Shown here: piece after piece, positions 1 through 64,000 of the stretch
Numbering within the stretch: the stretch's first letter is position 1
How the letters are laid out: each line of letters starts with the position of its first letter
Source of the DNA: Candidatus Levyibacteriota bacterium
GTDB lineage: Bacteria > Patescibacteriota > Microgenomatia > Levybacterales > UBA12049
Length of the DNA: 64,000 bases
Assembly (NCBI GenBank): GCA_043807135.1
Contig: JAZDGF010000001.1
Location: 4,573-68,572 of the forward strand
Reading direction: 5' to 3'
Program-made: the position numbers and the translations under genes
The notes under the pieces: model-generated
Seen by the model: the letters and a program-made list of their open reading frames with translations, nothing else
Database searches by the model: none
What the model was told of the DNA's origin: nothing

Positions 1-1
1 A

Positions 2-445
2 ACAATAAATGACTTAGGGAAAATAGAAGTCTTTCCAATCCCCTATAATTTTCTAACTTCAATATCTATTGAAAAGGGAGAGGAGAAAGAAAATTCTGGC
101 AATCTTTTTGTTTTTGACATTCAACATCCAAATGAAAGTCTTTATATTATTAACTCTGTTCAGGGAGAAAATGGAACAATTGTTTTATCTCAAGCATATA
201 ATCCCGGCTGGAAGGCCTATTCTGTTAAGGATAATAATTTCCTTACAAAAACTTTTCCTTTTTTCTCTGCTAAAGAAATTAAAGATCATGTTTTAATAAA
301 TAACTGGGAAAACGGCTGGAACTTAAATAATTTTAAAGATAAGGCAATTATAATTGTTTTTCTTCCTCAATACCTTGAATATTTTGGCTTTTTCCTACTC
401 TTACTTACCCCAATATTCATCTATAGATCGAGGCTAAAAAATTGA
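2..445 (+). CDS. Partial CDS (5' end outside window): C-terminal part of a membrane glycosyltransferase/YfhO-like protein
   Basis: Open frame with no stop from position 2 to TGA at 443-445; no Met start inside the window, so it is absent from the ORF track. The C-terminus (...SQAYNPGWKAYSV...INNWENGWNL...) resembles the C-terminal domain of YfhO/ArnT-type membrane proteins. Confidence 0.4.
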   Translation, partial: TINDLGKIEVFPIPYNFLTSISIEKGEEKENSGNLFVFDIQHPNESLYIINSVQGENGTIVLSQAYNPGWKAYSVKDNNFLTKTFPFFSAKEIKDHVLINNWENGWNLNNFKDKAIIIVFLPQYLEYFGFFLLLLTPIFIYRSRLKN

Positions 446-470
446 CATATAAGCTTATTTATGCTAGAAT
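442..470 (+). promoter_or_regulatory. Sigma-70-like promoter (TTGACA-17-TAGAAT) upstream of the GT2 gene
   Basis: TTGACA at 442-447, 17-nt spacer, TAGAAT at 465-470. Confidence 0.4.
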
Positions 471-528
471 TCACGATAATAACTGCCTGAAAAAAACCTG
501 CTTAAAAAATTGAATTCCTCATAAGAAT

Positions 529-1290
529 ATGAATGATTTAAAGAAACCATTAGTATCTATCTTATTACCAGTACATAATGCTGAAAAGTATCTAGCATCT
601 TGTGTAGAAAGTCTTTTTACTCAAAGCTATTCAAATATTGAAATTATCGCTATTGATGACAAATCATGCGATAAGTCTTTAAGAGTCTTAAGGGGTCTAA
701 AGAAAAAAGATAAAAGACTAAGAGTGTATTCAAATGTAAAAAGGTATGGCCTTTCTCTTACCTTAAACAGAGCTATGAAGCGTGCAAAGGGTCAATTTGT
801 TACTATTATGAATACCGAAGACACAAGTATCTCAACCAGGATTAGTAAACAGATAAAATTTTTAACTACCCATAAAGAGGTTGTTGCTGTTGGAACCCAA
901 TGTCAATTTATTAATAATGAAGGTAAAAAGCTTGCAAAAAGCAATTTTCCTGCGCAAAATCATAATATTTACGCTTCTCCTTTGCATGGAATATCAATGC
1001 AGTTTGAAACAGTCTTAATTAATAGAATGCTTCTTCCAAAAGACATTATTAAGTTCAAATCTAATCTTTTTCCTTTTATTTATAGTGATTTGATGATAAA
1101 GATTCTTCCTTATGGAAAATTTGCCAATCTTAATGAATTCTTGCATTACCATAGAAATCATCCAGGGGCATACTTTATTGACCTTAAGCAAAACATCTCA
1201 TCTCTTTTTAAGCTTTGGCTTAAATCGCTTACCTTTTATAACTACACTTTAAACCGTACCTTCTTTTTTCCTCTAATTAAACTAAGATAG
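529..1290 (+). CDS. Glycosyltransferase family 2
   Basis: N-terminal VSILLPVHNAEKYL...IEIIAIDDKSCD is the classic GT2 (DxD-type) signature. Confidence 0.85.
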   Translation: MNDLKKPLVSILLPVHNAEKYLASCVESLFTQSYSNIEIIAIDDKSCDKSLRVLRGLKKKDKRLRVYSNVKRYGLSLTLNRAMKRAKGQFVTIMNTEDTSISTRISKQIKFLTTHKEVVAVGTQCQFINNEGKKLAKSNFPAQNHNIYASPLHGISMQFETVLINRMLLPKDIIKFKSNLFPFIYSDLMIKILPYGKFANLNEFLHYHRNHPGAYFIDLKQNISSLFKLWLKSLTFYNYTLNRTFFFPLIKLR

Positions 1291-1883
1291 GTCAAAAGTT
1301 GACATTTTTCTTTTTTCCATAAGTTATCCACATTATTATCATATATTTTGTTTTGCTTGATTTAACAACCTTTTCTCGCTATATGATACTATGAGTCTGG
1401 CAATTTTACCCCCTGTTTTTGCTATAGGATTGACATATCTTGACAAGTTATGCTAAAATCATGATAAGTATGAAATTAAACATATTTAGAACAAATAAAA
1501 GAGTTGTTAGAAAAACAATTTCAGATTACAAGCAGGAATTGCTTGTAAAACAAGGGAGAGATCAACTTAAAAAACTGGTGGAAAAAGGGTTAAATGTACC
1601 AGTAGCATTTTTATAATTGAGATTAGAATAAAAAAAGAGCATCGCTTTCGTTACACGGATCAATAATTTCAGGTACGATAAGCAATGCTCTTGGAAAAAG
1701 GGCAGATAGTTCCTTAGGCAGGAATAAACTATTTGCCTATTTGAATTAAATATCAGAATTAAAATTAGATGTCAAGGAAAACAGTCGAGGCTAAAATTGG
1801 ACGTTTTCGTTGACACAGTTTGATATTTTAAGAAAAGAAAATTAAAGCTAAATCGGTCAAACTAAGAAATTTTTCGTAGTTTT

Positions 1884-1926
1884 AAAAGAGGTAGGAGTGT
1901 TGGGCAGGCACCCTTACCTCTTTTAA
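1884..1926. terminator. Bidirectional intrinsic terminator hairpin (A-tract/stem/T-tract) downstream of the minus-strand PIN/TRAM gene
   Basis: aaaagaggtagg...ccttacctctttt: a ~9-bp stem flanked by an A-run and a T-run. Confidence 0.45.
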
Positions 1927-1984
1927 GTTGACCTACTAAAAACGCTTAAGAGTTTAATTAGAAATAATGTTTTGAGGAATTAAG

Positions 1985-2755
1985 TTAGAATATTTTTTTT
2001 GCAAAAAGAATTCTTCCTGCAGTAGTCTGAATTACTCGGGAAACCACAATATCTACATTTTTACCGATACTTTCACTGGCATTTTCTACAACGATCATGG
2101 TTCCATCATCAAGATAGCCTACTCCTTGAGTTACATCTTTTCCTTTATGTAAAAGCTTTATGGTAAATGATTCTCCAGGGATTGCAGTTACTTTTAAAAG
2201 ATTTGCCAAAGTATTTACATTAATAGCCGTAATTCCTGAAATATTAGCCTTTTTTCCCAAATTATAGTCACAGGTAATAATTCTTGCTTTACACGTTTTA
2301 CTTGCCTTAATAAGCTTTTCATCAACTTCTTTAATCTTATCTAAATCCAAGCTTTTTTCCTGTGAATCGGAAAAAACAGTTACCTTTATCCCTCTGGTCT
2401 TTTTAAGCTTTTCTAAAAGGCTAAGACCTCTTCTTCCCCGCTCTTTTTTAACCAAGTCTTGGGAATCTGCAATATGCTTCAGCTCTAAAAGTATGCTCTC
2501 TAGAATTACAAAAGTACCGTTAAAAACTTTTAAACTAATCACTTCAAAAATTCTCCCATCAATAATTGCTGATGTATCTAAAAAGATTGGATTATTAATC
2601 TTTTTTGCCTTTGCATTTTTTTTCTTTTTGGAACGAGGAATAGAAGGTAATCTCTTAGCAACCTCATCAGCGATCATGGCAATTACATTAGGGGAAAAAG
2701 CAAAGCCTTTCTCCTCTTTTACCGTTTTTTTGTTTTTAGATGTATTTTTAGCCAT
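1985..2755 (-). CDS. PIN + TRAM domain protein (YacL-like)
   Basis: LDTSAIIDGR PIN motif and C-terminal TRAM-like GESFTIKL...GVGYLDDGTMIVVENA. It sits next to radA, as yacL does in Firmicutes. Confidence 0.7.
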   Translation of the reverse strand: MAKNTSKNKKTVKEEKGFAFSPNVIAMIADEVAKRLPSIPRSKKKKNAKAKKINNPIFLDTSAIIDGRIFEVISLKVFNGTFVILESILLELKHIADSQDLVKKERGRRGLSLLEKLKKTRGIKVTVFSDSQEKSLDLDKIKEVDEKLIKASKTCKARIITCDYNLGKKANISGITAINVNTLANLLKVTAIPGESFTIKLLHKGKDVTQGVGYLDDGTMIVVENASESIGKNVDIVVSRVIQTTAGRILFAKKIF

Positions 2756-2781
2756 TTTCTAGATAAAAACAGATTCTAGAC

Positions 2782-4107
2782 CTATTCTAGTGCTTTTAAG
2801 ACACTATTTAAAGTCCTGTTGCTTTCTGCTGTGATTATATTCTTAAAACCAAGCTTATTAGCTTGCTTAATGCGCTTTTCAAGCATGCTTACCCCTCTTA
2901 ACTCTCCTAATAAACCTACTTCTGCAGCTCCAACCGTCTTTTTAAGCGGAACATTCTTAAGACTTGAAAAAACTGCAAGACAAATTGCAAGATCTGCTGC
3001 AGGATCTGAAAGTTTTAGACCACCTGCAACGTTTACAAAAATATCCATCGTGTCAACTGGAAGTCTGCACTGTTTTTGCAAAACTGCAAGAAGCAACTCA
3101 AGCCTTTTATAGTCAAATCCCGAAGCAACCCGTCTTGGCATAGGCAGTTTTGAAAAAACCGCCAAAGCTTGAATCTCAACCAAAAAAGCTCTTGTTCCTT
3201 CAAGAGTAACTGTAAGCACAGACCCTGAAGCATTTGCTTGAGTATCAGTTAAAAAAACTTGTTCTGGATTTTTAACCTCAATCATTCCCTCTTCCTGCAT
3301 CATAAAAATACCAACCTCGTCAACCGGTCCAAATCTGTTTTTAAGACCTCTTAATATCCTAGTGCCAGTATTTTTTTCTCCTTCCAAAAATAAAACTGCG
3401 TCTACCATGTGGGATAAAACCATTGGCCCTGCAACCATACCCTCTTTGGTAACGTGTCCTACAAGAATAATCGGAATATTAAATGCTTTTGCCATTTTTA
3501 TAAACGAAGAGGTTGCATATCTTACCTGGCCAATACTTCCTGATAATCCTCCCAATCCTTCTGACTCCATAGTTTGAATAGAATCAATAATTACCAGGTC
3601 TGGCTTTTCCTCTTCAATTGCTAAAACTACAGCATCAGTATCAGTTATTGCTAAAACCGAAAGATTATTAGCTTTGCCTTTTTTGGAAATTCTATCTGCT
3701 CTTAACTTTAGCTGCTGTTCTGATTCTTCTCCTGAGATATATAGAATTGATTTTTTTGCTTCTCCTCCTGAAAGACTTAAGGCAATTTGTAAAAGAAGTG
3801 TTGATTTACCAATTCCCGGATCTCCTGCCAAGAGAATTACGCTTCCAGGAACAATACCACCACCCAAGACTCCATCTGCTTCTATAAAATCTGTTTTAAG
3901 TCTGTCTTTTTCTTGATATTTTACATCTCCTAATTTTTTTGGAGTAATTGAACGAAGTGAAGTATTTGTTTGCTTACGTACAGATCCTACTTTAGGAGTT
4001 TTAAATTCTTTTAAGGAATTCCATTCTCCGCACTCAGGACATTTTCCAAGCCACTCTGGAGCTTCATATCCACACTCTTGGCAGACAAAAGAAATTAAAG
4101 ATCTCAT
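2782..4107 (-). CDS. radA: DNA repair protein RadA/Sms
   Basis: N-terminal zinc finger CQECGYEAPEWLGKCPECGEWNS, Walker A GDPGIGKSTLLLQ, and a Lon-like C-terminus. Confidence 0.9.
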   Translation of the reverse strand: MRSLISFVCQECGYEAPEWLGKCPECGEWNSLKEFKTPKVGSVRKQTNTSLRSITPKKLGDVKYQEKDRLKTDFIEADGVLGGGIVPGSVILLAGDPGIGKSTLLLQIALSLSGGEAKKSILYISGEESEQQLKLRADRISKKGKANNLSVLAITDTDAVVLAIEEEKPDLVIIDSIQTMESEGLGGLSGSIGQVRYATSSFIKMAKAFNIPIILVGHVTKEGMVAGPMVLSHMVDAVLFLEGEKNTGTRILRGLKNRFGPVDEVGIFMMQEEGMIEVKNPEQVFLTDTQANASGSVLTVTLEGTRAFLVEIQALAVFSKLPMPRRVASGFDYKRLELLLAVLQKQCRLPVDTMDIFVNVAGGLKLSDPAADLAICLAVFSSLKNVPLKKTVGAAEVGLLGELRGVSMLEKRIKQANKLGFKNIITAESNRTLNSVLKALE

Positions 4108-4137
4108 AATTGAAATTGTTAAGATTTGAAAATTTAA

Positions 4138-5229
4138 TTATCTGTATCCAATGGGTTTTTCCATTAAAACAGGAACCAAAGTTACTCTATGTTTTCTCTT
4201 ATCAACTTCTAAAACAATAAGTGAAACTGTTTGTCCCTCGTTATAAACTGTTTTTGGCGGAATTTTATCTTTTTTAACAATTCCTTCAATCCCATTTCCA
4301 AGATCAAATAATACCCCTGCCGAAATAACTTTAGAAACAGAAGCTGTGATTTTTTTCTCTTGCTCATATTTTTCAAGCTCCTTCTCAAATGGATCACTTT
4401 TTAATCTTTTTACTGACAGATTAACTCTGGCTGCTTTTTTATCAAAACCAACTACAACAGCCTCAATTTTATCTCCTGCTTTATATTCTTTTGGAATTTC
4501 TGTAAGCTTTTCCCAAGAAATTTCTGAGATATGAATTAATCCCTCAATTGGATTTATCTTACCCTGCAAGCTTACAAACACACCAAATGGAGCAATATTT
4601 GATATTGTTGAGGTTATTTTTTGTTCAGGCTTAATGCCAACAATTTCTTTTTCAAAATTAATAGATTGGTTTGCTTTTTGAGAAAATATTATTTTATGCT
4701 GATCTCTGTTTAATTCTATAACGTTTAATTTTATTTTTTTACCAACTGGACTTTGTCCTGCTTCTAAAAATGATGCTTGAGAGTTAGGCAAAAAACCTGA
4801 AATATTATCTGCTAAAACAATAAAACCGCCCTTGGTTGCTTCTGTAATAATTCCTTCTATAATTTTTTTTTGCTGTTGAAGTTCTGCTAATTTTACCCAA
4901 ATCTTATCATTTATAAATCTTCTTAAAGAAACAACTGGGTTGCCAAATTCAGATTCGGGATTAAGAACTGAAACAGTAACTCTGTCCCCTACCTTAAAAC
5001 TATTTAAAATATTTTTCAAAAGCCTTTTGTCTTTTTCTAAAACCAGCGCTTCAGTTTTTGCACCAATGTCAATTAGTATTTCATAGGAAGTTAACTTAGT
5101 AATTGTTCCTTCTAAATTTTCTCCTTTTTTAGGAGATACAAACGCTACTTTAACCGACTTCATTAAATCAGCCATTGAAGTCGCTTTTGAAGTTTTTTTC
5201 TGAAGATTATTTGATTTTTGATCTACCAC
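4138..5229 (-). CDS. S1 RNA-binding domain protein (short ribosomal protein S1-like)
   Basis: Four to five tandem S1-like repeats (GTITKLTSYEILIDIG..., ...GVFVSLQGKINPIEGLIHISEIS...). Confidence 0.65.
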   Translation of the reverse strand: MVDQKSNNLQKKTSKATSMADLMKSVKVAFVSPKKGENLEGTITKLTSYEILIDIGAKTEALVLEKDKRLLKNILNSFKVGDRVTVSVLNPESEFGNPVVSLRRFINDKIWVKLAELQQQKKIIEGIITEATKGGFIVLADNISGFLPNSQASFLEAGQSPVGKKIKLNVIELNRDQHKIIFSQKANQSINFEKEIVGIKPEQKITSTISNIAPFGVFVSLQGKINPIEGLIHISEISWEKLTEIPKEYKAGDKIEAVVVGFDKKAARVNLSVKRLKSDPFEKELEKYEQEKKITASVSKVISAGVLFDLGNGIEGIVKKDKIPPKTVYNEGQTVSLIVLEVDKRKHRVTLVPVLMEKPIGYR

Positions 5230-5299
5230 TCATTAAATTACCTTTCTCTAAAAGATTAGCTAAGTATACACTTAAACCCTTTTTATATCAAGGATTTAT

Positions 5300-7093
5300 C
5301 TAAAAAGAAGTAATAAAAGTTTGGCAAAATCTTTTAATGTCTAGTTTTTCAAGGCTAAAATCGCTTATTGATAAATTTGACGGATATCTTTTTAAATAAA
5401 ATTTAGAGCAAATTTGATCATTATATATTCGATATGTTTCTCCTCCATCATCAAGGCGAGGGATAATAATTTTTTTGTAATCCTTTTCTATTGGCGCACA
5501 TCCTTTGTCATAAATTATAACTTCTTCCATTTTTAAAGGGTCAATCGTATTGTCACAAGATAGAAATTTAACATTATTAAAGCGATACTCCTTTTTGTTC
5601 ACATTCTCTCTAACTTTAAAAATAGTGTCTTTTCTAAGACTGTTTGTGTAAAAAATATACTTTTTAAAAATATCAGGCGAGCTTGGTGAGTAAACTAATA
5701 CCTGTTGACCTTTATCCTTACTAAGGCTTGCATACTTAGACAAAACTCTTATTGGAAAATCAAAGTATCCTCTTAGGGGATGTTGGAAAAAATAGATATT
5801 TAAAAAATTAAGTAAAGAAAAAATGTATAAAAGTAAAATTACTGTTAAAACCGCAAAGTAATATTTCCCCTTTTTAAATAAGGCCAGTGTCTTACTTATT
5901 CCGTTGGCAATAAAGATAATCATAAAGGGAAAAATCAAAGCAAGGTGAGGCGTAAAATTACTAGTTGTAACTTTATGTATGATCTGCGGAAAACTTGCAA
6001 AAAGAGTAAGTATGGAAAAAAAGAAAAAAAGCTTTTTGTCTTTTGCAAATATAAAAATACCTCCCAAGATCAAAAACAATGAATCTAAATAGTAAAAAAG
6101 ACCGTGTCTCCAAACAGAAAAGAATTCATCCCCGGTAACAAATAAATAATTAACAGAAAATGAGTTAAATAGTTTTGTTTCCGCAATTCTTAAAAATACT
6201 GTATATTTATTCTCAAAAACCGTTAAAAGTGGGTTTTGAATTGATGATCTTCTGATACTATCTACTTCTTTTGCTATTTGAGGATTGTTAGGAGTTAATA
6301 TTACCCCAAGTCTTGAAGAGGAAGGGTTAACTTTAAGCATTGTTATGAAAAACAATACAAGAGCAAGTGAAAAAATTACGACGGCTAAATACTCTTTTTT
6401 AAACTTTCTTTTGTTTAAAACAAAGTAGCTATAAAACACTACTGCAAAGACAAATGGAAGAAAGAATACTTTTGTGGCAATGTAGGCATAAAAGGAAAGG
6501 AGCAAAAAAGGAATTGCCAAAAGAATGTGTTTTCCTTTTTTTGAGGTAAGGAAATAAAAGCTGAGTAGGTAAAATAAGACTGCAGATGTCATATCGTAAG
6601 ATGTTCTTCCATCGTAAATAAACCAAGGATTAATTGCAGCAATAAATCCTGCGATAATTGCCGTGTTTTTGTTAAAAAACTTCTTTGTTATAAGATAAAC
6701 TACAAAAACAACAAAGACAGATAAAAGAGCATTTGTAAACCTTGCTGCAAATAAAGAGAAGTTAAAAAAACCTACAACAGGTGCAAAAAGAAAGTATGGA
6801 AGCTCTGCCTGGATTTCTCCTGGAGGATAATTAAAAAAGAAAATTGAAAACGCTTTCCAGGTTCCAGAAAGATCTGATCCTGTTAAAAAAAGAGATTTGG
6901 CAGTAATTATGTATACGAGCTCGTCTCCTCCAATTGCCGAAGGAATTTTATCTAGCAAAAAAAAACGTAAAAAAACAGCAAGTAAAACAATTAGAATTAA
7001 TAAGAAATTGTTTTTGATAAATGCAATTGCCACTTTTATTATTCTATCATTTCTAAAAAATTCTATCCCTAAATTTATTTCACTCCTTGACAA
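5300..7093 (-). CDS. Polytopic membrane glycosyltransferase (GT39/ArnT/PMT-like)
   Basis: Many TM segments; the N-terminal [20 protein letters not shown] resembles family-39 glycosyltransferases. Confidence 0.5.
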
Positions 7094-7126
7094 AATGGGT
7101 TTATTTTCGGAAAATCTCTTAACGTA

Positions 7127-8041
7127 ATGAGTTTAAAGGAAGCACCTAGACAACAATATAAACCAAACACTCCAATAGAAATTTTTCAACCTGACGGAGT
7201 TATAGATAATAAGCCAGGCCCTGGAGAGTCAAACGACTCTGTGCAGGAATATTTCAATATAATAAGAAGAATTCCCCTTCTTACCCCTGAGCAAGAAGTT
7301 GATTTGGCAAAAAGAAAAGATAATGGAGATTCTTTTGCAAAAGAAAAACTTACAAACTCAAATCTAAGATTAGTTGTTTCAATTGCCAGAAAATACCACG
7401 ACGATGGCATAGATTTATCAGACTTAATTCAGGAGGGAAATTTTGGACTCATGAAAGCTGTAGAAAAATATGATTGGCGACGTGGTAATAGATTTACTAC
7501 TCATGCAACCTGGTGGATCAGACAATCTATTACAAGAGCAATAGCAGACCAGGGGAGAACAATTAGGATTCCTGTTTATATGATAGAGAACATTAACAGG
7601 TTTTTAAAATCTTCAAGAAAATTAATGCAGGAATTAGGAAGAGAACCGACTCCCGAAGAAATTGCAAAAGATCTTGGAATAAATCCTGAAAAAATACTTG
7701 AAATAGAAAGAATATACCAAAGACCTCTCAGTCTAGACGCTCCTGTTGGAGATGAAAAAGATACTGATACGAAAAATTTTATAGGAGATGGGTCTTTTGG
7801 AAATCCTTTTGATACTGTAGCGCTGACTATTAGAAGCGAAAATATAGCTAAGGCGTTAGGAGGTTTATCCGAAAGAGAAAGAGAGGTAATTGAGTTTAGA
7901 TTTGGCTTAGGCGGCAAACCTCCAAAAACTCTCGAAGAACTTGGAGAAAGATTTGGGGTAACTAGAGAAAGAATGAGGCAAGTAGAGGCAAAAGTCCTTG
8001 ATCGAATAAGCAACTCCCCAATAGCTGAAACTTTAAAATAA
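7127..8041 (+). CDS. RNA polymerase sigma-70 family factor (primary-like, short)
   Basis: Region 2 ([36 protein letters not shown]), region 3, and region 4 ([15 protein letters not shown]...[20 protein letters not shown]). Confidence 0.9.
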
Positions 8042-8058
8042 AACTTAAAAAGAGAAAT

Positions 8059-8170
8059 CTCCTGGCGATGACCTATTGTCCCAGATAAAATCCAGTATCG
8101 TCAGCGCTGATACGTTTCACTTCTCTGTTCGGAATGAGAAGAGGTGGTTCCATATCGCTCCAATCACCAG
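8059..8170 (-). rRNA. 5S rRNA
   Basis: The reverse complement contains ...CCACCTCTTCTCATTCCGAACAGAGAAGTGAAACGTATCAGCGCTGACGATACTGG..., matching the conserved 5S core. Confidence 0.75.
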
Positions 8171-8355
8171 AAAATTTCTCTTTTCAAATTGCTTTTTGAC
8201 TCCTTGCAAGCGAAGAGAAGATAATTTAAATCTACAACTTGACCATTAGTACGGGTAGGCTAAACACGTTACCATGCTTACACCGCCCGCCTATCAACCT
8301 GATAGTCTCTCAGGGGTCTTCCTTATAAATAAGATGAGATCTTATCTTGGGAACC

Positions 8356-8386
<31 letters not shown>

Positions 8387-8469
8387 GGTTGGGAATATAG
8401 CTACTCAGCGATGCTCCTTTATCGGAAACAGCTGACACACCAGGGATTCCCTCATCCCAGTCCTCTCGT

Positions 8470-9154
8470 CATTACGTTTTCTCAGATTTCTCTGAGGATC
8501 AGACTATATCTTCACCCAATCTAACTTGGGTGTTGGCGTATAATAAAAGGCTTAGATTTCGGTTTTTAGACCGATATACCTTCTATATGAGTCGTTACGG
8601 GGACTTTCAAAGAGATGTTCTCTGCGATGAATAATAATTATATTCTCGCATTTTCTTAATCCATTCTGAAACATTATATTTATTAATTATTTTCTGTTGC
8701 AATTTTGGAATAAGTTTTATTAATAAACTTGCTTGTTTTTGCTTAAGCCGTAAAAACGGCTTAAGAAGGGTTAAAACTTTTAATGTTTTTGTGAATCCTT
8801 CTATTCGAAGTTCACAAATATTATCATTTCTTGTATAAACATATCCTCCAAGTATTTTTTGCATCCATTCAATATCATTTTTATGACTATTATCTTGGTA
8901 GATGCAAATTACTGTTTTGATACGAATAGTTTTACCTTCTGCATTCTTGCGCAATTGAAGCATAATGCTTCCATCACCATCAAGAAAGCCAGCTATGTAT
9001 GCAAGTTTTTCTCTTTGAGAAAGTCTTCCCACGGTATTATCCTTTGGCACTTTATCTAAGTTTAACATAGGACTAAAATTAAACTCAAACCAAGAGGACT
9101 TCACCGTTATTAGCCAATTTCGATACTGTATTACTACAGTAAAGAGCAATTTCT
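8470..9154 (-). mobile_element. Group I intron with a LAGLIDADG HEG, inserted in the 23S sarcin-ricin loop (between CCUAGU and ACGAGAGGAC; E. coli ~U2656/A2657)
   Basis: The exon junction reconstructs CCCTAGT|ACGAGAGGAC. The intron contains the S-like core GAAGATATAGTCTGA and a single-motif LAGLIDADG ORF. Boundaries were placed by eye (5' exon ends in U, intron ends in G). Confidence 0.6.
8607..9068 (-). CDS. LAGLIDADG homing endonuclease (single-motif, I-CreI-like) encoded in a 23S intron
   Basis: LAYIAGFLDGDGSIMLQLRK motif. The ORF-track start at 9209 lies in rRNA exon sequence, so the start is taken at the internal Met at 9068. Confidence 0.7.
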   Translation of the reverse strand: MLNLDKVPKDNTVGRLSQREKLAYIAGFLDGDGSIMLQLRKNAEGKTIRIKTVICIYQDNSHKNDIEWMQKILGGYVYTRNDNICELRIEGFTKTLKVLTLLKPFLRLKQKQASLLIKLIPKLQQKIINKYNVSEWIKKMREYNYYSSQRTSL

Positions 9155-9215
9155 TACTAGGGACGAATTCCCTCAAATCTCGACGATTATGCAGGATAGA
9201 GACCGACAATTATGT

Positions 9216-9549
9216 TACTCAACAGAATAATTCTGTAGGGCGTATGTATTTCTACTACGCTCTCCGATTCGCATCGGAGTTCGGACTATATCTTCCCTTC
9301 GATAAACTCAGGGTCTAGTGTATAGTCTCTGGGGCTCTAAAAGATATTTTCTCTTAGTTGCCTGCTGATTGTCCGCACTTAAAACATTTTTACTTGTTAT
9401 AGAAATAAAATAACTCTAATGTCAAGTAGCTTAAGATGCTCGGAGTTTCCAGCATATAGCTAGATTTATTCCCGCTTTTATACGGGACCTTCAAATTTTC
9501 TCTTTACAGTTCAAAACGCTTGAAGGAAGACAGCAACGGTCATTTGCTT
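9216..9549 (-). mobile_element. ORF-less group I intron in 23S at the L2593-equivalent site (GACAGU|UCGGUC)
   Basis: Exons reconstruct CGTAAGACAGT|TCGGTCTCTATC. The 334-nt insert contains R-like CAGAGACTATACAC and S-like GAAGATATAGTCCGAAC core elements and no ORF of 60 aa or more. Confidence 0.6.
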
Positions 9550-9557
9550 ACTGTCTT

Positions 9558-9615
<58 letters not shown>

Positions 9616-9629
9616 AACCTTCTCCAGCT

Positions 9630-9665
<36 letters not shown>

Positions 9666-9704
9666 GCATCGTCGCTGTGGACGCTTGGATGCGATCAGCC
9701 TGTT

Positions 9705-10577
9705 CATGTATTTGTGCTTTTGCACATCTCCACAATTTCTTGTGGCACTGACTATATCTTCATCCGCCAAGATGGCGGAGTACGGCGTGTGATAGTTAAA
9801 TAACTATCTCACTACTTATCGCGTTATGCGATTTTCGATCAGTCGATACGGGGTCAAGAGGTAATTTATAACGCATTGATAAAATAATATATTTTCGTAT
9901 TAAACTTATCAATTTTTGCGTTTCTATGACACTAAAAATTAAAACAGATCCTTTCTTTTTCTTTTTAACTGTTGGTAAAAGATTGAAATTGTTTTTAAAC
10001 ATCTCCAGTAAATATCTTTTACTCTCTTTGTCAAAGTTTGGAATATAAAGATAGGCTATTTTATCTCTATGATAATAATATCCATCATCCATAAACCAAA
10101 CAGCTAAAGAAAGAGGATTTTTAAAGATTGTCGTTATTGTTTCTGGAATAATCTTTTGCGAATTATCGTAAAAGATGTTTCGCAATTTTCCAAAATCAGA
10201 ACTTGCTGTTGACTGAATACGAACATATTTATATGTTTTTTTCCAGATAGGATTTTTTCTTTCAAGAACTTTTATATTGCTTTGAAAATAGTTTCGTAAT
10301 TGCTCTACTTTCCATTCAAGATAATTTCTCTGAGAAATTCCTTGCTCAAGTCGTAATCTTGCATTCTGCTTACCTGTTTTTTGCAAATAAGCATCGCCTA
10401 AGATCAGACCTATCACGATATCTTTTTGTTTTCGTGTCATTTTTTCCTCCGACTTCCCACGGTATTACCCTTTGCCTCCTCGTAGTGGAAAGACTTGTAA
10501 CCACCAGACAAGAGGGCTTCACCGTTATTAGCCGTATACTTGATTCTATGTTACCATAAAATCGGGACACAGTAATG
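9705..10577 (-). mobile_element. Group I intron with a double-motif LAGLIDADG HEG in 23S at the L2449-equivalent site (GGGGAU|AACAGGCUGA)
   Basis: Exons reconstruct CCCCGGGGAT|AACAGGCTGATCGC. The S-like GAAGATATAGTCAGTGCC lies near the 3' end. It shares GGCTAATAACGGTGAAG(C/T)CCTCTTG and ATACCGTGGGAAG blocks with the intron at 8470-9154. Confidence 0.65.
9796..10440 (-). CDS. LAGLIDADG homing endonuclease (two motifs: IGLILGDAYL, AVWFMDDGYY)
   Basis: Both LAGLIDADG-type motifs are present, and the ORF lies entirely within the intron. Confidence 0.75.
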   Translation of the reverse strand: MTRKQKDIVIGLILGDAYLQKTGKQNARLRLEQGISQRNYLEWKVEQLRNYFQSNIKVLERKNPIWKKTYKYVRIQSTASSDFGKLRNIFYDNSQKIIPETITTIFKNPLSLAVWFMDDGYYYHRDKIAYLYIPNFDKESKRYLLEMFKNNFNLLPTVKKKKKGSVLIFSVIETQKLISLIRKYIILSMRYKLPLDPVSTDRKSHNAISSEIVI

Positions 10578-11032
10578 TATCCCCGGGGTAGCTTTTATCC
10601 GATAAGCTGTGTGCCTACCACTAGGCATCACAGGATCACTAACACCGACTTTCGTCCCTGCTCGACTTGTAGGTCTCGCAGTCAAGCTGGCTTATGTGTT
10701 TGCACTATCACCTTGATTTCCATCCAAGGTTAGCCAACCTTTGTACGACTCCGTTACTCTTTAGGAGTCAACTTCCCCAGTTAAACTGCCCACCAGACAC
10801 TGTTCCTTAGCCGAATTTTTTTGCGGCAATAAGGTAATGATCACTTATTTCAAAGAGAGGTATTTCACTAGCGCCTAAGCTCCCTCCTATTCTAAACAAT
10901 TAAAATAAACTTTCAAATGCCAAGCTACAGTAAAGCTCCCGGGGTCTTTTTGTCCATGCATAATTAGGCCGCGTCTTCACGGCCATCTCAATTTCGCCGG
11001 GTAGATGTTCAAGACAGTTACTCAGTCGTTCT

Positions 11033-11068
<36 letters not shown>

Positions 11069-11089
11069 CTTCGCTACCATAGAACAGTT

Positions 11090-11801
11090 CACTTTTGTTA
11101 CTTGCTCTGATTGATTACAGAGTCTCATGGTCGCCCATGAGGTCGGACTATATCATCCTCACCTTTTCAGGTGGGTTTAGCGTATAGTCTCTGAGGATTC
11201 CTTATTCGAAAATATCTTTATAGCCATATTTTCTTGTTCTTCCCTTACCTTTGTTTAATTTTTCTCTTAAGATTAAAATTCTTTTTAATCCTTTAGTATT
11301 TCTGTGTTCTCCACTTTTAACAAGCTTTGAAATATCACGAAAAATATTAAAGTTGTAAATTTTACTTTTAGAGAGTAAAGGATATTTTGTAAAATATGGA
11401 ATAATTTTATCGACTATTTCTTGAGAGCTTGTAACATCCAGAGAATGCAATCCGTCTTTTCTTACTTTAATAATTCCGCATTTCAATTCTTTTTTTAAAA
11501 CGTAAAGAATTGATGAATCTTTTTGTGAAACATTAAAGCTTAAAACAACTTGCCAATTAACTTTATAATCGCTCTTTTTACGAAGCGAAACATTAAAGCT
11601 TCCTTCTCCTTCTACAAACCCTGCAATAAAATAGCCTAAATTTTCTCGATCAAGGCCTTTCCTGCTGATTGTCTGCGCTGGACGTTTTTTCACCATATCT
11701 TTATATTAACATGGTACCGCCAGATACTTCAACCGTCTGTTTTATACAGTTGCGGTACAGATTTTCCAGCATATAGCTAAATTTTACAACTACAATTGCT
11801 T
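11090..11801 (-). mobile_element. Group I intron with a LAGLIDADG HEG in 23S helix 69 at the L1917-equivalent site (GUAACUAU|AACUG)
   Basis: Exons reconstruct GTAACTAT|AACTGTTCTATGGTAGCGAAG. The 3' core is CCTCAGAGACTATACGCTAAACCC...GAGGATGATATAGTCCGACC (R/P8/S). Confidence 0.65.
11202..11696 (-). CDS. LAGLIDADG homing endonuclease (single motif LGYFIAGFVEGEGSF)
   Basis: LAGLIDADG motif near the N-terminus, inside the L1917 intron. Confidence 0.75.
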   Translation of the reverse strand: MVKKRPAQTISRKGLDRENLGYFIAGFVEGEGSFNVSLRKKSDYKVNWQVVLSFNVSQKDSSILYVLKKELKCGIIKVRKDGLHSLDVTSSQEIVDKIIPYFTKYPLLSKSKIYNFNIFRDISKLVKSGEHRNTKGLKRILILREKLNKGKGRTRKYGYKDIFE

Positions 11802-12639
11802 ATAGTTACTGCTGCCGTTTACTGGAGCTTGTATCCTAAGCTGAACATTGCTGTCTCACTAGAGATACTTGACTTACCAGCACTGGGCAGGTGTCAGCCC
11901 CTATACTTTGCCTTTCGGCTTTGCAGGGACCTATGTTTTAGATAAACAGTCGCTAAATACACTTTTGTTGAAACCGCGTTCTTACACGCGGCAAGGCATC
12001 TCCCATAGGTTACGCCTAGCTTTTTTGCCGAGTTCCTTGAACATCTTTCTCCCGATCGCCTTAGTCTACTCGACCAGCCCACCTGTGTCGGTAATCGGTA
12101 CGGTAAAATATGAGTTTTTTCCGATAAATCGGAACCAATGAGGCTTTTCTTGGAAACTGAAACGTACTATATTGTTCCCTATTGCTAGGAAACTTTCACT
12201 CGTAGTTCAATTAAACAGATTAAGGGATTTGCCACTTATTCCTACTTTACTACTTGGACCCATCTTGCGATAGGCATAGTTTTTCCAATTCCGTTACCCC
12301 CTCAGAATACTCATATTCTGTAGTCGAATTTCAACGACTTATCCATCGAGTTACCCCCCATTATTAAGGGACACCCTTAGGACCGACTAACCCTCCGCTG
12401 ACTTACATTGCGGAGGAAACCTTGGGCATTCGGCGGTCCTGTTTCTCACAGGACTCTCGCTACTCATACCGGCATTCTCACTTCTGTCCGCTCCACAACA
12501 CTTTACAGTTGTTGCTTCACCGCAAACAGAACGCTCCCCTACCAACCTTACGGTTCTCCAGCTTCGGCAAAGAACTTAATCCTCGGTGGATTTTCGGCGC
12601 CAAGTACCAATCCTCCAGTGAGCTGTTACGCTATCTTTA

Positions 12640-12670
<31 letters not shown>

Positions 12671-13239
12671 TTGTCTCTGGAACCTGACTTCCTTCCAAAC
12701 TTAGTTCTTATTTAGAGGCCTTAGCTGGGAGTCTGGGCTGTTTCCCTTTTGACCCATCAGCTTAGCCCGAAGGGTCTGACTAGGATACAACAAGCTCTGG
12801 CATTCGGAGTTTGATTGGTTGCGAGAAATTACTTCCCCACGAACCATTCAGTGCTCTACCTCCAAAACTCTATACGTATCCCGCTATACCAAAATATATT
12901 TCGGGGAGAACCAGCTATCTCTGAGTTCGTTTGGCATATAGCCCCTAACCTCAAGTCATCTCATACCATTGCTACGGTAACGAGTTCGGGCCTCCTCCTA
13001 CATCTCTGTAGGACTCACCCTGCTCAAGGCTAGCTCACTCAGTTTCGGGTCTACTAACTGCAACTAACGACCAATTAGGTCACGCTTTCACTATGTCTCC
13101 GTTACGTTCCGTAACTTAGACTAACGCTGCAATCAATAACTCACCGGTTCATTCTTCAATAGGCACGCCATTATCCTTACGGACTCTGGCTGCTTGTTAG
13201 CCAACAATTTCAGGTCTATTTCATCCCCCTCCCGGGGTG

Positions 13240-13278
<39 letters not shown>

Positions 13279-13942
13279 AGACTTTGGTGTTTAGTCTTGG
13301 AACGTGGCCGCCCCAGCTTCCCACAGGGTTTTATCGTACCCCATGGTACTTAGGTACAAACTATCGGGGTCTTTCCTTTCATGTACGAGCCTTTCACTCT
13401 CTATGGGGGATTATTCCAAATCCTTCTATTAGAAAAAACCGCATCGAATATCGTCTGCCCTGCAACCCCCGAATAAATTCGGGTTTAGACTTTTCCGCTT
13501 TCGCTCGCCGCTACTTACGGAATCTCGTATGATTTCTTTTCCTGGTGTTACTAAGATGTTTCAGTTCACACCGTTCCCCACCAAACACTATATATATCAT
13601 TGCTGATATATTTTTATGTTTGGTTCTTGTAAAAACAAGGGGTTTCCCCATTCGGAAACCGCCGGATCATAGGTTTATGACACCTACCCGACGAGTATCG
13701 CCGCCATATGCGTCCTTCCTCGGCCAAAATCTCCTAGGCATCCATTATTGGCATTATGAGTAGATTTAAATTATGTTAATTCCGTTAAATTTTCCGTAAA
13801 CAAAAATGCTTTTGGAAAATCAAACGGAAATTCTTCTCCTCACTTGTCAAAGAGCCAAATCATTATCTTTTCGGGATAACCCCCTCTCACTAGGGGGCTT
13901 GCCCCAAAAGATAATCTTACTAGTTTTATTTAGCTTGACGAG

Positions 13943-14016
13943 TGGACCGGAAGAGATTCGAACTCTCGACCTTCGCGATGCAAACGCGACGCTCTACCAG
14001 ACTAAGCTACCGGCCC
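13943..14016 (-). tRNA. tRNA-Ala (anticodon UGC)
   Basis: Reverse complement GGGCCGGTAGCTTAGTCTGGTAGAGCGTCGCGTTTGCATCGCGAAGGTCGAGAGTTCGAATCTCTTCCGGTCCA folds as a cloverleaf: anticodon stem TCGCG/CGCGA, loop TTTGCAT. Confidence 0.9.
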
Positions 14017-14185
14017 AAATTAAGGCCAAACTATTAGATAGATTTGTCAATCGAGAACACTTTACAGAAGAAAATAATCGCTTTTAGCCAGAAAATTGAG
14101 GTCCCGAACGGGTACAAACTACTATTTTAAAAAGTTTCCTCATAAATACGATTAACCTCTGCTCTAAAGCAGAACTCGTTAAGAC

Positions 14186-14214
14186 ATCTTAGCACAGGGT
14201 AAAATAGGTGTCAA
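14186..14214 (-). promoter_or_regulatory. Candidate rRNA-operon promoter (TTGACA-17-TAAGAT) upstream of tRNA-Ala/23S/5S
   Basis: Reverse complement TTGACAcctattttaccctgtgcTAAGAT. Confidence 0.45.
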
Positions 14215-14606
14215 TAGTTGGTTTTCGCGGGGTTTACGGGTTTTAAACAAACAACATAACAAGAATCTTCTTTTATATCCCTCTTGTTTCTTTTTCCATT
14301 AAACTTTACTACTGGGTGTACGCTAAGTCCCTCTTCTAGAGCAATTCCTGTTTTTTTAGGTATCTCACTAAGTTTTATTTCTTCTACTGTCGCCTGAGTA
14401 AATCTTGCACCATCATAAGCAAACAAGGCATCTTCTCCACATGTAATATATTCATTATCTTTACTATCCTTTTCTAAAAACTCTATTATTGTAGCTAATT
14501 CACTGCGGCCTTGAAGCATTTGGATTACAGCATGTCCTTGATCGCAAAGATCTTCCCTTGCACAATTATATCCAGATGCTGTAAAAAAACCTGTTTCTAC
14601 TGCCAT
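14211..14606 (-). CDS. Hypothetical Cys-containing protein
   Basis: 131-aa ORF with a plausible context; no family recognised. Confidence 0.35.
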   Translation of the reverse strand: MAVETGFFTASGYNCAREDLCDQGHAVIQMLQGRSELATIIEFLEKDSKDNEYITCGEDALFAYDGARFTQATVEEIKLSEIPKKTGIALEEGLSVHPVVKFNGKRNKRDIKEDSCYVVCLKPVNPAKTNY

Positions 14607-14671
14607 ACCGGGATTATACCAAGTAATTAAGGATTGTCAAATTAGACTTTTGTAGATATTTATAGCTATTC

Positions 14672-15577
14672 TTATTTTCTTAACCACTTCTCAACTTCTA
14701 AGGCTGCCATGCAACCAAATCCAGCAGCAGTTATTGCTTGTTTATAGTAAAAGTCATGAACATCTCCTGCAACAAAAACACCATCTACATTAGATCTTGT
14801 ATGGTCATATACTTTTATAAAGCCTTTTTCGTCAATGTCTATTCCTTTAAAAACAGCTGTATTTGGAATATGTCCAATAGCAACAAATACTCCGTCCATA
14901 GGCATTTCTTTTTTCTCTTTTGTCTTATTATTTAATATTTCAACACTTTCCACTTTCATTTCACCTAAAATTTTTGTAATTTCTGAATTTAATATAAATT
15001 TAATTTTAGGGTTTTTCTTTGCCTTATCTTGCATTATTTGACTTGCCCTAAAAGCATCTCTCCTGTGGATAATTGTTACTTCTTTTGCAAACTTTGTTAA
15101 AACAATTGCCTCTTCCATAGCAGAATCTCCACCACCAGCAACAATTACATTTTTATCTTTGAAAAAAGCCGCGTCACAAGGAGCACAACTTGACACCCCG
15201 CGCCCAATTTTTTCAGACTCTCCGGGCACTCCAAGCCATTTCGTATCCGCGCCTGTTGCAATAATAATGGATTTTCCTTCATAAGTTTTTTCAGCTGCAG
15301 TTACTTTAAATGGTTTTTTGGAAAAATCTCCTGAAGTAAAATCTATTTCTACAATCTCTGCTCCAAATCGTTCTGCTTGCTTTCGCATTTTACTCATTAG
15401 ATCAGGGCCCATAACTCCTTCTGGAAATCCAGGAAAATTTTCTACCTCAGTTGTAAGCATTAATTGCCCACCCCACTTTAAACCACCAATAACAAGGGTT
15501 TTAAGGCTTGCTCGGGTTGCATAAATTGCGGAAGTAAGTCCTGCAGGACCGCTTCCGATAATTATAACGTCATACAT
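14672..15577 (-). CDS. trxB: Thioredoxin-disulfide reductase
   Basis: FAD site VIIIGSGPAGLTSAIY, redox CAPC (SCAPCDAAFF), NADPH site VAGGGDSAMEEA. Confidence 0.9.
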   Translation of the reverse strand: MYDVIIIGSGPAGLTSAIYATRASLKTLVIGGLKWGGQLMLTTEVENFPGFPEGVMGPDLMSKMRKQAERFGAEIVEIDFTSGDFSKKPFKVTAAEKTYEGKSIIIATGADTKWLGVPGESEKIGRGVSSCAPCDAAFFKDKNVIVAGGGDSAMEEAIVLTKFAKEVTIIHRRDAFRASQIMQDKAKKNPKIKFILNSEITKILGEMKVESVEILNNKTKEKKEMPMDGVFVAIGHIPNTAVFKGIDIDEKGFIKVYDHTRSNVDGVFVAGDVHDFYYKQAITAAGFGCMAALEVEKWLRK

Positions 15578-15588
15578 AAAATTTTAAG

Positions 15589-15915
15589 TTAAGAACTAAT
15601 AACTTCGTCTATTGCTTTTTTAAAATTGTCTTTTGACTGTGCGCCAATCATGGTTTTAACTGGTTTTCCATCCTTGAAGATATAAATACTTGGAATACTC
15701 ATTATGCCAAAAGACTGAGCTGTATCTCCACTTTCATCAACATTTAACTTACCTACTTTTATTTTTCCTTGATATTCCTTGGCAAGTTCATCGACTATTG
15801 GATCAACTACTCTACAGGGCATACACCATTCGGCCCAAAAATCTACCAAAACAGGTAGCTTTGCTTTTAATACTTCTTCTTCGAAGTTTTGATCAGTTAA
15901 TTTAACATCGGACAT
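15589..15915 (-). CDS. trxA: Thioredoxin
   Basis: WAEWCMPCR active site (a WCxPC variant); thioredoxin length and fold pattern. Confidence 0.85.
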   Translation of the reverse strand: MSDVKLTDQNFEEEVLKAKLPVLVDFWAEWCMPCRVVDPIVDELAKEYQGKIKVGKLNVDESGDTAQSFGIMSIPSIYIFKDGKPVKTMIGAQSKDNFKKAIDEVISS

Positions 15916-15993
15916 CTCTTCACCTCCTCTTTTTTATGCTACAAAAATCTAATTTATTGGTTTTTAAAAATTTTGTCAACAGCCTATATTTTT

Positions 15994-17568
15994 TTACTCT
16001 AGTTCTTCTCTTTTTCCCTGAAGAAATAAAAACCACTGCTCAAAAAAACTAAAAAGGCCTTTAAATGGTGCCTCTATTACAAAATCCAGGACAAAAAGGA
16101 AAACATTAATTTGTGAAATTCCATCAGTTAACCTTCTTCCAACTGCTACAAATGGAATAAAAAGAAAGTCAGCAATCGGAGTGAGGATATTTTTTCTTGG
16201 TTCAATTGAATAAATATGAGCAACTTGGTTAATTCTATATGAAAGGAAAGAAACAATTGCTAAAAAGAAAACAAAAACTACCATGCTAAATGGATTAAAA
16301 GAAAGTTTTTCAAGAATTAAAAAGATTGCTCCAAAACCAAGCACAAAAGTAATAAGCCAAAGAAAACTAAAAATAGAGTTTAAAAACGGCTTCATAATAT
16401 CAGGTTTTGTTTTAACAACAAGCTTATTGTTAAAACTTGGAGTCTGATCTAAAAGCATTGAACGAACATAATTAAAGATTCTTTTCGAATTATCTAAATC
16501 TGGAGTTTTAATAAACATTCCTACTGTTGCCATTAAAAACGGAGGGAATATAATATTTATTAAAGTAGACGACCATATTATTCCTCCATAAAAAATAGTT
16601 TCAAACGTTCCTTCTATGGTTAGAGCAAAAAAAGCTTTTGTTAAAAGTAAGAACATAATGCTTCTTATAATGGCAGTTCTTACTTTTGCCCCAATTCCTC
16701 CGTATCTTGCTTCACAAATACTGTAAACTATTTTTCTAAAATCTTGCTCGTTATTTACTAGATCATGAATCTCTCCCTGCTCTATGTTAAGTAAATCTTC
16801 CAATACGAAAAATACAACTGTTTTATCTTTAACGTAATTAACAATTTTATCTTTTCTTGGATAGCTTAATTGTCTGTTTATCTCTTTGAATCCTTTTAAA
16901 AAATTATCTGCTGTTGCATTAAGATTCTCTTCTTTTAGTTTTCCAAAATACTGATTAAATAAATGAAAACGAAGAAGTGCAAGATCTTCTTTTGCATAGC
17001 TTTTGTGTATTGCAATAAAAAGCTGAATATCTCTTTGCTGCTCATCCTCATCTAGAATTGAAACATTCTCGCGCAACACTTTAAGCATGAAATTACACAT
17101 GTATTCTTTTTTCTTTAAAAGACGTAATGCGTGCTCTATGTCAGAAGACATTAAATGATATATCCATTCGTTAATTGTTTTTTCAGAAAATGAAGTATGT
17201 TTTTTTAGAATTTCCTGCCTTAATTTAATGTAAAGATCTATTCTCTCTTTGACCCTATCAGTTGCGGATTCTGAAACACTCTCGTCTGGAAAATATCTAG
17301 CCCAGACAAGCTCACGCACTAAAGGTGCTGCAATTGTTTTAGCTGTTCCTCCAAAAAGAGTTCTTCTTTTTAAAATTCTTTCAATTGCCGCCCTAAGGAT
17401 TACTTCTTGGTCACGATAATCCATGGCATTCCGAACTCTTTCATAGATTGAAGCGACTTTAGAGATAACCGGATTTACGCTTATTTTTTTTCCTTCTGAT
17501 TCAGGCTCCTCTTCATCAAAGGCAGAAATTAAAATATTTGCAGGACTTGATAAGGATTTTCCTTCCAT
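15994..17568 (-). CDS. Hypothetical membrane protein (soluble N-terminal domain + C-terminal TM bundle)
   Basis: 524-aa ORF with multiple hydrophobic helices at the C-terminus; no family recognised. Confidence 0.45.
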   Translation of the reverse strand: MEGKSLSSPANILISAFDEEEPESEGKKISVNPVISKVASIYERVRNAMDYRDQEVILRAAIERILKRRTLFGGTAKTIAAPLVRELVWARYFPDESVSESATDRVKERIDLYIKLRQEILKKHTSFSEKTINEWIYHLMSSDIEHALRLLKKKEYMCNFMLKVLRENVSILDEDEQQRDIQLFIAIHKSYAKEDLALLRFHLFNQYFGKLKEENLNATADNFLKGFKEINRQLSYPRKDKIVNYVKDKTVVFFVLEDLLNIEQGEIHDLVNNEQDFRKIVYSICEARYGGIGAKVRTAIIRSIMFLLLTKAFFALTIEGTFETIFYGGIIWSSTLINIIFPPFLMATVGMFIKTPDLDNSKRIFNYVRSMLLDQTPSFNNKLVVKTKPDIMKPFLNSIFSFLWLITFVLGFGAIFLILEKLSFNPFSMVVFVFFLAIVSFLSYRINQVAHIYSIEPRKNILTPIADFLFIPFVAVGRRLTDGISQINVFLFVLDFVIEAPFKGLFSFFEQWFLFLQGKREELE

Positions 17569-17693
17569 AAAATTTATCTTAGCATATTTAAAACCTGTCT
17601 ATAGATTTTTCCCATCTGCTTAATAGAACAAAAGCCTAAAAAATATCCGTTATGAATTTTCAATAAAAAGCTTGTGATTTTATAAAATTATTA

Positions 17694-18695
17694 CTACTCC
17701 ACTATATTTAGTTTACTACCATTTAAAAAGGCTTTTATATTGGAAGCAGTAATATCAAGAATTTGAGTTAATGCTTCTTTGCTATTAAAAGCATTATGGG
17801 GAGTTATTATTACATCGGGACGCAGTAATAAAACGTGATTTAAAAGCTGGGTCTTTATATCACAGGACTTTAAAAATTCATTGGTTAAAAGTTCTCTCTC
17901 TTCTTTTAAGCTGCATTCTTCTTCCAAAACATCTATTCCTGCGCCAGCTAAAATTCCTTTTTCCAAGCCCTCTAAAATTGCCTGAGTCTCAACAAGAGAA
18001 CCCCTGGCAGTGTTTATTAGAACACTTCCTTTTTTAAATTTATTAATATTTTGCATATTAATAATGTGCTCCGTATCTTTTGTATGTGGAAGGTGAAGAG
18101 TTATAACATCTGAGTTTGCAAGCACTGTATCGATATCTACATATTTAACTCCTTTTTTAATCAATTCTTCATCTTCTGACTTGTTAAAAGCAAGGATCTT
18201 CATTCCGAAACATAAACCCATTTCTATAACTTTTTTGCCAATATGCCCTGCTCCTAAGACTCCTAAAGTTTTACCATACAAATCAAATCCAGTTAAACCC
18301 TCTAGAGAGAAATCTCCTCTTTTGGTGTGCTCTATTGAGGGAATTAATTTTCTTGAAATTGCTAAAATTAAAGCAAAGGTATGTTCCGCAACCGTATCTC
18401 CTCCATATTTTGGAATATTTGCAACAATAACATTCTTTTTCTTGCAAGAATCAATATCAATATGATCATATCCTACCGAACGTGTTGCAATAAATTTTAA
18501 GGAAGGTAGAGATTCTAAAATATCCTTTGAAATTTCAGAATAAATAAATGGAGAGATAATCGAAGCATCTTTCGCAAGAGGAATTGTATCCTTATCTAGT
18601 CTTTCTTTGCTGAAAAAGAGATTTTTATCATCAAGAGCTTTTTCTAAATACTCTTTTTCCCAATCTTCTATTTCAAAAAAGGCAATCTTGTCCAT
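17694..18695 (-). CDS. D-isomer-specific 2-hydroxyacid dehydrogenase (D-lactate/glycerate dehydrogenase-like)
   Basis: NAD-binding site GKTLGVLGAGHIGKKV and the catalytic R/E/H pattern. Confidence 0.8.
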   Translation of the reverse strand: MDKIAFFEIEDWEKEYLEKALDDKNLFFSKERLDKDTIPLAKDASIISPFIYSEISKDILESLPSLKFIATRSVGYDHIDIDSCKKKNVIVANIPKYGGDTVAEHTFALILAISRKLIPSIEHTKRGDFSLEGLTGFDLYGKTLGVLGAGHIGKKVIEMGLCFGMKILAFNKSEDEELIKKGVKYVDIDTVLANSDVITLHLPHTKDTEHIINMQNINKFKKGSVLINTARGSLVETQAILEGLEKGILAGAGIDVLEEECSLKEERELLTNEFLKSCDIKTQLLNHVLLLRPDVIITPHNAFNSKEALTQILDITASNIKAFLNGSKLNIVE

Positions 18696-18740
18696 AATAT
18701 CTTCTTTTATTATAGACTAAAGCTTTGAAAAAATAGCAAC

Positions 18741-18887
18741 TTATTTTTTTCCAATCTGCTTCCAAAGCCAAATTCCAAGCAAAATAAGATCTAGTAATAA
18801 CACTAGCGGAAGAATTGTCCAAAAAATTCCAAGCCAGAAAAATCCTCCGCTATATCCCATCATTGAACCATAGCTCCATGGACCCAT
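18741..18887 (-). CDS. Small hydrophobic peptide (48 aa) with a strong RBS
   Basis: AGGAGG at 18899-18904 sits 11 nt upstream of the ATG. Translation: MGPWSYGSMMGYSGGFFWLGIFWTILPLVLLLDLILLGIWLWKQIGKK. Below the ORF-track cutoff. Confidence 0.4.
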   Translation of the reverse strand: MGPWSYGSMMGYSGGFFWLGIFWTILPLVLLLDLILLGIWLWKQIGKK

Positions 18888-18903
18888 TTGTAAAATCACC
18901 TCC

Positions 18904-19557
18904 TTAGTGACTAAAACTCGATTCTCTTTTAAGCTGTTTTATATTTTTAATCAAAATCTTGCGATTCGAGTAGGAAAAAATCTTTTTTTCTTCTAAATTT
19001 TTCATCTCCGTACTTATAGTCTCTCTTGCCATTCCTAAAAGAGAAGCAATATCTTTATGCGTAAGAGGAATTTGAATACAAATTCCGTTACTTTTCTGTT
19101 TGCCAAACCTATCTGTTAAGATTAATAAAATCGAAGCAACTCTTTCCCCTGCTCCTCCGAATACAAAGTTCTCCATTCTCTGAGAAAATGCATCAAGCCT
19201 ATTTAAAAGCCTACTTATTAATTTTATTGAAGCTCCAGGTTGATTTATAATATAGTGTAAAAATTCGTCTTTAGGCGCTCTATACACTTCTACTGGAGTT
19301 ATTGATTCAACAAAATATCTTACTTGTGAATTATTAACTACCCAGCCTAAAGAAAAAATATCAAGCGGTTTATAAATTGAGGTTGTTAACTCTTTTCCTT
19401 CTCTTGAGACAGTAAATCTTCTAGCGTAACCCTTTTTAATAAAAAAAACGCCCAAGGGATTATCTCCGGCGCGAATTATCATCTGGCGCTTTTTGTAGGA
19501 AATATGCTTGTATTTAGAAAAAAAAACTTCTAAATCTGTTGCAGATTTTTTCTGCAT
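18904..19557 (-). CDS. Crp/Fnr family transcriptional regulator
   Basis: cNMP-binding beta-roll plus C-terminal HTH (DIASLLGMARETISTEMKNLEE). Confidence 0.8.
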   Translation of the reverse strand: MQKKSATDLEVFFSKYKHISYKKRQMIIRAGDNPLGVFFIKKGYARRFTVSREGKELTTSIYKPLDIFSLGWVVNNSQVRYFVESITPVEVYRAPKDEFLHYIINQPGASIKLISRLLNRLDAFSQRMENFVFGGAGERVASILLILTDRFGKQKSNGICIQIPLTHKDIASLLGMARETISTEMKNLEEKKIFSYSNRKILIKNIKQLKRESSFSH

Positions 19558-19752
19558 ATTTACCCTCCAGCATTATAGCATACATTGTAACTATTATTAC
19601 AATTTTTGTGTTAAAAAAATTACTGATTTAAAAATTCAAATCCTTTATTTTAGAGTTGTTAGGATTTAGGTAATTTAAGAAACCTGCCCGAAAATGAAAA
19701 ATAGCACTAAAGATATTATTCTAAAGATATTATTAGAAAAAGGAGGTAAGTT

Positions 19753-20427
19753 ATGGAAAGGCCAATTTTTGACTTTCCCAAAAAATATTTTAGTAAAGTC
19801 CTCACTCTTCCCGATGAGAAACTTGTTATGTCAAGGAGAAAACATGTATACGTACTCTTTGTCCCCTTAATATTTACTGTTTTTTTTGCCCTAGTTTTTT
19901 TATTTGCTTCTTACTATGTATTTATTTTCTTAATCCCCTCATTCTCTTTAATTACTGCAAGCATGATGGTTGTGTTAATGGCGTTATTTAGTTTTTCCGC
20001 AAAAATCATTACAGATTGGTATTTTCATTTTTATGTTGTAACCAATAAAAGGATTATCGAAATATCCCATGTTCCTCTTTTTTCTCATACAATGTATGAC
20101 GTATTATTAAGCCAGGTAAGATGTACCGAGATTGATGTAAAAATAAATGGAATCATTCATCAACTCTTAGATATTGGCGATATTACCGTTGCTTTTGACA
20201 GGCCAACTCATCAAGAGGAATTTGTTTTTTACGATATTAAAGATCCAAGAGCAATTGGAGCAATGCTAGGAGATGAGTTTACTGCTGGTAAAAACGAAGC
20301 ATTACTGGCTCCTATTTGGAATCAAGTAAAAAAAGATGTTGGTATAAATAGAAACGGAAAAACTTCTAAGTTTAAATTTATTGAAGAGATTTTTCCAGGA
20401 GAAGGATCTATTGGCCTTGCTAATTAA
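19753..20427 (+). CDS. Membrane protein with a bacterial PH (YdbT-like) domain
   Basis: Two N-terminal TM helices, then a bPH-like segment (VVTNKRIIEISH...). The RBS AAAGGAGGTAAG is upstream. Confidence 0.5.
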   Translation: MERPIFDFPKKYFSKVLTLPDEKLVMSRRKHVYVLFVPLIFTVFFALVFLFASYYVFIFLIPSFSLITASMMVVLMALFSFSAKIITDWYFHFYVVTNKRIIEISHVPLFSHTMYDVLLSQVRCTEIDVKINGIIHQLLDIGDITVAFDRPTHQEEFVFYDIKDPRAIGAMLGDEFTAGKNEALLAPIWNQVKKDVGINRNGKTSKFKFIEEIFPGEGSIGLAN

Positions 20428-20430
20428 AAT

Positions 20431-20643
20431 ATGAATTACTTAATAACTGTATTGCAAATAACATTTCTTTTAATTGCATTAATCTTTTTGGCTTTTGATT
20501 TTATTTATGTAAAAGAAGTTAATAGAGCAAAAGAACATATGGAAATTAATCTTCCAAATGCAGGAAAACAACTTTTGCGATTAAATGCTGTAATATCTGC
20601 AATTGGAGTTATTATTGTATTTTTACTTATTTTTGTCGGTTAA
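20431..20643 (+). CDS. Small membrane protein
   Basis: 70 aa with two TM helices; start overlaps the upstream stop. Confidence 0.35.
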   Translation: MNYLITVLQITFLLIALIFLAFDFIYVKEVNRAKEHMEINLPNAGKQLLRLNAVISAIGVIIVFLLIFVG

Positions 20644-20686
20644 AATGCAGGTTGACAAAAAATCTAAAACCTCTAAAATATAATAC

Positions 20687-21535
20687 ATGGCAAAAGAAAC
20701 TTCTAAGCTATCAGAGGTAAAAATTCCCTCATTAAAAGGAAATCAGATCACAATTTTATACATTCTTCTTATAGTTGCCGCCTTTTTAATCGGCTCTTTA
20801 TACACAAAAGTTTCCTTCCTTGAAAAAAACGGGAGCACAACTACAAATACTCAAGCTGAAAATACTGCTGCACAACAACCCCAAGGACAGCAACCTGCTC
20901 CTGTAAAAGTAGATATAAATGCAATAAAAGATTTGTTCAAAAAAGACTTCATTAAATTTGGAGATGCAAACAGAAAAGTTCTTTTTGTTGAAGTTGTAGA
21001 TCCATCTTGCCCATTTTGCCAAGTAGCAGCAGGCAAAAATCCTGAGCTAAATAAAGAAATGGGAGGTAATTTTGTTCTTGTAGAAGATGGCGGAACATAT
21101 ATTGCTCCTGTAGTTGAAATAAAAAAATTAGTTGATGAAGGCAAAGCAAGCTTTGTCTTTCTCTATCAAAATGGACATGGAAACGGAGAGCTGGCTACAA
21201 AAGCCCTCTATTGTGCTCATGATCAGGGAAAATTCTGGCAAGCACATGACAAGCTTATGACAAATGATGGCTATAACCTAATCAATAATGAAGTTAAAAA
21301 CGATAAGGCAAATACTGGAAAGTTGGTTGATTTTCTTACAGGATCTGTAGACAGCTCCGCTTTAAAATCTTGTCTTGAGAGTGGAAAATACGACGATGCT
21401 TTATCAACTGCTATTCAAGCTGCATCCAGTCTGGGAGTAAATGGAACACCTGGATTTTTTGTAAATGAAACTAATTTTGCTGGAGCATATAACTGGACTG
21501 ATATGAAAAGCGTAGTTGACGAAGCTTTAAAATAA
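20687..21535 (+). CDS. DsbA-like thiol:disulfide oxidoreductase with N-terminal TM anchor
   Basis: CPFC redox motif (VVDPSCPFCQ) in a thioredoxin-like fold. Confidence 0.7.
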   Translation: MAKETSKLSEVKIPSLKGNQITILYILLIVAAFLIGSLYTKVSFLEKNGSTTTNTQAENTAAQQPQGQQPAPVKVDINAIKDLFKKDFIKFGDANRKVLFVEVVDPSCPFCQVAAGKNPELNKEMGGNFVLVEDGGTYIAPVVEIKKLVDEGKASFVFLYQNGHGNGELATKALYCAHDQGKFWQAHDKLMTNDGYNLINNEVKNDKANTGKLVDFLTGSVDSSALKSCLESGKYDDALSTAIQAASSLGVNGTPGFFVNETNFAGAYNWTDMKSVVDEALK

Positions 21536-21539
21536 CCTC

Positions 21540-22280
21540 TTATTCCAAGACTAATATAAGAACGTACACCAGGGCAATTCCCAAAACAAAAAAGAATGAG
21601 TAATTCAATGCCAAATTTGTTTTTGCCCTATGATGAATCTCAGGTAAAAGATCTGTTGCTGATAAATAGATAAAGTTTCCTGTTGTTATTGCAAGTAAAA
21701 TTGGCACTACCATATGAAATAAGCTACCTAGGTAATATGCAATAAGCGCACCTACCATTGCTGATGCACCTGTTGCAAGATTAAATAATAAAACCTTTTT
21801 TCTTCCCCAGCCTTTATGAATTAAGATTCCAAAATCTCCTAGTTCGTGAGGAATTTCATGCACAAAAACAGCAGCTGTTGTAACAATTCCTAACGGCATG
21901 CTTACTAAAAATGCTGCAGCAATAGAAAGACCGTCAATAAAATTATGCAAAGTGTCTCCGAATAGTAAAAAAGACGTTGGAATTTTCAGATGATCTTCTT
22001 CTCCCGTATGGTCATGATGATGAAGAAAAAGAAAAAGTCTTTCTATTATAAAAAATGTTGCAATAGAAATTGTAATCCAAAGATAAGCCCGTTCCCCTAC
22101 AAGTTCTACTGTTTCAGGCATTGTTTCTAAAAAACCTGTAGCAAGAAGTGCCCCTGCAGCAAAAGCAACTAGTGAATACGAAAGTTTCTTAATTAAACTT
22201 TTATGTAAAAGAAGTATTCCTACTAATAAAAGAGATACAATTGAAGCAAAAAATGTATAAAATAAAATAGTAAATAACAT
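21540..22280 (-). CDS. ZIP family metal transporter
   Basis: HEIPHELGDFGILI signature and a His-rich loop (HHHDH). Confidence 0.85.
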   Translation of the reverse strand: MLFTILFYTFFASIVSLLLVGILLLHKSLIKKLSYSLVAFAAGALLATGFLETMPETVELVGERAYLWITISIATFFIIERLFLFLHHHDHTGEEDHLKIPTSFLLFGDTLHNFIDGLSIAAAFLVSMPLGIVTTAAVFVHEIPHELGDFGILIHKGWGRKKVLLFNLATGASAMVGALIAYYLGSLFHMVVPILLAITTGNFIYLSATDLLPEIHHRAKTNLALNYSFFFVLGIALVYVLILVLE

Positions 22281-22302
22281 TAGTTAATTTTTAATATTAC
22301 AA

Positions 22303-22572
22303 TTATATAATAATTTCAAACTTATCAAAATCTACATCTTTTTCTTCCCATTCAACTTTAACATCTTTAACTTCTGACAAAAATGGACCCTTACGGCATT
22401 TATTAATCATTTTATCTATTGCTTTTTTTTCTCCTATAAAAACAGCTTCAACTCTACCTTTATCAATATTTTTTACCCAGCCTTTTAATTCAAGCTTTTG
22501 GGCTTCTTTTTTCACAAACTGTCGAAAGCCAACCCCCTGAATAAATCCTGAAGTTATTATATGTGCAAACAT
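22303..22572 (-). CDS. acyP: Acylphosphatase
   Basis: VQGVGFR and GWVKN signatures. Confidence 0.85.
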   Translation of the reverse strand: MFAHIITSGFIQGVGFRQFVKKEAQKLELKGWVKNIDKGRVEAVFIGEKKAIDKMINKCRKGPFLSEVKDVKVEWEEKDVDFDKFEIII

Positions 22573-22573
22573 A

Positions 22574-23101
22574 TTAAATACGAGCTCCTATTGAAGCAAG
22601 AATTAAATATCTTAAAAATCTTCCTAAAGTGACTATTATTATAAATCTCTTGGGAGAAAAAACAAATATCCCTGCAATTAACCCAATTGCATCAAAAAAT
22701 GGATTTGGAATAAAGGCAAAGGCAAAAAGCATCCATCCTCCATACTTTTTAAAGTATCTTTCTAAAATAGTAAACCAAAAATTTTTTCCGATCTTTTCTA
22801 AAGCAATTTTTCTTCCTGAAAAACCGACCAAAAAGCCAATCATATCTCCAAGCGTTGCTGCAAATGAGGAAATCAATGCAACTAGGAAGGGGTTATATAA
22901 AGACCCTCCTGCCACAACAGATAGAAACGCAGGTCCTGAAACAAAAAATGAGGCATTTGATACAAAATTTATTAAAAATATTCCCAGTAAACCAAGTGAT
23001 TGTGAGTCTTTAAAAAAGTCTCTAAAAATAAAAAGAGCAAAAGGAAGAAAAAGTGAAAATGCAAATATTAAGTAAAACGCAAGTTTGTTTTTAAACGTCA
23101 T
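22574..23101 (-). CDS. DedA/YqaA-like (VTT domain) membrane protein
   Basis: Hydrophobic, with a GG-rich VTT-like core. The start is probably the Met whose ATG forms ATGA with the upstream stop (the ORF-track start is at 23143). Confidence 0.45.
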   Translation of the reverse strand: MTFKNKLAFYLIFAFSLFLPFALFIFRDFFKDSQSLGLLGIFLINFVSNASFFVSGPAFLSVVAGGSLYNPFLVALISSFAATLGDMIGFLVGFSGRKIALEKIGKNFWFTILERYFKKYGGWMLFAFAFIPNPFFDAIGLIAGIFVFSPKRFIIIVTLGRFLRYLILASIGARI

Positions 23102-23367
23102 TTCTTCTTTTCTCCTTCTGTTTTTAACTCTTTTAGTTTCCACATAAAGAGTGCTCCTTTATTTTTGGCATTACTGTCTACGGAAAAACTTAGTGCTTTT
23201 TCAAGAATTGCCCTATGCACTGTCTTGGCAAGTTTTATATAAAGACTTCTATGCTTATAATCATCAAGTTCTTCTGCTAAATGAATTCCATATGATTGAA
23301 ATTCACGAGAAATATACTTATCAGTTGTCGGATTAAATTTATTTAGAATTTGTTTTACAGAACGCAT
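23098..23367 (-). CDS. Hypothetical 89-aa protein, translationally coupled between pth and the DedA-like gene
   Basis: ATGA overlaps at both ends (23367 and 23098-23101). Confidence 0.4.
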   Translation of the reverse strand: MRSVKQILNKFNPTTDKYISREFQSYGIHLAEELDDYKHRSLYIKLAKTVHRAILEKALSFSVDSNAKNKGALFMWKLKELKTEGEKKK

Positions 23368-23996
23368 TATTTTGAATTATAGCGATTCATTGCTACGTCT
23401 AATCCTTTTTCTAATGCTGTTTCAATTGTCTTAACTCCTCTTTTTATTAATTTTCTTATTTCACCTGTTTCTCCATGGCCAAATTCACGAAGCACATAAG
23501 CTTCAGAACTTCTTAATCTTGAATTGTTTTTTGGCTTTCCAACTCCAAGCCTAAATCTCCAAAATTTTTCGGTTCCAAGGTTTTTAATAACTGATTCAAT
23601 TCCGCGATGCCCTGCTGAAGAACCACTTTGCTTAATCTTAAATCCCCCTAATACAAAATCCAAATCATCATGTAAGACCCAGACATCCTTAGGTTTTATT
23701 TTATAAAAATCAGATATTAATCTTACCGAAAGTCCTGAATTATTCATATATGTTATTGGCTTTGCTAGAATAACTTTTTCAATTATTTTAAGTTTTTTAC
23801 CAGAGGTTGATTTTCTAGTCCACTCAATTTCTGCAATTTCTGCTTTAAACTTTTTGTTTTCTCTAAAAATATTGTTTTTGCCAACGGAAAATTCTTTTAA
23901 GAATTTTTCTATGAGTATAAAGCCGAGGTTATGTCTAGTTTTTTCGTATTTTAACCCAGGATTACCAAGTCCAATTATTAATTTCATAAACATCAA
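23367..23996 (-). CDS. pth: Peptidyl-tRNA hydrolase
   Basis: LIIGLGNPGLKYEKTRHNLGF N-terminal signature. Confidence 0.9.
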   Translation of the reverse strand: MMFMKLIIGLGNPGLKYEKTRHNLGFILIEKFLKEFSVGKNNIFRENKKFKAEIAEIEWTRKSTSGKKLKIIEKVILAKPITYMNNSGLSVRLISDFYKIKPKDVWVLHDDLDFVLGGFKIKQSGSSAGHRGIESVIKNLGTEKFWRFRLGVGKPKNNSRLRSSEAYVLREFGHGETGEIRKLIKRGVKTIETALEKGLDVAMNRYNSK

Positions 23997-24024
23997 TCAT
24001 TATACTATTATTTTTCCACTTTTT

Positions 24025-24657
24025 TTAAGATGATTTTAGTATTAATCTTGCTTCTTTATTTCCTACTTGCTGAAAGCTTTTATAAAACTGTCCAACAGCA
24101 TAAAAATTTTTCGGTTTTTTAATAAAAATGACTTTGTCAAAAAAGCTTTTAATCTCTTTAAAAGTATCTTTTGCAATAACCGGAGTTGCTAGGATAATTT
24201 TTTTTGCTTTCTGTTTCTTTAAATAGATTTGTGCTGCCCTAACTGTTGCGCCAGTTGCTACCCCATCATCAACTAAAATTACTGTTTTATTTAAAAGATT
24301 ATCTGATCTTTTATCTACTAGTAATTCTTTTTCAAGTTTTTTTCTTTCTTTTTCTTTTCTCTTTCTAAGAGTTTCTTTTTCTTTTCTCGTAAGGTTAAGT
24401 CTTTTTAAAATATCTTTATTCCAGAAAACCGTATTTTTGGGACCAATTACACCAATTGCAAGTTCCGTATTTTGAGGCGCTCCTATTTTTTTTAAAACAA
24501 GAGCGTTTAGGGAAACGGAAAAATAGTCTGCAATTATTTTCCCCATCATTATAGCTCCTCTTGCTAAAGCTATTACAATAACATCTTTTTCTTTTACAGA
24601 GGCTAAAAGCTTTACGGAAAGCATGCGGGCAGCTTCTTCTCTGTTGTCAAACATCAC
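24025..24657 (-). CDS. Type I phosphoribosyltransferase domain protein
   Basis: PRPP-binding site VILVDDGVATGATV. Confidence 0.7.
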   Translation of the reverse strand: MMFDNREEAARMLSVKLLASVKEKDVIVIALARGAIMMGKIIADYFSVSLNALVLKKIGAPQNTELAIGVIGPKNTVFWNKDILKRLNLTRKEKETLRKRKEKERKKLEKELLVDKRSDNLLNKTVILVDDGVATGATVRAAQIYLKKQKAKKIILATPVIAKDTFKEIKSFFDKVIFIKKPKNFYAVGQFYKSFQQVGNKEARLILKSS

Positions 24658-24686
24658 CTATATTATATACCCTAAAGTCCACAAAA

Positions 24687-24720
24687 AGAGCTATCCTTTT
24701 TTGGATAGCTCTTTTTTTTG
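24687..24720. terminator. Bidirectional intrinsic terminator (10-bp perfect stem AGAGCTATCC/GGATAGCTCT with T-runs)
   Basis: aaaaagagctatcc-tttttt-ggatagctct-tttttttt. Confidence 0.6.
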
Positions 24721-24724
24721 CTCC

Positions 24725-25165
24725 CTATTTGTATTCCGGTTTTATTTGGAACAAGAAATAAAGCCAAACTAATCCTAAGATAACACCTGCTAATGTAAAA
24801 TTTATAACAGATGCAGCGATTCCCAATAATTCTGCCAAAAACAGATATTTCCAACCTAACATTATTCTTTTTAAAAGACTTGGGAAAGCAATAAGCATTA
24901 AGATACTTTCTACTAAACCAATTACTGAAACTACAATTAAACTTGTAGCTGTTCCTATTCCTCCTCCTAAAACAACTAAAGGAGAAAGAACTGTAGAAAT
25001 ACCAAATGCAGATAATGATCCAAAAACTCCCAAGACTCCAAAGATTAATGCAAGCCATGGAGCAATAGAAACTATTACGTCACGCCAAGCTTTTGGAATT
25101 GGAGGAAACTTTGCGTACATTTTCTCAATAGAATTTGTTAGGGAATCTAAACTTGATTGTGCCAT
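24725..25165 (-). CDS. Hypothetical membrane protein
   Basis: 146 aa with about four TM helices. Confidence 0.45.
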   Translation of the reverse strand: MAQSSLDSLTNSIEKMYAKFPPIPKAWRDVIVSIAPWLALIFGVLGVFGSLSAFGISTVLSPLVVLGGGIGTATSLIVVSVIGLVESILMLIAFPSLLKRIMLGWKYLFLAELLGIAASVINFTLAGVILGLVWLYFLFQIKPEYK

Positions 25166-25218
25166 TTTCCTTCACCTCCCTTCATATAAGCTCTAAATTG
25201 ATAGTATTCTAGCCTCGA

Positions 25219-26583
25219 TTAAAAGTCAAGCCCTAGTTGATTTTTCTTAACAGTCTTTTTTGAAGTTTTACCTTTATTATCCTCTTCTTCATTGTTCCAA
25301 ATCTTAACTTTTCCATATTGGCCATCAAAGCCAGGAGTTATAACAATGTCTCCTTTTCTTACTTTTACAATTCCTTCTGCAATTTTCTCTCCTGCCTGTT
25401 TTTTTAATTCATCAATTGGTATGTTTAATAATGCGTTCATTTCCGATCCAAAAACAGTGCATAGCTGATCAAACTTATCCCTTACTCTTTGGCTTATAAC
25501 AGTCATAGACATTGCTTCGGCAACAATTTCAAGAAGCGGAACCAGCTTTACAAAGGGTGGATGAATATTTTTTGGGTCATAGATCCATTTAACTCCCTTG
25601 TCGTCTATTTTACTTTTTTCCATGTTTTCTAAAGAAGCTAATTCTTCAACTCTGTGCATTACCCCAACTGTTAAATTTTTTTTACATACAGGGCAAGTCG
25701 TTCCGTTTTTCTTAGTTTCATTAGGATCTTGTGAGATATGACAATTGCGGTGTCCTGTGTAATGATATTTTCCTTCTTCAGGATAAAATTCAATTGTATG
25801 ACTAATTCTATCAGGGAGAGTTTGAGCGTCCGGTTTTAAACTTGGTCCAATAATTGCTCTTCTAATATTTTTAAAAGTCAAATCTTCAAGCTCAAAAACT
25901 GTAGCCTCTCTTCCCATTTTTGCCATAGAATGAGCATCTGATGAAGATAAAATTGTTCTTTTTTCAAGTTCTTTTATTCTCCAGTTCATTTCAGGATCAG
26001 AAGAAAGACCTGTTTCTATCCCAAAAATATATTTTGAATAATCAGCAAAGCACTCTTCAATCGAATCAAATCCGCTCATTGATCCATATAAAGAAAACCA
26101 AGGAGTCCATACGTGGCATGGAATTAAAAGTGCAGTTTTGTCAATTGACAAAACAAGCTCTAAGAGATTTCTTGAAGAAAGTCCGATTATTGGCCTACCA
26201 TCGGAATTTAGATTAAAACCTCTATTTCGCATTTCCTTGTTTATCTTTTCAACGGTTTCAATGCTTTCTGAGAGAATTAAATTGTGAACCCTTCTGGTTT
26301 TTCCGCCTTGTGAATAAATACTTGAAATTTCTGTAGAAAGAATAAACAAGAGTTCATTTTTATTGTTTGAATTTGCTACTGATTTTAATCCAAACAAACC
26401 TTGTTTCTTTTCTTCAAGAGAATCAACTATGTGTCTAAACCATAAAGGATGAGTCCAATCCCCGGTTGCTAAGATATCCAAGCCTTTTTTTATCCCCCAT
26501 TCACTCATTATGGGAAGAATCATTTTCTGACTTACTGCTCTTGAGTATTTTGAATGCAGGTGAAGATCTGTTGTATATTTCAT
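25219..26583 (-). CDS. PHP-domain nuclease, endonuclease Q (EndoQ)-like
   Basis: N-terminal DLHLHSKYS PHP metal site and a zinc-ribbon-like CHISQ...CPVCKK. Confidence 0.5.
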   Translation of the reverse strand: MKYTTDLHLHSKYSRAVSQKMILPIMSEWGIKKGLDILATGDWTHPLWFRHIVDSLEEKKQGLFGLKSVANSNNKNELLFILSTEISSIYSQGGKTRRVHNLILSESIETVEKINKEMRNRGFNLNSDGRPIIGLSSRNLLELVLSIDKTALLIPCHVWTPWFSLYGSMSGFDSIEECFADYSKYIFGIETGLSSDPEMNWRIKELEKRTILSSSDAHSMAKMGREATVFELEDLTFKNIRRAIIGPSLKPDAQTLPDRISHTIEFYPEEGKYHYTGHRNCHISQDPNETKKNGTTCPVCKKNLTVGVMHRVEELASLENMEKSKIDDKGVKWIYDPKNIHPPFVKLVPLLEIVAEAMSMTVISQRVRDKFDQLCTVFGSEMNALLNIPIDELKKQAGEKIAEGIVKVRKGDIVITPGFDGQYGKVKIWNNEEEDNKGKTSKKTVKKNQLGLDF

Positions 26584-26588
26584 TAATC

Positions 26589-29345
26589 TTATTTTTTCCC
26601 TTGCTGTTTATACATCTCAATTAATTCTTTAACTGTAGTTGCATCTTCTGCTTTTTTATCCCTTTCTCTAAATGAAACAAGTCTTGGAAAGCGAAGCGCA
26701 TAACCTGGATTATCTTTAATCATTCCAGCAGTATGAATTGGACTTCTGGTTATTTCATCTGCCAAGACTTCAATTACAATCTCCGGTCTAATCCAAACTG
26801 ATGGAATAGTCTTAGAATTAACCCGAGCCGGTTTATGATCTACTCTTATTTTATCTGCTCTTTTATGAATCTCTTTCCATTCCTCATCAGTTAATCCGGT
26901 ACCAATCTTTGAAACAGTCACAAATTCATCTAATTTTTTATCATAAATTCCTACCAAAAGTGCTCCGGCTCCAAAAGCTGTTCTTTTTCCTTTACCTGTA
27001 ACATAACCCAAAATTACACAATCAATTGTATCGTGTAACTCCCCTTGAGAATGTCTTTTAAGTTTTACCCAATTGAAATTTCTTCCTCCTGCTACGTATT
27101 TACTTTCTATTTTCTTAACCACTAACCCTTCCAATCCCTTAGAAATTGCATCATCTAAAAGAAGTTCCAAGGTTTTAGAATCCTTAACAATTTGGTTTTT
27201 AGATGGAATTAAAATATCATCTTCTTCAATAGTCTCTTTTAAAATCTTAAGCCTTTTATCTAAGGGTTCGTCAATCAAAGATTTTCCGTCTTTGTATAAA
27301 ATGTCAAAAACAAAAGCTTTTAAAGGAAGTTTTTCTGCCATTTCTTCAATTCTATGTTTTCTTCTTCTTTTAGTAGTTTCTTGAAAGGGTAAAAACTCTT
27401 CTGATTCAGTATTGTATGCAAGTGCTTCCGTATCTAAAATTGCTGTTTTTGCTTTTACTTGTTTTTTAGTTGCTTTAATAAGCTCTGGAAACATATGAGT
27501 CATATTTTCTAAGTTTCTTGAAAACATATATACCTTGTCATGATCCTTGTGAATTTGACAATTATGCAAAGTTGCCATTGGAATACAAAAGCTTTTATCC
27601 TCTTCTACTTGAAGATCGTAAAGCTGAATTCTCGGATCTCTTCTTATTATTTCCTGATTTCGCATTACCTTAACTATCAATCTTTGGTTTTCAATTCTTG
27701 TCTTCCTATTAGTCTTTGGGATTACCAATTGATAATAAGTTTTATTTTTTACCCTTATATAATGAAAACCAATAATAATATTATGCGAAAGAGCTATTAA
27801 TTGAGCCATTGTTGCTAAATCCCGTTCCTTAGTAGTAATTTTTGTAACTCCGTCTTTATCTATGTGTCCATCTGACTCAATCCAACCTTGCAAGAAACAT
27901 TCAAAATGCTTCTTTTTTACATGGACAAACCAATCAGGGATCATCTTTCCTAACCATTCTCTTCTAAAATAAGTAGAAAGCCAATGTTTTAATGGCTCAT
28001 CTCGCCAGTAAATATTTAATCCACCATTATAGATATAACGAGTTATCTTTTTAACTCCTAAGCTATCTTTGATCAATTCTTCATAAAAATTTGCTAATTT
28101 TTTTTCTTTTTTTGCATTAAATGTCAAACCAACTCTTTCGGTGTTATGAAAATCATTAGTAAAACCATCTCCAATCCAGAAACCTAAAAAACGATAGAAA
28201 TTTTCATTAAGTAAAAATGTCTTTTTGTACCCGGAAATTGTTTGAAGTTCTAGTTTTTTTGAGAAAGAATGAGAATTATTGAAGGGAAATTTCGGCAATG
28301 GAAAAACTACTTCATTTCCTGGCTTAAGATCCTCTATTTTTTTCCATATTTCCTTACCATTGTCAAAACATAATATTAGATGTCCTTCTGAAATTTTAAT
28401 TTCTTCACCTAGATAAGTTTTAAATTTAAATAATCGCTCTTTTCTTTCAATTGTTCTCTTATTTTTTGCAATTACTTTTTTAAATTGCCCTGTTTTTGTT
28501 AGAACTAAATCCCCTATTTTTAAATCTCTAACTGCTGTTATTCCCTTACTCTTAGCATAAATAGGAGTATAACCTGTAACGCAACGGAATCCATCGTACT
28601 TATACTGAACGTCCACTTTTTCCATCTTTTCAATTGTTTTTTCAGGAGTTGGAAGTCTTTCACAAAGCTCTGATCTTATCGGTTTTCCAATCTGAATATC
28701 CAACTTTTCTACAGCAGAAAGCCCATTTGTTTTTAAGGTTTTTGCAATCAAACCAAGATCTGATGTCCTGTTATATGCGCCTTCCAAAAGTTTTCTTTTA
28801 CTTTTGTCTCCTAATATTGCCTTTGCAAGGCCATCTAATGCTGTTGGGTCTCCTATGCCAAGACGAAGATTTCCAAGCGGGATTCTTACTAAATATCTTG
28901 CAGCTAAAGGATCCATTTTCATAAGAAGACTAGATAGTAAATTTTGCTTTATTTCAACGCTTCCTTCTCCTGAAGTTTTAGCAATCTTAATAAGTGTTTC
29001 AAAAACTTCTTCAACGCTTAATTTATTGCTTTTTGTATCTAATCCTTTGCTAAGTTTTTCTGAAACCTTTCCCATGTCTCCAAGCTCCTGATAAAGTTTT
29101 AGTACTTCTTTTTGAGTTGATTTAAAAGAACGGGCAATTGACTCTGCAACCATTTTATCTGCCATACCAATTTCCGTTGAGTCAAAAAAAGGAGTAATTC
29201 TGCCTTGAATTAAATAGGTAATTTTTTCAAGTTCTTCAGCTGACTTAATTGATTTAAAAAGATCAGATAAAATATCTATTAAAGTAAGCCTGGAAGATGT
29301 TTCTTCTAGTTTTTCAAAATATTTAGAAAGTTCTAAGAAAGTCAT
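26589..29345 (-). CDS. ATP-dependent DNA ligase interrupted by a LAGLIDADG (DOD) intein
   Basis: Ligase motif I YKYDGFR is followed by intein N-terminus CVTG...; the intein C-terminus is ...ATLHN|CQIH. The extein is ~577 aa with a ligase N-terminal DNA-binding domain. Confidence 0.85.
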   Translation of the reverse strand: MTFLELSKYFEKLEETSSRLTLIDILSDLFKSIKSAEELEKITYLIQGRITPFFDSTEIGMADKMVAESIARSFKSTQKEVLKLYQELGDMGKVSEKLSKGLDTKSNKLSVEEVFETLIKIAKTSGEGSVEIKQNLLSSLLMKMDPLAARYLVRIPLGNLRLGIGDPTALDGLAKAILGDKSKRKLLEGAYNRTSDLGLIAKTLKTNGLSAVEKLDIQIGKPIRSELCERLPTPEKTIEKMEKVDVQYKYDGFRCVTGYTPIYAKSKGITAVRDLKIGDLVLTKTGQFKKVIAKNKRTIERKERLFKFKTYLGEEIKISEGHLILCFDNGKEIWKKIEDLKPGNEVVFPLPKFPFNNSHSFSKKLELQTISGYKKTFLLNENFYRFLGFWIGDGFTNDFHNTERVGLTFNAKKEKKLANFYEELIKDSLGVKKITRYIYNGGLNIYWRDEPLKHWLSTYFRREWLGKMIPDWFVHVKKKHFECFLQGWIESDGHIDKDGVTKITTKERDLATMAQLIALSHNIIIGFHYIRVKNKTYYQLVIPKTNRKTRIENQRLIVKVMRNQEIIRRDPRIQLYDLQVEEDKSFCIPMATLHNCQIHKDHDKVYMFSRNLENMTHMFPELIKATKKQVKAKTAILDTEALAYNTESEEFLPFQETTKRRRKHRIEEMAEKLPLKAFVFDILYKDGKSLIDEPLDKRLKILKETIEEDDILIPSKNQIVKDSKTLELLLDDAISKGLEGLVVKKIESKYVAGGRNFNWVKLKRHSQGELHDTIDCVILGYVTGKGKRTAFGAGALLVGIYDKKLDEFVTVSKIGTGLTDEEWKEIHKRADKIRVDHKPARVNSKTIPSVWIRPEIVIEVLADEITRSPIHTAGMIKDNPGYALRFPRLVSFRERDKKAEDATTVKELIEMYKQQGKK
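27561..28583 (-). mobile_element. Intein (341 aa) with a LAGLIDADG homing endonuclease domain inserted after DNA ligase motif I
   Basis: The intein starts with Cys, ends with HN, and the +1 extein residue is Cys. Dodecapeptide motifs are FLGFWIGDGF and FLQGWIESDGHI. Confidence 0.8.
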
Positions 29346-29369
29346 TTATTTGTTTGCTTAAGCTCCATA

Positions 29370-30470
29370 TTATTTCATTATATATCTTGCACCTTTGGTT
29401 ACACCTTGTTTTTTGATAATTCCTGTTTTAAGCAGTTCCTTTAGTTCGTTTAAGATTGTATCCTCTGAAATCATTGGGAAGAGCTGATAAAATGCTTTAT
29501 TTTGTAAATATCCTGTTTTTTGAATATATTCAATTATTTTAAGCTGTCTTTCTGAAAGCATTAAGGGATGTCCTCCCAGCTTCTCTTTTAACTTTGCATC
29601 AACTGATATTTTTTCTACCTTTTCTTTTATCTTAGAGAGTTCAATCGAAAGCCCAAGTGAGAAGTATTCAAGCCAACGTGTTAAGTCACCGTTATTTTTT
29701 TCAACACTTTGCAAAGCTTCATAATATGACTGCGCGTTAGAATCAAAATATTCTTCTAAGGAAAAGAATTTTTTAATATCATATCCTTCCTTAAAGAGAA
29801 TAAGTGTTGACAGCGCTCTTGCAACTCTTCCATTTCCATCAACGAAAGGGTGAATTCTTACTAATTCATAGTGAACAATTCCACCCTTCAAAACAGGATG
29901 AATATCTTGCTCTGTAGAGCTATTTATAAACGCAATTAAATCCTTTATTTGAAACTGAACAGCAACTGCCATCGGAGGCCTAAAAGAGACTTCTCCAGAA
30001 ATACTATTTTTAACAACGACTTGTGTTTCTCTGTATTCTCCACACTTTTCCAACTCTAAAAGCTTATTTACTGTTAATTTATGAATTTGTTTTATTGTTT
30101 CTTCCACTACTTCGGATTCCGTAACTAACAAATGAGGCTTCTCAGCATATTCCATTACCTCTCTATAATTAATTACTTCTTGGATATCTCTTTCTCTTGC
30201 AGGAACATCCTGACCTTCTAAGACACGTTCTGCTTGTGATAAATTAAGTTCGTTTCCTTCTATATGCGTACCATGATGAATAGACCTAACCATTGCATCC
30301 TTTCTAAACTCTTTTTCGTAATATGGAAGAAGAGGTGCATGATCAATTACCTCTTTAGATGCTTCAATGCTACCAATGTTTTTCAGGATCTTATTTGTAA
30401 TTGTGTATTTAGGCGTAAACATAATTTTGGAATTGAAGCTTATTAACGCATATTTCCCGAGAAAATGCAA
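29370..30470 (-). CDS. Fic family protein (AMPylase-like)
   Basis: HPFVDGNGRVARAL Fic motif. Confidence 0.85.
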   Translation of the reverse strand: MHFLGKYALISFNSKIMFTPKYTITNKILKNIGSIEASKEVIDHAPLLPYYEKEFRKDAMVRSIHHGTHIEGNELNLSQAERVLEGQDVPARERDIQEVINYREVMEYAEKPHLLVTESEVVEETIKQIHKLTVNKLLELEKCGEYRETQVVVKNSISGEVSFRPPMAVAVQFQIKDLIAFINSSTEQDIHPVLKGGIVHYELVRIHPFVDGNGRVARALSTLILFKEGYDIKKFFSLEEYFDSNAQSYYEALQSVEKNNGDLTRWLEYFSLGLSIELSKIKEKVEKISVDAKLKEKLGGHPLMLSERQLKIIEYIQKTGYLQNKAFYQLFPMISEDTILNELKELLKTGIIKKQGVTKGARYIMK

Positions 30471-30553
30471 CCTTTACTTTGATCGCTTGCAATTAGTAGT
30501 GTCGAAAAAGTCTTTTCCTAAACCCCATCTCCTAAGCTATTTATGATTATAGA

Positions 30554-31405
30554 TTAAATATTTTTTGTCAACAAATTAATTACTTTAGGTATTTCGTCTA
30601 TTAGATCTGAAGCATTAAAATAAAAGCCAACTTTTTTAAAAAGTGCGTCTCCTGCTTTTTTGTTTACATACGATCCTGCTAAAGCTGCTAAAAATGCATC
30701 ATTTTTGCAATACAGGGAAGACACAAGCCCTGCGAGAACGTCACCTGTTCCTCCTTTTGTCATACCTGCATTTCCACCTTTAATAAAAACCGTTCTTTCT
30801 CCGTTTGAAACAATATCTTCTTTTCCTTTTAAAATAATTATGCATTTATGTTTTTTTGCAAACTCTTCTACTTTTTTAGAAACTTCATCTTTTTGTTCTA
30901 AATCTAATTTAAGACTAAAAAGCTTTTCAAATTCTTTTCTATGAGGCGTAAGAATTGCGTTTTCAGGAATAAATTCGGGGTCAATTGTCTGCAGAGATCC
31001 TCCATCTATTACCCATTTTTTAGAAGGATATTTTTTAAATAAGTTCTCAGTTAATAATTTTGTATTATTATCACTCTCCTCTTCTCCATCTTCTCTTGGA
31101 AGACCTGGCCCAATTAAAATACAATCTGCTTCGGTTATATAATTATCAATTTTTTCTCTAGAAACAATTATTCCGTCTCTAAACTCTTCTTTTTCCTTTT
31201 GTACAATTTCATTATTTTGCGGAACTGAGGAATAAAAAACCATATCAACAATTCTACTTGCAATTTTTAAAGACCAAAGCGATGCCGCATGGAAAAGATT
31301 GGATCCTCCAATTACCATTAATTTTCCATTTTGTCCTTTATGAGAAGAGGGGTATGGAATAAATAATTTTTTAAGATTTTTCTCATTAAACTCTTGCATA
31401 ATCAT
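30554..31405 (-). CDS. NAD(P)H-hydrate dehydratase (YjeF C-terminal/carbohydrate kinase-like)
   Basis: GGNAGMTKGGTGDVLAGLVSSL motif. Confidence 0.7.
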   Translation of the reverse strand: MIMQEFNEKNLKKLFIPYPSSHKGQNGKLMVIGGSNLFHAASLWSLKIASRIVDMVFYSSVPQNNEIVQKEKEEFRDGIIVSREKIDNYITEADCILIGPGLPREDGEEESDNNTKLLTENLFKKYPSKKWVIDGGSLQTIDPEFIPENAILTPHRKEFEKLFSLKLDLEQKDEVSKKVEEFAKKHKCIIILKGKEDIVSNGERTVFIKGGNAGMTKGGTGDVLAGLVSSLYCKNDAFLAALAGSYVNKKAGDALFKKVGFYFNASDLIDEIPKVINLLTKNI

Positions 31406-31411
31406 ATTTTA

Positions 31412-32485
31412 CTACTTTTTAAACTCAATTATCTTCACTTTATTAATAATTTTACTAGGAATTAATTCTTTATGTGCTGTTGTAATAATAGTTTGCTGTT
31501 TTTGAATCATTTCTAATACTAAGTTTATATGCTCTTCATCAAGCTCTGAAAAAATATCATCCAAGAGTAAGACTGGTCTTAAATTAAGCTCTTTTTCAAT
31601 ATATAAAAGCTCTAAAAGCTTTAGCTGTAGAATTGTCAATCTTTGCTGTCCTCTTGATCCATAGAACTTAATATCATGAGTTGTTCTCCTTTTGTCATCA
31701 TACATCGAGAAAGAAAAATCATCTCTATGTGGACCAACTAAGGTAACCCCTGCTCCAAGCTCTGCATCCTTATATTGAAGAAGTCTTGCTTTAGAAATTG
31801 AACTTTTATCGTAAAATGCAACAAAATCAAATATTTCTTTCTCACAAGTGTTTACAAAATTTATAAACTCTTCTCTTTTCTTAGTAATTTTTTCACCATT
31901 TTCTATAACTAAATGGTCCCAATATTCAAACTGTTTTTCATTTCTTCTTCCTTCTTCTCTAGCAATGCTTAAAAGAGCATTTCTTTGTCTTATTCCTTTA
32001 ATATATGCTGTTAAAGAAAGCCTGTATTCTCTATCAACTTGCTCAAGTACATTATCCAAGAATTTCCTTCTTAAAGAAGGTGAATCAACAATAATGTCTA
32101 AATCTTCGGGAGAAAATAAAACAGCAGAAAGATTTTCGGCAAAATCTACTCTTCTTTTAGAAACTCCGTTAACTAAGAATTTTTTGCTAACTCCTACTCT
32201 TTTGCTAAACTGACCAGCTGAAAGCACAGCTTCAATTTCATTTTCTTCACTTACTCCTTTTTTAACAATTCCTTTTATTCTTACTATTTCTTCTCCAAAC
32301 TTAATAAGCTGTTCGTCATTTTCAGCACGAAAGCTTTTGCCAAGAGAAAGATAAAAAATAGCTTCAATAAGGTTTGTTTTGCCTGAAGTATTTGGTCCAA
32401 CAACAACCGTGGTATCTTTATCAAATTTAAATTCGCTTTTTTGATAACTCCTGAAATTATTAAGAGAAATAGACTTTAAATTCAT
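31412..32485 (-). CDS. recF: DNA replication and repair protein RecF
   Basis: Walker A VVVGPNTSGKTNLIEAI and an SMC-like signature near the C-terminus. Confidence 0.9.
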   Translation of the reverse strand: MNLKSISLNNFRSYQKSEFKFDKDTTVVVGPNTSGKTNLIEAIFYLSLGKSFRAENDEQLIKFGEEIVRIKGIVKKGVSEENEIEAVLSAGQFSKRVGVSKKFLVNGVSKRRVDFAENLSAVLFSPEDLDIIVDSPSLRRKFLDNVLEQVDREYRLSLTAYIKGIRQRNALLSIAREEGRRNEKQFEYWDHLVIENGEKITKKREEFINFVNTCEKEIFDFVAFYDKSSISKARLLQYKDAELGAGVTLVGPHRDDFSFSMYDDKRRTTHDIKFYGSRGQQRLTILQLKLLELLYIEKELNLRPVLLLDDIFSELDEEHINLVLEMIQKQQTIITTAHKELIPSKIINKVKIIEFKK

Positions 32486-32536
32486 TGTTAGACTGATATT
32501 ATATTAGCAAATTAAAAACGAAGCAAATATGAAGGC

Positions 32537-33241
32537 TTATTCTATTACTGTTCCAACAAATTTTTTGCCTGCAAAATAATTTTTAAGGTTTTCAAAGTCA
32601 CCATTCATCACTATTACTTTTACTCCTAACTCTTCTGCTTTTTTTGCGGCAATCGGACCAAAAGGAGCGCTCATTCCAGGAGTCCACTTATCACCAACCA
32701 ACTTTCTAAAATCCTTCCAGGAAATTTTGTTAATTGGCTTTGCATCTTTAAATTTTTTAGGATCTTTATCATAAACTTGAGCAATGTTACTTAGGTTTAT
32801 AATAGTTTTTGGTCCATAGTCTTCACAAAGAACAACAGCATCATAATCTGTTGACCAACCAGGTTTCCAACCTGAAGCAACAACTACTTTCTCCGTAACC
32901 TTTTGTATAACCTCGTAGTCTTTAATCGTAATAGGATGAGCAATATCTCTAAAAATTGTTCTCACTAAATGACCGTTTAAGCGAGTACAATGAATAGCAA
33001 GCCAATCCAAATCATCATTTGATAATTCATGCCCCACAACATCTCTTCCAGCATCAATATAATGGCGTGCTATTCTTCCTCCTCCTGTGACCAAAAAAAA
33101 CTGGCAGTTTTTACTTGCCAGTTGTTCTCTTACAAAGCTATTAAGCTTTTTAAGAAATACAGTATTAATTCCTCCGTTAGGGACAATTAATGATCCCCCA
33201 ATGGACATGACTATTTTTTCTTGAAACCCATTATTAGTCAT
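32537..33241 (-). CDS. Amino-acid kinase family protein (archaeal-type UMP kinase-like)
   Basis: VMSIGGSLI...FLVTGGGRIARHYI pattern. Confidence 0.55.
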   Translation of the reverse strand: MTNNGFQEKIVMSIGGSLIVPNGGINTVFLKKLNSFVREQLASKNCQFFLVTGGGRIARHYIDAGRDVVGHELSNDDLDWLAIHCTRLNGHLVRTIFRDIAHPITIKDYEVIQKVTEKVVVASGWKPGWSTDYDAVVLCEDYGPKTIINLSNIAQVYDKDPKKFKDAKPINKISWKDFRKLVGDKWTPGMSAPFGPIAAKKAEELGVKVIVMNGDFENLKNYFAGKKFVGTVIE

Positions 33242-33323
33242 AAAAAAACTAGTATTTGTCGCGCTTTCCGCTGACTCGTACTAGAAAAGAATCATAACAC
33301 ATTATTTTAATTAAAACAACTTT

Positions 33324-34190
33324 TCATCTTTGACATTTAGGACAAAAGTAGGTTCCTCTTCCTCCTAGTTTTATCTTTTCAATAATTCCATTTCCTTTAG
33401 GACATTTCTGTCCTTTTTTCCCATACACCAAAGCATGATTTTGATAGCTTCCTTCCTGTCCTAATGCATTAACAAAGTTTTCATCAGAAGACCCTCCGTA
33501 TTCCATACTTTTACTTATTACGTAAAAAATTGCATTATAAATATTCTTAACTTCTGATTCTTTTAAATCTTTTCCTTTTCTTCTGGGATCTATTCCAGCC
33601 TTAAAAAGAGCATCGTTTGCATAAATATTACCAATTCCACCAATTCTCTTTTGATCCATTAAAAGCACTTTTATAGATAATTTTCCTTTTTGAACGACTT
33701 TTTTAAAGTATTCAAAGGTTAATTCTTTGCCAAAAATGTCATTTCCTACTTTTGGCTCTGGTCCCATTTCCTTAAAAAAGGGAATTTTCATAAGCTCTTC
33801 TTTTTTTATAACTTTAATCCAACCAAACCTTCTAAGGTCGTTATAGAAAAGAGTGGCGTTTTTATCTAAAGAAATAATGATGTGAGAATATTTGGAAGGA
33901 AGCATATTTCCTCCTGTTTTTTTGGAAAGTTTAATATTTTTAGTTTTATCACTACAATAAATTAGTTGTCCAGTCATTTTTAAATGAATTACCAATAAAT
34001 AATTATTGCTAAGTTCAATAATTAAACCCTTGCCTATCCTTTTTAGATTGGTAATTTTTGCATTAATAACCTTACTTTTGTCGCCAATAAACATTTTGGG
34101 AATTTTTATCTCAATATTTGTAATCTTGTGGCCTATTAAGTATTTTCTTAATCCTATTTTAATTGTTTCAATTTCCGGAAGCTCGGGCAT
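33324..34190 (-). CDS. mutM: Formamidopyrimidine-DNA glycosylase (Fpg/Nei family)
   Basis: N-terminal PELPEIETI and a C-terminal zinc finger CPKCQR. Confidence 0.9.
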   Translation of the reverse strand: MPELPEIETIKIGLRKYLIGHKITNIEIKIPKMFIGDKSKVINAKITNLKRIGKGLIIELSNNYLLVIHLKMTGQLIYCSDKTKNIKLSKKTGGNMLPSKYSHIIISLDKNATLFYNDLRRFGWIKVIKKEELMKIPFFKEMGPEPKVGNDIFGKELTFEYFKKVVQKGKLSIKVLLMDQKRIGGIGNIYANDALFKAGIDPRRKGKDLKESEVKNIYNAIFYVISKSMEYGGSSDENFVNALGQEGSYQNHALVYGKKGQKCPKGNGIIEKIKLGGRGTYFCPKCQR

Positions 34191-34195
34191 AGCAT

Positions 34196-35326
34196 TTATT
34201 TAATGACTTTTAAGTTTACAAAGTCTTTAATTTCTTTTATAAATCTTTCTTTAGAAAATTTATTTGCTTGCTTTATACAATCCTCTCTTATTTCTTTCTC
34301 GTTTTCTTTCCATAATAAGTCTAGTCTTTTCATAGCTAAAGCAATACCTTCTGCAGAATAATTATCAAATAAGACTCCTGTTTTCCCATCTATTACACTT
34401 TCCTTATATCCTCCACCATTAAAAGCAATAACCGGTGTTTCAAAACTCATTGCTTCAATCGGTGTTATTCCAAAATCTTCATCTTTTGCTAAGGCAAAAA
34501 ATGCTTTTGCTTTTTCATATAAACTTATTAACTCTTTGTCCGAAACTTGTCCTAAAAATTCAACTTTTCCATTTGATTTTTTTACCAGGTTTTCATATTC
34601 AAAATAGTATCCTGCAGGAGATCCGGCAATTTTTAATTTAAAATCTCCCTTAAGAGCTGCTTCTATGGCAAGATCAAGTCCTTTTGCACCGACTATTCTT
34701 GAAACTATGAAGTAATAATCTTCTTTTTGAATAGATTTATGTACTTGTAAATTTTTGTTTAATGAAACAGGAGGATAAATTACAACTGAATCTCTTTTGT
34801 AAATCTTCTTTATTCTACCTGCAACCTCTTTAGAATTAGCAATAAATAAGTCTACTTTTTGAGCTCTTTTTAAATCATATTTTCTTAAAAAGAACCCAAC
34901 AATCTTTGCATATATTTTAACTAATAAGTATTTTTGAAAATTAACAGAAGTTTTGTATCCGTAAAGCCAGCGAGGCGGCGTATGGCAATAGCATATTTCA
35001 ATAAATTTACTGTCTCTTTTTTTAAATCCTTTTGTTATATACCAACTTGCAGAAGAAATAACCAGGTCAAATTTAGAAAAATTAAAGCTTTGCCAAATTA
35101 AAGGCGTTAAAAACCTTAAGGGGCTTGCCAATTTTGGAAAAAAAGGAATTTTTGCTATCCAGGATTCAATTATTTTTTTGTTTTTAAAATGACTATATGC
35201 AGTTGATTTTTTGTCACAAAAGGCTGTGTAAATTGGCGCATCTGGATAAATTTCTGTTAATGCTTCAAGCACTCTTTCTGCCCCACCGAATTCTTTAATA
35301 TAATCATGAACAATTGCAACTTTCAT
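34196..35326 (-). CDS. Glycosyltransferase family 4 (GT-B)
   Basis: EDFGITPIEAMSFETPVIA motif. Confidence 0.8.
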   Translation of the reverse strand: MKVAIVHDYIKEFGGAERVLEALTEIYPDAPIYTAFCDKKSTAYSHFKNKKIIESWIAKIPFFPKLASPLRFLTPLIWQSFNFSKFDLVISSASWYITKGFKKRDSKFIEICYCHTPPRWLYGYKTSVNFQKYLLVKIYAKIVGFFLRKYDLKRAQKVDLFIANSKEVAGRIKKIYKRDSVVIYPPVSLNKNLQVHKSIQKEDYYFIVSRIVGAKGLDLAIEAALKGDFKLKIAGSPAGYYFEYENLVKKSNGKVEFLGQVSDKELISLYEKAKAFFALAKDEDFGITPIEAMSFETPVIAFNGGGYKESVIDGKTGVLFDNYSAEGIALAMKRLDLLWKENEKEIREDCIKQANKFSKERFIKEIKDFVNLKVIK

Positions 35327-35329
35327 AAA

Positions 35330-36262
35330 TTAAAAAAATCCTAATTGATCATTTTTTGTTTTTCTGTCTTTTTTGCTCTTTTCTACTTCTTTTGGTTTTA
35401 CCTCGGAAAGTCTATTAATTAAACTTTTAAAATTTAGTTCTTTAAATGATTCAAGAAGACTTTTATTATCAATGTTTCCAGTCATCGTTTTCTGAATATC
35501 CAAGCTAATAGGTGCATCAATTACAATTGTTGCAAGTTTTTTGGCAAGCGCTGCCTGCTCTGCGTCATTTGCAAGTTTCACTGCTAATTTTTCCGGGAGC
35601 TTATTTAAGTTTTTGTATAAGTTCTCAAAAGTTTTGTATTCCTTTAAAAGATTTGCTGCAGTTTTTGGCCCAATTCCCAAAACTCCCGGATAATTATCAG
35701 AAGAGTCTCCCACTAAGGCTTTATAATCAATCATCTGAGAAGGACTAAGTCCGTATTTTTCCTCAACTTTTTCTTTGTCAAATAAAAGCATTTTTGTAAT
35801 TCCTGTTATTGGAGCAAGCATTTTTACGTTTCGGTTTACCAACTGAAGAAGATCTCTATCCCCTGAAACAATAATTACCATTATTTCTTCTTTTTCTTTT
35901 AAAGCTTTTACGGAAATTGTGCCGATTAAATCATCTGCTTCATATCCATCAAGTTCAAAAATCTGTACTTTTGCCTTTTCTAAAATCTCATGGATTAGCC
36001 CTATTTGAGGAACTAAATCATCATCCATTTCTGGTCTTTGCGCTTGATAACCAACGTAAAGTTCTTTCCTGAAAGTTGGTTTTGGCCGATCGAAACAAAC
36101 AGTAAAATAATCGGGCTCAATGTTATTTAAGATTTTAAGAACCATGGAGAAAAATCCATAAACTGCATTTGTTAACTTTCCATCTTTACTATTTAGAGGA
36201 GGCAATGCGTGGTAAGCTCTATGAACAATAGCATTTCCATCAATTAGTATTAATTTCTTCAT
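35330..36262 (-). CDS. 5'-3' exonuclease (Pol I N-terminal/FEN-like)
   Basis: LILIDGNAIVHRAYHA start and acidic metal-site clusters. Confidence 0.85.
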   Translation of the reverse strand: MKKLILIDGNAIVHRAYHALPPLNSKDGKLTNAVYGFFSMVLKILNNIEPDYFTVCFDRPKPTFRKELYVGYQAQRPEMDDDLVPQIGLIHEILEKAKVQIFELDGYEADDLIGTISVKALKEKEEIMVIIVSGDRDLLQLVNRNVKMLAPITGITKMLLFDKEKVEEKYGLSPSQMIDYKALVGDSSDNYPGVLGIGPKTAANLLKEYKTFENLYKNLNKLPEKLAVKLANDAEQAALAKKLATIVIDAPISLDIQKTMTGNIDNKSLLESFKELNFKSLINRLSEVKPKEVEKSKKDRKTKNDQLGFF

Positions 36263-36281
36263 AGGGTTTGATTATAACACC

Positions 36282-36917
36282 TTACTTAACCTGAGAAAGA
36301 AGCTTACGGTAAACAAAAGCATTTGCAACCATTGTTAAAGGAACGGATATAAAAAGACCAACAACTAAAGCAATAAGCCCTGCAAGATTAATAAACATAA
36401 GTAGAAGTGCAAAAAGAAAAAGATTCCATTTAACTCCTTTTGTCATTCTCCAACTTTTTTGAATTGCTTCAACGGGCCCTAAACCTTTATCAACTACTAA
36501 GTAACTTGAAAATTGAATTTTTAAGGCAAAAATTATGCCTGGAACAATAAATAAAACTAAGCCGATTAAAACAATTACGCTACTCATAACTGAGGTTAAA
36601 ATATAATTTATTAAAGAAGGAGTGTAGAAAAGATCGGAGAAAACCGGCTTTTCATGATCTGCAAACTTAATTGCAATCCTGATAAGTCCCATATCTATTA
36701 CCATGTTTACGACAAATACTAAAATGTTACCAATTATAAAAGAAGCTGCATCTTTATTAAAAACAGTAGAGCTTTGAATTAAAGTTGTTAGTGCAAAAAC
36801 CAAGGTAACTATTACAAAAATGCCGATGAAGAATATGATGTTTTTTTTAGCTGTCTGAAAACCAAGTTTTATTGCTTCTTTTTTAGAAAAATGGGTATTG
36901 TTTTTTTTTGCTGCCAT
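36282..36917 (-). CDS. Hypothetical membrane protein
   Basis: 211 aa with multiple TM helices. Confidence 0.4.
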   Translation of the reverse strand: MAAKKNNTHFSKKEAIKLGFQTAKKNIIFFIGIFVIVTLVFALTTLIQSSTVFNKDAASFIIGNILVFVVNMVIDMGLIRIAIKFADHEKPVFSDLFYTPSLINYILTSVMSSVIVLIGLVLFIVPGIIFALKIQFSSYLVVDKGLGPVEAIQKSWRMTKGVKWNLFLFALLLMFINLAGLIALVVGLFISVPLTMVANAFVYRKLLSQVK

Positions 36918-36956
36918 ATAATATATCCACGCCTTATTCTTTTGTAAAAAATTAAA

Positions 36957-38825
36957 CTAACTTACTTTTCTTTTAGCATAGGCAAAAGCTTTTTTAGGAC
37001 CAATTAATCTCTCAAATTCTTCTGATTCTATGGTTTCTTTTTTTAGTAATTCTTCGGCCAACATATCAAGTTTTTTTCTTAATTTACTCAATATTGTAGC
37101 TGCACTCTTGTATCCATCGTCTGTTATTTTTATTACTTGTTCATCTATTTTTGCAGCCATTATCGAAGATATACTAACTGTTTCGTAAGGATTTCGTCTA
37201 TTTGACTTTTCTCCGCTTAAGTTAATTGGACCAAGCTCGCTCATTCCATATTCTTCAACCATCATTCTTGCAATTTCTGTTACTTTTTCAATGTCATTTG
37301 CAGCCCCAGTAGTCATTTCTTTAAAAATCAAGCTTTCTGCTGCTCTTCCACCAAGCATAACAGCAATTTGCTCCAAAAGATAAGTTTTTGTTTCGTGAAC
37401 ATGTTCAACTGGTTCCATCATGGTGTGCCCAAGAGACATACCTCTGCTAACAATTGAGATTCGATGAATAGGATCCATATGTGGCATGTGCCATGAAACA
37501 AGTGCATGTCCTGCTTCGTGATAAGCTGTCATTTTTCGATCCTCTTCTGACTGAAGTCTTTTTTTCTCAGGTCCAAGTTTTACTTTAGTTGCTGCTTCTT
37601 CTAAGTCACTCATGTCAATTGCTGTTTTAGCAAGTCTTGCAGCAAGAATTGCCGCTTCATTTAGCATATTTTCCAAGTCTGCCCCTGAAAATCCAACCGT
37701 TCTTCTGGCAATTTTATCCCAATTAACATTTTTTTCAAAAGGTTTACCGCGTGCATGAATTGAAAGAATTGATTTTCTACCATTTACATCAGGCATGTCT
37801 AAAACAACTCTTCTGTCAAATCTTCCCGGTCTTATTAAAGCTGGATCTAACACGTCCGGTCTGTTAGTTGCTGCAATAACTACTAATTGTTCGGTCGGAG
37901 CAAAACCATCCATTTCTACTAATATTTGGTTTAAAGTCTGTTCGCGCTCATCATGTCCTCCCATTAAACCAGTTCCTCTTTGTCTCCCAATTGCATCTAT
38001 TTCATCAATAAAGATAATTGCCGGCTGAGCTTTTTTAGCATTACTAAATAGATCCCTAACTCTAGAGGCACCAATTCCCACCAGCATCTCCATAAACTCA
38101 GATCCTGCCATGGAGAAAAAGGGTACATTTGCCTCTCCTGCTGTTGCTCTTGCAAGTAAAGTCTTTCCTGTTCCACTTAGGCCAACCATTAAAACACCTT
38201 TTGGGGTGCGTGCACCCATTGCTTTGTACTTCCCAGGATGCTTTAGAAAATCAACAATTTCTGAGAGTTCTTGTTTTGCCTCATCTACCCCAGCAACATC
38301 TGTAAATGTTATTTTGGGAGTATCTTTGCTAAAAAGCTTTGCTCCGGACTTTCCAAAAGAAAAAATGTTTTCCTGTGCTCCTCTTGCTTGACGGAAAATA
38401 AAGTAAAAAAAGGCAACCATTAATAAAACTGGTAAAACTGATCCCAAGATTCCAACCCAGTTGTTAAAAGCTGTATCATCTTTTACCGTTACTTTTGTTT
38501 TATTTAAAGACACTTCCGCATCTTTAAATAGTTGGTATAAGTTTGCGCTTGGTTCTTTAAAACCTTGAATATTTTCTCCGCCCTTTTGCAAAGCTGTAAC
38601 CTTAGTACCATCTACTTCGATTTGACTAACTTTACCGCTTTTTACCTCCTTAATAATTTGGGAAAGAGGAACTGTTTTTACATCTTGAGAATCGTTTGGC
38701 TGGGAAAAACCCATAAAGACAAAAGCTACAAAAAGAAAGAGAGAAAAATAAATAATTATATTTTTCCAAGGAGCTTTTACCTTAGCTGGCTTTAGTTTTC
38801 TGTTGATTTTTCTACCGTTTGCCAT
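36957..38825 (-). CDS. ftsH: ATP-dependent zinc metalloprotease FtsH
   Basis: N-terminal TM, AAA Walker [17 protein letters not shown] region, and protease motif HEAGHAL. Confidence 0.95.
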
Positions 38826-38868
38826 AACTATGGGAGTATATCATATTTGAAGCTAGTTTACTAGATTT

Positions 38869-39879
38869 TTAAGAAAATCCTACTCTTTGCTTAACCTCTT
38901 TAATAACCACAGAGGATTTATCCTTTGCAAAGTCTCTTCCTTCATCTAAAACTTTTCTAAGATACCCTTTATCATTTCTAATTTTGTTATATTTTATTTG
39001 GATTTCTCCTAATTTTTCTACTAAAAGATCAGCCAGTTTTGATTTAAACTCCGAATAACTCATACCATCAAGTTTATCAAGAGCTTCTTCAAATGAGCTA
39101 TTACTAAAAGCTGCAAAAATTACTAAAAGATTATGAATTGCTCCTTTTTCATTATGTTTTTCTTTAGAAATGGAGCTTTCTGAATCAGTTACTGCTTTTT
39201 TAATTTTATTTCTTATTTCATCTTCTGAGTCCAGTAAGTGAATTGCTCCAAGAGAATCATTGTCTGATTTGCTCATCTTGTTTTCAGGATCTTGAAGACT
39301 CATAATTCTCCCTGTTTCTTTCTGAATTACAGGTTTTGGCAACTTAAAAACTTCTCCAAATTTATTATTAAACTTTTCCGCCAAGTCACAAGCAAGTTCT
39401 ATATGTTGCTTTTGATCTTCCCCAACAGGCACTTCATCAGTTAAATACAAAAGAATATCTGAAGCCATTAAAACCGGATAATCAAAAAGGCCTGCTGTTG
39501 TTTTTTCTTTTTGATCCTGAGACTTATCTTTAAACTGAGTCATTCGCAAAAGAATACCAAAAGGAGTAATACAATTAAAAATCCAGGTCATGTATGCATG
39601 ATCAGGATTTTCTGATTGAATGAAAATGTGTGATTTCTCCGGATCTATTCCACAAGCTAGATATAAAGCTGCAAATTCTAATATTTTTTCTCTTAGTATT
39701 TTAGGGTCTTGTGGAACGGTAATGGCATGCAAATCAACAATGCAAAAAATATTTTCGTAATTATCCTGCATCTTTTCCCATTGGGAAATTGCACCGATGT
39801 AATTTCCGATATGAAGATTTCCGCTTGGTTGAATCCCTGAAAAAATAATCTTTTTCATACTTTTGATATTATCACACAA
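38869..39879 (-). CDS. trpS: Tryptophan--tRNA ligase
   Basis: HIGH-type (QPSGNLHIGNYIG) and KMSKS motifs. Confidence 0.9.
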   Translation of the reverse strand: MCDNIKSMKKIIFSGIQPSGNLHIGNYIGAISQWEKMQDNYENIFCIVDLHAITVPQDPKILREKILEFAALYLACGIDPEKSHIFIQSENPDHAYMTWIFNCITPFGILLRMTQFKDKSQDQKEKTTAGLFDYPVLMASDILLYLTDEVPVGEDQKQHIELACDLAEKFNNKFGEVFKLPKPVIQKETGRIMSLQDPENKMSKSDNDSLGAIHLLDSEDEIRNKIKKAVTDSESSISKEKHNEKGAIHNLLVIFAAFSNSSFEEALDKLDGMSYSEFKSKLADLLVEKLGEIQIKYNKIRNDKGYLRKVLDEGRDFAKDKSSVVIKEVKQRVGFS

Positions 39880-41041
39880 ACCAACTCTTTTTCATCTTCT
39901 CAAAATTATCACCAAGCATTGCCTCTCTTATCTTCTTTGTTAAATTAATTAAAAAATACGTATTATGGTAACTAGTTAGATGATAAGCTAAAAGCTCCTT
40001 TGCTCTAAAAAGATGGTTTATATATCCCCTGGTGTAATTCTTGCAAACCTTACAGTCACAATTTTTATCAAGTGGCAATTTTGATGCTGCCCATTTTGCT
40101 TTGATTATGTCAAATCTAAATTTATTTTTTATATTTCCCTCGTCTGGGGATATGAAAACAAAACCGGTTCTACCAAGCCTAGTTGGAATAACGCAATCAA
40201 AAGTATCCACTCCGCGTTCAATAACTTCAAAAATATCATCCACTTCCCCAACGCCCAATAAGTGCCTTGGTTTTTCATCTGGAAGATACGGCATAACCCA
40301 ATCTAAAACGTCATAAATAGCTTTTTTTGATTCACCAGCGTTTGCTACTCCACCAATAGCAATTCCATCAAAATCCAGAGATGTTATAAAGTCTGTTGAA
40401 AGTTTTCTTAATCGTTTAAAAGCAGCCCCCTGAATTACTCCATATAGAAATTGGTTTCTTTTAGAATGTTTCTTATGATATTTAAGTGACCGTTCCTCCC
40501 ATTGATGAATTCTTGGGAGAACCTTTTCTACCTGTTTCTCTGTTAAGAAATAAGATAAGCATTCATCAAAAGAAACAATTAGGTCTGCACCTAATTTATG
40601 CTGAATGCGAATTGATTCTTCTGGGGTAAAATAACGAAGCGAACCGTCCAGATGAGAACGAAACCTTACTCCATCATTTGTAATCTTAATTAGCTTTGGC
40701 TTTGCAGGATCTTTTTCCTGCCTTCTATCTCCCAGAGAAAATGCCTGAAATCCACCGCTATCTGTTATTGTTGGACCATTCCAACTCATAAATTTAGAAA
40801 GTCCGCCCATTTTTTCAACTACATCTTCTCCTGGACGAAGATGTAAGTGATAAGTGTTGCCAAATAAAAGTTCTACTCCAATTTCTTTTAAGTCTTCTGC
40901 GCTTAAAGCTTTTACTGTTGCCTGAGTTCCAACAGGGGTAAAACAAGGAGTGTTTATAGTTCCATGAGGCGTAGTAATTTTCCCAACTCTTGCTTTTGTT
41001 TTTTTGTCTTTTTTTATGATTTTGAAGCTAAATTTAGTCAT
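39872..41041 (-). CDS. tgt: Queuine tRNA-ribosyltransferase
   Basis: TDSGGFQAFSLG motif and zinc site CDCKVC...H. Confidence 0.9.
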   Translation of the reverse strand: MTKFSFKIIKKDKKTKARVGKITTPHGTINTPCFTPVGTQATVKALSAEDLKEIGVELLFGNTYHLHLRPGEDVVEKMGGLSKFMSWNGPTITDSGGFQAFSLGDRRQEKDPAKPKLIKITNDGVRFRSHLDGSLRYFTPEESIRIQHKLGADLIVSFDECLSYFLTEKQVEKVLPRIHQWEERSLKYHKKHSKRNQFLYGVIQGAAFKRLRKLSTDFITSLDFDGIAIGGVANAGESKKAIYDVLDWVMPYLPDEKPRHLLGVGEVDDIFEVIERGVDTFDCVIPTRLGRTGFVFISPDEGNIKNKFRFDIIKAKWAASKLPLDKNCDCKVCKNYTRGYINHLFRAKELLAYHLTSYHNTYFLINLTKKIREAMLGDNFEKMKKSWFV

Positions 41042-41052
41042 TAAAGCTAATT

Positions 41053-42444
41053 TTAATTCATTTCCATGCGGAGCTTGCGGACTTCTTCTTTAAACTGTTC
41101 CCCCCGTTCCTTATAATTCTTAAACGTTCCAAAACTGGCACAAGCTGGGGAAAGCAAAACAACATCTTCTGTTTCTGCAATTTTACTTGCTGCTCTAATT
41201 ATTTGCCCCATTGTTTCTGCTCCTTCTACTAAGAATGTTTTAGGCTTTAAAGCTAATATCTGATCTTTAATTCTTTTCCACTCTTCTCCAATTCCGATAA
41301 TTGCTTTAATATTCTCTTTCTCTGAAATAATTTTAGCTAATTCAGAAAAATCACTATTCTTACTTGATCCTCCCAAAATTAGAATTTCAGGAACATCAAA
41401 AGCTTCAATTGCGGCAATTGCTGTTTCTGGAGTTGTAGAAAATGAATCATCATAGTACCTTACTCCTTTTATTGTATCTACTAGCTCCAGTCTATGCTCA
41501 AGCCCTTTAAAGCTTTTTAAAATGCTAATTATATTTTTATTTGAAACTCCTAAAATCATTGCAACAATACTCGCTGAGCAAATATTCTCCAAATTATGCT
41601 TTCCAGGTAAACAAATATCTTTTATATTTATTAATTTTTCTTCCTTATTATCTTTTTTAAACCAAATAGCCTCATCTTTAACAAAAGCTCCATCATTTAA
41701 GAGCTCTTGGTCTAGACTTACCTGAAACACTTTTCCCTTTGTAAAAACGTCTGATTCATTACTCACGGGGTAATCTCTATTTACAATTGCAACGTCTTTA
41801 GAATCTTGAAAACGAAGGATGTTTCTTTTTGCATTAACATATTCCTCAATGTTTTTATGATAGTTTAAGTGATCACTTGTTACCATCAAAAATGCAGCAA
41901 TATGTGGACTCTTTTTAAGGTCTAAAAGCTGAAAACTCGACAGTTCATAAACTACTATTGAGTGTTTACTTAATTTATCCAATACTTCGAATGCAGGGCT
42001 TCCAATATTTCCAACTAAATACGCATCTAATCCCTGTTTTATCAGCATTTCATAAATTAATGCTGATGTTGTTCCTTTTCCCTTTGTTCCGGTAATACCA
42101 ATGATTTTTGCAGGAGATAGATCAAAAAAAAGCTTTGTTTGTGAAGTGATTTTTATTCCTTTATCTTTTGCTTTTTTTAGTTTTTCTTCAGAAAGCATTA
42201 TCCCAGGACTTCTTACAATTAAGTCAAAATCTAAAAGCTTGTCTAGATAATCCTCTCCCCCATGGAATTTAACTTTTAACTTTTTTAAAGCTTTTAAAAT
42301 ATTTAGGTCAATTTCTTTTTTTTCTTTTCTATCAAAAACCGAAACTAAAGCGCCTTTCTTTGAAAAAAAATTAACACTAGATAATCCTTCCAGACCAATA
42401 CCAAGCACAGCTATTTTTTTATTTTTAAGATTTCTATTAATCAT
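41053..42444 (-). CDS. murD: UDP-N-acetylmuramoylalanine--D-glutamate ligase
   Basis: Mur ligase P-loop GITGTKGKGTTSAL and domain order. Confidence 0.85.
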   Translation of the reverse strand: MINRNLKNKKIAVLGIGLEGLSSVNFFSKKGALVSVFDRKEKKEIDLNILKALKKLKVKFHGGEDYLDKLLDFDLIVRSPGIMLSEEKLKKAKDKGIKITSQTKLFFDLSPAKIIGITGTKGKGTTSALIYEMLIKQGLDAYLVGNIGSPAFEVLDKLSKHSIVVYELSSFQLLDLKKSPHIAAFLMVTSDHLNYHKNIEEYVNAKRNILRFQDSKDVAIVNRDYPVSNESDVFTKGKVFQVSLDQELLNDGAFVKDEAIWFKKDNKEEKLINIKDICLPGKHNLENICSASIVAMILGVSNKNIISILKSFKGLEHRLELVDTIKGVRYYDDSFSTTPETAIAAIEAFDVPEILILGGSSKNSDFSELAKIISEKENIKAIIGIGEEWKRIKDQILALKPKTFLVEGAETMGQIIRAASKIAETEDVVLLSPACASFGTFKNYKERGEQFKEEVRKLRMEMN

Positions 42445-42493
42445 AAAGGGATTATATCAAACTTGAAGCTAAATAGGTTTTTGGAGTTATTTG

Positions 42494-42568
42494 TACCAGG
42501 GGGGAGGATCGAACTCCCGAACCTCGGGGGTATGAATCCCGCGCTCTAACCAACTGAGCTACCCTGGC
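42494..42568 (-). tRNA. tRNA with CAU anticodon (Met-type; Met versus Ile2 versus initiator cannot be resolved by eye)
   Basis: Reverse complement GCCAGGGTAGCTCAGTTGGTTAGAGCGCGGGATTCATACCCCCGAGGTCGGGAGTTCGATCCTCCCCCCTGGTA forms a cloverleaf with loop TTCATAC. The first acceptor pair is G1-U72; no CCA is encoded. Confidence 0.8.
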
Positions 42569-43242
42569 ATATTTATCTTCAAACCCTCAATAAGTCCAAT
42601 AATTTTATGATAAAGGAGACCTGGCTTTCTAACTCTGATCCTAATTGTACCATAATGATTGTTGAAATTCTCATAAACCTTTTTGTTTTCAGTTTTTTTA
42701 AAACTAGTCTTTGTAAACTGATTTTCTTTAACTCTTAACGTTTTTAACCAATATTTTTTAACTACCTGCTCTCTTTTTCTATGGCTTTCATTAATTCCTA
42801 TGCTACATATTAAGTTATTAGAATTAATTCCGAAACATATTTTGAGCCAATGTGCAAAGAATTTTACCATTTCTGGATCTGAATTACAAAAAGAAAATTC
42901 ATTACTTTTTTTACTGCCTTCTCCCCAATAAATGCCTAGGCCGCTGACAAGAAATTCTCGTTTAGTAAAATTTTTTAACGATTTAATTCCAGATTTCTTG
43001 TTTTCAGCTATTAATTTTAATCTTTTTTCTTTTTGCAGAAAAGCACTCCTTAATCTTCCTAATTCTGCACCTTTTATTGAAGACTTTCGTAATTTTTCTA
43101 GTTGCTGCACACTTAAAATAATATCCCTTACCCAAATACTTGCAGTGCCTTTAGAAATGCTCAATTTTTTTGCAATTTTATTCACACTTATACCCCTTTT
43201 GCGAAGTCTCCGAGCCTCAATTTTTAATTTAAATTTAGCCAT
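42559..43242 (-). CDS. Free-standing HTH + LAGLIDADG-like protein (paralog of 50681-51385), 3' end overlapping the tRNA 5' end
   Basis: N-terminal HTH (RLRKRGISVNKIAKKLSISKGTASIWVRD). Central LVSGLGIYWGEGSK followed by NSDPEMVKFFAHWLKICFGI, reminiscent of a single LAGLIDADG motif and the following helix. Confidence 0.55.
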   Translation of the reverse strand: MAKFKLKIEARRLRKRGISVNKIAKKLSISKGTASIWVRDIILSVQQLEKLRKSSIKGAELGRLRSAFLQKEKRLKLIAENKKSGIKSLKNFTKREFLVSGLGIYWGEGSKKSNEFSFCNSDPEMVKFFAHWLKICFGINSNNLICSIGINESHRKREQVVKKYWLKTLRVKENQFTKTSFKKTENKKVYENFNNHYGTIRIRVRKPGLLYHKIIGLIEGLKINMPG

Positions 43243-43307
43243 AAAAAGAACTAACGAATAATCTAAGTACTTCTACTATACTGTAGGTTCTTATTATTTG
43301 TCAATAA

Positions 43308-43336
43308 TTGACTCAGGCTTAGTCAAATGCTATAAT
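43308..43336 (+). promoter_or_regulatory. Consensus sigma-70 promoter (TTGACT-17-TATAAT) driving the ncRNA below
   Basis: TTGACT at 43308-43313, TATAAT at 43331-43336. Confidence 0.55.
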
Positions 43337-43342
43337 ATTATC

Positions 43343-43626
43343 CACGCGCGGGGTAGTGTACAGTGCACATGAGGCTCAATATGGGCCCCTTTGCTAGTAA
43401 TGGCAAAAGAGAATTCGGCTGTATCGGTGAAATCCTAACAATATTTAAGTATTGAAGGACAACACCGAGGGAACCTACTTGTTAAGTGGGACACCGTAGA
43501 GACTAAACGCCGAACCCCTTTCATAAGGGTGATGATATAGTCCGACACTCTAAGTAATTAGAGAAACAGATTGCATAATCTCATAGGCTAGGCGCAACTC
43601 CTAGCCCCGCAACACAGGTTTTTTAA
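43343..43626 (+). ncRNA. Promoter-driven ~285-nt RNA with a group I intron catalytic core, not embedded in a recognisable host gene
   Basis: R-like GTAGAGACTAAACG, P8-like hairpin CCCCTTTCATAAGGG, S-like GATGATATAGTCCGAC and P9-like CTCTAAGTAATTAGAG. It is near-identical in order and sequence to the 3' core of the 23S L1917 intron. A 3' hairpin GGCTAGG...CCTAGCC is followed by CCGCAACACAGGTTTTTT. Confidence 0.5.
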
Positions 43627-43641
43627 CCTCAAGAATACTTC

Positions 43642-43669
43642 TTGACTTATATTATCAAAGTATTATAAT
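43642..43669 (+). promoter_or_regulatory. Sigma-70 promoter (TTGACT-16-TATAAT) 8 nt upstream of the antitoxin ATG (near-leaderless)
   Basis: TTGACT at 43642-43647, TATAAT at 43664-43669, ATG at 43678. Confidence 0.5.
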
Positions 43670-43677
43670 TGTAATGT

Positions 43678-43968
43678 ATGAATAAGACAATCTTACAAGT
43701 CCCAATTAATCAGGATTTAAAAATTAGTGCCGAAAAAGAAGCTATCTCTCAAGGATTTTCTTCACTTCAGGAACTAGTTAGAGTATTTCTCTCCAAGATT
43801 GCAACACATAAAATAGAAGTTACACTCCAGGATTCAACTATGCTTTCAGGAAAGAATGAAAAAAGATACCTTGATATGACAAAAGATTTTGAATTAGGAA
43901 AGAATATTTATTCTTCAGATTCAGTGACTGATTTAGTCAATAAATTACATGAAAATCCAGCATCATAG
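43678..43968 (+). CDS. DinJ/RelB-like antitoxin
   Basis: RHH-like N-terminus (ILQVPINQDLKISAEKEAISQGFSSLQELVRVFLSKIA); 20-nt overlap with the downstream toxin. Confidence 0.55.
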   Translation: MNKTILQVPINQDLKISAEKEAISQGFSSLQELVRVFLSKIATHKIEVTLQDSTMLSGKNEKRYLDMTKDFELGKNIYSSDSVTDLVNKLHENPAS

Positions 43969-44212
43969 AGAGTTTCTAAAGAATTATAAGAAAAGAGTTG
44001 CTCCCTATCCTAAACTTGAAAAACAATTTAAAACACAACTAGAAAAACTCCTTAAGGATTCCAATGATCCATCATTAAGAGATCATAAACTTATCGGTAA
44101 GAGAAAAAACTTTCGTTCATTTTCAGTTACAGGAGGTATTAGGGTGATCTATACAATTGTTGATAATAATATCTGGCTATATGATATTGGTTCTCATAAT
44201 CAAGTTTATTAA
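43949..44212 (+). CDS. YafQ/RelE family mRNA interferase toxin
   Basis: ...DHKLIGKRKNFRSFSVTGGIRVIYTIVDNNIWLYDIGSHNQVY matches the RelE/YafQ C-terminal pattern. Confidence 0.7.
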   Translation: MKIQHHREFLKNYKKRVAPYPKLEKQFKTQLEKLLKDSNDPSLRDHKLIGKRKNFRSFSVTGGIRVIYTIVDNNIWLYDIGSHNQVY

Positions 44213-44277
44213 AAGAATTAGATTCTATCATCGTCTATTCCACGTAGCACAAGTAGCATGTTAAATAAATATTTTAA

Positions 44278-44367
44278 CCTAAATCCGGTATAAATACTGG
44301 CGTGATCTGGAGAAGGAAGAAGGTGTGTATTTCTTCCAGTCCCCGCAACATCGGTTTTTTAGCCTCA
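44278..44367 (+). repeat. Inter-cassette repeat copy R1 (~90 nt)
   Basis: CCTAAATCCGGTATAAATACTGGCGTGATCTGGAGAAGGAAGAAGGTGTGTATTTCTTCCAGTCCCCGCAACATCGGTTTTTTAGCCTCA. Confidence 0.8.
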
Positions 44368-44377
44368 ATTTGACATT

Positions 44378-44386
44378 TGATATAAT
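44378..44386 (+). promoter_or_regulatory. Extended -10 element (TGaTATAAT) 6 nt upstream of the EEP-gene ATG (predicted leaderless)
   Basis: TGATATAAT at 44378-44386; ATG at 44393. Confidence 0.45.
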
Positions 44387-44392
44387 CTGATT

Positions 44393-45217
44393 ATGAGAAT
44401 TGCCTCATATAACATATTAAGTGGCGGTTTTAGTTCTTATAACTATGAAGCTTCATCACCCGAAAGAATTAAATTGCTTCAAAAAGCAATCAAAATCATT
44501 AATGCCGATTTTATTGGGCTAATTGATACTTTCAGGTGGGATACTTTATACAGCAATACTCAACTAGCTCAACTCTTTGGTTACAAAAAGGCATACTGCA
44601 TTAACCTAAATGATAGTCGTTTAAGAAAAAAAGGGCATAACAACGGGATAACCGTATTGACCAACATACCAATTAAACACTTTGAAACAATTAGTTTAAA
44701 AACAAGAGACGCTATTAAAACAACTCTTCAAATAAATAATAATAAATTAGACATATTTACGGTTTATTTGGATGATCTAAGCGAAGATGTCAGGGTTAAG
44801 CAAGCACAGATATTATTACAACATGTTAATCAAAAAAAACCAACAATTATAATTGGCGATTTAAATACGCTAAGCCCAAGTGAGATAACAAAAGTAACCC
44901 CGTTAATTAATAAGCTTTTCGTTAGATATCCGCAGCTATCGGAGAGCTTAATACCCGTTTTAGAGGAAATGAAGCGTGGTGAGGTAATTAAGATGCTTGA
45001 AGAAAACAGATTTCAAGACGCAAATAGAGCATGCACCCCAACCGTACCTAGTAAATTATTTCCAATAAAAACAGAACGTGCATTTCTAAGATTGGATTAT
45101 GCTTTCCATACAAAAAATATTCAGATTTCTAATTTCAGCGTGCCGAGAGACTCTATTTTTGATCAGACATCTGATCATTATCCGATAATTTTTGAAGCTA
45201 GCGTAAATCAGGAATAA
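44393..45217 (+). CDS. Endonuclease/exonuclease/phosphatase (EEP) family protein
   Basis: ASYNIL, IIGDLN and SDHYPI motifs typical of the DNase I-like EEP fold. Confidence 0.75.
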   Translation: MRIASYNILSGGFSSYNYEASSPERIKLLQKAIKIINADFIGLIDTFRWDTLYSNTQLAQLFGYKKAYCINLNDSRLRKKGHNNGITVLTNIPIKHFETISLKTRDAIKTTLQINNNKLDIFTVYLDDLSEDVRVKQAQILLQHVNQKKPTIIIGDLNTLSPSEITKVTPLINKLFVRYPQLSESLIPVLEEMKRGEVIKMLEENRFQDANRACTPTVPSKLFPIKTERAFLRLDYAFHTKNIQISNFSVPRDSIFDQTSDHYPIIFEASVNQE

Positions 45218-45291
45218 ACACTGGCGTGGTTTGGGAGAGAAAATAGGTGCGTATTTCTTCCAATCCCCGCAACATCGGTTTTTTAGCCTCA
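45203..45291 (+). repeat. Inter-cassette repeat copy R2 (5' end overlaps the EEP gene stop; hairpin degenerate)
   Basis: GTAAATCAGGAATAAACACTGGCGTGGTTTGGGAGAGAAAATAGGTGCGTATTTCTTCCAATCCCCGCAACATCGGTTTTTTAGCCTCA. Confidence 0.75.
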
Positions 45292-45326
45292 GTTTTTCAG
45301 AACTAAGTAGGGTAATTTGCACCTTC

Positions 45327-45335
45327 TGGTATAAT
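45327..45335 (+). promoter_or_regulatory. Extended -10 element (TGGTATAAT) 6 nt upstream of the FabZ-like ATG (predicted leaderless)
   Basis: TGGTATAAT at 45327-45335; ATG at 45342. Confidence 0.45.
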
Positions 45336-45341
45336 CTCCGT

Positions 45342-45815
45342 ATGTCCCCTGAACGACGCAGTTTAAAAAGAACTGATATAGAAGGTATTCTTCCTCATAG
45401 AAGACCTTTCATGTTTTTAGAAAGTGCTGAAATTGTTGAACCGGGCGTTAAAGCAATTGGTGTTCTTGCAGATTTATCACATCCAGATTTTGCTTTCCTT
45501 AAAGGTCATTTTCCTTCATTTCCTATAGTCCCAGGGGCAATTCTCATGGAAACGCTCGCAGAGCTTTCGGGTATAGCAGTTAGCTCTAGAGCCTCAGGAC
45601 AACATAATAAAATTGGTGTTTTGAGAAGAGATGCTATGGATTATAAGCAAATGGTGAAGCCTGGCGATTTGGTGCAGTTAGAGGCAGAGGTTTTTGCATT
45701 AAAGATGGGTATTGGAAGAAGCCGAGTAAAAGCGATTAAAGATGGAAAAACCGTAGTGGAAGGAGAAATAGTTTTTGCACTAATTGACAAACCCGAAACT
45801 CAACTCTTATCCTAA
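45342..45815 (+). CDS. FabZ/FabA-like hotdog-fold dehydratase
   Basis: ILPHRRPFMFLE...GHFPSFPIVPGAILMETLAELSG matches the FabZ active-site region. The ORF-track start at 45231 lies inside repeat R2, so the Met at 45342 is preferred. Confidence 0.65.
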   Translation: MSPERRSLKRTDIEGILPHRRPFMFLESAEIVEPGVKAIGVLADLSHPDFAFLKGHFPSFPIVPGAILMETLAELSGIAVSSRASGQHNKIGVLRRDAMDYKQMVKPGDLVQLEAEVFALKMGIGRSRVKAIKDGKTVVEGEIVFALIDKPETQLLS

Positions 45816-45897
45816 ATCTGGTATAAATACAGGCGTAGTTTGGGAGAGGAAGAAAGTGCGTATTTCCTCCAACCTCCGCAACATTGCAATTTAGGTT
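45811..45897 (+). repeat. Inter-cassette repeat copy R3 (supplies the FabZ-like stop codon; terminal inverted repeat CCTAAAT...ATTTAGG)
   Basis: CCTAAATCTGGTATAAATACAGGCGTAGTTTGGGAGAGGAAGAAAGTGCGTATTTCCTCCAACCTCCGCAACATTGCAATTTAGG. Confidence 0.8.
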
Positions 45898-45947
45898 GAT
45901 ATAACAAGTTAAACTAAAACCCGAACTCCCCTGATGATACAAATCTA

Positions 45948-46226
45948 TTATGCCTTTAATTCTTGATTCATTCTCTCGCTTATGAACATTTTCATTAAAG
46001 ACTGATAAGGAATATCTTTTTTGTTTGCAATCTCTTTAATGCGAGCAAGTAAATAAGATGGCAACCTTAATGAGATTGACTCTGTTGACGGTTTTAAATT
46101 GGGGAAAATCATTTCCTCACTTTTAGACCAATCAAAATATTCAGACGAGTCCGCTTTTGCCCAAAATTTTCTTTCCTCGTCTTCATTGTTAAAATTTGGA
46201 ATTTGTTTAAGTTTTTTCATATTCAC
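45948..46226 (-). CDS. brnA: BrnA-like antitoxin
   Basis: ...FWAKADSSEYFDW...ISLRLPSYLLARIKEIANKKDIPYQSLMKMFISE matches the BrnA pattern; 20-nt overlap with brnT. Confidence 0.7.
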   Translation of the reverse strand: MNMKKLKQIPNFNNEDEERKFWAKADSSEYFDWSKSEEMIFPNLKPSTESISLRLPSYLLARIKEIANKKDIPYQSLMKMFISERMNQELKA

Positions 46227-46503
46227 CTCTTTCTTTTTTGTGCATGTCTCTTGCTGAAATTACCCTAATTCTATTATTCCTAATCGTAAAAAAAATCGTT
46301 AACTTTCTATTTGTATTTGTTTTTCCCCAAAGCATATATCTTTTTTCTATTGTTGAATGTTTTTTATCTTCAGAAAAAACAATGGGTTTATTAAAAAATA
46401 CTTCTTCCGCTTCCTGATTATAAACATCATGTTTTTTAAGATTTTTATCAATATTTCCCTTATCCCATTCAAATGCGACTACTTTAGGCAAAACCTTAAT
46501 CAC
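46207..46503 (-). CDS. brnT: BrnT-like toxin (DUF497 ribonuclease)
   Basis: FEWDKGNIDKNLKKHDV...RVISARDMHKKERGEY matches the BrnT pattern; GTG start. Confidence 0.75.
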   Translation of the reverse strand: MIKVLPKVVAFEWDKGNIDKNLKKHDVYNQEAEEVFFNKPIVFSEDKKHSTIEKRYMLWGKTNTNRKLTIFFTIRNNRIRVISARDMHKKERGEYEKT

Positions 46504-46509
46504 AATAAA

Positions 46510-46539
46510 AGTATATTACAGAAATATACATCTGTCAAG
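46510..46539 (-). promoter_or_regulatory. Sigma-70 promoter (TTGACA-17-TATACT) 7 nt upstream of the brnT GTG start (predicted leaderless)
   Basis: Reverse complement TTGACAgatgtatatttctgtaaTATACTtttattgGTG. Confidence 0.45.
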
Positions 46540-46611
46540 TACTAATGGTATTTGAGGCTAAATCCCAAGCCTCTCTTATAGGCGATGTTGGAACAACTGC
46601 TTGGATTTTAT

Positions 46612-46701
46612 TCTAAATCAGGTATAAATACAGGTGTGGTTTGGGAGAGGAAAAAGGTGCGTATTTCTTCCAATCCCCGCAACACAAGTCTTTTAGCCTC
46701 A
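46612..46701 (+). repeat. Inter-cassette repeat copy R4
   Basis: TCTAAATCAGGTATAAATACAGGTGTGGTTTGGGAGAGGAAAAAGGTGCGTATTTCTTCCAATCCCCGCAACACAAGTCTTTTAGCCTCA. Confidence 0.8.
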
Positions 46702-46812
46702 AAATAGGTTCTATAACATCATCTATCCCTCGGAACTCAGGATTTCATTTGGAGATGTCTAGTACTGGGTATTGTCTATGTAGTTTTCAAAGCACCCGTT
46801 AAGGTGACTGAC

Positions 46813-47583
46813 CTATTTTTTAGAAGTTTTTTTTACCATGCCCTCGAAGGCACGAAGTATTTCTAGAGGCGTGACAAATACGATAGTGTTATTTTTATCA
46901 GCAGATAACTCACCTAGGGTTTGAAGAGTTCTAAGATGTAAACCTCCTGCTGTTGAAACAAGCTTTTTTGCTGCCAAAGCAATATTTTCTGATGCTGATT
47001 TTTCTCCCTCAGCCCGTATAATAATTGCCCTTCTTTCCCGTTCCGCCTCTGCCTGACGGGCAATTACCCTCTTCATCTCATCCGGCAAGATAATATCTTT
47101 TAGCTCCACTGATTCCACCTTTATCCCCCAAGGGTCTGTGGCTTTATCTATAATTTTTTGAATATTTTTTGCCACATCATTTCTTTTGGATAAAAGGTCA
47201 TCAAGGGCTGTTTCTCCCACTACATTCCGCATGGTAGTTTGAGCAAGTTGGGATACGGCATAATAATAATCTTCTACTTCAATGACTGCTTTGTTTGCTA
47301 TGTTTATACGGTAGTAAATAACTGCATTGACTTTTGCTGAAACATTGTCTTTGGTAATGGCTTCCTGATCCGGTACATCAACGGCTTTAACCCGCATGTC
47401 TATCCTAATCCAGGATTCTATAACCGGCAAAATAATCCTCCACCCAGGACTCATCAACCCTACATATTTACCAAATCTAAATTTAACACCACGCTGATAT
47501 TGATTGACCTGTTTTATGGAATAAATAAGAAGCAATAATAAAGGGAATATCAATAGACCTTCCATATAAATGTAGTATACCAT
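46813..47583 (-). CDS. SPFH/band-7 (stomatin/prohibitin-like) protein
   Basis: N-terminal TM, then an SPFH core (...RIDMRVKAVDVPDQEAITKDNVSAKVNAVIYYRI...). Confidence 0.8.
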   Translation of the reverse strand: MVYYIYMEGLLIFPLLLLLIYSIKQVNQYQRGVKFRFGKYVGLMSPGWRIILPVIESWIRIDMRVKAVDVPDQEAITKDNVSAKVNAVIYYRINIANKAVIEVEDYYYAVSQLAQTTMRNVVGETALDDLLSKRNDVAKNIQKIIDKATDPWGIKVESVELKDIILPDEMKRVIARQAEAERERRAIIIRAEGEKSASENIALAAKKLVSTAGGLHLRTLQTLGELSADKNNTIVFVTPLEILRAFEGMVKKTSKK

Positions 47584-47747
47584 ACTCTACTGACCAACTT
47601 CCTCATAGTATAAATCATTAAAGCGACACCAATAATAATTAAAGGCATGCCCAGTATCAAATTCCAACCAGAAACACGAGAGACAAAAAAAATTACGAAT
47701 ACTCCATTTAATTGCCGGGGTAGTCATACTTGCGATGGGCGTTGTAA

Positions 47748-48188
47748 TTATAGCGGGTTTGATTTAATGTTTTTGCAAGTCTTGCATTTTCCAAAAAATT
47801 CAACCTTATGCTCTTCTGTTTCAAAACCATAAAGCTTATTAGCTGTTTTTGAAATTTTATCAATCTGATCATGAAGTAAATCGCTTTTTATATCTTTAAC
47901 ATTTCCGCATTTAGTACAAACAATGTGATGGTGATGAGGTAAGGAAGTGAGTTCATAACGGAATTTTCCTTCATTAAACTCTACTTTATTAATAAGCCCT
48001 TTTTTAGTCATAAGATTAATGTTTCGGAAAACAGTTACCCTATCGATTTTTATACTTGTTTGATTAAGTTTTTCAATTATTTCACTTACGCTAATTGGCT
48101 TTTTTATTTTTTTTAATATATTTAAAATAGCAGTTCTTGCCAAAGTTTTCTTTATCTCTTTTCCTTTTAATATATTTTTTGTATTCAT
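47748..48188 (-). CDS. Fur family metalloregulator (likely Zur)
   Basis: HHHHIVCTKCGNV...CKTCK metal sites and an N-terminal winged helix. It is divergent from a ZIP transporter gene. Confidence 0.85.
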   Translation of the reverse strand: MNTKNILKGKEIKKTLARTAILNILKKIKKPISVSEIIEKLNQTSIKIDRVTVFRNINLMTKKGLINKVEFNEGKFRYELTSLPHHHHIVCTKCGNVKDIKSDLLHDQIDKISKTANKLYGFETEEHKVEFFGKCKTCKNIKSNPL

Positions 48189-48306
48189 AGAGTGATATTA
48201 TAACCAAAATCTATTCTTACTACAATTTCCACTTGACATAAAGTATAATAAGACATTATACTACTAAATGCAACTCTGTTGCATCTTATTACAAGACAGT
48301 ATTTAA

Positions 48307-49050
48307 ATGGAAAAACTTATTTTTATTTTTATTGCAACTTTTTTAATTAGCCTTGCTTCTTTAATAGGTGTTTTTACTCTTTCAATTAAAGAAAAGGTTT
48401 TGTCAAAATTTCTTCTGTTTCTTGTTTCGCTATCAGCAGGTGCCTTAATGGGTGGGGCTTTTCTTCACCTTTTACCCGAAGCCTCTGAAAAGCTCAACAA
48501 TGGAGATATGTATACTATTGTTTTACTTTCTTTTGTTCTGTTTTTCTTAATAGAGAAGCTTCTTCATTGGCGCCATTGTCATAAAAAAAACTGTAAAGTT
48601 CACACATTTGGCTATATGAATCTTTTTGGGGATGCTGTTCACAATTTTATCGATGGATTAATTATTGCAGCGACTTTTTTAATCGATGTAAATTTAGGTA
48701 TAGTAACAAGTTTTGCCATTGCTCTGCACGAAATACCACAGGAAATTGGAGATTTTGGAGTCCTCCTTTATTCCGGATTTAGTCGCAAAAAGGCTCTTAT
48801 TTCTAATTTCTTAGTAGGGCTGACTGCAGTTTTTGGAGGTATTCTTGGATATTTCCTCTCACTTCAAATAGAAAATATGACATCATATCTTCTTCCCTTT
48901 GCTGCAGGAGGATTTATTTACATTGCTGCTTCAGACTTAATGCCTGAAATGCGAAAAGAAGCCAGTCTTAAAAAATCTATGATTTCTTTTGGCGTCTTTC
49001 TTATCGGCATTCTTATTATGTTTTTAGTTAAATTTATTGGTCATGAGTGA
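48307..49050 (+). CDS. ZIP family zinc transporter (ZupT-like)
   Basis: HEIPQEIGDFGVLL signature; paralog of 21540-22280. Confidence 0.85.
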   Translation: MEKLIFIFIATFLISLASLIGVFTLSIKEKVLSKFLLFLVSLSAGALMGGAFLHLLPEASEKLNNGDMYTIVLLSFVLFFLIEKLLHWRHCHKKNCKVHTFGYMNLFGDAVHNFIDGLIIAATFLIDVNLGIVTSFAIALHEIPQEIGDFGVLLYSGFSRKKALISNFLVGLTAVFGGILGYFLSLQIENMTSYLLPFAAGGFIYIAASDLMPEMRKEASLKKSMISFGVFLIGILIMFLVKFIGHE

Positions 49051-49151
49051 AAGTGTATCTAAAATCATTTAACTAAAGCGCCTCACATATTAAATTTGAG
49101 CGTAAAAAGTTCCCACATAATCAACTAGAGCCAGAAGAATTGATAAGCTAG

Positions 49152-49227
49152 CCTAAATCTGGTATAAATATAGGCGTTGTTTGGGCAAGGAAGAATGTGC
49201 GTATTTCTTCCAACCCCCGCAACACAA
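49152..49227 (+). repeat. Inter-cassette repeat copy R5 (tail replaced by hairpin ATCGCTC-CAAAA-GAGCGAT + T-run)
   Basis: GCCTAAATCTGGTATAAATATAGGCGTTGTTTGGGCAAGGAAGAATGTGCGTATTTCTTCCAACCCCCGCAACAC. Confidence 0.75.
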
Positions 49228-49251
49228 ATAATCGCTCCAAAAGAGCGATTT

Positions 49252-49596
49252 TTAGTTCTTGAAAAATAAATTAAACCACTTTTGCCAATTAGGAGATTTC
49301 TCTTGAGGCTTTTTTTCCTCTTTTCCTTCTAAGAGCTTTGTTGGAATTATCACTGGCTGCTCCCCCGGTTTCCCCATAAAAAGCTTATTTCTTGCTTCCT
49401 GCTCTATAAAATTTTTACTTTGCACAATTGAAATTTGTGCTTTTAGTTTTTGATTTAACATCTTTTCATCATCAAGCTCTTTTTGAGCGCTAACTACAAG
49501 GTCCTGTTTTTGCATAAGATCATAAATGGAACGAGCCAAGTTATTTATAACAAAAAGTAAAGCTATAACGACTGCAATAAAAACTACCTTTTTCAT
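49252..49596 (-). CDS. FtsB/DivIC-like septum formation initiator
   Basis: TM helix, then a coiled coil and ...NFIEQEARNKLFMGKPGEQPVII, the family C-terminal motif. The internal Met is preferred; the ORF-track start is at 49692. Confidence 0.5.
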   Translation of the reverse strand: MKKVVFIAVVIALLFVINNLARSIYDLMQKQDLVVSAQKELDDEKMLNQKLKAQISIVQSKNFIEQEARNKLFMGKPGEQPVIIPTKLLEGKEEKKPQEKSPNWQKWFNLFFKN

Positions 49597-49720
49597 ATAT
49601 TTAATCTTAGCATAAAAATATTTAGTATATTTTTCTCCTTGACTAAATTTAAATTCAATGATATTATAGGACATTATTACTGCCAAATACATTTAAACCT
49701 AGATCGAGGTTATTAAAAAT

Positions 49721-50581
49721 ATGAAACCTATTAAATTACGGGATGCCCACCAAGAATTTACAAAATTTTTAAAAGATAAGAATCATTCAAATTCAACCGT
49801 TGTTGCTTATGGTAAGGATATTGATCAGCTTATTTCTTTTCTCGAAGAACTTGAAAAAAACCATATCCATGAAGTATCTAAAGAAAATATTGAAGCTTTC
49901 CTAGCTAAGATGGGTAAAAATGGCTATACCCCAAAGTCAATTTCAAGAAAAATTAATTCTACAAGAACTTTTTATAGGTTCTTAAAAGTAAACGAATATG
50001 TTACAGATGACCCTTCTCTTTTAATTTCTCATCCAACTTATCAACTTGCTCCACCCAGAATTCTTACACCAACCGAATACAGAGCTTTAAGAGATGCTGC
50101 TAGAAATGATGCTAGAATGTACGCTGTTATTGAGCTTTTGCTTCAAACAGGAATTAGAATCGGTGAACTTGCCAACCTTAGGCTTTCAGATATTAAGAAT
50201 GACAGTCTAAGAATTGCTCCTTTTGAAAAACATGAAGAAAGAACCGTTCCTCTTAATAGAAGAGCAAAGGAAGCTTTAAATAGCTATATTAAGATAAGAC
50301 CAAATGTAAAAGAAGAAACTGTTTTCATTACAAAATCAGGAAAGCCTTTCTTGATTAGAAATATCAGAACTGCAATTGAACGCTATTTCAGACTTGCTGA
50401 AATAAAAAATGCTAAAGTAAACGATTTAAGACATACTTTTGTTGCCCATCACTTAAAACATGGTGTTTCTTTAATTGTTCTATCTAGGGTGTTGGGGCAT
50501 AAAAGACTTTCTACGACTGAACGTTATCTTCAATACGTTGCTGATCGAGGAAAAGAAACTCAGTCTCTTAGCGAACTTTAA
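49721..50581 (+). CDS. Tyrosine recombinase/integrase (XerC/XerD-like size; no IntI-specific insertion seen)
   Basis: Catalytic R...H-x-x-R...Y pattern (LRHTFVAHHLKHG...LGHKRLSTTERYLQ); 286 aa. Confidence 0.85.
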   Translation: MKPIKLRDAHQEFTKFLKDKNHSNSTVVAYGKDIDQLISFLEELEKNHIHEVSKENIEAFLAKMGKNGYTPKSISRKINSTRTFYRFLKVNEYVTDDPSLLISHPTYQLAPPRILTPTEYRALRDAARNDARMYAVIELLLQTGIRIGELANLRLSDIKNDSLRIAPFEKHEERTVPLNRRAKEALNSYIKIRPNVKEETVFITKSGKPFLIRNIRTAIERYFRLAEIKNAKVNDLRHTFVAHHLKHGVSLIVLSRVLGHKRLSTTERYLQYVADRGKETQSLSEL

Positions 50582-50594
50582 AGTAGATTCCAGG

Positions 50595-50668
50595 TGGGTC
50601 AGGATGGATTCGAACCATCGAACTTCCATTTTATAAGAATGGCACTCTAACCACTGAGTTACTGACCC
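50595..50668 (-). tRNA. tRNA-Ile with UAU anticodon
   Basis: Reverse complement GGGTCAGTAACTCAGTGGTTAGAGTGCCATTCTTATAAAATGGAAGTTCGATGGTTCGAATCCATCCTGACCCA. Anticodon stem CCATT/AATGG, loop CTTATAA; the variable loop appears to be 6 nt. Confidence 0.7.
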
Positions 50669-50680
50669 AATTCGTGACAA

Positions 50681-51385
50681 TTATACCATGACTTCAAGTC
50701 TTTCTGCATAATAATTAGAGATAGCTTTTATTGTCATCATAATTTTTTCTTTTATCAGAATATTGCTTACTAATAAACCGCATGTTCCATGACCAAATCC
50801 CTTGTGATCTATCTTAACTCTCGTGCTTTGTTTAATATAAGGCTTTGCAAACTGCGACAGTGGAAGCTTTAATACTTTACTCCAATACTTCATTTCTTTT
50901 TTAATATCCATATCCTTATATAGCTGTAAGGTAACTTTTATTCTCTTTTTAGGAATTTCTAATGCATTTACCATCCAACATAAAGTGAACGTAAGCATTT
51001 CAGGATCTGTATTGTTAACAACAATTGGACCATTCATTCGCTTTGTTCCTTCTCCCCAATATAAAAATATTCCAGCTAGTTCAAGTTCTTTTTTGCTTAG
51101 AGATGACCAACGCTCTTTTTCTCTTTTATATGTTACATTTATTCTGCTTTCACGTTTTTTTTGTTTTGTAATCCTAATTTTCTCTATACTTAAAAACTTA
51201 TTTTTCTTTCTCGTCTTTTCAAGCTGAATTATTTGCTTTGTAGTTAGAGGAAGTTTTGCAATCCAGTCAGAAAGTGTACTTTTTGAAACATTTATTTCCC
51301 GTCTAATTTCACTATAAGTTTTACCTTGTTTTCTTAATCTTATCGCTTTTGCTCTATCGTTTAACCTTGCCATAAAACGAACCAT
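50681..51385 (-). CDS. Free-standing HTH + LAGLIDADG-like protein (paralog of 42559-43242), immediately 5' of tRNA-Ile
   Basis: N-terminal HTH (IRLRKQGKTYSEIRREINVSKSTLSDWI); LAGIFLYWGEGTK followed by NTDPEMLTFTLCWMVNALEI. Confidence 0.55.
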   Translation of the reverse strand: MVRFMARLNDRAKAIRLRKQGKTYSEIRREINVSKSTLSDWIAKLPLTTKQIIQLEKTRKKNKFLSIEKIRITKQKKRESRINVTYKREKERWSSLSKKELELAGIFLYWGEGTKRMNGPIVVNNTDPEMLTFTLCWMVNALEIPKKRIKVTLQLYKDMDIKKEMKYWSKVLKLPLSQFAKPYIKQSTRVKIDHKGFGHGTCGLLVSNILIKEKIMMTIKAISNYYAERLEVMV

Positions 51386-51468
51386 TAAATTATTTTGATT
51401 AGGTACACATTCATGGTACGATATTATTAAGAGTCTGCAAAGGAGAGATTATTAAAACGACATTAGGA

Positions 51469-53835
51469 TTAGAGCCTTGCTCTAGCAGCAATTTCTGCCT
51501 CAATGGAGTTTACTTCTTTTCCGTATTTAAGCCTAGATAATTCTTTTATAAGTTCTGCAACTCTTGGATTCTCCGCTGCTTTCTCTTTTGCCATATCCCG
51601 AGTTAAATCCATAGAAAAAGGCGGAATCGGTTCTCCATAAACTACTGTTTTTATATAGGCGTTATATCTATCAACATTAATAAGGTCTGCTTCGGTAAAT
51701 ACCGGCTGGAATTCATGTTGGAGATAGTTTGCATCTGTAACACCTACCCTAAATGCTGTAAGAGTTCCCACGTTTCCAAAAATTGCATTTTTAACTTCTT
51801 CATCCATTTGTCCAATAAACTGATTCGCAACTATTAAATTAAGCCTGTATTTTCTTGCTTCAGATAAAATTTGGGCAAAATCAGGAGTCGCAAAATTTTG
51901 AAACTCGTCTACATATAGATAAAAATCTCGCCTTGATTCTTCAGGAATATCTTGCCTACTCATTGCAGCAACTAAAATCTTAGGAACTAGAATAAGTCCC
52001 AAAAATGCAGAGTTTTCTTCTCCGATTTTTCCCTTGGAAAGTGAAACCAAAAGAATTTTTCCTTCATCCATTACTTTTCTAAAATCAAAGGAAGACTCTG
52101 ATTGTCCGATAATATTTCGCATCATTTTATTGGTTACAAAACGACCGAACTTAGAGACAATATAATCAAGTACTTCAGATTTATGAAAATCACTTGTCTG
52201 AGCAATCTGATCAGTCCAGTAACGTCTTATAATCGGGTCTTTTACTTTTGGTAAAAGTTCTTCTACAAAAGTAGAATCTGTTAAAACACGAACAACTTCT
52301 ATAAAAGTATTACCAGGCTCAGACATAACCGTAAGCATGGCGTTTCTAATTGCGTGCTCAAAACGTGGACCGATAATTCCTGTTTTATTAGGATCATAAA
52401 GCTTATACATAAGTCCAACGATTGCAGAAACTACATAGTGTTTTTGATCTTCTGTTTTTGCCTCAAGCATGTTTAATCCCATTGGCCGATCTACGTCTGA
52501 GGGATCAAATAATATTACATCTTCAGCTCGCTCAGGTGGAATAAGAGGTAAAAGCTTATCAATAGTATCATGAGGATCAATAAAACAAACACCTTCTCCG
52601 TTTTTAATGTCTTGCAAAATCATATCTTTTAGAAATTCTGATTTTCCAACACCGGTTTTTCCAATAGTATACATATGTTTTCTCCTATCATCTCTTTGCA
52701 TATAAATAGGTTTTGATAAGCCTCTAAAAATGCTCCTTCCTAAGAAAAGACCTGTGTCTGGAATTTGTGCAGGAGCTGGTGCTCTTTTTGAGGTAAGCCA
52801 GTGAATATGCGGAGTTTGCACCTGTTTATTTGGAAAATGAAAAATCGTTGCCAGCTCCTCACTTGTTAAGACTGATGTTTGACCTCGCATTGGCATATAT
52901 CTGTAAACAAAATCCGTCATAAACATGCCTTTAACCAAATGCTTATTTGTTGTAAAAGAATTTGCTCCAGAGAATTGGCTAAAAGCATTTTTAATATTAT
53001 TCAAATGAGCTTCTGCTGATTCTTTGGTGCTTGATGAAACAACCATTCTTATTACCACATTAAAGCCTGGTTTTGAAATTTTATTTTCAACCCCTTCTAG
53101 TTCTTTTGAATCAGATGAATACTTAGCAGTTTCTGGGTTTGCCTCAGATTTTTTAGTAGAAGCAATATAGCTCCTACCTCTTTTTTTCCATCTTGAACCG
53201 GCCGGCTCAACAATAATCTGAATTGCAGCTCCCTCCCCTTCAGCCATTTTTGCTAAAACAGAAGTAATTGAAGAAAGAGAATCAGTCGGTAAGTCTTTAA
53301 AAACTTTAATTGGTAAGTAATCCGAAGTTTTAAGCTTCATGCTCGCAACAACAACTTTTCCTTCATTGGAAAAAATATTATATTCATTACCAAAGGTATA
53401 TCCTTGTCTTCCAGACTTTGAATCAACTACTTTAATCTCTGCGTCAGGATATGCGCCATTAATTTGCTTTTCAATTAAATCCTTGTATTTATTTGGCACA
53501 TCAACATAAAAACGGATGTCTTGTGGAATACCGACAATCTCAAAAGTAAGATGCGGTTGAGATTTTAAAAAACTTAACTTCCCACTTTTTCTTAAACCTG
53601 CAATACCTGCAAAAAGCTGCTCTGCTGCGTCAATTTTTATTTCATTGTCTCTTGGAAGTGTAATTTGTAAAAGAGTTGAATTAAGTGAATCTTTTTCTCT
53701 ATTCCTATGTCTATACCAAAGATATATTACGTAAAAAATTGCTGCTGATGTGAGAACAATAAAAGAAGAAATTAAAAACCCAAGAAAAAGAGATATTAAA
53801 AAAGGGTACAGCTGATCTAGTGTAAAGTTAATCAT
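51469..53835 (-). CDS. VirD4/TraD/TraG-like type IV coupling protein ATPase (membrane-anchored)
   Basis: N-terminal TM helices, Walker A TIGKTGVGKSEFL, Walker B LYVDEFQNF. Confidence 0.5.
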   Translation of the reverse strand: MINFTLDQLYPFLISLFLGFLISSFIVLTSAAIFYVIYLWYRHRNREKDSLNSTLLQITLPRDNEIKIDAAEQLFAGIAGLRKSGKLSFLKSQPHLTFEIVGIPQDIRFYVDVPNKYKDLIEKQINGAYPDAEIKVVDSKSGRQGYTFGNEYNIFSNEGKVVVASMKLKTSDYLPIKVFKDLPTDSLSSITSVLAKMAEGEGAAIQIIVEPAGSRWKKRGRSYIASTKKSEANPETAKYSSDSKELEGVENKISKPGFNVVIRMVVSSSTKESAEAHLNNIKNAFSQFSGANSFTTNKHLVKGMFMTDFVYRYMPMRGQTSVLTSEELATIFHFPNKQVQTPHIHWLTSKRAPAPAQIPDTGLFLGRSIFRGLSKPIYMQRDDRRKHMYTIGKTGVGKSEFLKDMILQDIKNGEGVCFIDPHDTIDKLLPLIPPERAEDVILFDPSDVDRPMGLNMLEAKTEDQKHYVVSAIVGLMYKLYDPNKTGIIGPRFEHAIRNAMLTVMSEPGNTFIEVVRVLTDSTFVEELLPKVKDPIIRRYWTDQIAQTSDFHKSEVLDYIVSKFGRFVTNKMMRNIIGQSESSFDFRKVMDEGKILLVSLSKGKIGEENSAFLGLILVPKILVAAMSRQDIPEESRRDFYLYVDEFQNFATPDFAQILSEARKYRLNLIVANQFIGQMDEEVKNAIFGNVGTLTAFRVGVTDANYLQHEFQPVFTEADLINVDRYNAYIKTVVYGEPIPPFSMDLTRDMAKEKAAENPRVAELIKELSRLKYGKEVNSIEAEIAARARL

Positions 53836-54242
53836 TTTACGCTTCCTTTCATCATCTTAATTTGTCTCAAAACTGATAAAGCAAGCCAACGAATTGACTC
53901 TGCAATTTTCTTATGCATTTTTAACGTTTCTTCTGCTTTTTGCTCAGTCATTGGAAGTTGAACTTTGCCTGATGGCTCTGTTTCAACTGGTGTTGCTTCT
54001 TTTGCATAAGTTATACCCGCTTCTGCGTCTTCTTTTGTTAATTTTGGTGCTTCAGAGACTATTTCAACCCCTGCTGTTTTTACCTCTGGATGTAACTCTG
54101 GCTCTTTTTCGGAAGAGAGCACCAAAGGCTCACTTGCTGCAATCGGTTCTGTCTCTTTATGAATAACGTTTGCGCTTGTTTGCGACTGCTGAGGAACCGA
54201 GTCATTATTTGTATCTGATTTTTGCTGATTTTGGTCGCTCAT
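53832..54242 (-). CDS. Hypothetical acidic low-complexity protein (stop overlaps the start of the coupling-protein gene)
   Basis: 136 aa, rich in E/T/P; ATGA-type overlap at 53832-53835. Confidence 0.4.
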   Translation of the reverse strand: MSDQNQQKSDTNNDSVPQQSQTSANVIHKETEPIAASEPLVLSSEKEPELHPEVKTAGVEIVSEAPKLTKEDAEAGITYAKEATPVETEPSGKVQLPMTEQKAEETLKMHKKIAESIRWLALSVLRQIKMMKGSVK

Positions 54243-54305
54243 ACTTAATCATGATAGCACGAAAAAGAAACACTGTCATTACGTTTAGCTTACATTTTCC
54301 TTTTA

Positions 54306-55394
54306 TTATCTATTAGCTGATTCTTTGCATTTTGGACAGGTAATTTTACTCTCAGTTAATTCAGCGTTTACTGTTTCATGGCAAAAAGGACATTTAACAC
54401 AATTCATTGAATTGCTTTCTCTATTTAAAAGGGGAGTTATACTTCCTAAATTATTAAAAATATTGTTACTCTGTGTTCCGCTACTGCCACAGCTTCCCTG
54501 AACCGTAGGAGCTTTTTTATTTCCGTATTCAGAAACCAGTGCTCCAATATTTAACCCTCCTGCCTCTGTGATGAAAGCTTTTTCTGAAAAGAAAAAAGGT
54601 GTCTCTTTTCTTTCAAGCTCTATTGTATAGTTTTCAATTGTGTTAAAAAGTTTCATTCTTTCCTCTATGGAAGTAGCTTTGATAAATCTTTCTATTAGAG
54701 GCTCCATTTTTTCTGTAATACGTTTAAATCTTTCATTTATTAGAAGATCATCTTCTATTGTAAAATTATTTAATGCAGGTTCTATTTTATCCTCTACTCC
54801 TCTTAAGATAACGGGGTTTGCAAGAAACTCTTCTGCTGTTTTATACCCATATTCTTTTCCGGAAATCTCCGACAAGACTTTATTAAATTGATCCATAGAT
54901 GGAGATTCTACTCTTATTGCAGTCATATCTATCTTTTTTTCTGTTTTTGATATTTTTTTTATTTTCCCAACAAATACAAATCCATAATCTCCATAACCTT
55001 GTTCTCTGAGCCCTGGAGGACTTGCCCAAACAATATTACAGTCTTCTCCTGCAAAGCTAAGCATTTTGTCAAGCTTTTTAAGTCCTGCTTCTTCAGCCAA
55101 TTCTCTTTCAATCGGAAGTTCTTGTAATACCCTCTCATTTACTGCTCTTTTTGCTTTAGTAACCATTGGCTCAAGTCTATGCTTATCTCTTAAATGAAAT
55201 TTTCCATCTATGCTAGTAAAAAGCAATTTATAATCATAAGTTGAGAGTTTAAACCTATACTCTCCTAAATATGAAAGGAGATCATCTCTTAATTCCCCTG
55301 CGCTTCCTCTTTCTCCTTCTTTAATTCTAAAAGCAGTAGGTCCTGTAACTTCTTTTAAAGCAAGGTTGCCAAAAGTATTATTTTCTTTTCCCAT
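54306..55394 (-). CDS. Hypothetical protein with C-terminal zinc ribbon
   Basis: C-terminal CVKCPFC...CPKCK. Confidence 0.45.
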   Translation of the reverse strand: MGKENNTFGNLALKEVTGPTAFRIKEGERGSAGELRDDLLSYLGEYRFKLSTYDYKLLFTSIDGKFHLRDKHRLEPMVTKAKRAVNERVLQELPIERELAEEAGLKKLDKMLSFAGEDCNIVWASPPGLREQGYGDYGFVFVGKIKKISKTEKKIDMTAIRVESPSMDQFNKVLSEISGKEYGYKTAEEFLANPVILRGVEDKIEPALNNFTIEDDLLINERFKRITEKMEPLIERFIKATSIEERMKLFNTIENYTIELERKETPFFFSEKAFITEAGGLNIGALVSEYGNKKAPTVQGSCGSSGTQSNNIFNNLGSITPLLNRESNSMNCVKCPFCHETVNAELTESKITCPKCKESANR

Positions 55395-55546
55395 AAAAAA
55401 ACTCCTCGTTTCCGGAAGAGTAATAATGCTTCTGTTCCGGAAGTCTTTTTTCCCTTTAGGGAACGGGGTTCTGACTTGTTTTGCAAAAGCAAACTTTACA
55501 GTTGCGGCACAGCGTCGGACTTACACCGACATTTCACCCGTTTAAA

Positions 55547-56095
55547 CTATCCTGTTTTTTTAATCCAGCTAGTTTCTTTTTTCCTATCTAATAGATTAGC
55601 AAATCTTGCTAAAGTAAACAAGTGGTCCGAGAGCCTATTTAAATAGGAAATGATTTCAATATCTATTTTTTCTTTTTTAGAAAGCTCAACAATTTTTCTT
55701 TCCGTTCTTCTGCAAACAGTTCTTGCTAAGTGTAAAAATGCACCTGATTCTTTCCCTCCTGGAAGAATAAAATTGGAAAGTAAGGGAATCTTTTTAGTTA
55801 ACAGGTCTATTTGCTTTTCCATTTCTTTAATTCTTGTCTTTAAATATCCTTTTAGATTTTTTGTTTTCTCCAAAGGGTTTGCTAGGCTTGCTCCGATTTC
55901 AAAAAGATCGTTTTGAATTTTATGTATCTCTTTTTTAACAATTTTATTTTTATTTTTTACTAAAACTACCCCTAAGATAGTGTTAAGCTCGTCTATATCT
56001 CCATAAGAAGTTACTCTTGGATGAGATTTTAAAATTTTTTGTCCTTTTCTTAAAGAAGTTTCTCCCCTGTCCCCTTTTCTCGTATAAATTGCCAT
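55547..56095 (-). CDS. ATP:cob(I)alamin adenosyltransferase, PduO type
   Basis: MAIYTRKGDRGETSL...YGDIDELN N-terminal signature. Confidence 0.8.
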   Translation of the reverse strand: MAIYTRKGDRGETSLRKGQKILKSHPRVTSYGDIDELNTILGVVLVKNKNKIVKKEIHKIQNDLFEIGASLANPLEKTKNLKGYLKTRIKEMEKQIDLLTKKIPLLSNFILPGGKESGAFLHLARTVCRRTERKIVELSKKEKIDIEIISYLNRLSDHLFTLARFANLLDRKKETSWIKKTG

Positions 56096-56131
56096 AAAAA
56101 AATGAAAGTAATTATAGGGAAATGCAGATTT

Positions 56132-58615
56132 TTAACACTCGCTATAACCGCAGCTGTAACATTTTCTACAGCCTTCCTCGTAAGCAAGGCTTCCGGATCC
56201 GCATTCGGGGCAGATGTCAAAAAGTCCTGTTGATAAACCGTCTTGAGAGAGGTTTCCAGAGGTTGTACTTAATGTAAGCTGCTCCATGGCAACGATTTCT
56301 TCTTTTTTAACAGAAGGTGTTGAAGGTGTCGGCATTTCAATATGTGTTCTCACAGGCCTATTCAAGTCTCCGTTTAAAACACCATTTGAAACACCATTTG
56401 AAACACCATTATGAAGATTTCCATTTGCATGGCTTGCAGTATGCTTATCCTCTACTACTCCATTTACTGCAAAAGCAAAATGAGCCGACAAAACCTTAGC
56501 AACAGCATCAGGAAGTGACCTAACCTTGTTTCCTCCGAATCCAACGCTTTTAGTTCCGCCGATTCCAATAAGCTGCGCCACTATCTGTTTTATTCTTTCC
56601 CGTGGGGGGAGTTGACCATTAAGCCTTAGAGTTAAAGAAATCATTCTTCCTAAGGCATCTGCCATTGCGGCAACATCAGACCCTGATTTTCCAACCGTTA
56701 TAAACAATTCAAATGGTTGTTTTTCTTGATTATGATTAATCGTAATATATGTTACTCCAACCGGTGTTTCAGTCTTATAAGTCACTCCTTCAACCATATG
56801 TGGTCTTGGAGTAATTGGATTTACCGATTTTTCAATTTCTTTTTTATCTGTCTTTGCTTCCTCTTTTCTCACCAAGACTCCTTCACGAGATCCCTCTCTC
56901 ATGTAAGCAATCCCTTTACAACCATATTTATAAGCAAGCTCATATAATTTCTTAACATCTTCTACTGTATGTGTTTTTGGAGCATTAACGGTTTTTGAAA
57001 TAGAAGCATCAACATATTTTTGAATAAGTCCTTGTACCTTAACATGGTCTTCAGGTGTTAGATCATTTGCCGAAGCAAAATAATCTGGTTTTTGCTCATT
57101 GGGATAAGCATTTTTCCATTCTTCAAAAAGATGATGATAAATTTTATGCTCCCCAAGTCTATCACGCCTTGTAAATTCAAATTCGTAAATTGGTTCTATT
57201 CCGGAAGAAGTTCCAGCCAAAAGACTGGTTGAGCCAGTTGGTGCTTCTTGAAGAAGAAGTGAATTCCTAATTCCGTATTTTTTAATTTTTGCTCTAATGT
57301 TTTTTGGCAATTTTTTAATAAAATAACCTTTTAGGTATTTATTGGCATTGAATTTAGGAAAAGATCCTTTTTCTTTCGCTAACTCTGTTGAGGTCTCATA
57401 TGCAGCATCCCTTATTGTTTTAAAGATTTTCTCTATAACTTTTAATGCTTCGTTGGATCCATAGCGAAGATGCATTTTTATCAAAGCATCACCAAGTCCC
57501 ATGGTGCCAAGACCAATTCTTCTTTCCCCGTTTAGTTGAACTTCTTTTACTTGAGGAAGTGCGTAATTATCTATATCAATAACATTATCTTGAAGTCTTA
57601 CCCCTATTCTTGCATGCTCTGCCAAAGATTTATAATCCATTTCACCGGGTTTATCAACAGCATAATTTTTTACAAAAGCCGAAAGATTTAAAGAACTTAA
57701 ATTACAAACTCCCCACGCTGGCAAGCCTTCCTCTCCGCATGGATTTGTACAATTAACCGTATTCCAATACCAATTGTTATACCATTTGTTATATCTTTCC
57801 ATAAAGACAATTCCTGGTTCCGCAGACTTCCAGGCGGCCTTGCATATTAAATCCCAAAGGTATCTTGCTTTTATGGTTTTATAAACTTTTACTTTTTTCT
57901 TTGCAGCAATCCAGTTATTTAATATTCCATCCCATTTTTCGTCGTATTCTTTATCGGTAATATCCGGGAAGACCAAATCCCAATCATCATCATTTTTAAC
58001 TGCTTCCATAAATTTGTCTGAAACACAAACTGAAAGATTTGCTCCGGTTATTTTGGTTAAATCTTGTTTTACTGTCACAAACTCCTCTATGTCAGGATGC
58101 CAATCCCAAAGCATAAGCATTAATGCACCTCTCCTTGAACCGCCTTGCTGAATAATGTCATGAGTTGCAATTGAATAGAGTTGTGCCCAATTACATGGAC
58201 CTGAAGAAAAACCATTTACTTTTTTAACTCTTGCTCCCCTTGGTCTTAAAGACGAAAGATTAATCCCTGCTCCCCCTCCTCTTGCCATAATTTCAATCAT
58301 GGCTTTTAAATTATCCATTATTCCATCTCTTGAATCGTTAGGACATGGCAAAACAAAACAATTGTAAAAAGTAACGTCAAAACCTGTTCCTGCCCCTGCT
58401 AATATTCTTCCACCGGGAACAAGTTTAAAATCTTGCATTGCATCATAAAATTTTTTCTCCCATTTTGCCTTATCTTGTTTTTTCTCTGACATGACTACTC
58501 CTTTAGAAACTCTTTTCCACATCTCATCCGGAGTTTTTTCAATAGGGGTACCATTTTTATCTTTTAACGCGTATCTGTCTAAAAAGACTCTTTCTCTTAT
58601 GCCGTCTAATTTCAT
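56132..58615 (-). CDS. nrdJ: Adenosylcobalamin-dependent ribonucleotide reductase (class II, NrdJ) with C-terminal zinc ribbon
   Basis: NPCGEEGLPAWGVCNLSSLNL active-site region. C-terminal CPECGSGS...CRKCYSCGYSEC. Internal 4-aa tandem repeat NGVS x3. Confidence 0.9.
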   Translation of the reverse strand: MKLDGIRERVFLDRYALKDKNGTPIEKTPDEMWKRVSKGVVMSEKKQDKAKWEKKFYDAMQDFKLVPGGRILAGAGTGFDVTFYNCFVLPCPNDSRDGIMDNLKAMIEIMARGGGAGINLSSLRPRGARVKKVNGFSSGPCNWAQLYSIATHDIIQQGGSRRGALMLMLWDWHPDIEEFVTVKQDLTKITGANLSVCVSDKFMEAVKNDDDWDLVFPDITDKEYDEKWDGILNNWIAAKKKVKVYKTIKARYLWDLICKAAWKSAEPGIVFMERYNKWYNNWYWNTVNCTNPCGEEGLPAWGVCNLSSLNLSAFVKNYAVDKPGEMDYKSLAEHARIGVRLQDNVIDIDNYALPQVKEVQLNGERRIGLGTMGLGDALIKMHLRYGSNEALKVIEKIFKTIRDAAYETSTELAKEKGSFPKFNANKYLKGYFIKKLPKNIRAKIKKYGIRNSLLLQEAPTGSTSLLAGTSSGIEPIYEFEFTRRDRLGEHKIYHHLFEEWKNAYPNEQKPDYFASANDLTPEDHVKVQGLIQKYVDASISKTVNAPKTHTVEDVKKLYELAYKYGCKGIAYMREGSREGVLVRKEEAKTDKKEIEKSVNPITPRPHMVEGVTYKTETPVGVTYITINHNQEKQPFELFITVGKSGSDVAAMADALGRMISLTLRLNGQLPPRERIKQIVAQLIGIGGTKSVGFGGNKVRSLPDAVAKVLSAHFAFAVNGVVEDKHTASHANGNLHNGVSNGVSNGVLNGDLNRPVRTHIEMPTPSTPSVKKEEIVAMEQLTLSTTSGNLSQDGLSTGLFDICPECGSGSLAYEEGCRKCYSCGYSEC

Positions 58616-58642
58616 AAATAAATTTTTTTGTTAGTTAGCTAG

Positions 58643-59092
58643 TTATTTTATTAGTCTCTTGACTTCTTTTTCAAAGTCTTCAATATCTACAAACCTTTTA
58701 AAAACGCTTGAAAACCTGATGTATGCAATTTTGTCAAGTTTTTTAAGTCTTGTTGCAATCATTTGACCGATTTTCTTGCTTTCTACCTCAACCGAATCAG
58801 CTCCTCTTAGCTCCATTTCTATTTCCGTAACAATCTTTTCTATCTGTTCCAAGGAAACAGTTGTTTTCTCACAAGATCTTATTATTCCACTTTTTAATTT
58901 ATCTCTACTAAACTGTTCGCGTCTTCCGTCTTTTTTTATTACAACTAATGTAACGTTTTCAACCCTTTCGTAGGTTGTAAATCTTTTCTCACATTTCAAA
59001 CATGATCTTCTTCTTCTAATTGTTTGTAAGTCTTCGCTATCTCTTGTTTCTACTACCTCTGTATCTTTGCTTCCGCAGTATGGACACTTCAT
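58643..59092 (-). CDS. nrdR: Transcriptional repressor NrdR
   Basis: MKCPYCGSKDTEVVETR...CLKCEKRFTTYERVE zinc ribbon plus an ATP-cone. Confidence 0.95.
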   Translation of the reverse strand: MKCPYCGSKDTEVVETRDSEDLQTIRRRRSCLKCEKRFTTYERVENVTLVVIKKDGRREQFSRDKLKSGIIRSCEKTTVSLEQIEKIVTEIEMELRGADSVEVESKKIGQMIATRLKKLDKIAYIRFSSVFKRFVDIEDFEKEVKRLIK

Positions 59093-59359
59093 AAAATATT
59101 AAGTTAAATCTCAAATCTCTTTACCCTTATGTGTCCTGAAATTTAACCTATTTTCACTATATCTAGTGCTACAACAAATCATAGAACCCTAGATCTGTGC
59201 TGTCAACTATTAATAACTAGATCAAAAAGGGTCAACTTGCTTTTTAGCTTCAAATTCTAAAGAAATTTAAAAAAATTCAAATAGACAGAAAAATTGAGTG
59301 ATAAGGGGGTAAGCTCCAGAGTAAGAATAGTGTTCTAATAAAAAGATTTAAGCTCTAAA

Positions 59360-59905
59360 TTAGAGATTAATTTGCATTGCCTTTTTTTCAAATTCACTAA
59401 TTCTCTTCTGGCTAGCAATTAATTGTTCTCTTGTTTTTTTGGAAACACTACTTTCCATCTTTTTAAGATTTAACCTATGTCCTTTTAAAGAAGACTTTAA
59501 TTTCGTGTTAATATCTGCTATGTTAACCCCCTGTTTTTTAGCAAGTGATATTTTTCCCAAGGCATCATCAAAATAATTTTGCCCTTTGGAAATTGTTGAA
59601 ATTGCCAGCTCGTCTGTTTTTGGTGATTTTTTGTATAAAAGATAGATACCAGCATTAAGTCTTTTATCTGCTTGCAAGATATCAAACTCCGCTTTTTTAA
59701 CAGGGTCTGAAATAAAGAAACCGATTATGCGGTCTCTAAACATTTTTAAAAAGTAAAAAGGGTGATCTGGAAGAAGCCCGGGATATGGAAGTTCATAGTT
59801 TTCCATTACAGCTGGCGTTGTTGCTACTTTTTCTTGCGCAAAAGACATTTGAAAACTTAATAAAAATATGGGGAGGAAAAAAAGAATAAATAATATTTTT
59901 TTCAT
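59360..59905 (-). CDS. Hypothetical secreted protein
   Basis: N-terminal signal peptide MKKILFILFFLPIFLLSFQMSFA. Confidence 0.45.
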   Translation of the reverse strand: MKKILFILFFLPIFLLSFQMSFAQEKVATTPAVMENYELPYPGLLPDHPFYFLKMFRDRIIGFFISDPVKKAEFDILQADKRLNAGIYLLYKKSPKTDELAISTISKGQNYFDDALGKISLAKKQGVNIADINTKLKSSLKGHRLNLKKMESSVSKKTREQLIASQKRISEFEKKAMQINL

Positions 59906-59917
59906 ACAACAATTATA

Positions 59918-61150
59918 CTACCTTTTGGCAACAACATTTAACCAGTCACTTTCCTTTGGATTAAAAGGCTCTTTTAGTAAGCCATTGTTTTTAGAGCCGT
60001 AAGAAGAAATTTTAGTAAACCCAATTTTCTTAAGGATTTTTAAAAGATCTTCTTTGGTAATATTTGCGACTGATTTTGTACGAATACCTCTAAAAGACCA
60101 TTTCCCTTCAAAATAATCAAAAATTGCTCTAGAAAACGTTAATTCTTTCATATTTGTATAAAAAGATATGAATATTTCTCTTTGCCCATTAAGAAATTCT
60201 CTTTGAGTAAATTGTTTAAACCCAGAATTTTTTTCGATTATTTTTTTAACATTTGAGGTTTGCAATACAAGTAAGCCTTGTTTAGGCGCAAGCTTTGAAA
60301 CAACTTCTTGTAAAATATTTCTATCTGTTTTCATAACGTGTGATAAACCGTTTCCCATGAAAATAGCAGCGTCAATATCTTTTGGAATTTTTACCATGAC
60401 TTCTTTATAACTACCTTCTAGAAATTTTATTCTTTTTTTTATTTTTTCTGGTAATTTGCTTCTCTTTTTTTCTGCTGCTCTACACATCAATCTACTGGCA
60501 TCAATTCCTATAACGTTAAATCCTTCTCTTGCTAAAGCTATTGCATGCTCGCCAGTGCTTGAACCTATGTCTAAAACTGTTTTAACATTTTTTTTCTTAA
60601 ACAAACTTACTAAATCTGGTATTTCTTTTGATAACCTTTCTTCCCAATCATTAAAAACATCAAAATATGTTGACATCCAATCATAAAAATCTGCTTCCTC
60701 TTCCAATGGAAGCTTGTTTCCGACAACTGATTTAAAAATATCACCTTTTGTAAGAATTCCAATTAAATTTCCTTTTTTATCTATAACTGGAAGTCTTCCT
60801 ATTTTCTTAATTAGCATTGTTGATTGTGCTTTAAGAATCGGCGTATCAGATGAAACACATGTGGGATTTTTACTCATAATTTTTCCTACTGGAAGCGCAA
60901 GGATTTCTTCTGCTTTTTTTTCCATTTTCTCAAAATCAGACATGTGCACAGGGTCTTCCATATAATCCTGCATGCTGGGATAAAATTTAGAAAGAATATC
61001 TTTTTCTGTTAAAAATCCAACTAGCTTTTTTTTCTTTACTACTGGCAGACCGTTTATTCCTTGTCCAAAGATTAACCTTGAGGCTTCATCAACACGGGAG
61101 TTTAAACTTACGAAAGTAACTTGTTTTTGCATTATGTCTACAACTTTCAC
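59918..61150 (-). CDS. CBS-pair domain + class I SAM-dependent methyltransferase fusion
   Basis: Two CBS repeats at the N-terminus; methyltransferase motif I VLDIGSSTGEHA. Confidence 0.65.
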   Translation of the reverse strand: MKVVDIMQKQVTFVSLNSRVDEASRLIFGQGINGLPVVKKKKLVGFLTEKDILSKFYPSMQDYMEDPVHMSDFEKMEKKAEEILALPVGKIMSKNPTCVSSDTPILKAQSTMLIKKIGRLPVIDKKGNLIGILTKGDIFKSVVGNKLPLEEEADFYDWMSTYFDVFNDWEERLSKEIPDLVSLFKKKNVKTVLDIGSSTGEHAIALAREGFNVIGIDASRLMCRAAEKKRSKLPEKIKKRIKFLEGSYKEVMVKIPKDIDAAIFMGNGLSHVMKTDRNILQEVVSKLAPKQGLLVLQTSNVKKIIEKNSGFKQFTQREFLNGQREIFISFYTNMKELTFSRAIFDYFEGKWSFRGIRTKSVANITKEDLLKILKKIGFTKISSYGSKNNGLLKEPFNPKESDWLNVVAKR

Positions 61151-61253
61151 AGTAGAACGATTTTAGCTTAAAAATTTTTCTTTTGCAACCATTAGCTAGT
61201 CTAAGCGCTAAGTTGACTTTAAGTATAATCTGAAGTAGAATAAATAACTTAAA

Positions 61254-62153
61254 ATGAATCAAGAACGAGAAAAATCCAGCTTAATTTTAGATCGATATAC
61301 TCAACAAGAGCTTGTAACCCCAAAAGGAGAAGGTTTTTACATGCTTTTTGACAGTGAAGGCTATTACAGAAAAAGAGTAGAAGAGTGGAGAAACGCTCCA
61401 GTGGAAATTATCAAATATGACGCGGGGGCAATTATCATAAACAATGGAGATTCTTCTAGATTAATAACATATGCCGCGGGAAAAAGAATGGTAATAGGCG
61501 AAAAACAAGTAATGGACACTTGCGAACTTCCATGGGTTAAAAAAACCGTCGACGAAGCTTTTAAGCAAACAGCTAATAGAAGAAAAGAGCAGGGATTAAG
61601 AAATAAACCAATTGATGTTTTAGACGTAGGTTTTGGATTAGGCTTGGTTGCAGATGAAGTATTAAAAAGAAAAGTTGGGAATTATACTTCAATAGAGCTG
61701 AATAAACAGGTTCTACAGAGAGCAGGTAGATGGAAAAAGAGAATGGAAAAACAGGATGTACAAACTAAAATAGAGATACTTCCTGGAGAAGCAGGTACAA
61801 TCTTAAACGAACTTGTTGAGGACGGGAAGAAATTTGATATAATTATTTCTGATACATATCCCCTTATAAAGGGCGAAGCAGGTTTTAATGATCTAAAATA
61901 TATGGATTTAATTACAATGCTTCTGAAGCCATCTGGTGTTTTTGGGTTTTTCCCTTTTTACCAAGATGCTGCAGAGGGAACTGAAGGTAAATTAACTCAT
62001 GAACAAGCCGAGGAAATTACAAAATATTTTGATCGATACACTCGCGATAGTGCTTCAGTTAGACCTTCTAAGGATTATAAATATTTACAAACTTCTAAAG
62101 GGTGGGTTCTAGAATTACCTGTAGTTGTTGCAAGCATGCTTAAAGCTGTTTAA
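61254..62153 (+). CDS. Hypothetical protein, possibly SAM-dependent methyltransferase/aminopropyltransferase-like
   Basis: VLDVGFGLGLVADE...FDIIISDTYP resembles motif I and the post-I segment of class I methyltransferases. Confidence 0.4.
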   Translation: MNQEREKSSLILDRYTQQELVTPKGEGFYMLFDSEGYYRKRVEEWRNAPVEIIKYDAGAIIINNGDSSRLITYAAGKRMVIGEKQVMDTCELPWVKKTVDEAFKQTANRRKEQGLRNKPIDVLDVGFGLGLVADEVLKRKVGNYTSIELNKQVLQRAGRWKKRMEKQDVQTKIEILPGEAGTILNELVEDGKKFDIIISDTYPLIKGEAGFNDLKYMDLITMLLKPSGVFGFFPFYQDAAEGTEGKLTHEQAEEITKYFDRYTRDSASVRPSKDYKYLQTSKGWVLELPVVVASMLKAV

Positions 62154-62773
62154 GTTATATTTTTAAGAGCTATGTTGAGGCTTTCTTTTGCATTATGGTC
62201 AAAAGTATTGATTACTAAATCATAATATTTTTTATCCCAATATCTCCAGCTAGGATTATTGTTTTCATATAATCTTCTCCATTTTTCTAAATCGTTTTTT
62301 TCTCTTTGTAAGATTTCCTCTTTAGCAGCTTCTACTGACATCGCTTCCCTGTTTACCAATCTATCTATTCTTATTTGTGCTTGATCACTTTTTTTTTCGT
62401 CATCACAAACAACTAGTATTTTAAAGACTCCTTTTACTTTTTGTGCGTTAAATCCGGCAAGCTTTGTTTCCACTATAATGTGTTTTTGGGTTTTTAAAAT
62501 CTTTTTTAAAAATTTATCAAACAAAAAGTCTATATTATCAGGTCTTTTGTTGGTATCTTTTGGGCTTGCCCCAAGTTTATCAATCCTTGATGCTTCCCAG
62601 ATTATCTCTCCCCCTTCAATATGCTTCCACTGCAAAACATGAGCAAGTTTTTTGGCAAGAGTTGTAGAACCGGATGCAATTCGCCCGGAAACTGTAATAA
62701 TTCTTATATTTTTAAGGTCAATAGGCTTGTCCATCTTCTTGCGGAGCAGGAGTCTCTTGATTATTTTGTCCAA
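62150..62773 (-). CDS. P-loop nucleoside monophosphate kinase (cytidylate kinase-like)
   Basis: Walker A IITVSGRIASGSTTLAKKLA. Confidence 0.55.
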   Translation of the reverse strand: MDKIIKRLLLRKKMDKPIDLKNIRIITVSGRIASGSTTLAKKLAHVLQWKHIEGGEIIWEASRIDKLGASPKDTNKRPDNIDFLFDKFLKKILKTQKHIIVETKLAGFNAQKVKGVFKILVVCDDEKKSDQAQIRIDRLVNREAMSVEAAKEEILQREKNDLEKWRRLYENNNPSWRYWDKKYYDLVINTFDHNAKESLNIALKNIT

Positions 62774-63797
62774 CCATTAAAACCTCTTCAACCAATCTAT
62801 TAGCATAACCGTATTCATTATCATACCAGGCAATAATTTTAACTAAATTTCCTCCCACTACTTGCGTAAGAGATAAATCCGCAATTGATGAAGCAGGATT
62901 TCCGATAATATCACTTGATACAATCGGATCCTCGGTAACTTTTAATATACCTTTGAGGTCAGGACTTTCTGCTGCTTTTTTCAAAACAGCATTTACCTCC
63001 TCTTTTGTTGTCTCTCTTTTTAAAACAAAAGTGAAATCGGAAAGCGATCCAACCGGAACCGGAACCCTTACGGCTAGGCCATTGAAAATTCCTGACAATT
63101 CGGGAACGGTTTTTGCAGCAGCAATTGTTGCTCCTGTAGAAGTTGGGATAATATTAAGGCCTGCTGCTCTTGCGCGTCTTAAATCTTTATGTCCTCCGTC
63201 TTGAAGTCTTTGATCTGAAGTATAACCATGAATTGTTGTCATCATTGCTTTTTCTACTCCAAAATTGTCAACCATTACTCTAGCAATAGGAGCAATGCAG
63301 TTAGTTGTACAAGATGCGTTATTTATAATGGTTTCATTTTTATAATCTTTTCCGTTTACTCCTAAAATAAAAGTTGGAGTTTCATCTTTTGCAGGAGCTG
63401 ACAAAATAACCGCTCGTGCACCTGCATTTATATGAGGTCTTAATTTTTCCTCTGTTGTAAAATGACCCGTTGATTCAATAACTACGTCTATGTTTAAATC
63501 TTTCCAGGGAAGAAGTGAAGGATCTTTTTGGGAAAAAACCGGAATTTTTTTGTTTTCAATAATCAAGCTCCCTATTTGTCCGTTTTGTGCTCCTTGAGCT
63601 TCTTCGTAATTAATTTCTATTGATAAAATTGGTCCGTAAACTGAATCATATTTTAATAAATTCATCCAACCCTTAATATTTGTTGAGGATCCTACATTAA
63701 TGGCCGCTACTTCGATGTTTTTATGAAATTTTTCCAAGATTACTCTGTGAGCAACTCTCCCAATTCTACCGTAGCCATTAATTGCAACCTTAATCAT
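62718..63797 (-). CDS. gap: Glyceraldehyde-3-phosphate dehydrogenase
   Basis: INGYGRIGR NAD site and ASCTTNC catalytic motif; ~20-aa C-terminal extension. Confidence 0.95.
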   Translation of the reverse strand: MIKVAINGYGRIGRVAHRVILEKFHKNIEVAAINVGSSTNIKGWMNLLKYDSVYGPILSIEINYEEAQGAQNGQIGSLIIENKKIPVFSQKDPSLLPWKDLNIDVVIESTGHFTTEEKLRPHINAGARAVILSAPAKDETPTFILGVNGKDYKNETIINNASCTTNCIAPIARVMVDNFGVEKAMMTTIHGYTSDQRLQDGGHKDLRRARAAGLNIIPTSTGATIAAAKTVPELSGIFNGLAVRVPVPVGSLSDFTFVLKRETTKEEVNAVLKKAAESPDLKGILKVTEDPIVSSDIIGNPASSIADLSLTQVVGGNLVKIIAWYDNEYGYANRLVEEVLMVGQNNQETPAPQEDGQAY

Positions 63798-63839
63798 ATT
63801 AGTAGTATATATTTTAAAGGAATTTACATCAAGAGGAAA

Positions 63840-64000
63840 TTATTTTAAAAGAATTTTAATTCCTGGAAGTTTTTCACCCGCTAAAAATTCAAGCATTGCT
63901 CCTCCACCGGTTGAAACAAAGGAAAATTTATTTAAAAGATTCTGTTTTGTTAAATAAGAGACCGTATCTCCTCCCCCAACAACAGAATAAGCATTGCTTT
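63840..64000 (-). CDS. pgk: Phosphoglycerate kinase, C-terminal fragment (start beyond the window edge)
   Basis: Minus-strand translation ...[14 protein letters not shown]...[22 protein letters not shown] matches the Pgk C-terminus; it lies downstream of gap in the same orientation. Confidence 0.8.

Follow-up and report, generated by a model that had tools for sequence, protein, structure and literature searches.

The 23S rRNA gene in the analyzed stretch of DNA (64,000 nt, hereafter the window) is interrupted within the sarcin-ricin loop (SRL) by a 686-nt group I intron. The intron has a complete, covariation-supported fold from P1 to P9, including the P3/P7 pseudoknot, and contains a gene for a LAGLIDADG protein. 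This element, L2656, very probably represents a mobile member of the group I intron family found at positions 2656/2657 of CPR 23S rRNA and catalogued as 23IS14. Its insertion site and intron type were already known, as were the protein family and the host group, and the window copy is an ordinary member of this family. FtsH encoded in the window shares 84%–90% identity with proteins of Ca. Levybacteria and the Patescibacteria group, and the GC content of the window is about 33%; judged by its sequence, the host belongs to the CPR and stands near Ca. Levybacteria.

The 23S rRNA gene was located by Rfam (LSU_rRNA_bacteria) on the minus strand at about 13766..8239. It is followed by the 5S rRNA gene (8171..8060) and preceded by the tRNA-Ala gene (14016..13942), and the Rfam scan found no 16S rRNA gene within the 64,000-nt window. 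When the whole window was scanned at gathering thresholds, the 23S match was merged, its 3′ third was seemingly absent, and no intron was reported. Re-scanning of the region 8200..10545 by E-value showed that the 3′ third of the gene is broken by long insertions. The covariance model placed one of them, of about 691 nt, within the helix 95 loop (...CCCUAGUA[..]GGG). The following segments were delimited around this site:

9156..9206, minus strand: 23S exon segment equivalent to E. coli 2605-2656, between the L2604 and L2656 introns (exons aligned to rrlB)

8470..9155, minus strand: group I intron L2656, 686 nt, with A at 9155 as the first base and the terminal (omega) G at 8470 as the last

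8239..8469, minus strand: 23S 3′ exon, opening with A2657 (ACGAGAGGAC...) and comprising the rest of the gene (covariance model and rrlB alignment)

The exon segment ends with ...GUCCCUAGU, which comprises the 5′ strand of helix 95 and the first SRL nucleotides through U2656. Its terminus, ...GTCCCTAGT, has its last base at 9156, and the 3′ exon opens with ACGAGAGGACTGGG at 8469. Removal of the intron yields the exon-exon junction ...GUCCCUAGU-ACGAGAGGACUGGG..., the position of which is ambiguous by one base (A); it was set at U2656|A2657 because under the canonical group I rule the exon ends with U and the intron with G. The sequence TAGTACGAGAGGACC represents E. coli rrlB 2653-2667, and when the spliced exons were aligned globally with rrlB, the restored SRL (CCUAGUACGAGAGGAC / CCTAGTACGAGAGGAC) was identical to E. 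coli 2651-2666. In the same alignment, the exons preceding the four insertions of the gene end at E. coli 1917, 2449, 2604, and 2656. A preceding sequence-only reading had proposed a group I intron within the SRL, an interruption after U2656, and flanking exons that rebuild the conserved loop, all of which agree with these data and with the fold described below. Of its coordinates, 8470-9154, the 8470 end was correct and the 5′ end was one base short, the true position being 9155.

The spliced 23S rRNA has a length of 2913 nt and is 96.8%–97.2% identical to the metagenomic 23S sequences L099 and L103, with which it is colinear across the four junctions. The latter have no intron at 1917, 2449, 2604, or 2656 and carry one insertion at 2500 instead. 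This colinearity indicates that the exon boundaries are right and that close relatives carry different intron sets. An exact search of metagenome contigs detected this lineage's 29-nt helix-95/SRL sequence, uninterrupted, in 113 stretches, L099 and L103 among them.

The insertion in the SRL is no chance pattern. At least 259 homologs of the encoded endonuclease were found in a large protein collection, and tblastn confirmed at least 563 relatives in species-representative genomes. Among the 80 best loci of the latter, both splice sites could be placed in 72, invariably at U2656|A2657, and most of the remaining eight have a 3′ exon opening at E. coli 2657 directly after the ORF. Assignment of the 5′ splice site required the presence of the guide sequence downstream, and internal TAGT sites exist in about a dozen loci. 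The proteins of the best 80 loci are 40%–85% identical to the window enzyme. Nearly all of the corresponding records are labelled as CPR/Patescibacteria or generically, and the minority of other labels are probably errors. At least 72 further species-level genomes carry the same pair of intron and enzyme at this site.

Three further introns, L1917, L2449, and L2604, interrupt the 23S rRNA gene of this host. The L2449 intron has the core strings GGCUAAUAACGGUGAAG, AAUACCGUGGGAAG, and GAAGAUAUAGUC in common with the L2656 intron, and the L1917 and L2604 introns begin with the same AAGCAA motif. One of the three is of particular relevance for the comparisons made below:

11801..11090, minus strand: L1917 intron, the other LAGLIDADG_1 intron of the window and the counterpart of the I-ShaI intron

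The secondary structure of the L2656 intron was derived manually from the window and its relatives and then tested. Column-based pair counts were made on nine close relatives, aligned after removal of the ORF (A2); aligning the full set of 72 ORF-deleted introns with MAFFT gave 918 columns, too gappy for such counts. The structure consists of the following elements:

9145..9158, minus strand: P1, exon AGU and intron AA (9158..9154) paired with the guide UUGCU (9149..9145), GAAA tetraloop

9124..9141, minus strand: P2, hairpin with a GNRA cap (UACUGUA-GUAA-UACAGUA); 7/7 pairs change on both sides in the nine relatives

9113..9117, minus strand: 5′ strand of P3 (UUGGC), pairing with GCCAA at 8537..8533

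9031..9107, minus strand: P4-P5-P5a domain, with invariant P4 and covarying P5 and P5a

9107..9103 with 9035..9031, minus strand: P4, ACGGU with ACCGU, 100% paired

9098..9090 with 9047..9040, minus strand: P5, covarying

9086..9079 with 9065..9058, minus strand: P5a, covarying, with the ORF start codon (9068) in its loop

8602..9025, minus strand: P6 and its loop L6, GACUUUCUCAAAGAGA (9025..9010) with UCUCUUUGAAAGUC (8615..8602); L6 holds most of the ORF

8502..8593, minus strand: 3′ part of the catalytic core, comprising P7, P7.1/P7.1a, P3′, P8, and J8/7

8593..8587 with 8507..8502, minus strand: P7, GACU-C-AU with AUAGUC, 96% paired and invariant, crossing P3 and thereby forming the pseudoknot

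8586..8543, minus strand: P7.1/P7.1a, with P7.1 formed by 8586..8579 and 8550..8543 and P7.1a as the inner hairpin; four pairs change on both sides

8532..8513, minus strand: P8; four pairs change on both sides

8507..8502 (P7′), minus strand: J8/7 with the 3′ strand of P7, GAAGAUAUAGUC, matching the Rfam consensus

8470..8496, minus strand: P9 hairpin CUCAGA-GAAA-UCUGAG (8496..8481) and the 3′ tail; three pairs change on both sides

At the 5′ splice site, U2656 (9156) forms a U.G wobble pair with G9147, and this pair is found in 9/9 aligned relatives. The general form of P1 is UAGU|AA-GNRA-UUGCUA. Downstream of the splice site, the guide reads TTGCTA in 62/72 loci and TTGCTC in four, including the window (66/72 together). 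Since UUGCUC replaces the UUGCUA of most relatives, P1 of the window has 5 bp and not 6. At the 3′ end of the intron, the base preceding ACGAGAGGA is G in 72/72 loci, corresponding to the G at 8470 of the window.

In the alignment A2, 91.1% of cells were standard pairs vs 33%–47% when partners were slid by one to three columns, a comparison that favors the structure since it was partly derived from the tested sequences. Changes on both sides were observed for 27 of 71 pairs, and 0/500 shuffles of A2 reached any of the five measures. Most of the covariation is carried by P2, P5a, P7.1, P8, and P9. P3 is 100% paired, and one of its pairs changes on both sides (UA to CG). P1, P4, and P7 are invariant, and therefore covariation neither supports nor opposes them. 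P6 varies in register from one sequence to another and was for this reason tested sequence by sequence: across the 72 loci, the duplex with its own partner had a mean energy of −13.3 kcal/mol vs −7.3 kcal/mol for mismatched partners (Mann-Whitney p = 1.7e-32), and the window's own P6 duplex had −16.1 kcal/mol. The minimum free energy fold of the ORF-deleted window intron (−93.1 kcal/mol) reproduced all non-pseudoknotted helices.

In P7 (GACU-N-AU / AUAGUC), G-C and C-G pairs adjoin the bulged nucleotide and represent a candidate guanosine-binding site. No convincing P10 pairing was found in the window intron. Additional pairing (P7.1/P7.2) between P7 and P3′ reportedly marks subgroup IA in the 1990 scheme of Michel and Westhof, and this feature, P7.1 between P7 and P3′, is present in the L2656 intron. 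The Rfam model Intron_gpI (RF00028) matched the 3′ half only, with 33.1 bits (E-value 4e-6), which is below its gathering score of 50. The low score is likely due to the long ORF-bearing P6 loop and the extra P7.1, and the gathering score of RF00028 is a database criterion rather than a biological one.

The protein gene of the intron lies mostly in L6 and extends beyond it:

8607..9068, minus strand: ORF of a LAGLIDADG homing endonuclease, 153 aa, with ATG at 9068 and TGA at 8609..8607

The 153-aa protein contains one LAGLIDADG motif, YIAGFLDGDGS, and matches Pfam LAGLIDADG_1 as a single stretch (E-value 2e-8). It also matches I-CreI over the full length with an E-value of about 1e-13 and about 29% identity, and I-MsoI and I-CvuI match as well. 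The AlphaFold2 model (mean pLDDT 85.9) shows the order H-E-E-H-E-E-H, and the top Foldseek matches were I-CreI, I-CvuI, and I-MsoI with TM scores of 0.72–0.75 (0.73 for I-CreI) and a probability of 1.00. The single-motif, I-CreI-like nature of the enzyme had been recognized from the sequence-only reading and is borne out by these matches. Three residues, D32 of the YIAGFLDGDGS motif, Q58, and K109, do not vary among 29 homologs and, by reading of the alignment, would correspond to D20, Q47, and K98 of I-CreI. The gene looks intact because of the full-length match to I-CreI, the fold, and these three invariant residues. No ribosome-binding site was identified for the 153-aa ORF.

The reading frame starts in the P5a loop and passes through P5a′, P5′, P4′ (codons N-T-V-G), and P6, with the TGA located inside the P6 3′ strand. 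In most relatives, the frame continues through J6/7 and P7 and ends with a conserved ...VPVTT tail, whereas the window ORF stops earlier, without this tail. Since the ORF reads through P5a′, P5′, P4′, and P6, translation and ribozyme folding would probably be exclusive on one molecule at a time.

By analogy with known group I elements, we infer that the L2656 element may be capable of both splicing and DNA cleavage. As expected from group I biology, the pre-23S transcript would fold, and an external guanosine would attack after U2656. U2656 would then attack after the terminal G and be joined to A2657, exactly restoring the SRL. Neither EF-Tu nor EF-G can use an SRL that is interrupted, and a single rRNA operon is usual in CPR genomes; splicing would therefore have to be obligatory and efficient. 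The enzyme would dimerise in the same way as I-CreI and cut intron-less SRL DNA, recognizing about 22 bp around CCCTAGT|ACGAGAGGAC, and repair from an intron-bearing copy would then insert the intron. Recognition of the SRL-coding DNA by this enzyme, as suggested in the sequence-only reading, is a reasonable inference. The SRL target is symmetric at 5–6 of 11 positions vs 7 of 11 in the I-CreI site and a mean of 2.8 in random 22-mers; this symmetry is partly due to helix 95 itself being a hairpin. The target is only weakly palindromic, so that recognition by a homodimer is no more than plausible. The occurrence of a 97%-identical 23S rRNA gene without the intron fits mobility.

An alternative is that the intron splices and is no longer mobile, being inherited vertically, and that the protein is nuclease-dead or acts only as a maturase. 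The shorter ORF of the window, without the C-terminal ...VPVTT of most relatives, and the weaker P1 are in line with such degeneration, and early acquisition in the CPR ancestor with a cycle of gain, degeneration, and loss has been proposed for CPR 23S insertions (PMC11270868). We nevertheless regard this alternative as unlikely, since the ORF spans the whole length of I-CreI and has kept D32, Q58, and K109. Moreover, the same site is occupied over many CPR lineages, and together with the intron-less 97% relative this spread is better explained by recent gain or loss than by pure vertical descent. A different reading from the position and anatomy of the intron would make splicing a regulated licensing step with a switch between the ORF and P4-P6, or would have the enzyme cut foreign rDNA; it appears highly improbable. 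If it were true, unspliced 50S subunits would be inert, and guanosine-consuming splicing would couple ribosome activation to the supply of guanine nucleotides in these reduced-genome bacteria, with the overlap of the ORF and P4-P6 adding a switch between translation and splicing. In its wilder version, the universal SRL core would make the rDNA of almost any intron-less organism cuttable, including that of the organisms on which CPR cells live.

The remaining explanations deny the intron itself. Excision of an intervening sequence by RNase III, unligated and without self-splicing, would leave a fragmented 23S rRNA; it has next to no probability, since a complete group I core, pseudoknot, U.G pair, and terminal G included, has covariation support. 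A break inside the SRL is, moreover, the way in which sarcin inactivates ribosomes, which counts against this explanation. Intervening sequences are common in bacterial 23S rRNA genes, and the sub-threshold Rfam group I score could be taken in their favor. They have been reported in CPR also, but the known ones are located in variable helices (23IS2 and 23IS4; PMC11270868) and not in a never-varying loop as here. Equally hard to credit is an artefact, in the form of a chimeric contig or a defunct rRNA gene: the sequence is probably metagenomic and an adjacent 16S rRNA gene is missing, but the same architecture recurs in 72 independently assembled genomes, the exons are intact with 97% identity to an intron-less gene over 2913 nt, and the 5S rRNA and tRNA-Ala genes flank the 23S rRNA gene normally. 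An RNase III-type intervening sequence, an assembly artefact, and a dead copy were rejected on the core fold, the recurrence, and the intact exons. The mobile group I intron thus remains the preferred reading.

Insertions in CPR 23S rRNA genes were surveyed by Tsurumaki, Sato, Saito & Kanai (J Bacteriol 2024; PMC11270868), who analyzed 348 genes, found insertions in 82% of them, and named 14 frequent insertion sites. [quoted passage not shown] LAGLIDADG_1 proteins predominate at 1917, 1931, 1952, 2593, 2604, and 2657 (23IS6-8 and 23IS12-14). The last of these sites, 23IS14, is defined by insertions of 100 bp or more at E. coli 2657 and contains group I introns mostly encoding LAGLIDADG_1; the authors of the survey remark that it is unreported in other bacteria. 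The novelty of the site implied in the sequence-only reading is therefore not upheld, the site having been known under another numbering, and its naming as the SRL is a correct refinement and no discovery. A full-text literature search, with the CRW site and GISSD outside its scope, found no paper besides PMC11270868 on an intron in the SRL.

Since the site, intron type, protein family, and host group were catalogued in 2024, the window copy carries little weight as a discovery. In structural terms, the hot spot published as "2657" corresponds exactly to U2656|A2657 in the SRL. A covariation-supported secondary structure now exists for the L2656 family, in which the endonuclease gene threads P5a′, P5′, P4′, and P6. 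The encoded proteins are I-CreI relatives with a predicted DNA target that is new and almost universally conserved, and could be of interest to meganuclease engineers.

Among known systems, 23IS14 matches the window element in the CPR host, the site 2656|2657, the group I type, and the single-domain LAGLIDADG_1 ORF. The window intron belongs to this family, as judged from the position number 2657 and the type of protein given in the available text of PMC11270868. The 1917 and 2604 insertions listed there co-occur in the window, which also has one at 2449, and the L2604 intron of the window is 23IS13. The element itself shows no substantive difference from 23IS14; the account of 23IS14 differs from ours in that the available text of PMC11270868, from which the words sarcin and SRL are absent, does not call the site the SRL and gives no secondary structure for the 23IS14 intron.

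The enzyme tested in that study belongs to another site. I-ShaI, encoded by a 23S intron of Ca. Shapirobacteria, cleaves its own insertion site, forms homodimers, and was likened to I-CeuI (PMC11270868). Its substrate was the ...GTAACTCTAACTGTTCTAAGG... region (PMC11270868), which, as read from the oligonucleotide, appears to be the L1917 region. Like the window enzyme, I-ShaI is a single-domain LAGLIDADG protein encoded in a CPR 23S intron, but its counterpart in the window is the L1917 intron (11801..11090) and not the SRL intron. It is the sole experimental precedent for the mechanism in CPR.

Group I introns are found at L1917, L1931, and L1951 in the 23S rRNA genes of Coxiella, Thermotoga, Simkania, and cyanobacteria, and we know of none in these bacteria at the SRL. 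The Cr.LSU intron of the Chlamydomonas reinhardtii chloroplast with its enzyme I-CreI resembles the window element in its group I type, in its location within the 3′ part of 23S rRNA, and in encoding a single-motif LAGLIDADG protein of about 150–165 aa. The I-CreI intron is inserted at L2593, the site also used by those of I-MsoI and I-CvuI. It therefore differs from the L2656 intron in its site (2593 vs 2656) and DNA target, and in residing in a chloroplast rather than in a CPR bacterium.

Besides the intron at position 2656 (E. coli numbering) in the sarcin-ricin loop (L2656), the 23S rRNA gene of the window contains three further group I introns:

11801..11090, minus strand: group I intron at L1917, 712 nt, containing a LAGLIDADG_1 ORF (11696..11202)
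10578..9705, minus strand: group I intron at L2449, 874 nt, containing a LAGLIDADG_2 ORF (10440..9796)
9549..9207, minus strand: group I intron at L2604, 343 nt, lacking an ORF (Rfam Intron_gpI, 58 bits)

Introns account for approximately 2.6 kb of this gene. The 23S rRNA gene in two metagenome stretches with an uninterrupted sarcin-ricin site, L099 (Ga0075530_1000671) and L103 (Ga0209176_10000897), is 97% identical to the spliced 23S rRNA of the window, lacks all four introns and carries its own insertion of about 316 nt at E. coli position 2500. The turnover of 23S rRNA intron complements among close relatives is rapid.

Some relatives of the L2656 intron, namely those at L010, L017, L023, L026, L061, L066, and L076, which are among the best 80 of at least 563 loci with endonuclease relatives, have an additional hairpin (e.g., GCCC-GAAA-GGGC) in place of the P1 GNRA loop, located between the guide sequence and the splice site within the first 25–40 nt of the intron. 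In most homologs of the endonuclease, the reading frame continues across ribozyme elements J6/7 and P7 and thereby encodes a conserved ...VPVTT tail, as seen at the C-termini of the homolog alignment. The endonuclease ORF of the window ends sooner than most of them, at a TGA within the 3' strand of P6 (8615..8602). Conservation of the tail may be caused by RNA rather than protein constraints.

The intron of the type found in the Candidate Phyla Radiation (CPR) was also observed on several contigs labelled "uncultured Gammaproteobacteria" or "Candidatus Methylomirabilota" (L002, L005, L009, L013, and others). These non-CPR labels are probably placeholder names or binning errors; if they are correct, the range of the intron family would go beyond the CPR.

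The rRNA operon of the window (14016..8060) has the order tRNA-Ala, 23S, 5S, and no 16S rRNA gene was found across the whole 64 kb. Other features of the window include the following:

50668..50593: tRNA-Ile, anticodon UAU
53835..51469: ORF of 788 aa with weak matches to TraD/TraG-type coupling proteins
29345..26589, minus strand: ATP-dependent DNA ligase gene, 918-aa product, with a candidate intein at about aa 296–595

An intein that includes a LAGLIDADG_3 endonuclease domain (Pfam, 30.2 bits) seems to interrupt the ligase gene; the match to Pfam Intein_splicing reaches 30.2 bits, under the cut-off of 35.8. A true intein here would represent a second kind of homing element within the window.

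Follow-up and report, generated by a model that had tools for sequence, protein, structure and literature searches.

Two paralogous genes in the 64,000-nucleotide stretch of DNA analysed here (the window), ORF A and ORF B, are members of an extensive, hitherto undescribed protein family whose genes lie between tRNA genes in Patescibacteria and in large viral contigs. The best-supported reading, to which we assign a probability of about 0.55, is that they are free-standing homing-endonuclease-like genes specialised on the spacer next to tRNA genes, with a presumed nuclease activity in the C-terminal domain of their products. This reading is backed by a presence that is patchy yet site-specific, by a history discordant with that of the flanking genes and by relatives that reside in viral tRNA arrays.

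ORF A (positions 42559-43242, minus strand, 227 amino acids) is followed on the same strand by a tRNA(CAU) gene (42493-42568 according to ARAGORN, 42494-42568 according to Rfam), and the end of the ORF overlaps the first 10 nt of the tRNA, so that its stop codon (TAG) constitutes nucleotides 8-10 of the tRNA. This tRNA is probably elongator tRNA-Met rather than tRNA-Ile2, which we presume from G1.U72 and from the fact that these genomes also have a tRNA-Ile(UAU). No terminator was found between ORF A and tRNA(CAU). Ahead of ORF A lies a putative sigma-70-type promoter of near-consensus sequence (43275-43304, minus strand; TTGACA-18-TATAGT, 11 of 12 consensus positions), a match conserved at Microgenomates loci, and divergent from it a second putative promoter (43308-43336, plus strand; TTGACT-17-TATAAT, 11 of 12, with TG) ends 10 nt short of the 5' end of a tRNA-fMet gene. 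No palindromic operator is evident in this intergenic region, the conserved signal being confined to the promoter elements. ORF B (50681-51373, minus strand) encodes 230 amino acids from its likely start and 234 from the first ATG at 51385; since the database protein P0121, which is 100% identical to ORF B, comprises 230 residues, the real start is probably at 51373. The co-oriented tRNA-Ile(UAU) gene (50593-50668, minus strand, ARAGORN) lies 12 nt downstream. Both proteins have the same architecture and share 27% identity (E=1e-22). The original prediction had described two paralogs of about 230 residues, each directly 5' of a tRNA gene on the same strand, the first overlapping its tRNA by 10 nt, and in all these points it holds.

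How general is this linkage? At E<=1e-30 the family comprises 1017 clusters (50% identity), with copies of uniformly about 225-235 amino acids and matches that span nearly the whole query. A same-strand tRNA(CAU) adjoins 57 of the 82 assessable A-type copies at a spacing of -39 to +37 nt, exactly -10 nt in 21 of the 57, and tRNA-Ile(UAU) adjoins 74 of 76 B-type copies at a distance of at most 77 nt. At most bacterial loci the gene is co-oriented with the downstream tRNA and overlaps or abuts it. The adjacency, for which a survey of related genomes had been proposed, is far beyond chance and conserved across hundreds of genomes. In addition, a tRNA-fMet gene is found about 100 nt upstream, beside the start of the ORF, in at least 61 of 80 loci, in either orientation and usually on the opposite strand.

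Relatives are also present in IMG/VR viral contigs, where 36 were found inside tRNA arrays on either strand, albeit some of these 'viral' contigs of 300-500 kb may be misclassified cellular DNA. For 33 of the 36 a tRNA gene is no more than 200 nt away, with 16 isotypes represented; 10 of the 36 run antisense to their nearest flanking tRNAs, and one contig carries two copies. A tblastn search against the cultured phages in INPHARED found no relatives. The 16 viral isotypes led us to reject a link to Met/Ile (AUG/AUA) decoding, and together with the opposite-strand tRNAs and a tRNA-fMet in either orientation they indicate that the family is tied to tRNA genes in their capacity as DNA and not to decoding or co-transcription.

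The tRNA-fMet gene of the window (43347-43613, plus strand) is of the initiator type (C1xA72), and its anticodon loop is interrupted by an ORF-less group I intron of 197 nt. According to the U|...G| rule its exons span 43347-43376 and 43574-43613; as either intron junction has a CA repeat, the sequence alone does not discriminate between position 33/34 and 35/36. Because of the intron the gene was missed by default ARAGORN and by an Rfam scan with default filter, and it is what had been taken for a 'ribozyme-like RNA'. A regular-expression tRNA-fMet detector and the Rfam gathering mode under-detect the intron, a shortfall corrected by nhmmer and the Rfam E-value mode. An ORF-less group I intron is present in the adjacent tRNA-fMet at 43 of 80 loci, and an A-type gene stands alongside an intronless tRNA-fMet at about 18 loci, including L082 and L083. 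The intron is polymorphic, as L081 has it while L082 and L083 are devoid of it, with an identical A protein in all three. Of the 12 substitutions over 11 kb, five are located at most 60 nt from an intron boundary, which hints, indirectly, at recent DNA-level exchange at the tRNA-fMet locus with co-conversion of the flanks. In these three genomes a small GIY-YIG ORF also flanks tRNA-fMet.

Such a constellation is reminiscent of trans or collaborative homing, in which a free-standing endonuclease gene mobilises a neighbouring ORF-less or defunct group I intron in trans, as with T4 mobE and the I-TevIII intron (PMC2790892) or cyanophage F-CphI and the psbA intron (PMC6083498). As in these systems, a polymorphic ORF-less intron flanked by SNP clusters lies about 100 nt from the candidate endonuclease gene. 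Unlike in these systems, A coexists with intronless tRNA-fMet at about 18 loci. One and the same A protein is moreover found with intron-plus and with intron-minus alleles. Both findings weaken the idea of ORF A as the cutter of intronless tRNA-fMet; the intron insertion site is probably not its target, and the intron polymorphism is not attributable to A.

The two modules had also been proposed to delimit an accessory segment of about 8 kb and to constitute the nicking or targeting component of its cassette system. The segment does lie between them, and the part of it beside A varies between relatives. Its variable island, though, begins where tRNA-fMet ends (43613) and stops with the last repeat (49245), and the 97-nt repeats of the island copy the tRNA-fMet 3' end, which argues for insertion at the tRNA gene by a recombinase and not by ORF A or ORF B. 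The genes for the Xer recombinase and DivIC are in conserved synteny outside the variable island and, together with tRNA-Ile, stand between ORF B and the island. Moreover, close relatives that are free of the island retain A-tRNA-Met (L081, L086), B-tRNA-Ile (L084, L086) and the same Xer and DivIC genes, beside which the island slot contains a single unrelated gene or a small number of such genes, and both gene-tRNA pairs occur without the island in hundreds of genomes as well as in viral contigs. A functional delimitation by the modules is not seen, and a role of them in the cassette system appears highly improbable.

What kind of protein is encoded? ORF A consists of an N-terminal helix-turn-helix (HTH; residues 2-38), a long helix (45-88) and a C-terminal alpha/beta domain (94-224) of LAGLIDADG-like appearance that bears the motif GLGIYWGEGSK...NSDPEM. 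The HTH, originally described as of the transposase or resolvase kind, is borne out: the Pfam model HTH_23 scores 30.9 bits for ORF B, above its cutoff of 24.6, and 22 bits for ORF A, below it, and matches 64 of 67 family members at E<=1 (best E 7e-10), and a PDB search with the family profile retrieved only HTH proteins, namely the Sleeping Beauty PAI subdomain and resolvase HTH domains. The extra length of the longer proteins of the family is made up of further HTH modules only. The C-terminal domain matched no Pfam or NCBIfam model. The most conserved region of the family is the block G-x3-YW-x-EG-x-K ... N-x-D-P within it, in which E108 does not vary in any of three alignments (42, 67 and 82 sequences), and the motif helix (94-108) terminates at E108-G109, that is with an acidic residue followed by Gly, as a LAGLIDADG helix should.

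The motif block that the original prediction compared with LAGLIDADG is therefore real, but the relationship itself, which had been made to depend on profile searches, is not recovered by them. ORF A and ORF B match none of the Pfam models LAGLIDADG_1/2/3, LAGLIDADG is absent from the top Pfam families of 67 family members, 10 isolated C-terminal domains matched no LAGLIDADG or WhiA Pfam model even at E<=10, and the family profile found no LAGLIDADG structure in the PDB by sequence. Direct profile alignments with hhalign are in the right register but lack significance, both against the LAGLIDADG ORF at 8607-9209 of the window (E=0.066, motif helix aligned) and against a shallow LAGLIDADG_1 profile of 35 sequences (E=0.041, beta2-alpha2 aligned). 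The predicted structure of ORF A (pLDDT 94.8) has the topology alpha-beta-alpha-beta-alpha-beta-beta-alpha; the LAGLIDADG core fold is alpha-beta-beta-alpha-beta-beta-alpha. Foldseek searches of the PDB and BFVD with this model returned nothing at E<=1e-3. Their high-probability matches are recurrently LAGLIDADG enzymes or intein-type proteins: in the PDB I-DmoI over 43 residues (1.5 A rmsd, 26% identity, probability 0.98) and in a longer match over 126 columns (TM 0.42), and in BFVD a homing endonuclease at the top (E=0.05, probability 0.96, TM 0.40) as well as intein-type proteins. OmpA-like and IspF folds reach equally good E-values, but at 6-12 A rmsd. Other readings of the motif (GIY-YIG, PD-(D/E)xK, Toprim, the Tyr-His-Lys triad of tRNA-splicing endonucleases) were judged by eye and rejected for misfit to the predicted secondary structure or to residue order and conservation. 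Membership in a defence system was likewise rejected, as PADLOC gave no match. In PHROGs, phrog_6640 weakly matched the C-terminal domain (E=0.005).

Like LAGLIDADG enzymes such as I-CreI and I-DmoI, the family has a helix motif of the G-x-x-x-x-x-(D/E)-G type with an acidic residue before Gly, followed by a strand and an 'x-D-x-x-hydrophobic' helix. Unlike these enzymes, it yields no sequence-profile match and a whole-domain TM-score of only about 0.4, has a short loop in place of the first beta hairpin, has its third and fourth core strands separated by a conserved helix-strand insert of about 45 residues (YW..L..P..QF), and adds the N-terminal HTH and the long helix. The LAGLIDADG relationship is accordingly weakly supported; the C-terminal domain may be a domain of LAGLIDADG type that has diverged very far, or else a new fold with a mimic of the first LAGLIDADG helix-strand-helix. 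Genuine LAGLIDADG_1 genes are found in rRNA introns of the same genome.

ORF A is intact and under purifying selection with a dN/dS of about 0.1, and no degenerate copies were found among the A-type genes sampled. Relative to L081 its synonymous divergence is 0.54, lower than in any flanking gene (0.66-0.73), and in one comparison its conservation equals or exceeds that of its housekeeping neighbours. Classical homing genes often decay once fixed. The history of A nevertheless differs from that of its neighbours when pairwise identities, rather than trees, are compared among 7 genomes. In four Levybacteria genomes MurD is equidistant at 65-66%, whereas A identity between pairs amounts to 83%, 54% and 52%; over 21 genome pairs the identities of A and of the adjacent MurD are uncorrelated (rho=-0.28); and L001 and L009 share 83% identity in MurD but only 48% in A. 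Simple vertical inheritance of ORF A as a housekeeping gene was rejected on these grounds, albeit two copies at one locus, as in L020, L030 and L068, imply that differential loss of ancient paralogs could mimic the discordance. Absence of A was not seen in Microgenomates; at several Parcubacteria tRNA-Met genes the adjacent A-type copy is missing. B is patchy: it is present at tRNA-Ile(UAU) at six loci (L006, L055, L071, L084-86) and absent upstream of the same tRNA, without detectable remnant, at ten (L008, L009, L012, L037, L044, L076, L078, L081-83). Among three Levybacteria it is equidistant at 73-76%, which fits vertical descent with losses. Taken as a family, these genes seem to have been swapped between lineages at fixed tRNA sites.

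It could be imagined that the transposase/resolvase-type HTH fixes the protein to the DNA of a tRNA gene or its immediate surroundings, that the long helix serves as linker and possibly as dimerisation element, and that the C-terminal domain contributes the invariant Glu at the C-terminus of its motif helix to metal-dependent cleavage. A break in a tRNA locus that is devoid of the gene or carries another allele would then be repaired from the occupied locus, copying the gene together with short flanking tracts. Homing of this kind would account for each paralog being locked to one tRNA gene, for B being present or absent between related genomes, for different A lineages in the same slot of equally related genomes and, by a link that is circumstantial, for the polymorphism of the neighbouring ORF-less tRNA-fMet intron. 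In the window ORF A would be transcribed from its own predicted strong promoter, and given the 10-nt overlap and the missing terminator it probably also supplies transcription of tRNA-Met, in which case precise loss would be costly and retention would be favoured.

The constraint on ORF A could alternatively reflect domestication, that is, a homing-endonuclease-derived HTH protein that no longer cleaves and, like WhiA, binds a shared control region, where A would set the expression of initiator and elongator Met tRNAs and B that of tRNA-Ile(UAU). The HTH is the best-supported domain of the family, copies are intact and at least as conserved as housekeeping neighbours, and ORF A and tRNA-fMet, 105 nt apart and divergent with back-to-back near-consensus promoters, of which that of ORF A is conserved among Microgenomates, form a classic regulator-target layout. 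Furthermore, phrog_3, annotated as 'transcriptional repressor', weakly matches the family member P0336 over residues 6-206 (E=1e-6). A regulator would, however, hardly be expected to be dispensable, as B is at many tRNA-Ile(UAU) loci, to have alleles discordant with their flanks, or to occur in viruses beside 16 isotypes, antisense to the flanking tRNAs in a quarter of cases and sometimes in several copies per contig, and a conserved operator is not evident. The motif Glu is also invariant in this family; in WhiA and in maturases it is usually missing. WhiA demonstrates that LAGLIDADG-HTH proteins can turn into regulators, with genes related to translation among the targets in a reduced genome (PMC3240954, PMC11701221), and it is itself conserved in reduced genomes (PMC3240954, PMC3384342, PMC11701221). 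It resembles the present family in joining a homing-endonuclease-type scaffold to an HTH, but in WhiA two degenerate LAGLIDADG domains precede a C-terminal HTH, where the family has an N-terminal HTH and a single domain, and it is not tRNA-linked, patchy or flank-discordant; the profiles WhiA_N, LAGLIDADG_WhiA and HTH_WhiA matched neither ORF A nor ORF B nor the 10 isolated C-terminal domains. Taken together, a regulatory function is possible but unlikely.

Could the protein act on RNA instead? A vertically inherited host protein that serves tRNAs or their introns, be it as trans-acting group I intron maturase or as helper of tRNA processing or modification, would be placed in a tRNA operon for co-expression, and the discordance of A would be due to hidden paralogy. 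LAGLIDADG proteins can serve as maturases, and genes co-transcribed with tRNAs are found in other bacteria, as in the case of tufB and the metY-nusA-infB operon. The co-orientation with the overlapping or abutting tRNA at most bacterial loci, the intron in the adjacent tRNA-fMet at 43 of 80 loci, and the double copies in some Parcubacteria, from which paralogs could be lost differentially, are in line with this idea. Nevertheless, the family is equally present beside intronless tRNAs, antisense placement is common in the viral arrays and tRNA-fMet usually lies on the opposite strand, the N-terminal domain is an HTH of the DNA-binding type, many genomes have tRNA-Ile(UAU) without B, and the pair L001/L009 would demand very recent reciprocal paralog loss, all of which renders an RNA-directed function improbable. 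A bolder version of the nuclease hypothesis, quite unlikely as a whole, takes the family as a previously unrecognised one of homing endonucleases, with a new catalytic fold or as an extreme LAGLIDADG derivative, that targets tRNA genes in conflicts over translation. Copies in the tRNA arrays of large phages would cut the tRNA loci of hosts or competitors and force inheritance of their own array, and Patescibacteria would retain copies at the single-copy genes for tRNA-fMet, tRNA-Met and tRNA-Ile(UAU), since occupancy immunises the site and supplies a tRNA promoter. If so, tRNA loci would be hotspots of gene exchange between Patescibacteria and phages.

For homing-endonuclease-like genes specialised on tRNA spacers a precedent exists, even though the original prediction considered a free-standing gene of this type, fused to an HTH and tied to a tRNA gene, as non-standard. 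According to PMC2988022 (citing Brok-Volchanskaya 2008), segB of phage T4 is an active free-standing endonuclease gene between tRNA-Arg and tRNA-Ile, encoding a GIY-YIG homing endonuclease that targets the tRNA intergenic region; along with the tRNA DNA on either side, it is passed on preferentially. The review adds that an endonuclease gene is more readily retained if it harbours a promoter (PMC2988022). ORF A and ORF B resemble SegB in being free-standing, in their location in a tRNA spacer and in the embedded or adjacent promoters thought to aid retention. They differ in having a LAGLIDADG-like or novel domain plus an N-terminal HTH, and in that SegB is a phage gene whereas their family resides mostly in Patescibacteria chromosomes, where it is long-lived and strongly constrained. 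I-TevI is a modular homing endonuclease in which a nuclease domain is connected by a linker to an HTH; the family likewise joins a small, presumably catalytic domain through a long linker to a separate HTH, but in reversed order and with a different catalytic family. The tie to tRNA genes, the patchy but site-specific presence and the discordance of A with its flanks thus uphold the idea of homing-endonuclease-like genes tied to tRNAs, even with the LAGLIDADG link being weak.

If this reading is true, at least 1000 clusters at 50% identity would be added to the mobile endonucleases, and the T4-type arrangement of an endonuclease gene in a tRNA cluster would be widespread in Patescibacteria chromosomes and large viral contigs. 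It would explain how tight protein-level constraint goes along with a history different from that of the immediate neighbours, and help to explain the variability of the tRNA-fMet, tRNA-Met and tRNA-Ile(UAU) loci in reduced genomes. Small nucleases that are tethered by an HTH and directed at long, conserved targets may then also be attractive as engineering scaffolds. Such loci hold pitfalls for annotation, as the intron-split initiator tRNA is missed and ORF A has its stop codon within a tRNA gene; in L086 the ORF A-type gene was skipped entirely by one gene caller.

Both gene-tRNA pairs named in the original prediction were recovered. ORF A (42559-43242, minus strand, 227 aa) adjoins a tRNA(CAU) (42493-42568, minus strand), a candidate elongator Met or Ile2 tRNA, and ORF B (50681-51385, minus strand, 234 aa) adjoins tRNA-Ile(UAU) (50593-50668, minus strand), both tRNAs being detected with ARAGORN and Rfam. 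Since the stop codon of ORF A (TAG) constitutes nucleotides 8-10 of the tRNA(CAU), the two overlap by 10 nt; tRNA-Ile(UAU) begins 12 nt past the end of ORF B. A database protein of 230 aa, 100% identical to B, indicates 51373 as the probable true start of ORF B. A and B are paralogs (27% identity, E=1e-22), and both carry, as predicted, an N-terminal helix-turn-helix (HTH) of the transposase/resolvase kind. B scores over the Pfam cutoff for HTH_23 and A slightly under it, and the family profile matches HTH structures in the PDB (Sleeping Beauty PAI and resolvase). The window has the low GC content (~33%) of a Patescibacteria genome whose nearest database proteins are those of Levybacteria/Levyibacteriota.

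How far is the linkage to tRNA genes conserved? It holds in relatives and is wider than originally seen. Among 80 loci from reference genomes, holding 85 ORF copies, a same-strand tRNA(CAU) comes after 57 A-type copies, at -39 to +37 nt and in 21 cases at exactly -10, the overlap found in the window. For B, 80 metagenome loci were collected with a B-only profile, and of the 76 that extend far enough to be assessed, 74 have tRNA-Ile(UAU) no more than 77 nt away. A further 24 copies in the reference set lack a downstream tRNA; their neighbour, ~100 nt away and mostly on the opposite strand, is an initiator tRNA-fMet gene (1x72 mismatch) interrupted by a group I intron (Rfam, intron-tolerant ARAGORN). 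An nhmmer profile found intron-containing tRNA-fMet at 43 of the 80 loci (38 divergent, 5 co-oriented), and about 18 further loci have an intronless tRNA-fMet 64-150 nt upstream. Some Parcubacteria (L020, L030 and L068) hold two family copies at a single locus, one abutting tRNA-Met and the other divergent from an intron-containing tRNA-fMet, which points to a third group of paralogs linked to tRNA-fMet.

Relatives found by word-indexed search number 261 for A and 788 for B; they are almost always 224-240 aa long, and all named source organisms were Patescibacteria. When 1.84 billion cluster representatives were searched exhaustively with a profile, 7805 matched at E<=1e-3, of which 4235 reached E<=1e-10 and 1017 reached E<=1e-30. 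The best-conserved positions are G-x3-YW-x-EG-x-K, N-x-D-P, two Trp, a Phe and G-T, and E108 is invariant in three alignments of 42, 67 and 82 sequences. Members are annotated at source only as 'hypothetical' or 'helix-turn-helix domain-containing'. Overlaps of -21 to -39 nt between ORF and tRNA are common across the family, which is therefore likely under-annotated. In L086, a close relative of the window, the A-type ORF (9910-10659, 249 aa) runs through the whole downstream tRNA-Met because there is no earlier in-frame stop, and the source's gene caller did not call it at all.

A tRNA-fMet gene is also found beside ORF A in the window (43347-43613, plus strand; Rfam in E-value mode, exon fold), split in the anticodon loop by a 197-nt ORF-less group I intron (Intron_gpI, 43367-43564, plus strand; 78.9 bits in Rfam E-value mode). 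The 'ribozyme-like RNA' noted originally is this intron. Neither default ARAGORN nor the Rfam gathering scan of the whole window picks the gene up, so that the genome would seem to lack an initiator tRNA here. The joined exons fold as an initiator-type tRNA(CAU). A CA repeat at both exon/intron junctions makes the insertion position formally ambiguous, and the U|...G| rule places it at 33/34, where Met(CAU) introns of two Patescibacteria genomes are reported to lie (PMC13011429). Back-to-back near-consensus predicted promoters serve ORF A and tRNA-fMet, and no terminator-like site was found between either ORF and its downstream tRNA. Three close relatives, L081-L083, encode an identical A protein and differ in a precise ~200-nt tRNA-fMet intron, present in L081 (9663-9857) and absent from L082 (~5965) and L083 (~5821). 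The surrounding 11-kb stretch is quiet, with 12 substitutions, 5 of which, along with an indel, fall no more than 60 nt from the intron boundaries; this cluster looks like a co-conversion tract left by a recent gain or loss at the DNA level. The event cannot be ascribed to A, since about 18 loci pair A with an intronless tRNA-fMet and a small GIY-YIG ORF also flanks the tRNA. This ORF (85-96 aa; minus strand, L081 9219-9509, L082 5522-5812, L083 5378-5635) adjoins the 3' side of tRNA-fMet in these relatives, which have no cassette island, and is a second candidate nuclease at the locus. A tRNA(CAU) with the same kind of intron (nhmmer E=1e-41) lies directly downstream of a partial family ORF on a 'viral' contig (L200, IMGVR_UViG_3300018080_004888, 3410-3683), either a phage with the whole module or a misclassified Patescibacteria fragment.

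The proposed LAGLIDADG relationship, examined here on the C-terminal domain, is only weakly supported. Profile searches recovered the HTH and no LAGLIDADG model: the LAGLIDADG and WhiA Pfam models match neither A nor B, do not appear among the top families matching 67 members, and match none of ten C-terminal domains taken alone at E<=10, while NCBIfam and PDB sequence searches returned the HTH and nothing for the C-terminal domain. Genuine LAGLIDADG ORFs from the window's own rRNA region served as comparators for hhalign. There, LAGLIDADG-motif ORFs lie at 8607-9209, 9796-10440 and 11202-11696 (all minus strand), the last confirmed as PF00961 and located inside the 23S gene (10541-13766, minus strand), a gene matched over 3226 nt by a model 2925 nt long. 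The 5S gene (8060-8171, minus strand) is 2.3 kb from the called 23S end with the other two ORFs between, and weak matches of the tRNA-intron nhmmer profile at 9267-9436 and 11133-11206 suggest group I introns. The family motif helix aligned with that of ORF 8607-9209 (E=0.066) and 'F-x-F-x-N-S-D-P-x-M-I' with 'F-N-V-S-Q-K-D-x-x-I-L' of the LAGLIDADG_1 profile (E=0.041), both not significant and both in the correct register. The predicted full-length model (pLDDT 88) consists of the HTH (2-38), a 44-residue helix (45-88) and an alpha/beta domain, which modelled alone reaches pLDDT 94.8 and pTM 0.86, with the predicted order helix, strand, helix, strand, helix, strand, strand, helix and the motif helix terminating at E108-G109. 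Fold searches of the PDB and of viral models gave no match at E<=1e-3. The lowest PDB E-values belong to OmpA-like and IspF folds (rmsd 6-12 A), which look like matches of topology only; the sole tight superposition is with I-DmoI (43 columns, 1.5 A rmsd, 26% identity, probability 0.98; whole-domain TM-score 0.42). The top viral model is a homing endonuclease (E=0.05, probability 0.96, TM 0.40), and the other high-probability ones are mostly large proteins of the intein-carrying kind (a 1161-aa terminase, a 1474-aa DNA polymerase, an RNR/intein protein and a Hint-domain protein). Formal membership of the family is not demonstrated. Our reading, given about two chances in three, is that the domain is a LAGLIDADG-like scaffold, distantly related, in which the first hairpin is reduced and ~45 conserved residues are inserted.

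Are A and B host genes or mobile genes? Window and L081 share 83% identity in A, with a dN/dS of about 0.1; A is thus more conserved than MurD (65%) and TGT (72.5%), as a host gene might be. Three observations speak for a mobile gene instead. B is patchy: a family member lies upstream of tRNA-Ile(UAU) in L006, L055, L071 and L084-86, and none, nor a remnant at E<=10, in L008, L009, L012, L037, L044, L076, L078 and L081-83. A appears discordant with its flanking genes, judged by pairwise identities in a few genomes: A and MurD identities are 83% and 65% for window/L081, 54% and 66% for window/L086, 52% and 66% for L081/L086, and 48% and 83% for L001/L009. Measured by DUF8128 (79-83%), Xer (84-89%) and MurD (65-66%), four Levybacteria genomes are equally far apart, and measured by A they are not; over the 21 pairs of seven genomes with A - tRNA-Met - MurD the A and MurD identities are uncorrelated (rho=-0.28), and synonymous divergence between window and L081 is 0.54 +/- 0.04 for A, below every flanking gene (0.66-0.73). 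Finally, 36 relatives (25-37% identity) occur in IMG/VR viral contigs (11-527 kb, local GC 22-63%), the large ones of which may hold misclassified cellular DNA; 33 of the 36 have tRNA genes within 200 nt, of 16 isotypes, with the flanking tRNAs on the opposite strand in 10, and one contig carries two family copies. Together these observations indicate that the association is with tRNA genes as DNA sites and that, for A at least, there is movement or replacement at a fixed site.

The explanation we favour, with a probability of roughly 0.55, is that A and B belong to a family of free-standing, homing-endonuclease-like genes that has specialised on tRNA genes. The HTH would recognise the site, the long helix would provide reach and possibly dimerisation, and the C-terminal domain with its invariant Glu would be the putative cleavage domain, whereupon the occupied locus, serving as repair template, would lead to copying of the gene. 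In the window A probably also provides the promoter for tRNA-Met, which would favour its retention, an argument also made for T4 endonuclease genes in which promoters are embedded (PMC2988022). RNase P, cutting at the tRNA 5' end, would by inference remove the stop codon of A, and this could couple A expression to tRNA processing. The nearest precedent is T4 segB, an active free-standing endonuclease inserted between tRNA-Arg and tRNA-Ile (PMC2988022), and endonuclease genes residing in tRNA clusters are already known as a kind of element from this phage. New here are the family itself, the architecture of its proteins, its extent in bacterial chromosomes, the pairing of one paralog with one tRNA, and strong constraint combined with site-specific replacement; no published description of the family was found, and a 2026 survey of tRNA introns in Patescibacteria mentions no neighbouring ORF. 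The main rival, a WhiA-like domesticated regulator (PMC3240954, PMC11701221), would account for the divergent promoters and the strong constraint, but the invariant Glu, the dispensability of B, the discordance of A and the relatives in viral arrays make it considerably less probable than a homing-endonuclease-like family. A role at the RNA level, with the discordance arising from hidden paralogy, seems improbable. That the modules bracket the cassette island as its nicking or targeting component is hardly credible, as they occur in hundreds of genomes without the island and the island itself looks like insertions at the tRNA-fMet gene.

In Levybacteria the order is DUF8128 - B - tRNA-Ile(UAU) - [variable] - Xer - DivIC - [variable] - tRNA-fMet / A - tRNA-Met - MurD - TGT, with Xer (84-89% identity) and DivIC (53-62%) as conserved neighbours. 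The slot between DivIC and A differs from genome to genome: L081 has the GIY-YIG ORF there, L086 a hydrolase gene, L084 several genes and the window the ~5.6-kb island, whose cassettes (two toxin-antitoxin-like pairs, an EEP-like nuclease, a hotdog-fold gene and SPFH-Fur-ZIP) are separated by 97-nt repeats (44275-44371, 45199-45295, 45808-45904, 46609-46705 and 49149-49245). In every repeat, ~35 nt reproduce the 3' strand of the tRNA-fMet acceptor together with the trailer, the ancestral copy being the tRNA-fMet 3' end itself (43599-43632), so the island looks like insertions at that tRNA gene. With the 7-bp hairpin that precedes this part, each repeat resembles a tRNA minihelix, suggesting either that insertions took place one after another at the 3' end of tRNA-fMet or that the repeats punctuate transcripts in the manner of tRNAs. 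A bAvd/23S_rRNA_IVP-like four-helix-bundle gene lies between DUF8128 and tRNA-Ile(UAU), B's slot in related genomes, in L081 (5999-6367), L082 and L083, and elsewhere in the same neighbourhood in L084 (7367-7738), and behaves like another small mobile ORF.

Follow-up and report, generated by a model that had tools for sequence, protein, structure and literature searches.

The described systems closest to the locus analysed here are the sedentary chromosomal integrons, such as the Vibrio cholerae superintegron; the integrative elements that accumulate in tandem at tRNA and tmRNA genes, together with integrase-less cis-mobilizable elements (CIMEs); and the Xer-dependent modules, namely IMEX and the pdif modules of Acinetobacter plasmids. 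We analysed a 64-kb stretch of Levybacteria DNA (the window) in which an array of gene cassettes, each ending in a direct repeat (R), begins where a tRNA(CAU) gene ends. The array is an integron-like cassette platform, not an integron, and has none of the parts of one. We found no published description of a tRNA-anchored cassette system in Levybacteria, and the platform is apparently undescribed.

Like the V. cholerae superintegron, the Levybacteria array is one-directional and composed of small cassettes (0.2–2.6 kb, one to three genes), each closed by its own recombination-site-like repeat; the repeats are highly similar within a lineage, as are VCR-type attC sites. Also as in integrons, new cassettes appear at the slot beside a fixed attachment site, the cassettes have no internal recombinase, and their content is diverse and strain-specific, being rich in toxin–antitoxin genes, some on the opposite strand, with orphan enzymes and defence-like genes. 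In contrast to integrons, the array has a tRNA 3′ end as its fixed site instead of an attI beside intI, cassettes have promoters of their own and the candidate recombinase lies at the far end of the array. IntI is absent: as a candidate integron integrase, the neighbouring tyrosine recombinase was rejected at 65.5 bits against the 265-bit cut-off of the model. R is conserved by sequence rather than structure, folds weakly as single-stranded DNA and lacks both the RYYYAAC/GTTRRRY motifs and attC-like covariation. The original prediction, that this was no canonical integron, is borne out on both counts.

Resemblances to tRNA- and tmRNA-targeting tandem elements and CIMEs are insertion at a tRNA 3′ end without disruption of the tRNA, repetition of a short tRNA segment at every junction, tandem accretion and att-flanked units that have no integrase and would have to be moved in trans. 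However, the Levybacteria units are 10–100 times smaller, have no known parent element and are bounded by a repeat that is mostly non-tRNA sequence, and the single nearby candidate enzyme is a conserved chromosomal Xer-type gene. IMEX and pdif modules are similarly small, often carry toxin–antitoxin or single accessory genes and lie between recombination sites; a host Xer-type recombinase, not one of their own, is presumed to move them. Their sites are 28–31-bp dif-like sequences in alternating orientation, whereas those of the Levybacteria are direct repeats of approximately 75–95 nt at a tRNA, with no dif-like dyad centred on the core.

A cassette array anchored at tRNA(CAU)

The tRNA(CAU) gene at the start of the array (about 43347–43614, forward strand) is interrupted by a group I intron of 197 nt and lies just 3′ of a promoter-like site (43308–43336, forward; TTGACT-17-TATAAT with TG; 11/12 in a consensus scan, a consensus match only). 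Exon 1 (43347–43376) comprises nucleotides 1–33, with C1 opposite A72; the intron (43377–43573) sits in the anticodon loop and matches Rfam RF00028 (78.9 bits, gathering score 50, E = 2e-19); and exon 2 (43574–43614) ends in the 10 nt CCCCGCAACA (43605–43614), an attB-like site that we call core O and that is common to every repeat. ARAGORN reads the joined exons as a 70-nt tRNA-Met(cat), identical to an intron-less homologue in a related locus (L016). Homologous introns occur in L018, L025 and L046, and the exact splice sites given here are predicted from intron-less alleles.

Repeat searches and nhmmer located five direct copies of R on the forward strand (R1–R5: 44275–44369, 45199–45292, 45808–45899, 46609–46702 and 49149–49241), as originally proposed; over 98 nt, R2–R5 share 71–83% identity with R1. 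With up to three mismatches allowed, a degenerate 20-nt pattern of the core matches exactly these five places (chance expectation, 0.01), and the 64-kb window holds no further full copies. A sixth, partial copy at 43599–43632, CCCCGCAACA with the tail GGTTTTTTAACCTCAA, is the 3′ end of the intron-containing tRNA(CAU). We define the R site as approximately 75 nt, consisting of a left arm of about 65 nt (P) and core O (CCCCGCAAC(A), 9–10 nt), the latter common to R and the 3′ acceptor strand of the tRNA. The layout is tRNA-O-P′ [cassette] P-O-P′ … P-O-B′, where P′ opens the following cassette and B′ is native flanking sequence; each unit runs from P′ (AYNGGTTTTTTAGCCTCA), in many cases with a promoter module after it, through one to three genes to its R.

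Cassette 1 (43615–44350) has P′ (ACAGGTTTTTTAACCTCAA), its own promoter, a 96-amino-acid open reading frame (ORF; 43678–43968), a YafQ/ParE toxin gene (43949–44212) and R1 (to 44350). Cassette 2 (44351–45274) has P′, TGATATAAT 6 nt before an ATG, a gene for an endonuclease/exonuclease/phosphatase (EEP) family nuclease or phosphatase (44393–45217) and R2 (45199–45274), which supplies the stop codon of that gene. In cassette 3 (45275–45883), P′ and a conserved promoter module (…GCACCTTCTGGTATAAT-N6-ATG) precede a gene for a FabA-like hotdog domain protein (45342–45815) and R3 (45808–45883). Cassette 4 (45884–46684) has an alternative P′ (ATTGCAATTTAGGTTGATATAAC), with BrnA (45948–46226) and BrnT (46207–46503) both on the reverse strand before R4 (46609–46684). 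Cassette 5 (46685–49224) carries P′, genes for SPFH/Band 7 (46813–47583, reverse) and Fur-family (47748–48188, reverse) proteins and a ZIP transporter (48307–49050, forward), and R5 (49149–49224). These gene identities come from a Pfam check of the modules first read from the sequence; the DinJ antitoxin could not be confirmed because the partner upstream of the YafQ/ParE toxin has no Pfam match.

Cassettes vary among relatives and join at the core

R arrays occur at the same tRNA in approximately 50 other Levybacteria contigs, with almost entirely different cassettes; more than 20 loci share the order MurD–tRNAs–array–DivIC–Xer–tRNA-Ile. The 66 cassettes that we compiled (0.2–2.6 kb) encode 73 protein clusters. 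Presence/absence and order polymorphisms break at the repeat core, and some relatives have the tRNA and no cassettes. The predicted cassette platform of variable content is thus upheld, and two of the three findings named beforehand as contrary to it, confinement of the repeat to this locus and lack of cassette polymorphism, are contradicted.

This 70-nt tRNA, in some loci intron-containing and in others intron-less, heads the arrays of L016, L040, L041, L018, L025, L046, L044 and L050. P′ follows the tRNA only where a cassette comes next (13 of 15 unique tRNA junctions carry it); terminal repeats have no P′ after them and run directly into the DivIC stop codon or other native flank, and the empty sites of L054 and L061 also lack it. 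P′ is therefore part of the cassette downstream of it, and P-O part of the one upstream. Recurring cassettes align from O to O in different positions and lineages, with similarity above that of the core flanks, and each travels with its own R variant. For example, L044 and L050 share a Phd/RelE cassette at 95% identity, against 74% for the adjoining tRNA-intron DNA, and this cassette is also the second of L016 (86% identity). The BrnTA cassette, fourth in the window, is first in L050 (83% versus 69% for the core flank), and the first cassettes of L009 and L029 equal the second of L046, with different upstream neighbours. Contig SMAG_U10269 is 99.8% identical to L044 over 8,450 bp up to a breakpoint some 16 nt short of the end of O, on the left of which one has the tRNA and the other an R with another cassette (at least one extra).

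On these grounds we consider it likely that site-specific recombination at the tRNA(CAU) 3′ end builds the hypervariable array. That end would act as the attachment site for a circular cassette with a single complete P-O-P′ site. Exchange of strands within the 9–10-bp core common to R and the tRNA acceptor strand would insert the circle directly 3′ of the undamaged tRNA, giving tRNA-O-P′[genes]P-O-B′. Repeated insertion, mostly into the tRNA-proximal slot, together with excision and R × R exchange, would generate arrays of zero to six or more cassettes that differ between strains. Searches for circular contigs that might represent excised cassettes returned none. We infer that the events are enzyme-catalysed, conservative and act on double-stranded DNA. 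No recombinase, integrase or fragment of an integrase is encoded in the 66 cassettes, barring an IS630 insertion in one, so catalysis would have to be provided in trans.

With an array already in place, RecA-dependent recombination between R copies of approximately 90 nt, or uptake of DNA from relatives, could be the source of much of the shuffling, with no dedicated enzyme involved. A stronger version, in which R is a conserved intergenic element with another role (an expression insulator, promoter or 3′-untranslated-region element) and RecA alone has diversified the array since it was founded once, long ago, at the tRNA, seems unlikely. Copies of 75–95 nt with 70–95% identity would suffice for low-frequency RecA events, R holds a near-consensus extended −10 element (TGGTATAAAT) and promoters occur in cassettes, the neighbouring Xer gene is a core gene also found without arrays, and the L044/SMAG_U10269 pair is equally explicable as allelic replacement through flanking homology. 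However, the overlap between the tRNA and R is just 9–10 nt, and still a minimum of six different first cassettes, one with the alternative P′ type among them, meet the tRNA exactly at core O across lineages. Arrays lie at tRNA(CAU) whatever the downstream gene (DivIC; in L005, MurI–MurD; in L037, the TrpS neighbourhood), the empty sites have no P′, and the 25 strongly conserved nucleotides beside the core are unexplained if homology length alone counts.

Repeat R is conserved as sequence rather than structure

Across 48–63 copies of R, the blocks TCTGGTATAAATA and CGTATTTCTTCCAAYCCCCGCAACA hardly vary. These blocks and the absence of compensatory variation fit a protein-binding DNA site. No dyad-symmetric recombinase site centred on O was convincing; the best dyad, GGAAGAA-N9-TTCTTCC, is upstream of it. 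Several details reported for the window copies apply more narrowly. The perfect 8-bp hairpin exists in the consensus and is mismatched in R2 (AGAAAATA), R3 and R4; CCCCGCAACA is not invariant, as R3 reads CTCCGCAACA; and the tail TTTTAGCCTCA follows R1, R2 and R4 and no other repeat. Stop codons come from two repeats, R2 (EEP gene) and R3 (FabA-like gene), not three, and R supplies them in only about 4 of 43 cassettes of relatives.

It is quite improbable that R acts as RNA, as a tRNA-acceptor-like hairpin (GCGUGG…CCCCGC-AACA) whose transcription would start at its own −10 or that would form the 3′ untranslated region of the cassette genes, with a part in 3′ processing, stability or regulation and with its tRNA identity reflecting functional mimicry instead of a recombination scar. 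A long hairpin with a base resembling the tRNA acceptor stem can be folded from the consensus, with G–U pairs available on the forward strand only; TGGTATAAAT lies 6–7 nt upstream of the GCG that would open the hairpin, and R subfamily 2 has a canonical terminator hairpin after the core. However, none of four candidate helices shows covariation and substitutions mostly break pairs, fold energies are no better than those of shuffled sequences, and no Rfam family matches R. Moreover, R is no less conserved where the neighbouring genes are in reverse orientation (as in cassettes 4 and 5; 22 of 101 ORFs are on the reverse strand), and mimicry leaves the cassette-dependent P′ after the tRNA unexplained.

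Least probable of all are decayed tRNA-integrating islands or prophages, each having lost its integrase to leave tandem fragments and duplicated tRNA 3′ ends: integration at a tRNA 3′ end with a repeated short tRNA segment is a classic genomic-island signature, and tandem accretion at t(m)RNA genes has precedent, for example in the Dehalococcoides ssrA islands (PMC3146451), but integrase remnants are absent from the cassettes, the units are small with one to three intact genes, the repeat joins approximately 75 nt of conserved non-tRNA sequence to merely 9–10 nt of tRNA, each R variant moves with its cassette, and phage, plasmid and viral collections gave no match.

A conserved Xer-type recombinase flanks the array

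B′ (49225–49251) has a bidirectional terminator hairpin (49230–49250) and no P′ sequence. Beyond the DivIC/FtsB-like gene (49252–49692, reverse), the conserved distal flank, lie a gene for a 286-amino-acid Xer-type tyrosine recombinase (49721–50581, forward; Pfam, PDB XerD/XerA and synteny) and tRNA-Ile(UAU) (50593–50668, reverse), a conserved neighbour outside the array. These are the integrase and tRNA gene at which the array was originally said to end; they are present, and the tRNA(CAU) anchor at the other end had been overlooked. NCBIfam scores (XerD 169, XerC 168, XerA 151 and IntI 65.5 bits) are all under the cut-offs. The recombinase is orthologous and syntenic, with at least 79% identity in more than 120 protein clusters, which is the third finding named as contrary to the original prediction. 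It also occupies the same position beside the same tRNA in genomes without R (L054, L061 and L057). As this core gene exists without arrays, it is proximity alone that points to a role for it: in every R-subfamily-1 locus with its far end on the contig, the gene is 0.5–1 kb away from the end of the array. We found no recombinase on contigs of the divergent R subfamily (L037, L053 and L031). The adjacent ‘Cand’-like Xer-type protein is the foremost candidate for the enzyme, an assignment that by itself has less than even probability. The locus shows no GC-skew switch and so is not a terminus or dif site. The adjoining DivIC/FtsB-like ORF, listed at 146 amino acids, probably starts near 49590, because its homologues are 112–115 amino acids long.

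Direct repeats and their tRNA anchor

The five direct repeats of the original prediction (R1–R5) were recovered by a repeat search of the window as a family of 98-nt members at 44271, 45195, 45804, 46605 and 49145. A 20-nt degenerate core pattern, allowed up to three mismatches, matched precisely these five sites (0.01 matches expected by chance in the window), and an HMM built from the five copies found no further full copy of the repeat, R, in the 64 kb. Pfam confirmed most of the gene modules proposed to lie between the repeats, namely a YafQ/ParE toxin, an EEP-family enzyme, a FabA-like hotdog protein, BrnT/BrnA on the opposite strand, SPFH, a Fur-family regulator, a ZIP transporter and a tyrosine recombinase; the DinJ partner proposed for the toxin has no Pfam match. 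Some details of R needed revision. The 8-bp hairpin is true of the consensus and imperfect in R2, R3 and R4, the supposedly invariant block reads CTCCGCAACA in R3, two repeats rather than three supply stop codons, and the conserved tail TTTTAGCCTCA follows only R1, R2 and R4. We also rejected R as a stop-codon appendage, as an ORF ends inside R in only about 4 of 43 cassettes.

A four-member repeat family adds a shorter copy at 43599–43632, in which CCCCGCAACA and the same GGTTTTTTAACCTCAA tail occur without the left 65 nt of R. A permissive Rfam search placed a group I intron (RF00028) at 43367–43564 (78.9 bits; gathering score, 50), and joining 43347–43376 to 43574–43613 yields a 70-nt tRNA-Met(CAT) with a C1×A72 mismatch, the same as the intron-less tRNA genes of relatives. 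The stretch at 43377–43573 thus has both marks of a group I intron, a match above the gathering score and a valid tRNA once the exons are joined. The interrupted gene escapes ARAGORN on the raw window, and the intron escapes a gathering-threshold Rfam run on the whole window. Because the joined exons form a tRNA that ends in the block shared by the repeats, this block is the 3′ acceptor strand, discriminator and one further base of tRNA(CAU), and the array starts exactly at the 3′ end of that tRNA. Two other readings of the region were rejected. ARAGORN found no tmRNA at 43340–43615 (GGGG…CCCCGCAACA), where Rfam places the group I intron and joining the exons restores a tRNA. Nor does R represent a 3′ half of the tRNA or of its intron that has been displaced, as a forced alignment is identical only from CCCCGCAACA onward.

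The array reads tRNA(B)–O–P′ (cassette 1) P–O–P′ (2) P–O–P′ (3) P–O–P′alt (4) P–O–P′ (5) P–O–B′. Here P stands for the left ~65 nt of R and O for the core CCCCGCAAC(A); P′ is the 18 nt that open the next cassette (GGTTTTTT), and B′ denotes the native flank, in which a bidirectional terminator lies at 49230–49250. The 9–10-nt core corresponds to tRNA positions 66–74. The tRNA is intact in all arrays and empty sites exist; a direct repeat of a tRNA 3′ segment that leaves the tRNA intact is the pattern of integration at tRNA 3′ ends.

Neither tRNA(CAU) of the window (42493–42568, − strand; 43347–43613, + strand) has the complete bacterial initiator feature set. The 70-nt tRNA has the C1×A72 mismatch and no GGG/CCC in its anticodon stem, and the 76-nt tRNA has three consecutive G–C pairs (nt 28–30) but a G1–U72 pair. 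A tRNA-Ile(UAU) is also present.

Conservation of the repeat

The consensus of R, TAnCCTAAATCTGGTATAAATACAGGCGTgGTTTGGGAGAGGAAGAA-nnnn-CGTATTTCTTCCAAYCCCCGCAACA, comprises an arm (CGTATTTCTTCCAAT), a block (TCTGGTATAAATA) and the core. Identity per column is 82% over 48 copies; the blocks TCTGGTATAAATA and CGTATTTCTTCCAAYCCCCGCAACA are near-invariant, and the middle, above all the four loop bases, is variable. RNAalifold draws hairpins in R. Across the 48 copies, none of four candidate helices exceeded shuffle and slide controls in covariation, paired cells or compensatory changes, and substitutions mostly disrupt pairs. Single-stranded DNA folds of either strand are weak (−7 to −12 kcal/mol; z-scores of −0.2 to −2.8). 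We therefore rejected an attC-like or RNA structure for R, and the structured-RNA reading fits worse than that of a recombination site. Given helices without covariation and weak folds, R is conserved as sequence, as expected of a protein-binding double-stranded DNA site and unlike attC.

In a dif-like site of 28–31 bp, two inverted ~11-bp arms surround a 6–8-bp centre. A dyad search returned only GGAAGAA-N9-TTCTTCC upstream of the core and the tRNA T-arm, with a weak CCAAT…ATCGG symmetry around the core and no convincing dyad-symmetric site centred on O.

In a divergent subfamily of R (loci L008, L031, L033, L037, L049 and L053, and also L013 and L034, of the relatives and metagenomes), ~27 nt are kept and are followed by a canonical terminator hairpin (AGCCCG…CGGGCT and a T run). 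These copies lie downstream of a 71-nt tRNA(CAU), beside a tRNA-synt_1b (TrpS/TyrS-type) aminoacyl-tRNA synthetase gene. The kept stretch, GTTCGTATTTCTTCCAGYCCCCGCAAC, is all of R that L008, L031, L037 and L053 retain and is probably its essential part. No Xer gene was found on the contigs of this subfamily, and a search of L037 for a recombinase turned up nothing beyond sensor, HATPase, NUDIX and IS630 proteins. In two other loci, a ~27-nt hairpin insertion (CCCGAACCATTCGGTACGGG…) occupies the loop of R (L016, ~2540–2620; L023, ~120–202; oriented coordinates).

R contains an extended-10-like TGGTATAAAT. In many cassettes P′ comes first and a conserved module, …ACACCACAGTTGGAATGGTCGCACCTTCTGATATAAT, next, with an ATG 6–8 nt further on; few have Shine–Dalgarno sequences. 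This arrangement suggests that cassette genes may be expressed from leaderless mRNAs. The motif TGnTATAAT often lies 6–8 nt before the start of a cassette gene, at 44377–44395, 45327–45344 and 43664–43680 in the window and in many cassettes of L004–L051. Such a −10 was counted in 21 of 85 ORFs and an SD-like motif in 8.

Arrays in relatives

One genome per species was scanned, and three of these genomes have R: the Patescibacteria MAG SMAG_U10269, Ca. Levybacteria RIFCSPLOWO2_12_FULL_39_17 and a low-GC contig labelled Gammaproteobacteria. A metagenome scan added 48 R-bearing stretches, and the R HMM made 100 matches over all these sequences, 63 of them unique full-length copies. Every array whose start lies on the contig begins at the 3′ end of this same 70-nt tRNA(CAU). 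The 197-nt group I intron interrupts this tRNA between nt 33 and 34 in the window, at five other array starts (L018, L025, L046, L044 and L050) and in L057; an otherwise identical tRNA without the intron starts the arrays of L016, L040 and L041 and is found in L054 and L061.

More than 20 loci are syntenic, in the order MurD, tRNA-Met, (HTH protein), tRNA(CAU), array, DivIC(−), Xer(+), tRNA-Ile(UAU), HTH protein and TraD-like ATPase, and the gene content between these conserved flanks is not conserved. The comparison bears out the proposal of a cassette array with strain-variable content and boundaries at the repeats.

The contig labelled 'uncultured Gammaproteobacteria' (L005; CAZIDK010000001.1; 294 kb) has a full R copy beside MurI–MurD, which stands at the array end instead of DivIC. 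Its MurD is 56% identical to that of the window, and the contig, which is low-GC and CPR-like, is probably mis-binned or mislabelled.

The cassette as the unit of change

Cassettes recur in different contexts, and their alignments run end to end, from core to core. An 814-bp Phd/RelE cassette of L002 and L044 is 86% identical in L016 and 95% identical in L050, and its upstream neighbour is variously an epimerase, BrnTA or another cassette. The first cassette of L009 is also the first of L029 and the second of L046, behind differing upstream cassettes, and the BrnTA cassette of the window (the fourth) matches the first cassette of L050 at 83% identity, compared with 69% for the core flank. Between L044 and L050, the Phd/RelE cassette (95%) is more similar than the tRNA-intron DNA (74%), and therefore cassettes move between lineages. 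Each cassette travels with its own R variant, such as AAATCAGG in both BrnTA cassettes.

Over 8450 bp, locus L044 matches the SMAG_U10269 contig at 99.8% identity, in an alignment that stops some 16 nt short of the end of O; left of this breakpoint, L044 has the tRNA and SMAG_U10269 has a full R after another cassette. The difference reflects recent gain or loss in the slot nearest the tRNA. At the empty sites of L054 and L061, tRNA(CAU) runs directly into MurD and R is absent within 20 kb. Because P′ is found after the tRNA at 13 of the 15 distinct junctions of arrays and is absent both at empty sites and after terminal repeats, it is part of the incoming cassette and not a tRNA trailer. Contig breaks inside R are frequent (L009, L010, L014, L017 and L030), which fits population heterogeneity at the locus, and no cassette contig had the terminal overlaps of a circle.

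In the closed genome CP066685.1 (L057, ~7330–7420), the tRNA(CAU) 3′ end is followed by CATTTTTCTTCCAGACCCC, which resembles an R arm without a core and may be the relic of a lost array.

Cassette content

The 66 cassettes, of 0.2–2.6 kb, yield 73 protein clusters, almost all of them singletons; 79 ORFs have the same orientation as R and 22 are opposed. Pfam and PADLOC identified numerous toxin–antitoxin families (YafQ/ParE/RelE, HigB-like Gp49, DUF433/DUF5615, Fic and HTH antitoxins) and some defence-like proteins. Enzymes include an amino-acid kinase, epimerases, an AMP-binding enzyme, HD and NUDIX hydrolases, a sugar transferase and radical SAM proteins. No tyrosine or serine recombinase domain occurs among the cluster representatives (8 window proteins and 65 from other loci), and a tblastn search with the Xer protein matched only the chromosomal orthologue, with no element-encoded integrase beside the attachment site. 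The one DDE protein in cassettes belongs to an IS630 insertion in L037 that is missing from the otherwise identical cassette of L031 and L053. This 1.2-kb IS630-like element (HTH and DDE_3; 4340–5447) lies inside a single cassette.

The adjacent Xer-type recombinase

The 286-aa protein encoded beyond the distal end of the array (49721–50581, + strand) has the two Pfam domains of simple tyrosine recombinases. Its NCBIfam scores are 169 bits for XerD (cut-off, 329.6), 168 for XerC (335) and 151 for XerA (220), below the equivalog level of these models, so that the protein is Xer-like and assigned to none of the three. As predicted, it is not an IntI-type integrase with the integron-specific additional domain: it scores 65.5 bits with the integron-integrase model TIGR02249 (cut-off, 265) and 33 bits with NF011946 (435), and its nearest solved structures are XerD and XerA, with IntI4 matching no better than E = 1.7e-8, along the N-terminal half. 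Among Xer-related recombinases, those of candidate phyla make up a 'Cand' subgroup, treated together with Xer-like enzymes (PMC8138268), and the window recombinase is probably a member.

Relatives with at least 79% identity make up more than 120 protein clusters, mostly from Levybacteria or Patescibacteria; the window protein itself is annotated at NCBI as from a Candidatus Levyibacteriota MAG. The order DivIC–Xer–tRNA-Ile is kept in genomes without R, the closed genome CP066685.1 included. Given this breadth and synteny, the recombinase gene is a conserved core gene. It may act as a housekeeping Xer, as a domesticated array recombinase or as both, and its proximity makes it a tentative candidate for the array catalyst. 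A position of the array at dif or the terminus was rejected because GC skew stays negative across the whole 64 kb, with no switch at the array.

A model for cassette exchange

Onto the observed anatomy, boundaries, polymorphisms and recombinase-free cassettes of these arrays, we would place conservative site-specific recombination inside the 9–10-bp core, with a double-stranded substrate and a catalyst supplied in trans. A circular cassette (P–O–P′), in which R, O, P′ and promoter make up a conserved backbone of about 150 nt beside the cargo, would recombine with the tRNA end (B–O–B′ or B–O–P′) or, alternatively, with another R; excision would be the reverse reaction. We consider this platform model probable.

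The main rival is a single founding event, followed by RecA-dependent exchange among R copies and with DNA of relatives that has been taken up. Several different first cassettes adjoin the tRNA, however, at a core of just 9–10 nt, arrays accompany the tRNA into different neighbourhoods, and the 25 nt beside the core are strongly conserved. A decayed island fits worse. Like genomic islands and integrase-less CIMEs, the array targets a tRNA 3′ end and grows by tandem accretion, but its units are far smaller, and neither a parent element nor an element-borne integrase is known. Xer-dependent pdif modules resemble the cassettes in size and content and differ in site architecture and location. A phage or plasmid origin was rejected: phage, plasmid and viral collections hold no match, with megablast and blastn negative and a first viral scan empty. 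A looser core pattern gave two viral matches without other features of R, which we take as chance.

In our view, the array belongs with the site-specific accretion of cassettes and islands, and the chance that it is a gene-capture system of its own, convergent with integrons, is substantial. Like a sedentary chromosomal integron, the array consists of single-gene cassettes that each have their own site, takes in new cassettes beside a fixed attachment site and has a content that differs from strain to strain, with toxin–antitoxin pairs abundant. In contrast, it has none of the molecular marks of an integron (IntI, attC structure and an attI beside intI). The imperfect palindromes of attC are kept in structure, with R″ (RYYYAAC) and R′ (GTTRRRY) boxes, whereas R is kept in sequence; canonical attC cores are absent, as had been predicted, since CCCCGCAAC and GGTTTTTT do not match these boxes. 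Integrons have attI beside intI, whereas the array starts at the tRNA(CAU) 3′ end and the recombinase lies past the distal end, with DivIC between. The more specific proposal is a convergent, non-homologous counterpart of the integron in Levybacteria, in which a conserved chromosomal recombinase of Xer type ('Cand') would take up and shuffle mini-cassettes that have their own promoters and a sequence-specific site of ~95 nt, with the tRNA(CAU) 3′ end in the place of attI. It is possible and is advanced here with some reserve.

To our knowledge, no well-characterised system other than the integron uses a chromosomal recombinase to build arrays of single-gene cassettes, and a full-text literature search found no published description of such arrays in CPR, Patescibacteria or Levybacteria. 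A second, unrelated solution would mean that cassette platforms evolved more than once and would widen the range of recombinases and recombination sites worth searching for; distinctive here are the tRNA attachment site, the sequence-conserved ~75-nt cassette site and the lack of IntI. Because few mobile elements can be recognised in the very small genomes of the Candidate Phyla Radiation, genes would flow, and strains become individual, largely through a hypervariable locus dedicated to this. Under the specific proposal, bacteria whose genomes are smaller than about 1 Mb would own a dedicated locus for exchanging toxin–antitoxin, defence and metabolic genes; the cargo comprises toxin–antitoxin pairs, defence-like genes and orphan enzymes. 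As an HMM or a pattern, R is a simple probe with which to collect the cassette pool from metagenomes, and the system is small enough for reconstitution in E. coli.

Other features of the locus and window

Two paralogous ~230-aa proteins (42559–43242 and 50681–51385, both − strand; 27% identical) have an N-terminal HTH, with HTH_23 and HTH_28 as their sole Pfam matches, and a WGEG(S/T)K motif that is putatively LAGLIDADG-like. Each adjoins a tRNA gene, one between tRNA-Met and the intron-containing tRNA(CAU) and the other beside tRNA-Ile. This slot may be a homing-endonuclease hotspot, because a NUMOD3 protein fills it in L054. A 788-aa DUF8128/TraG-D_C protein (51469–53835, − strand), with weak matches to TraD/VirD4-like coupling proteins, is conserved beside the locus in all relatives.

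Elsewhere in the window, in the region 8060–13766, the 23S rRNA match covers 3226 nt compared with the 2925-nt model and therefore contains insertions, with ORFs in and beside the gene (for example, 11202–11696). The 5S rRNA lies 2.3 kb from the 23S rRNA, with two ORFs between them.
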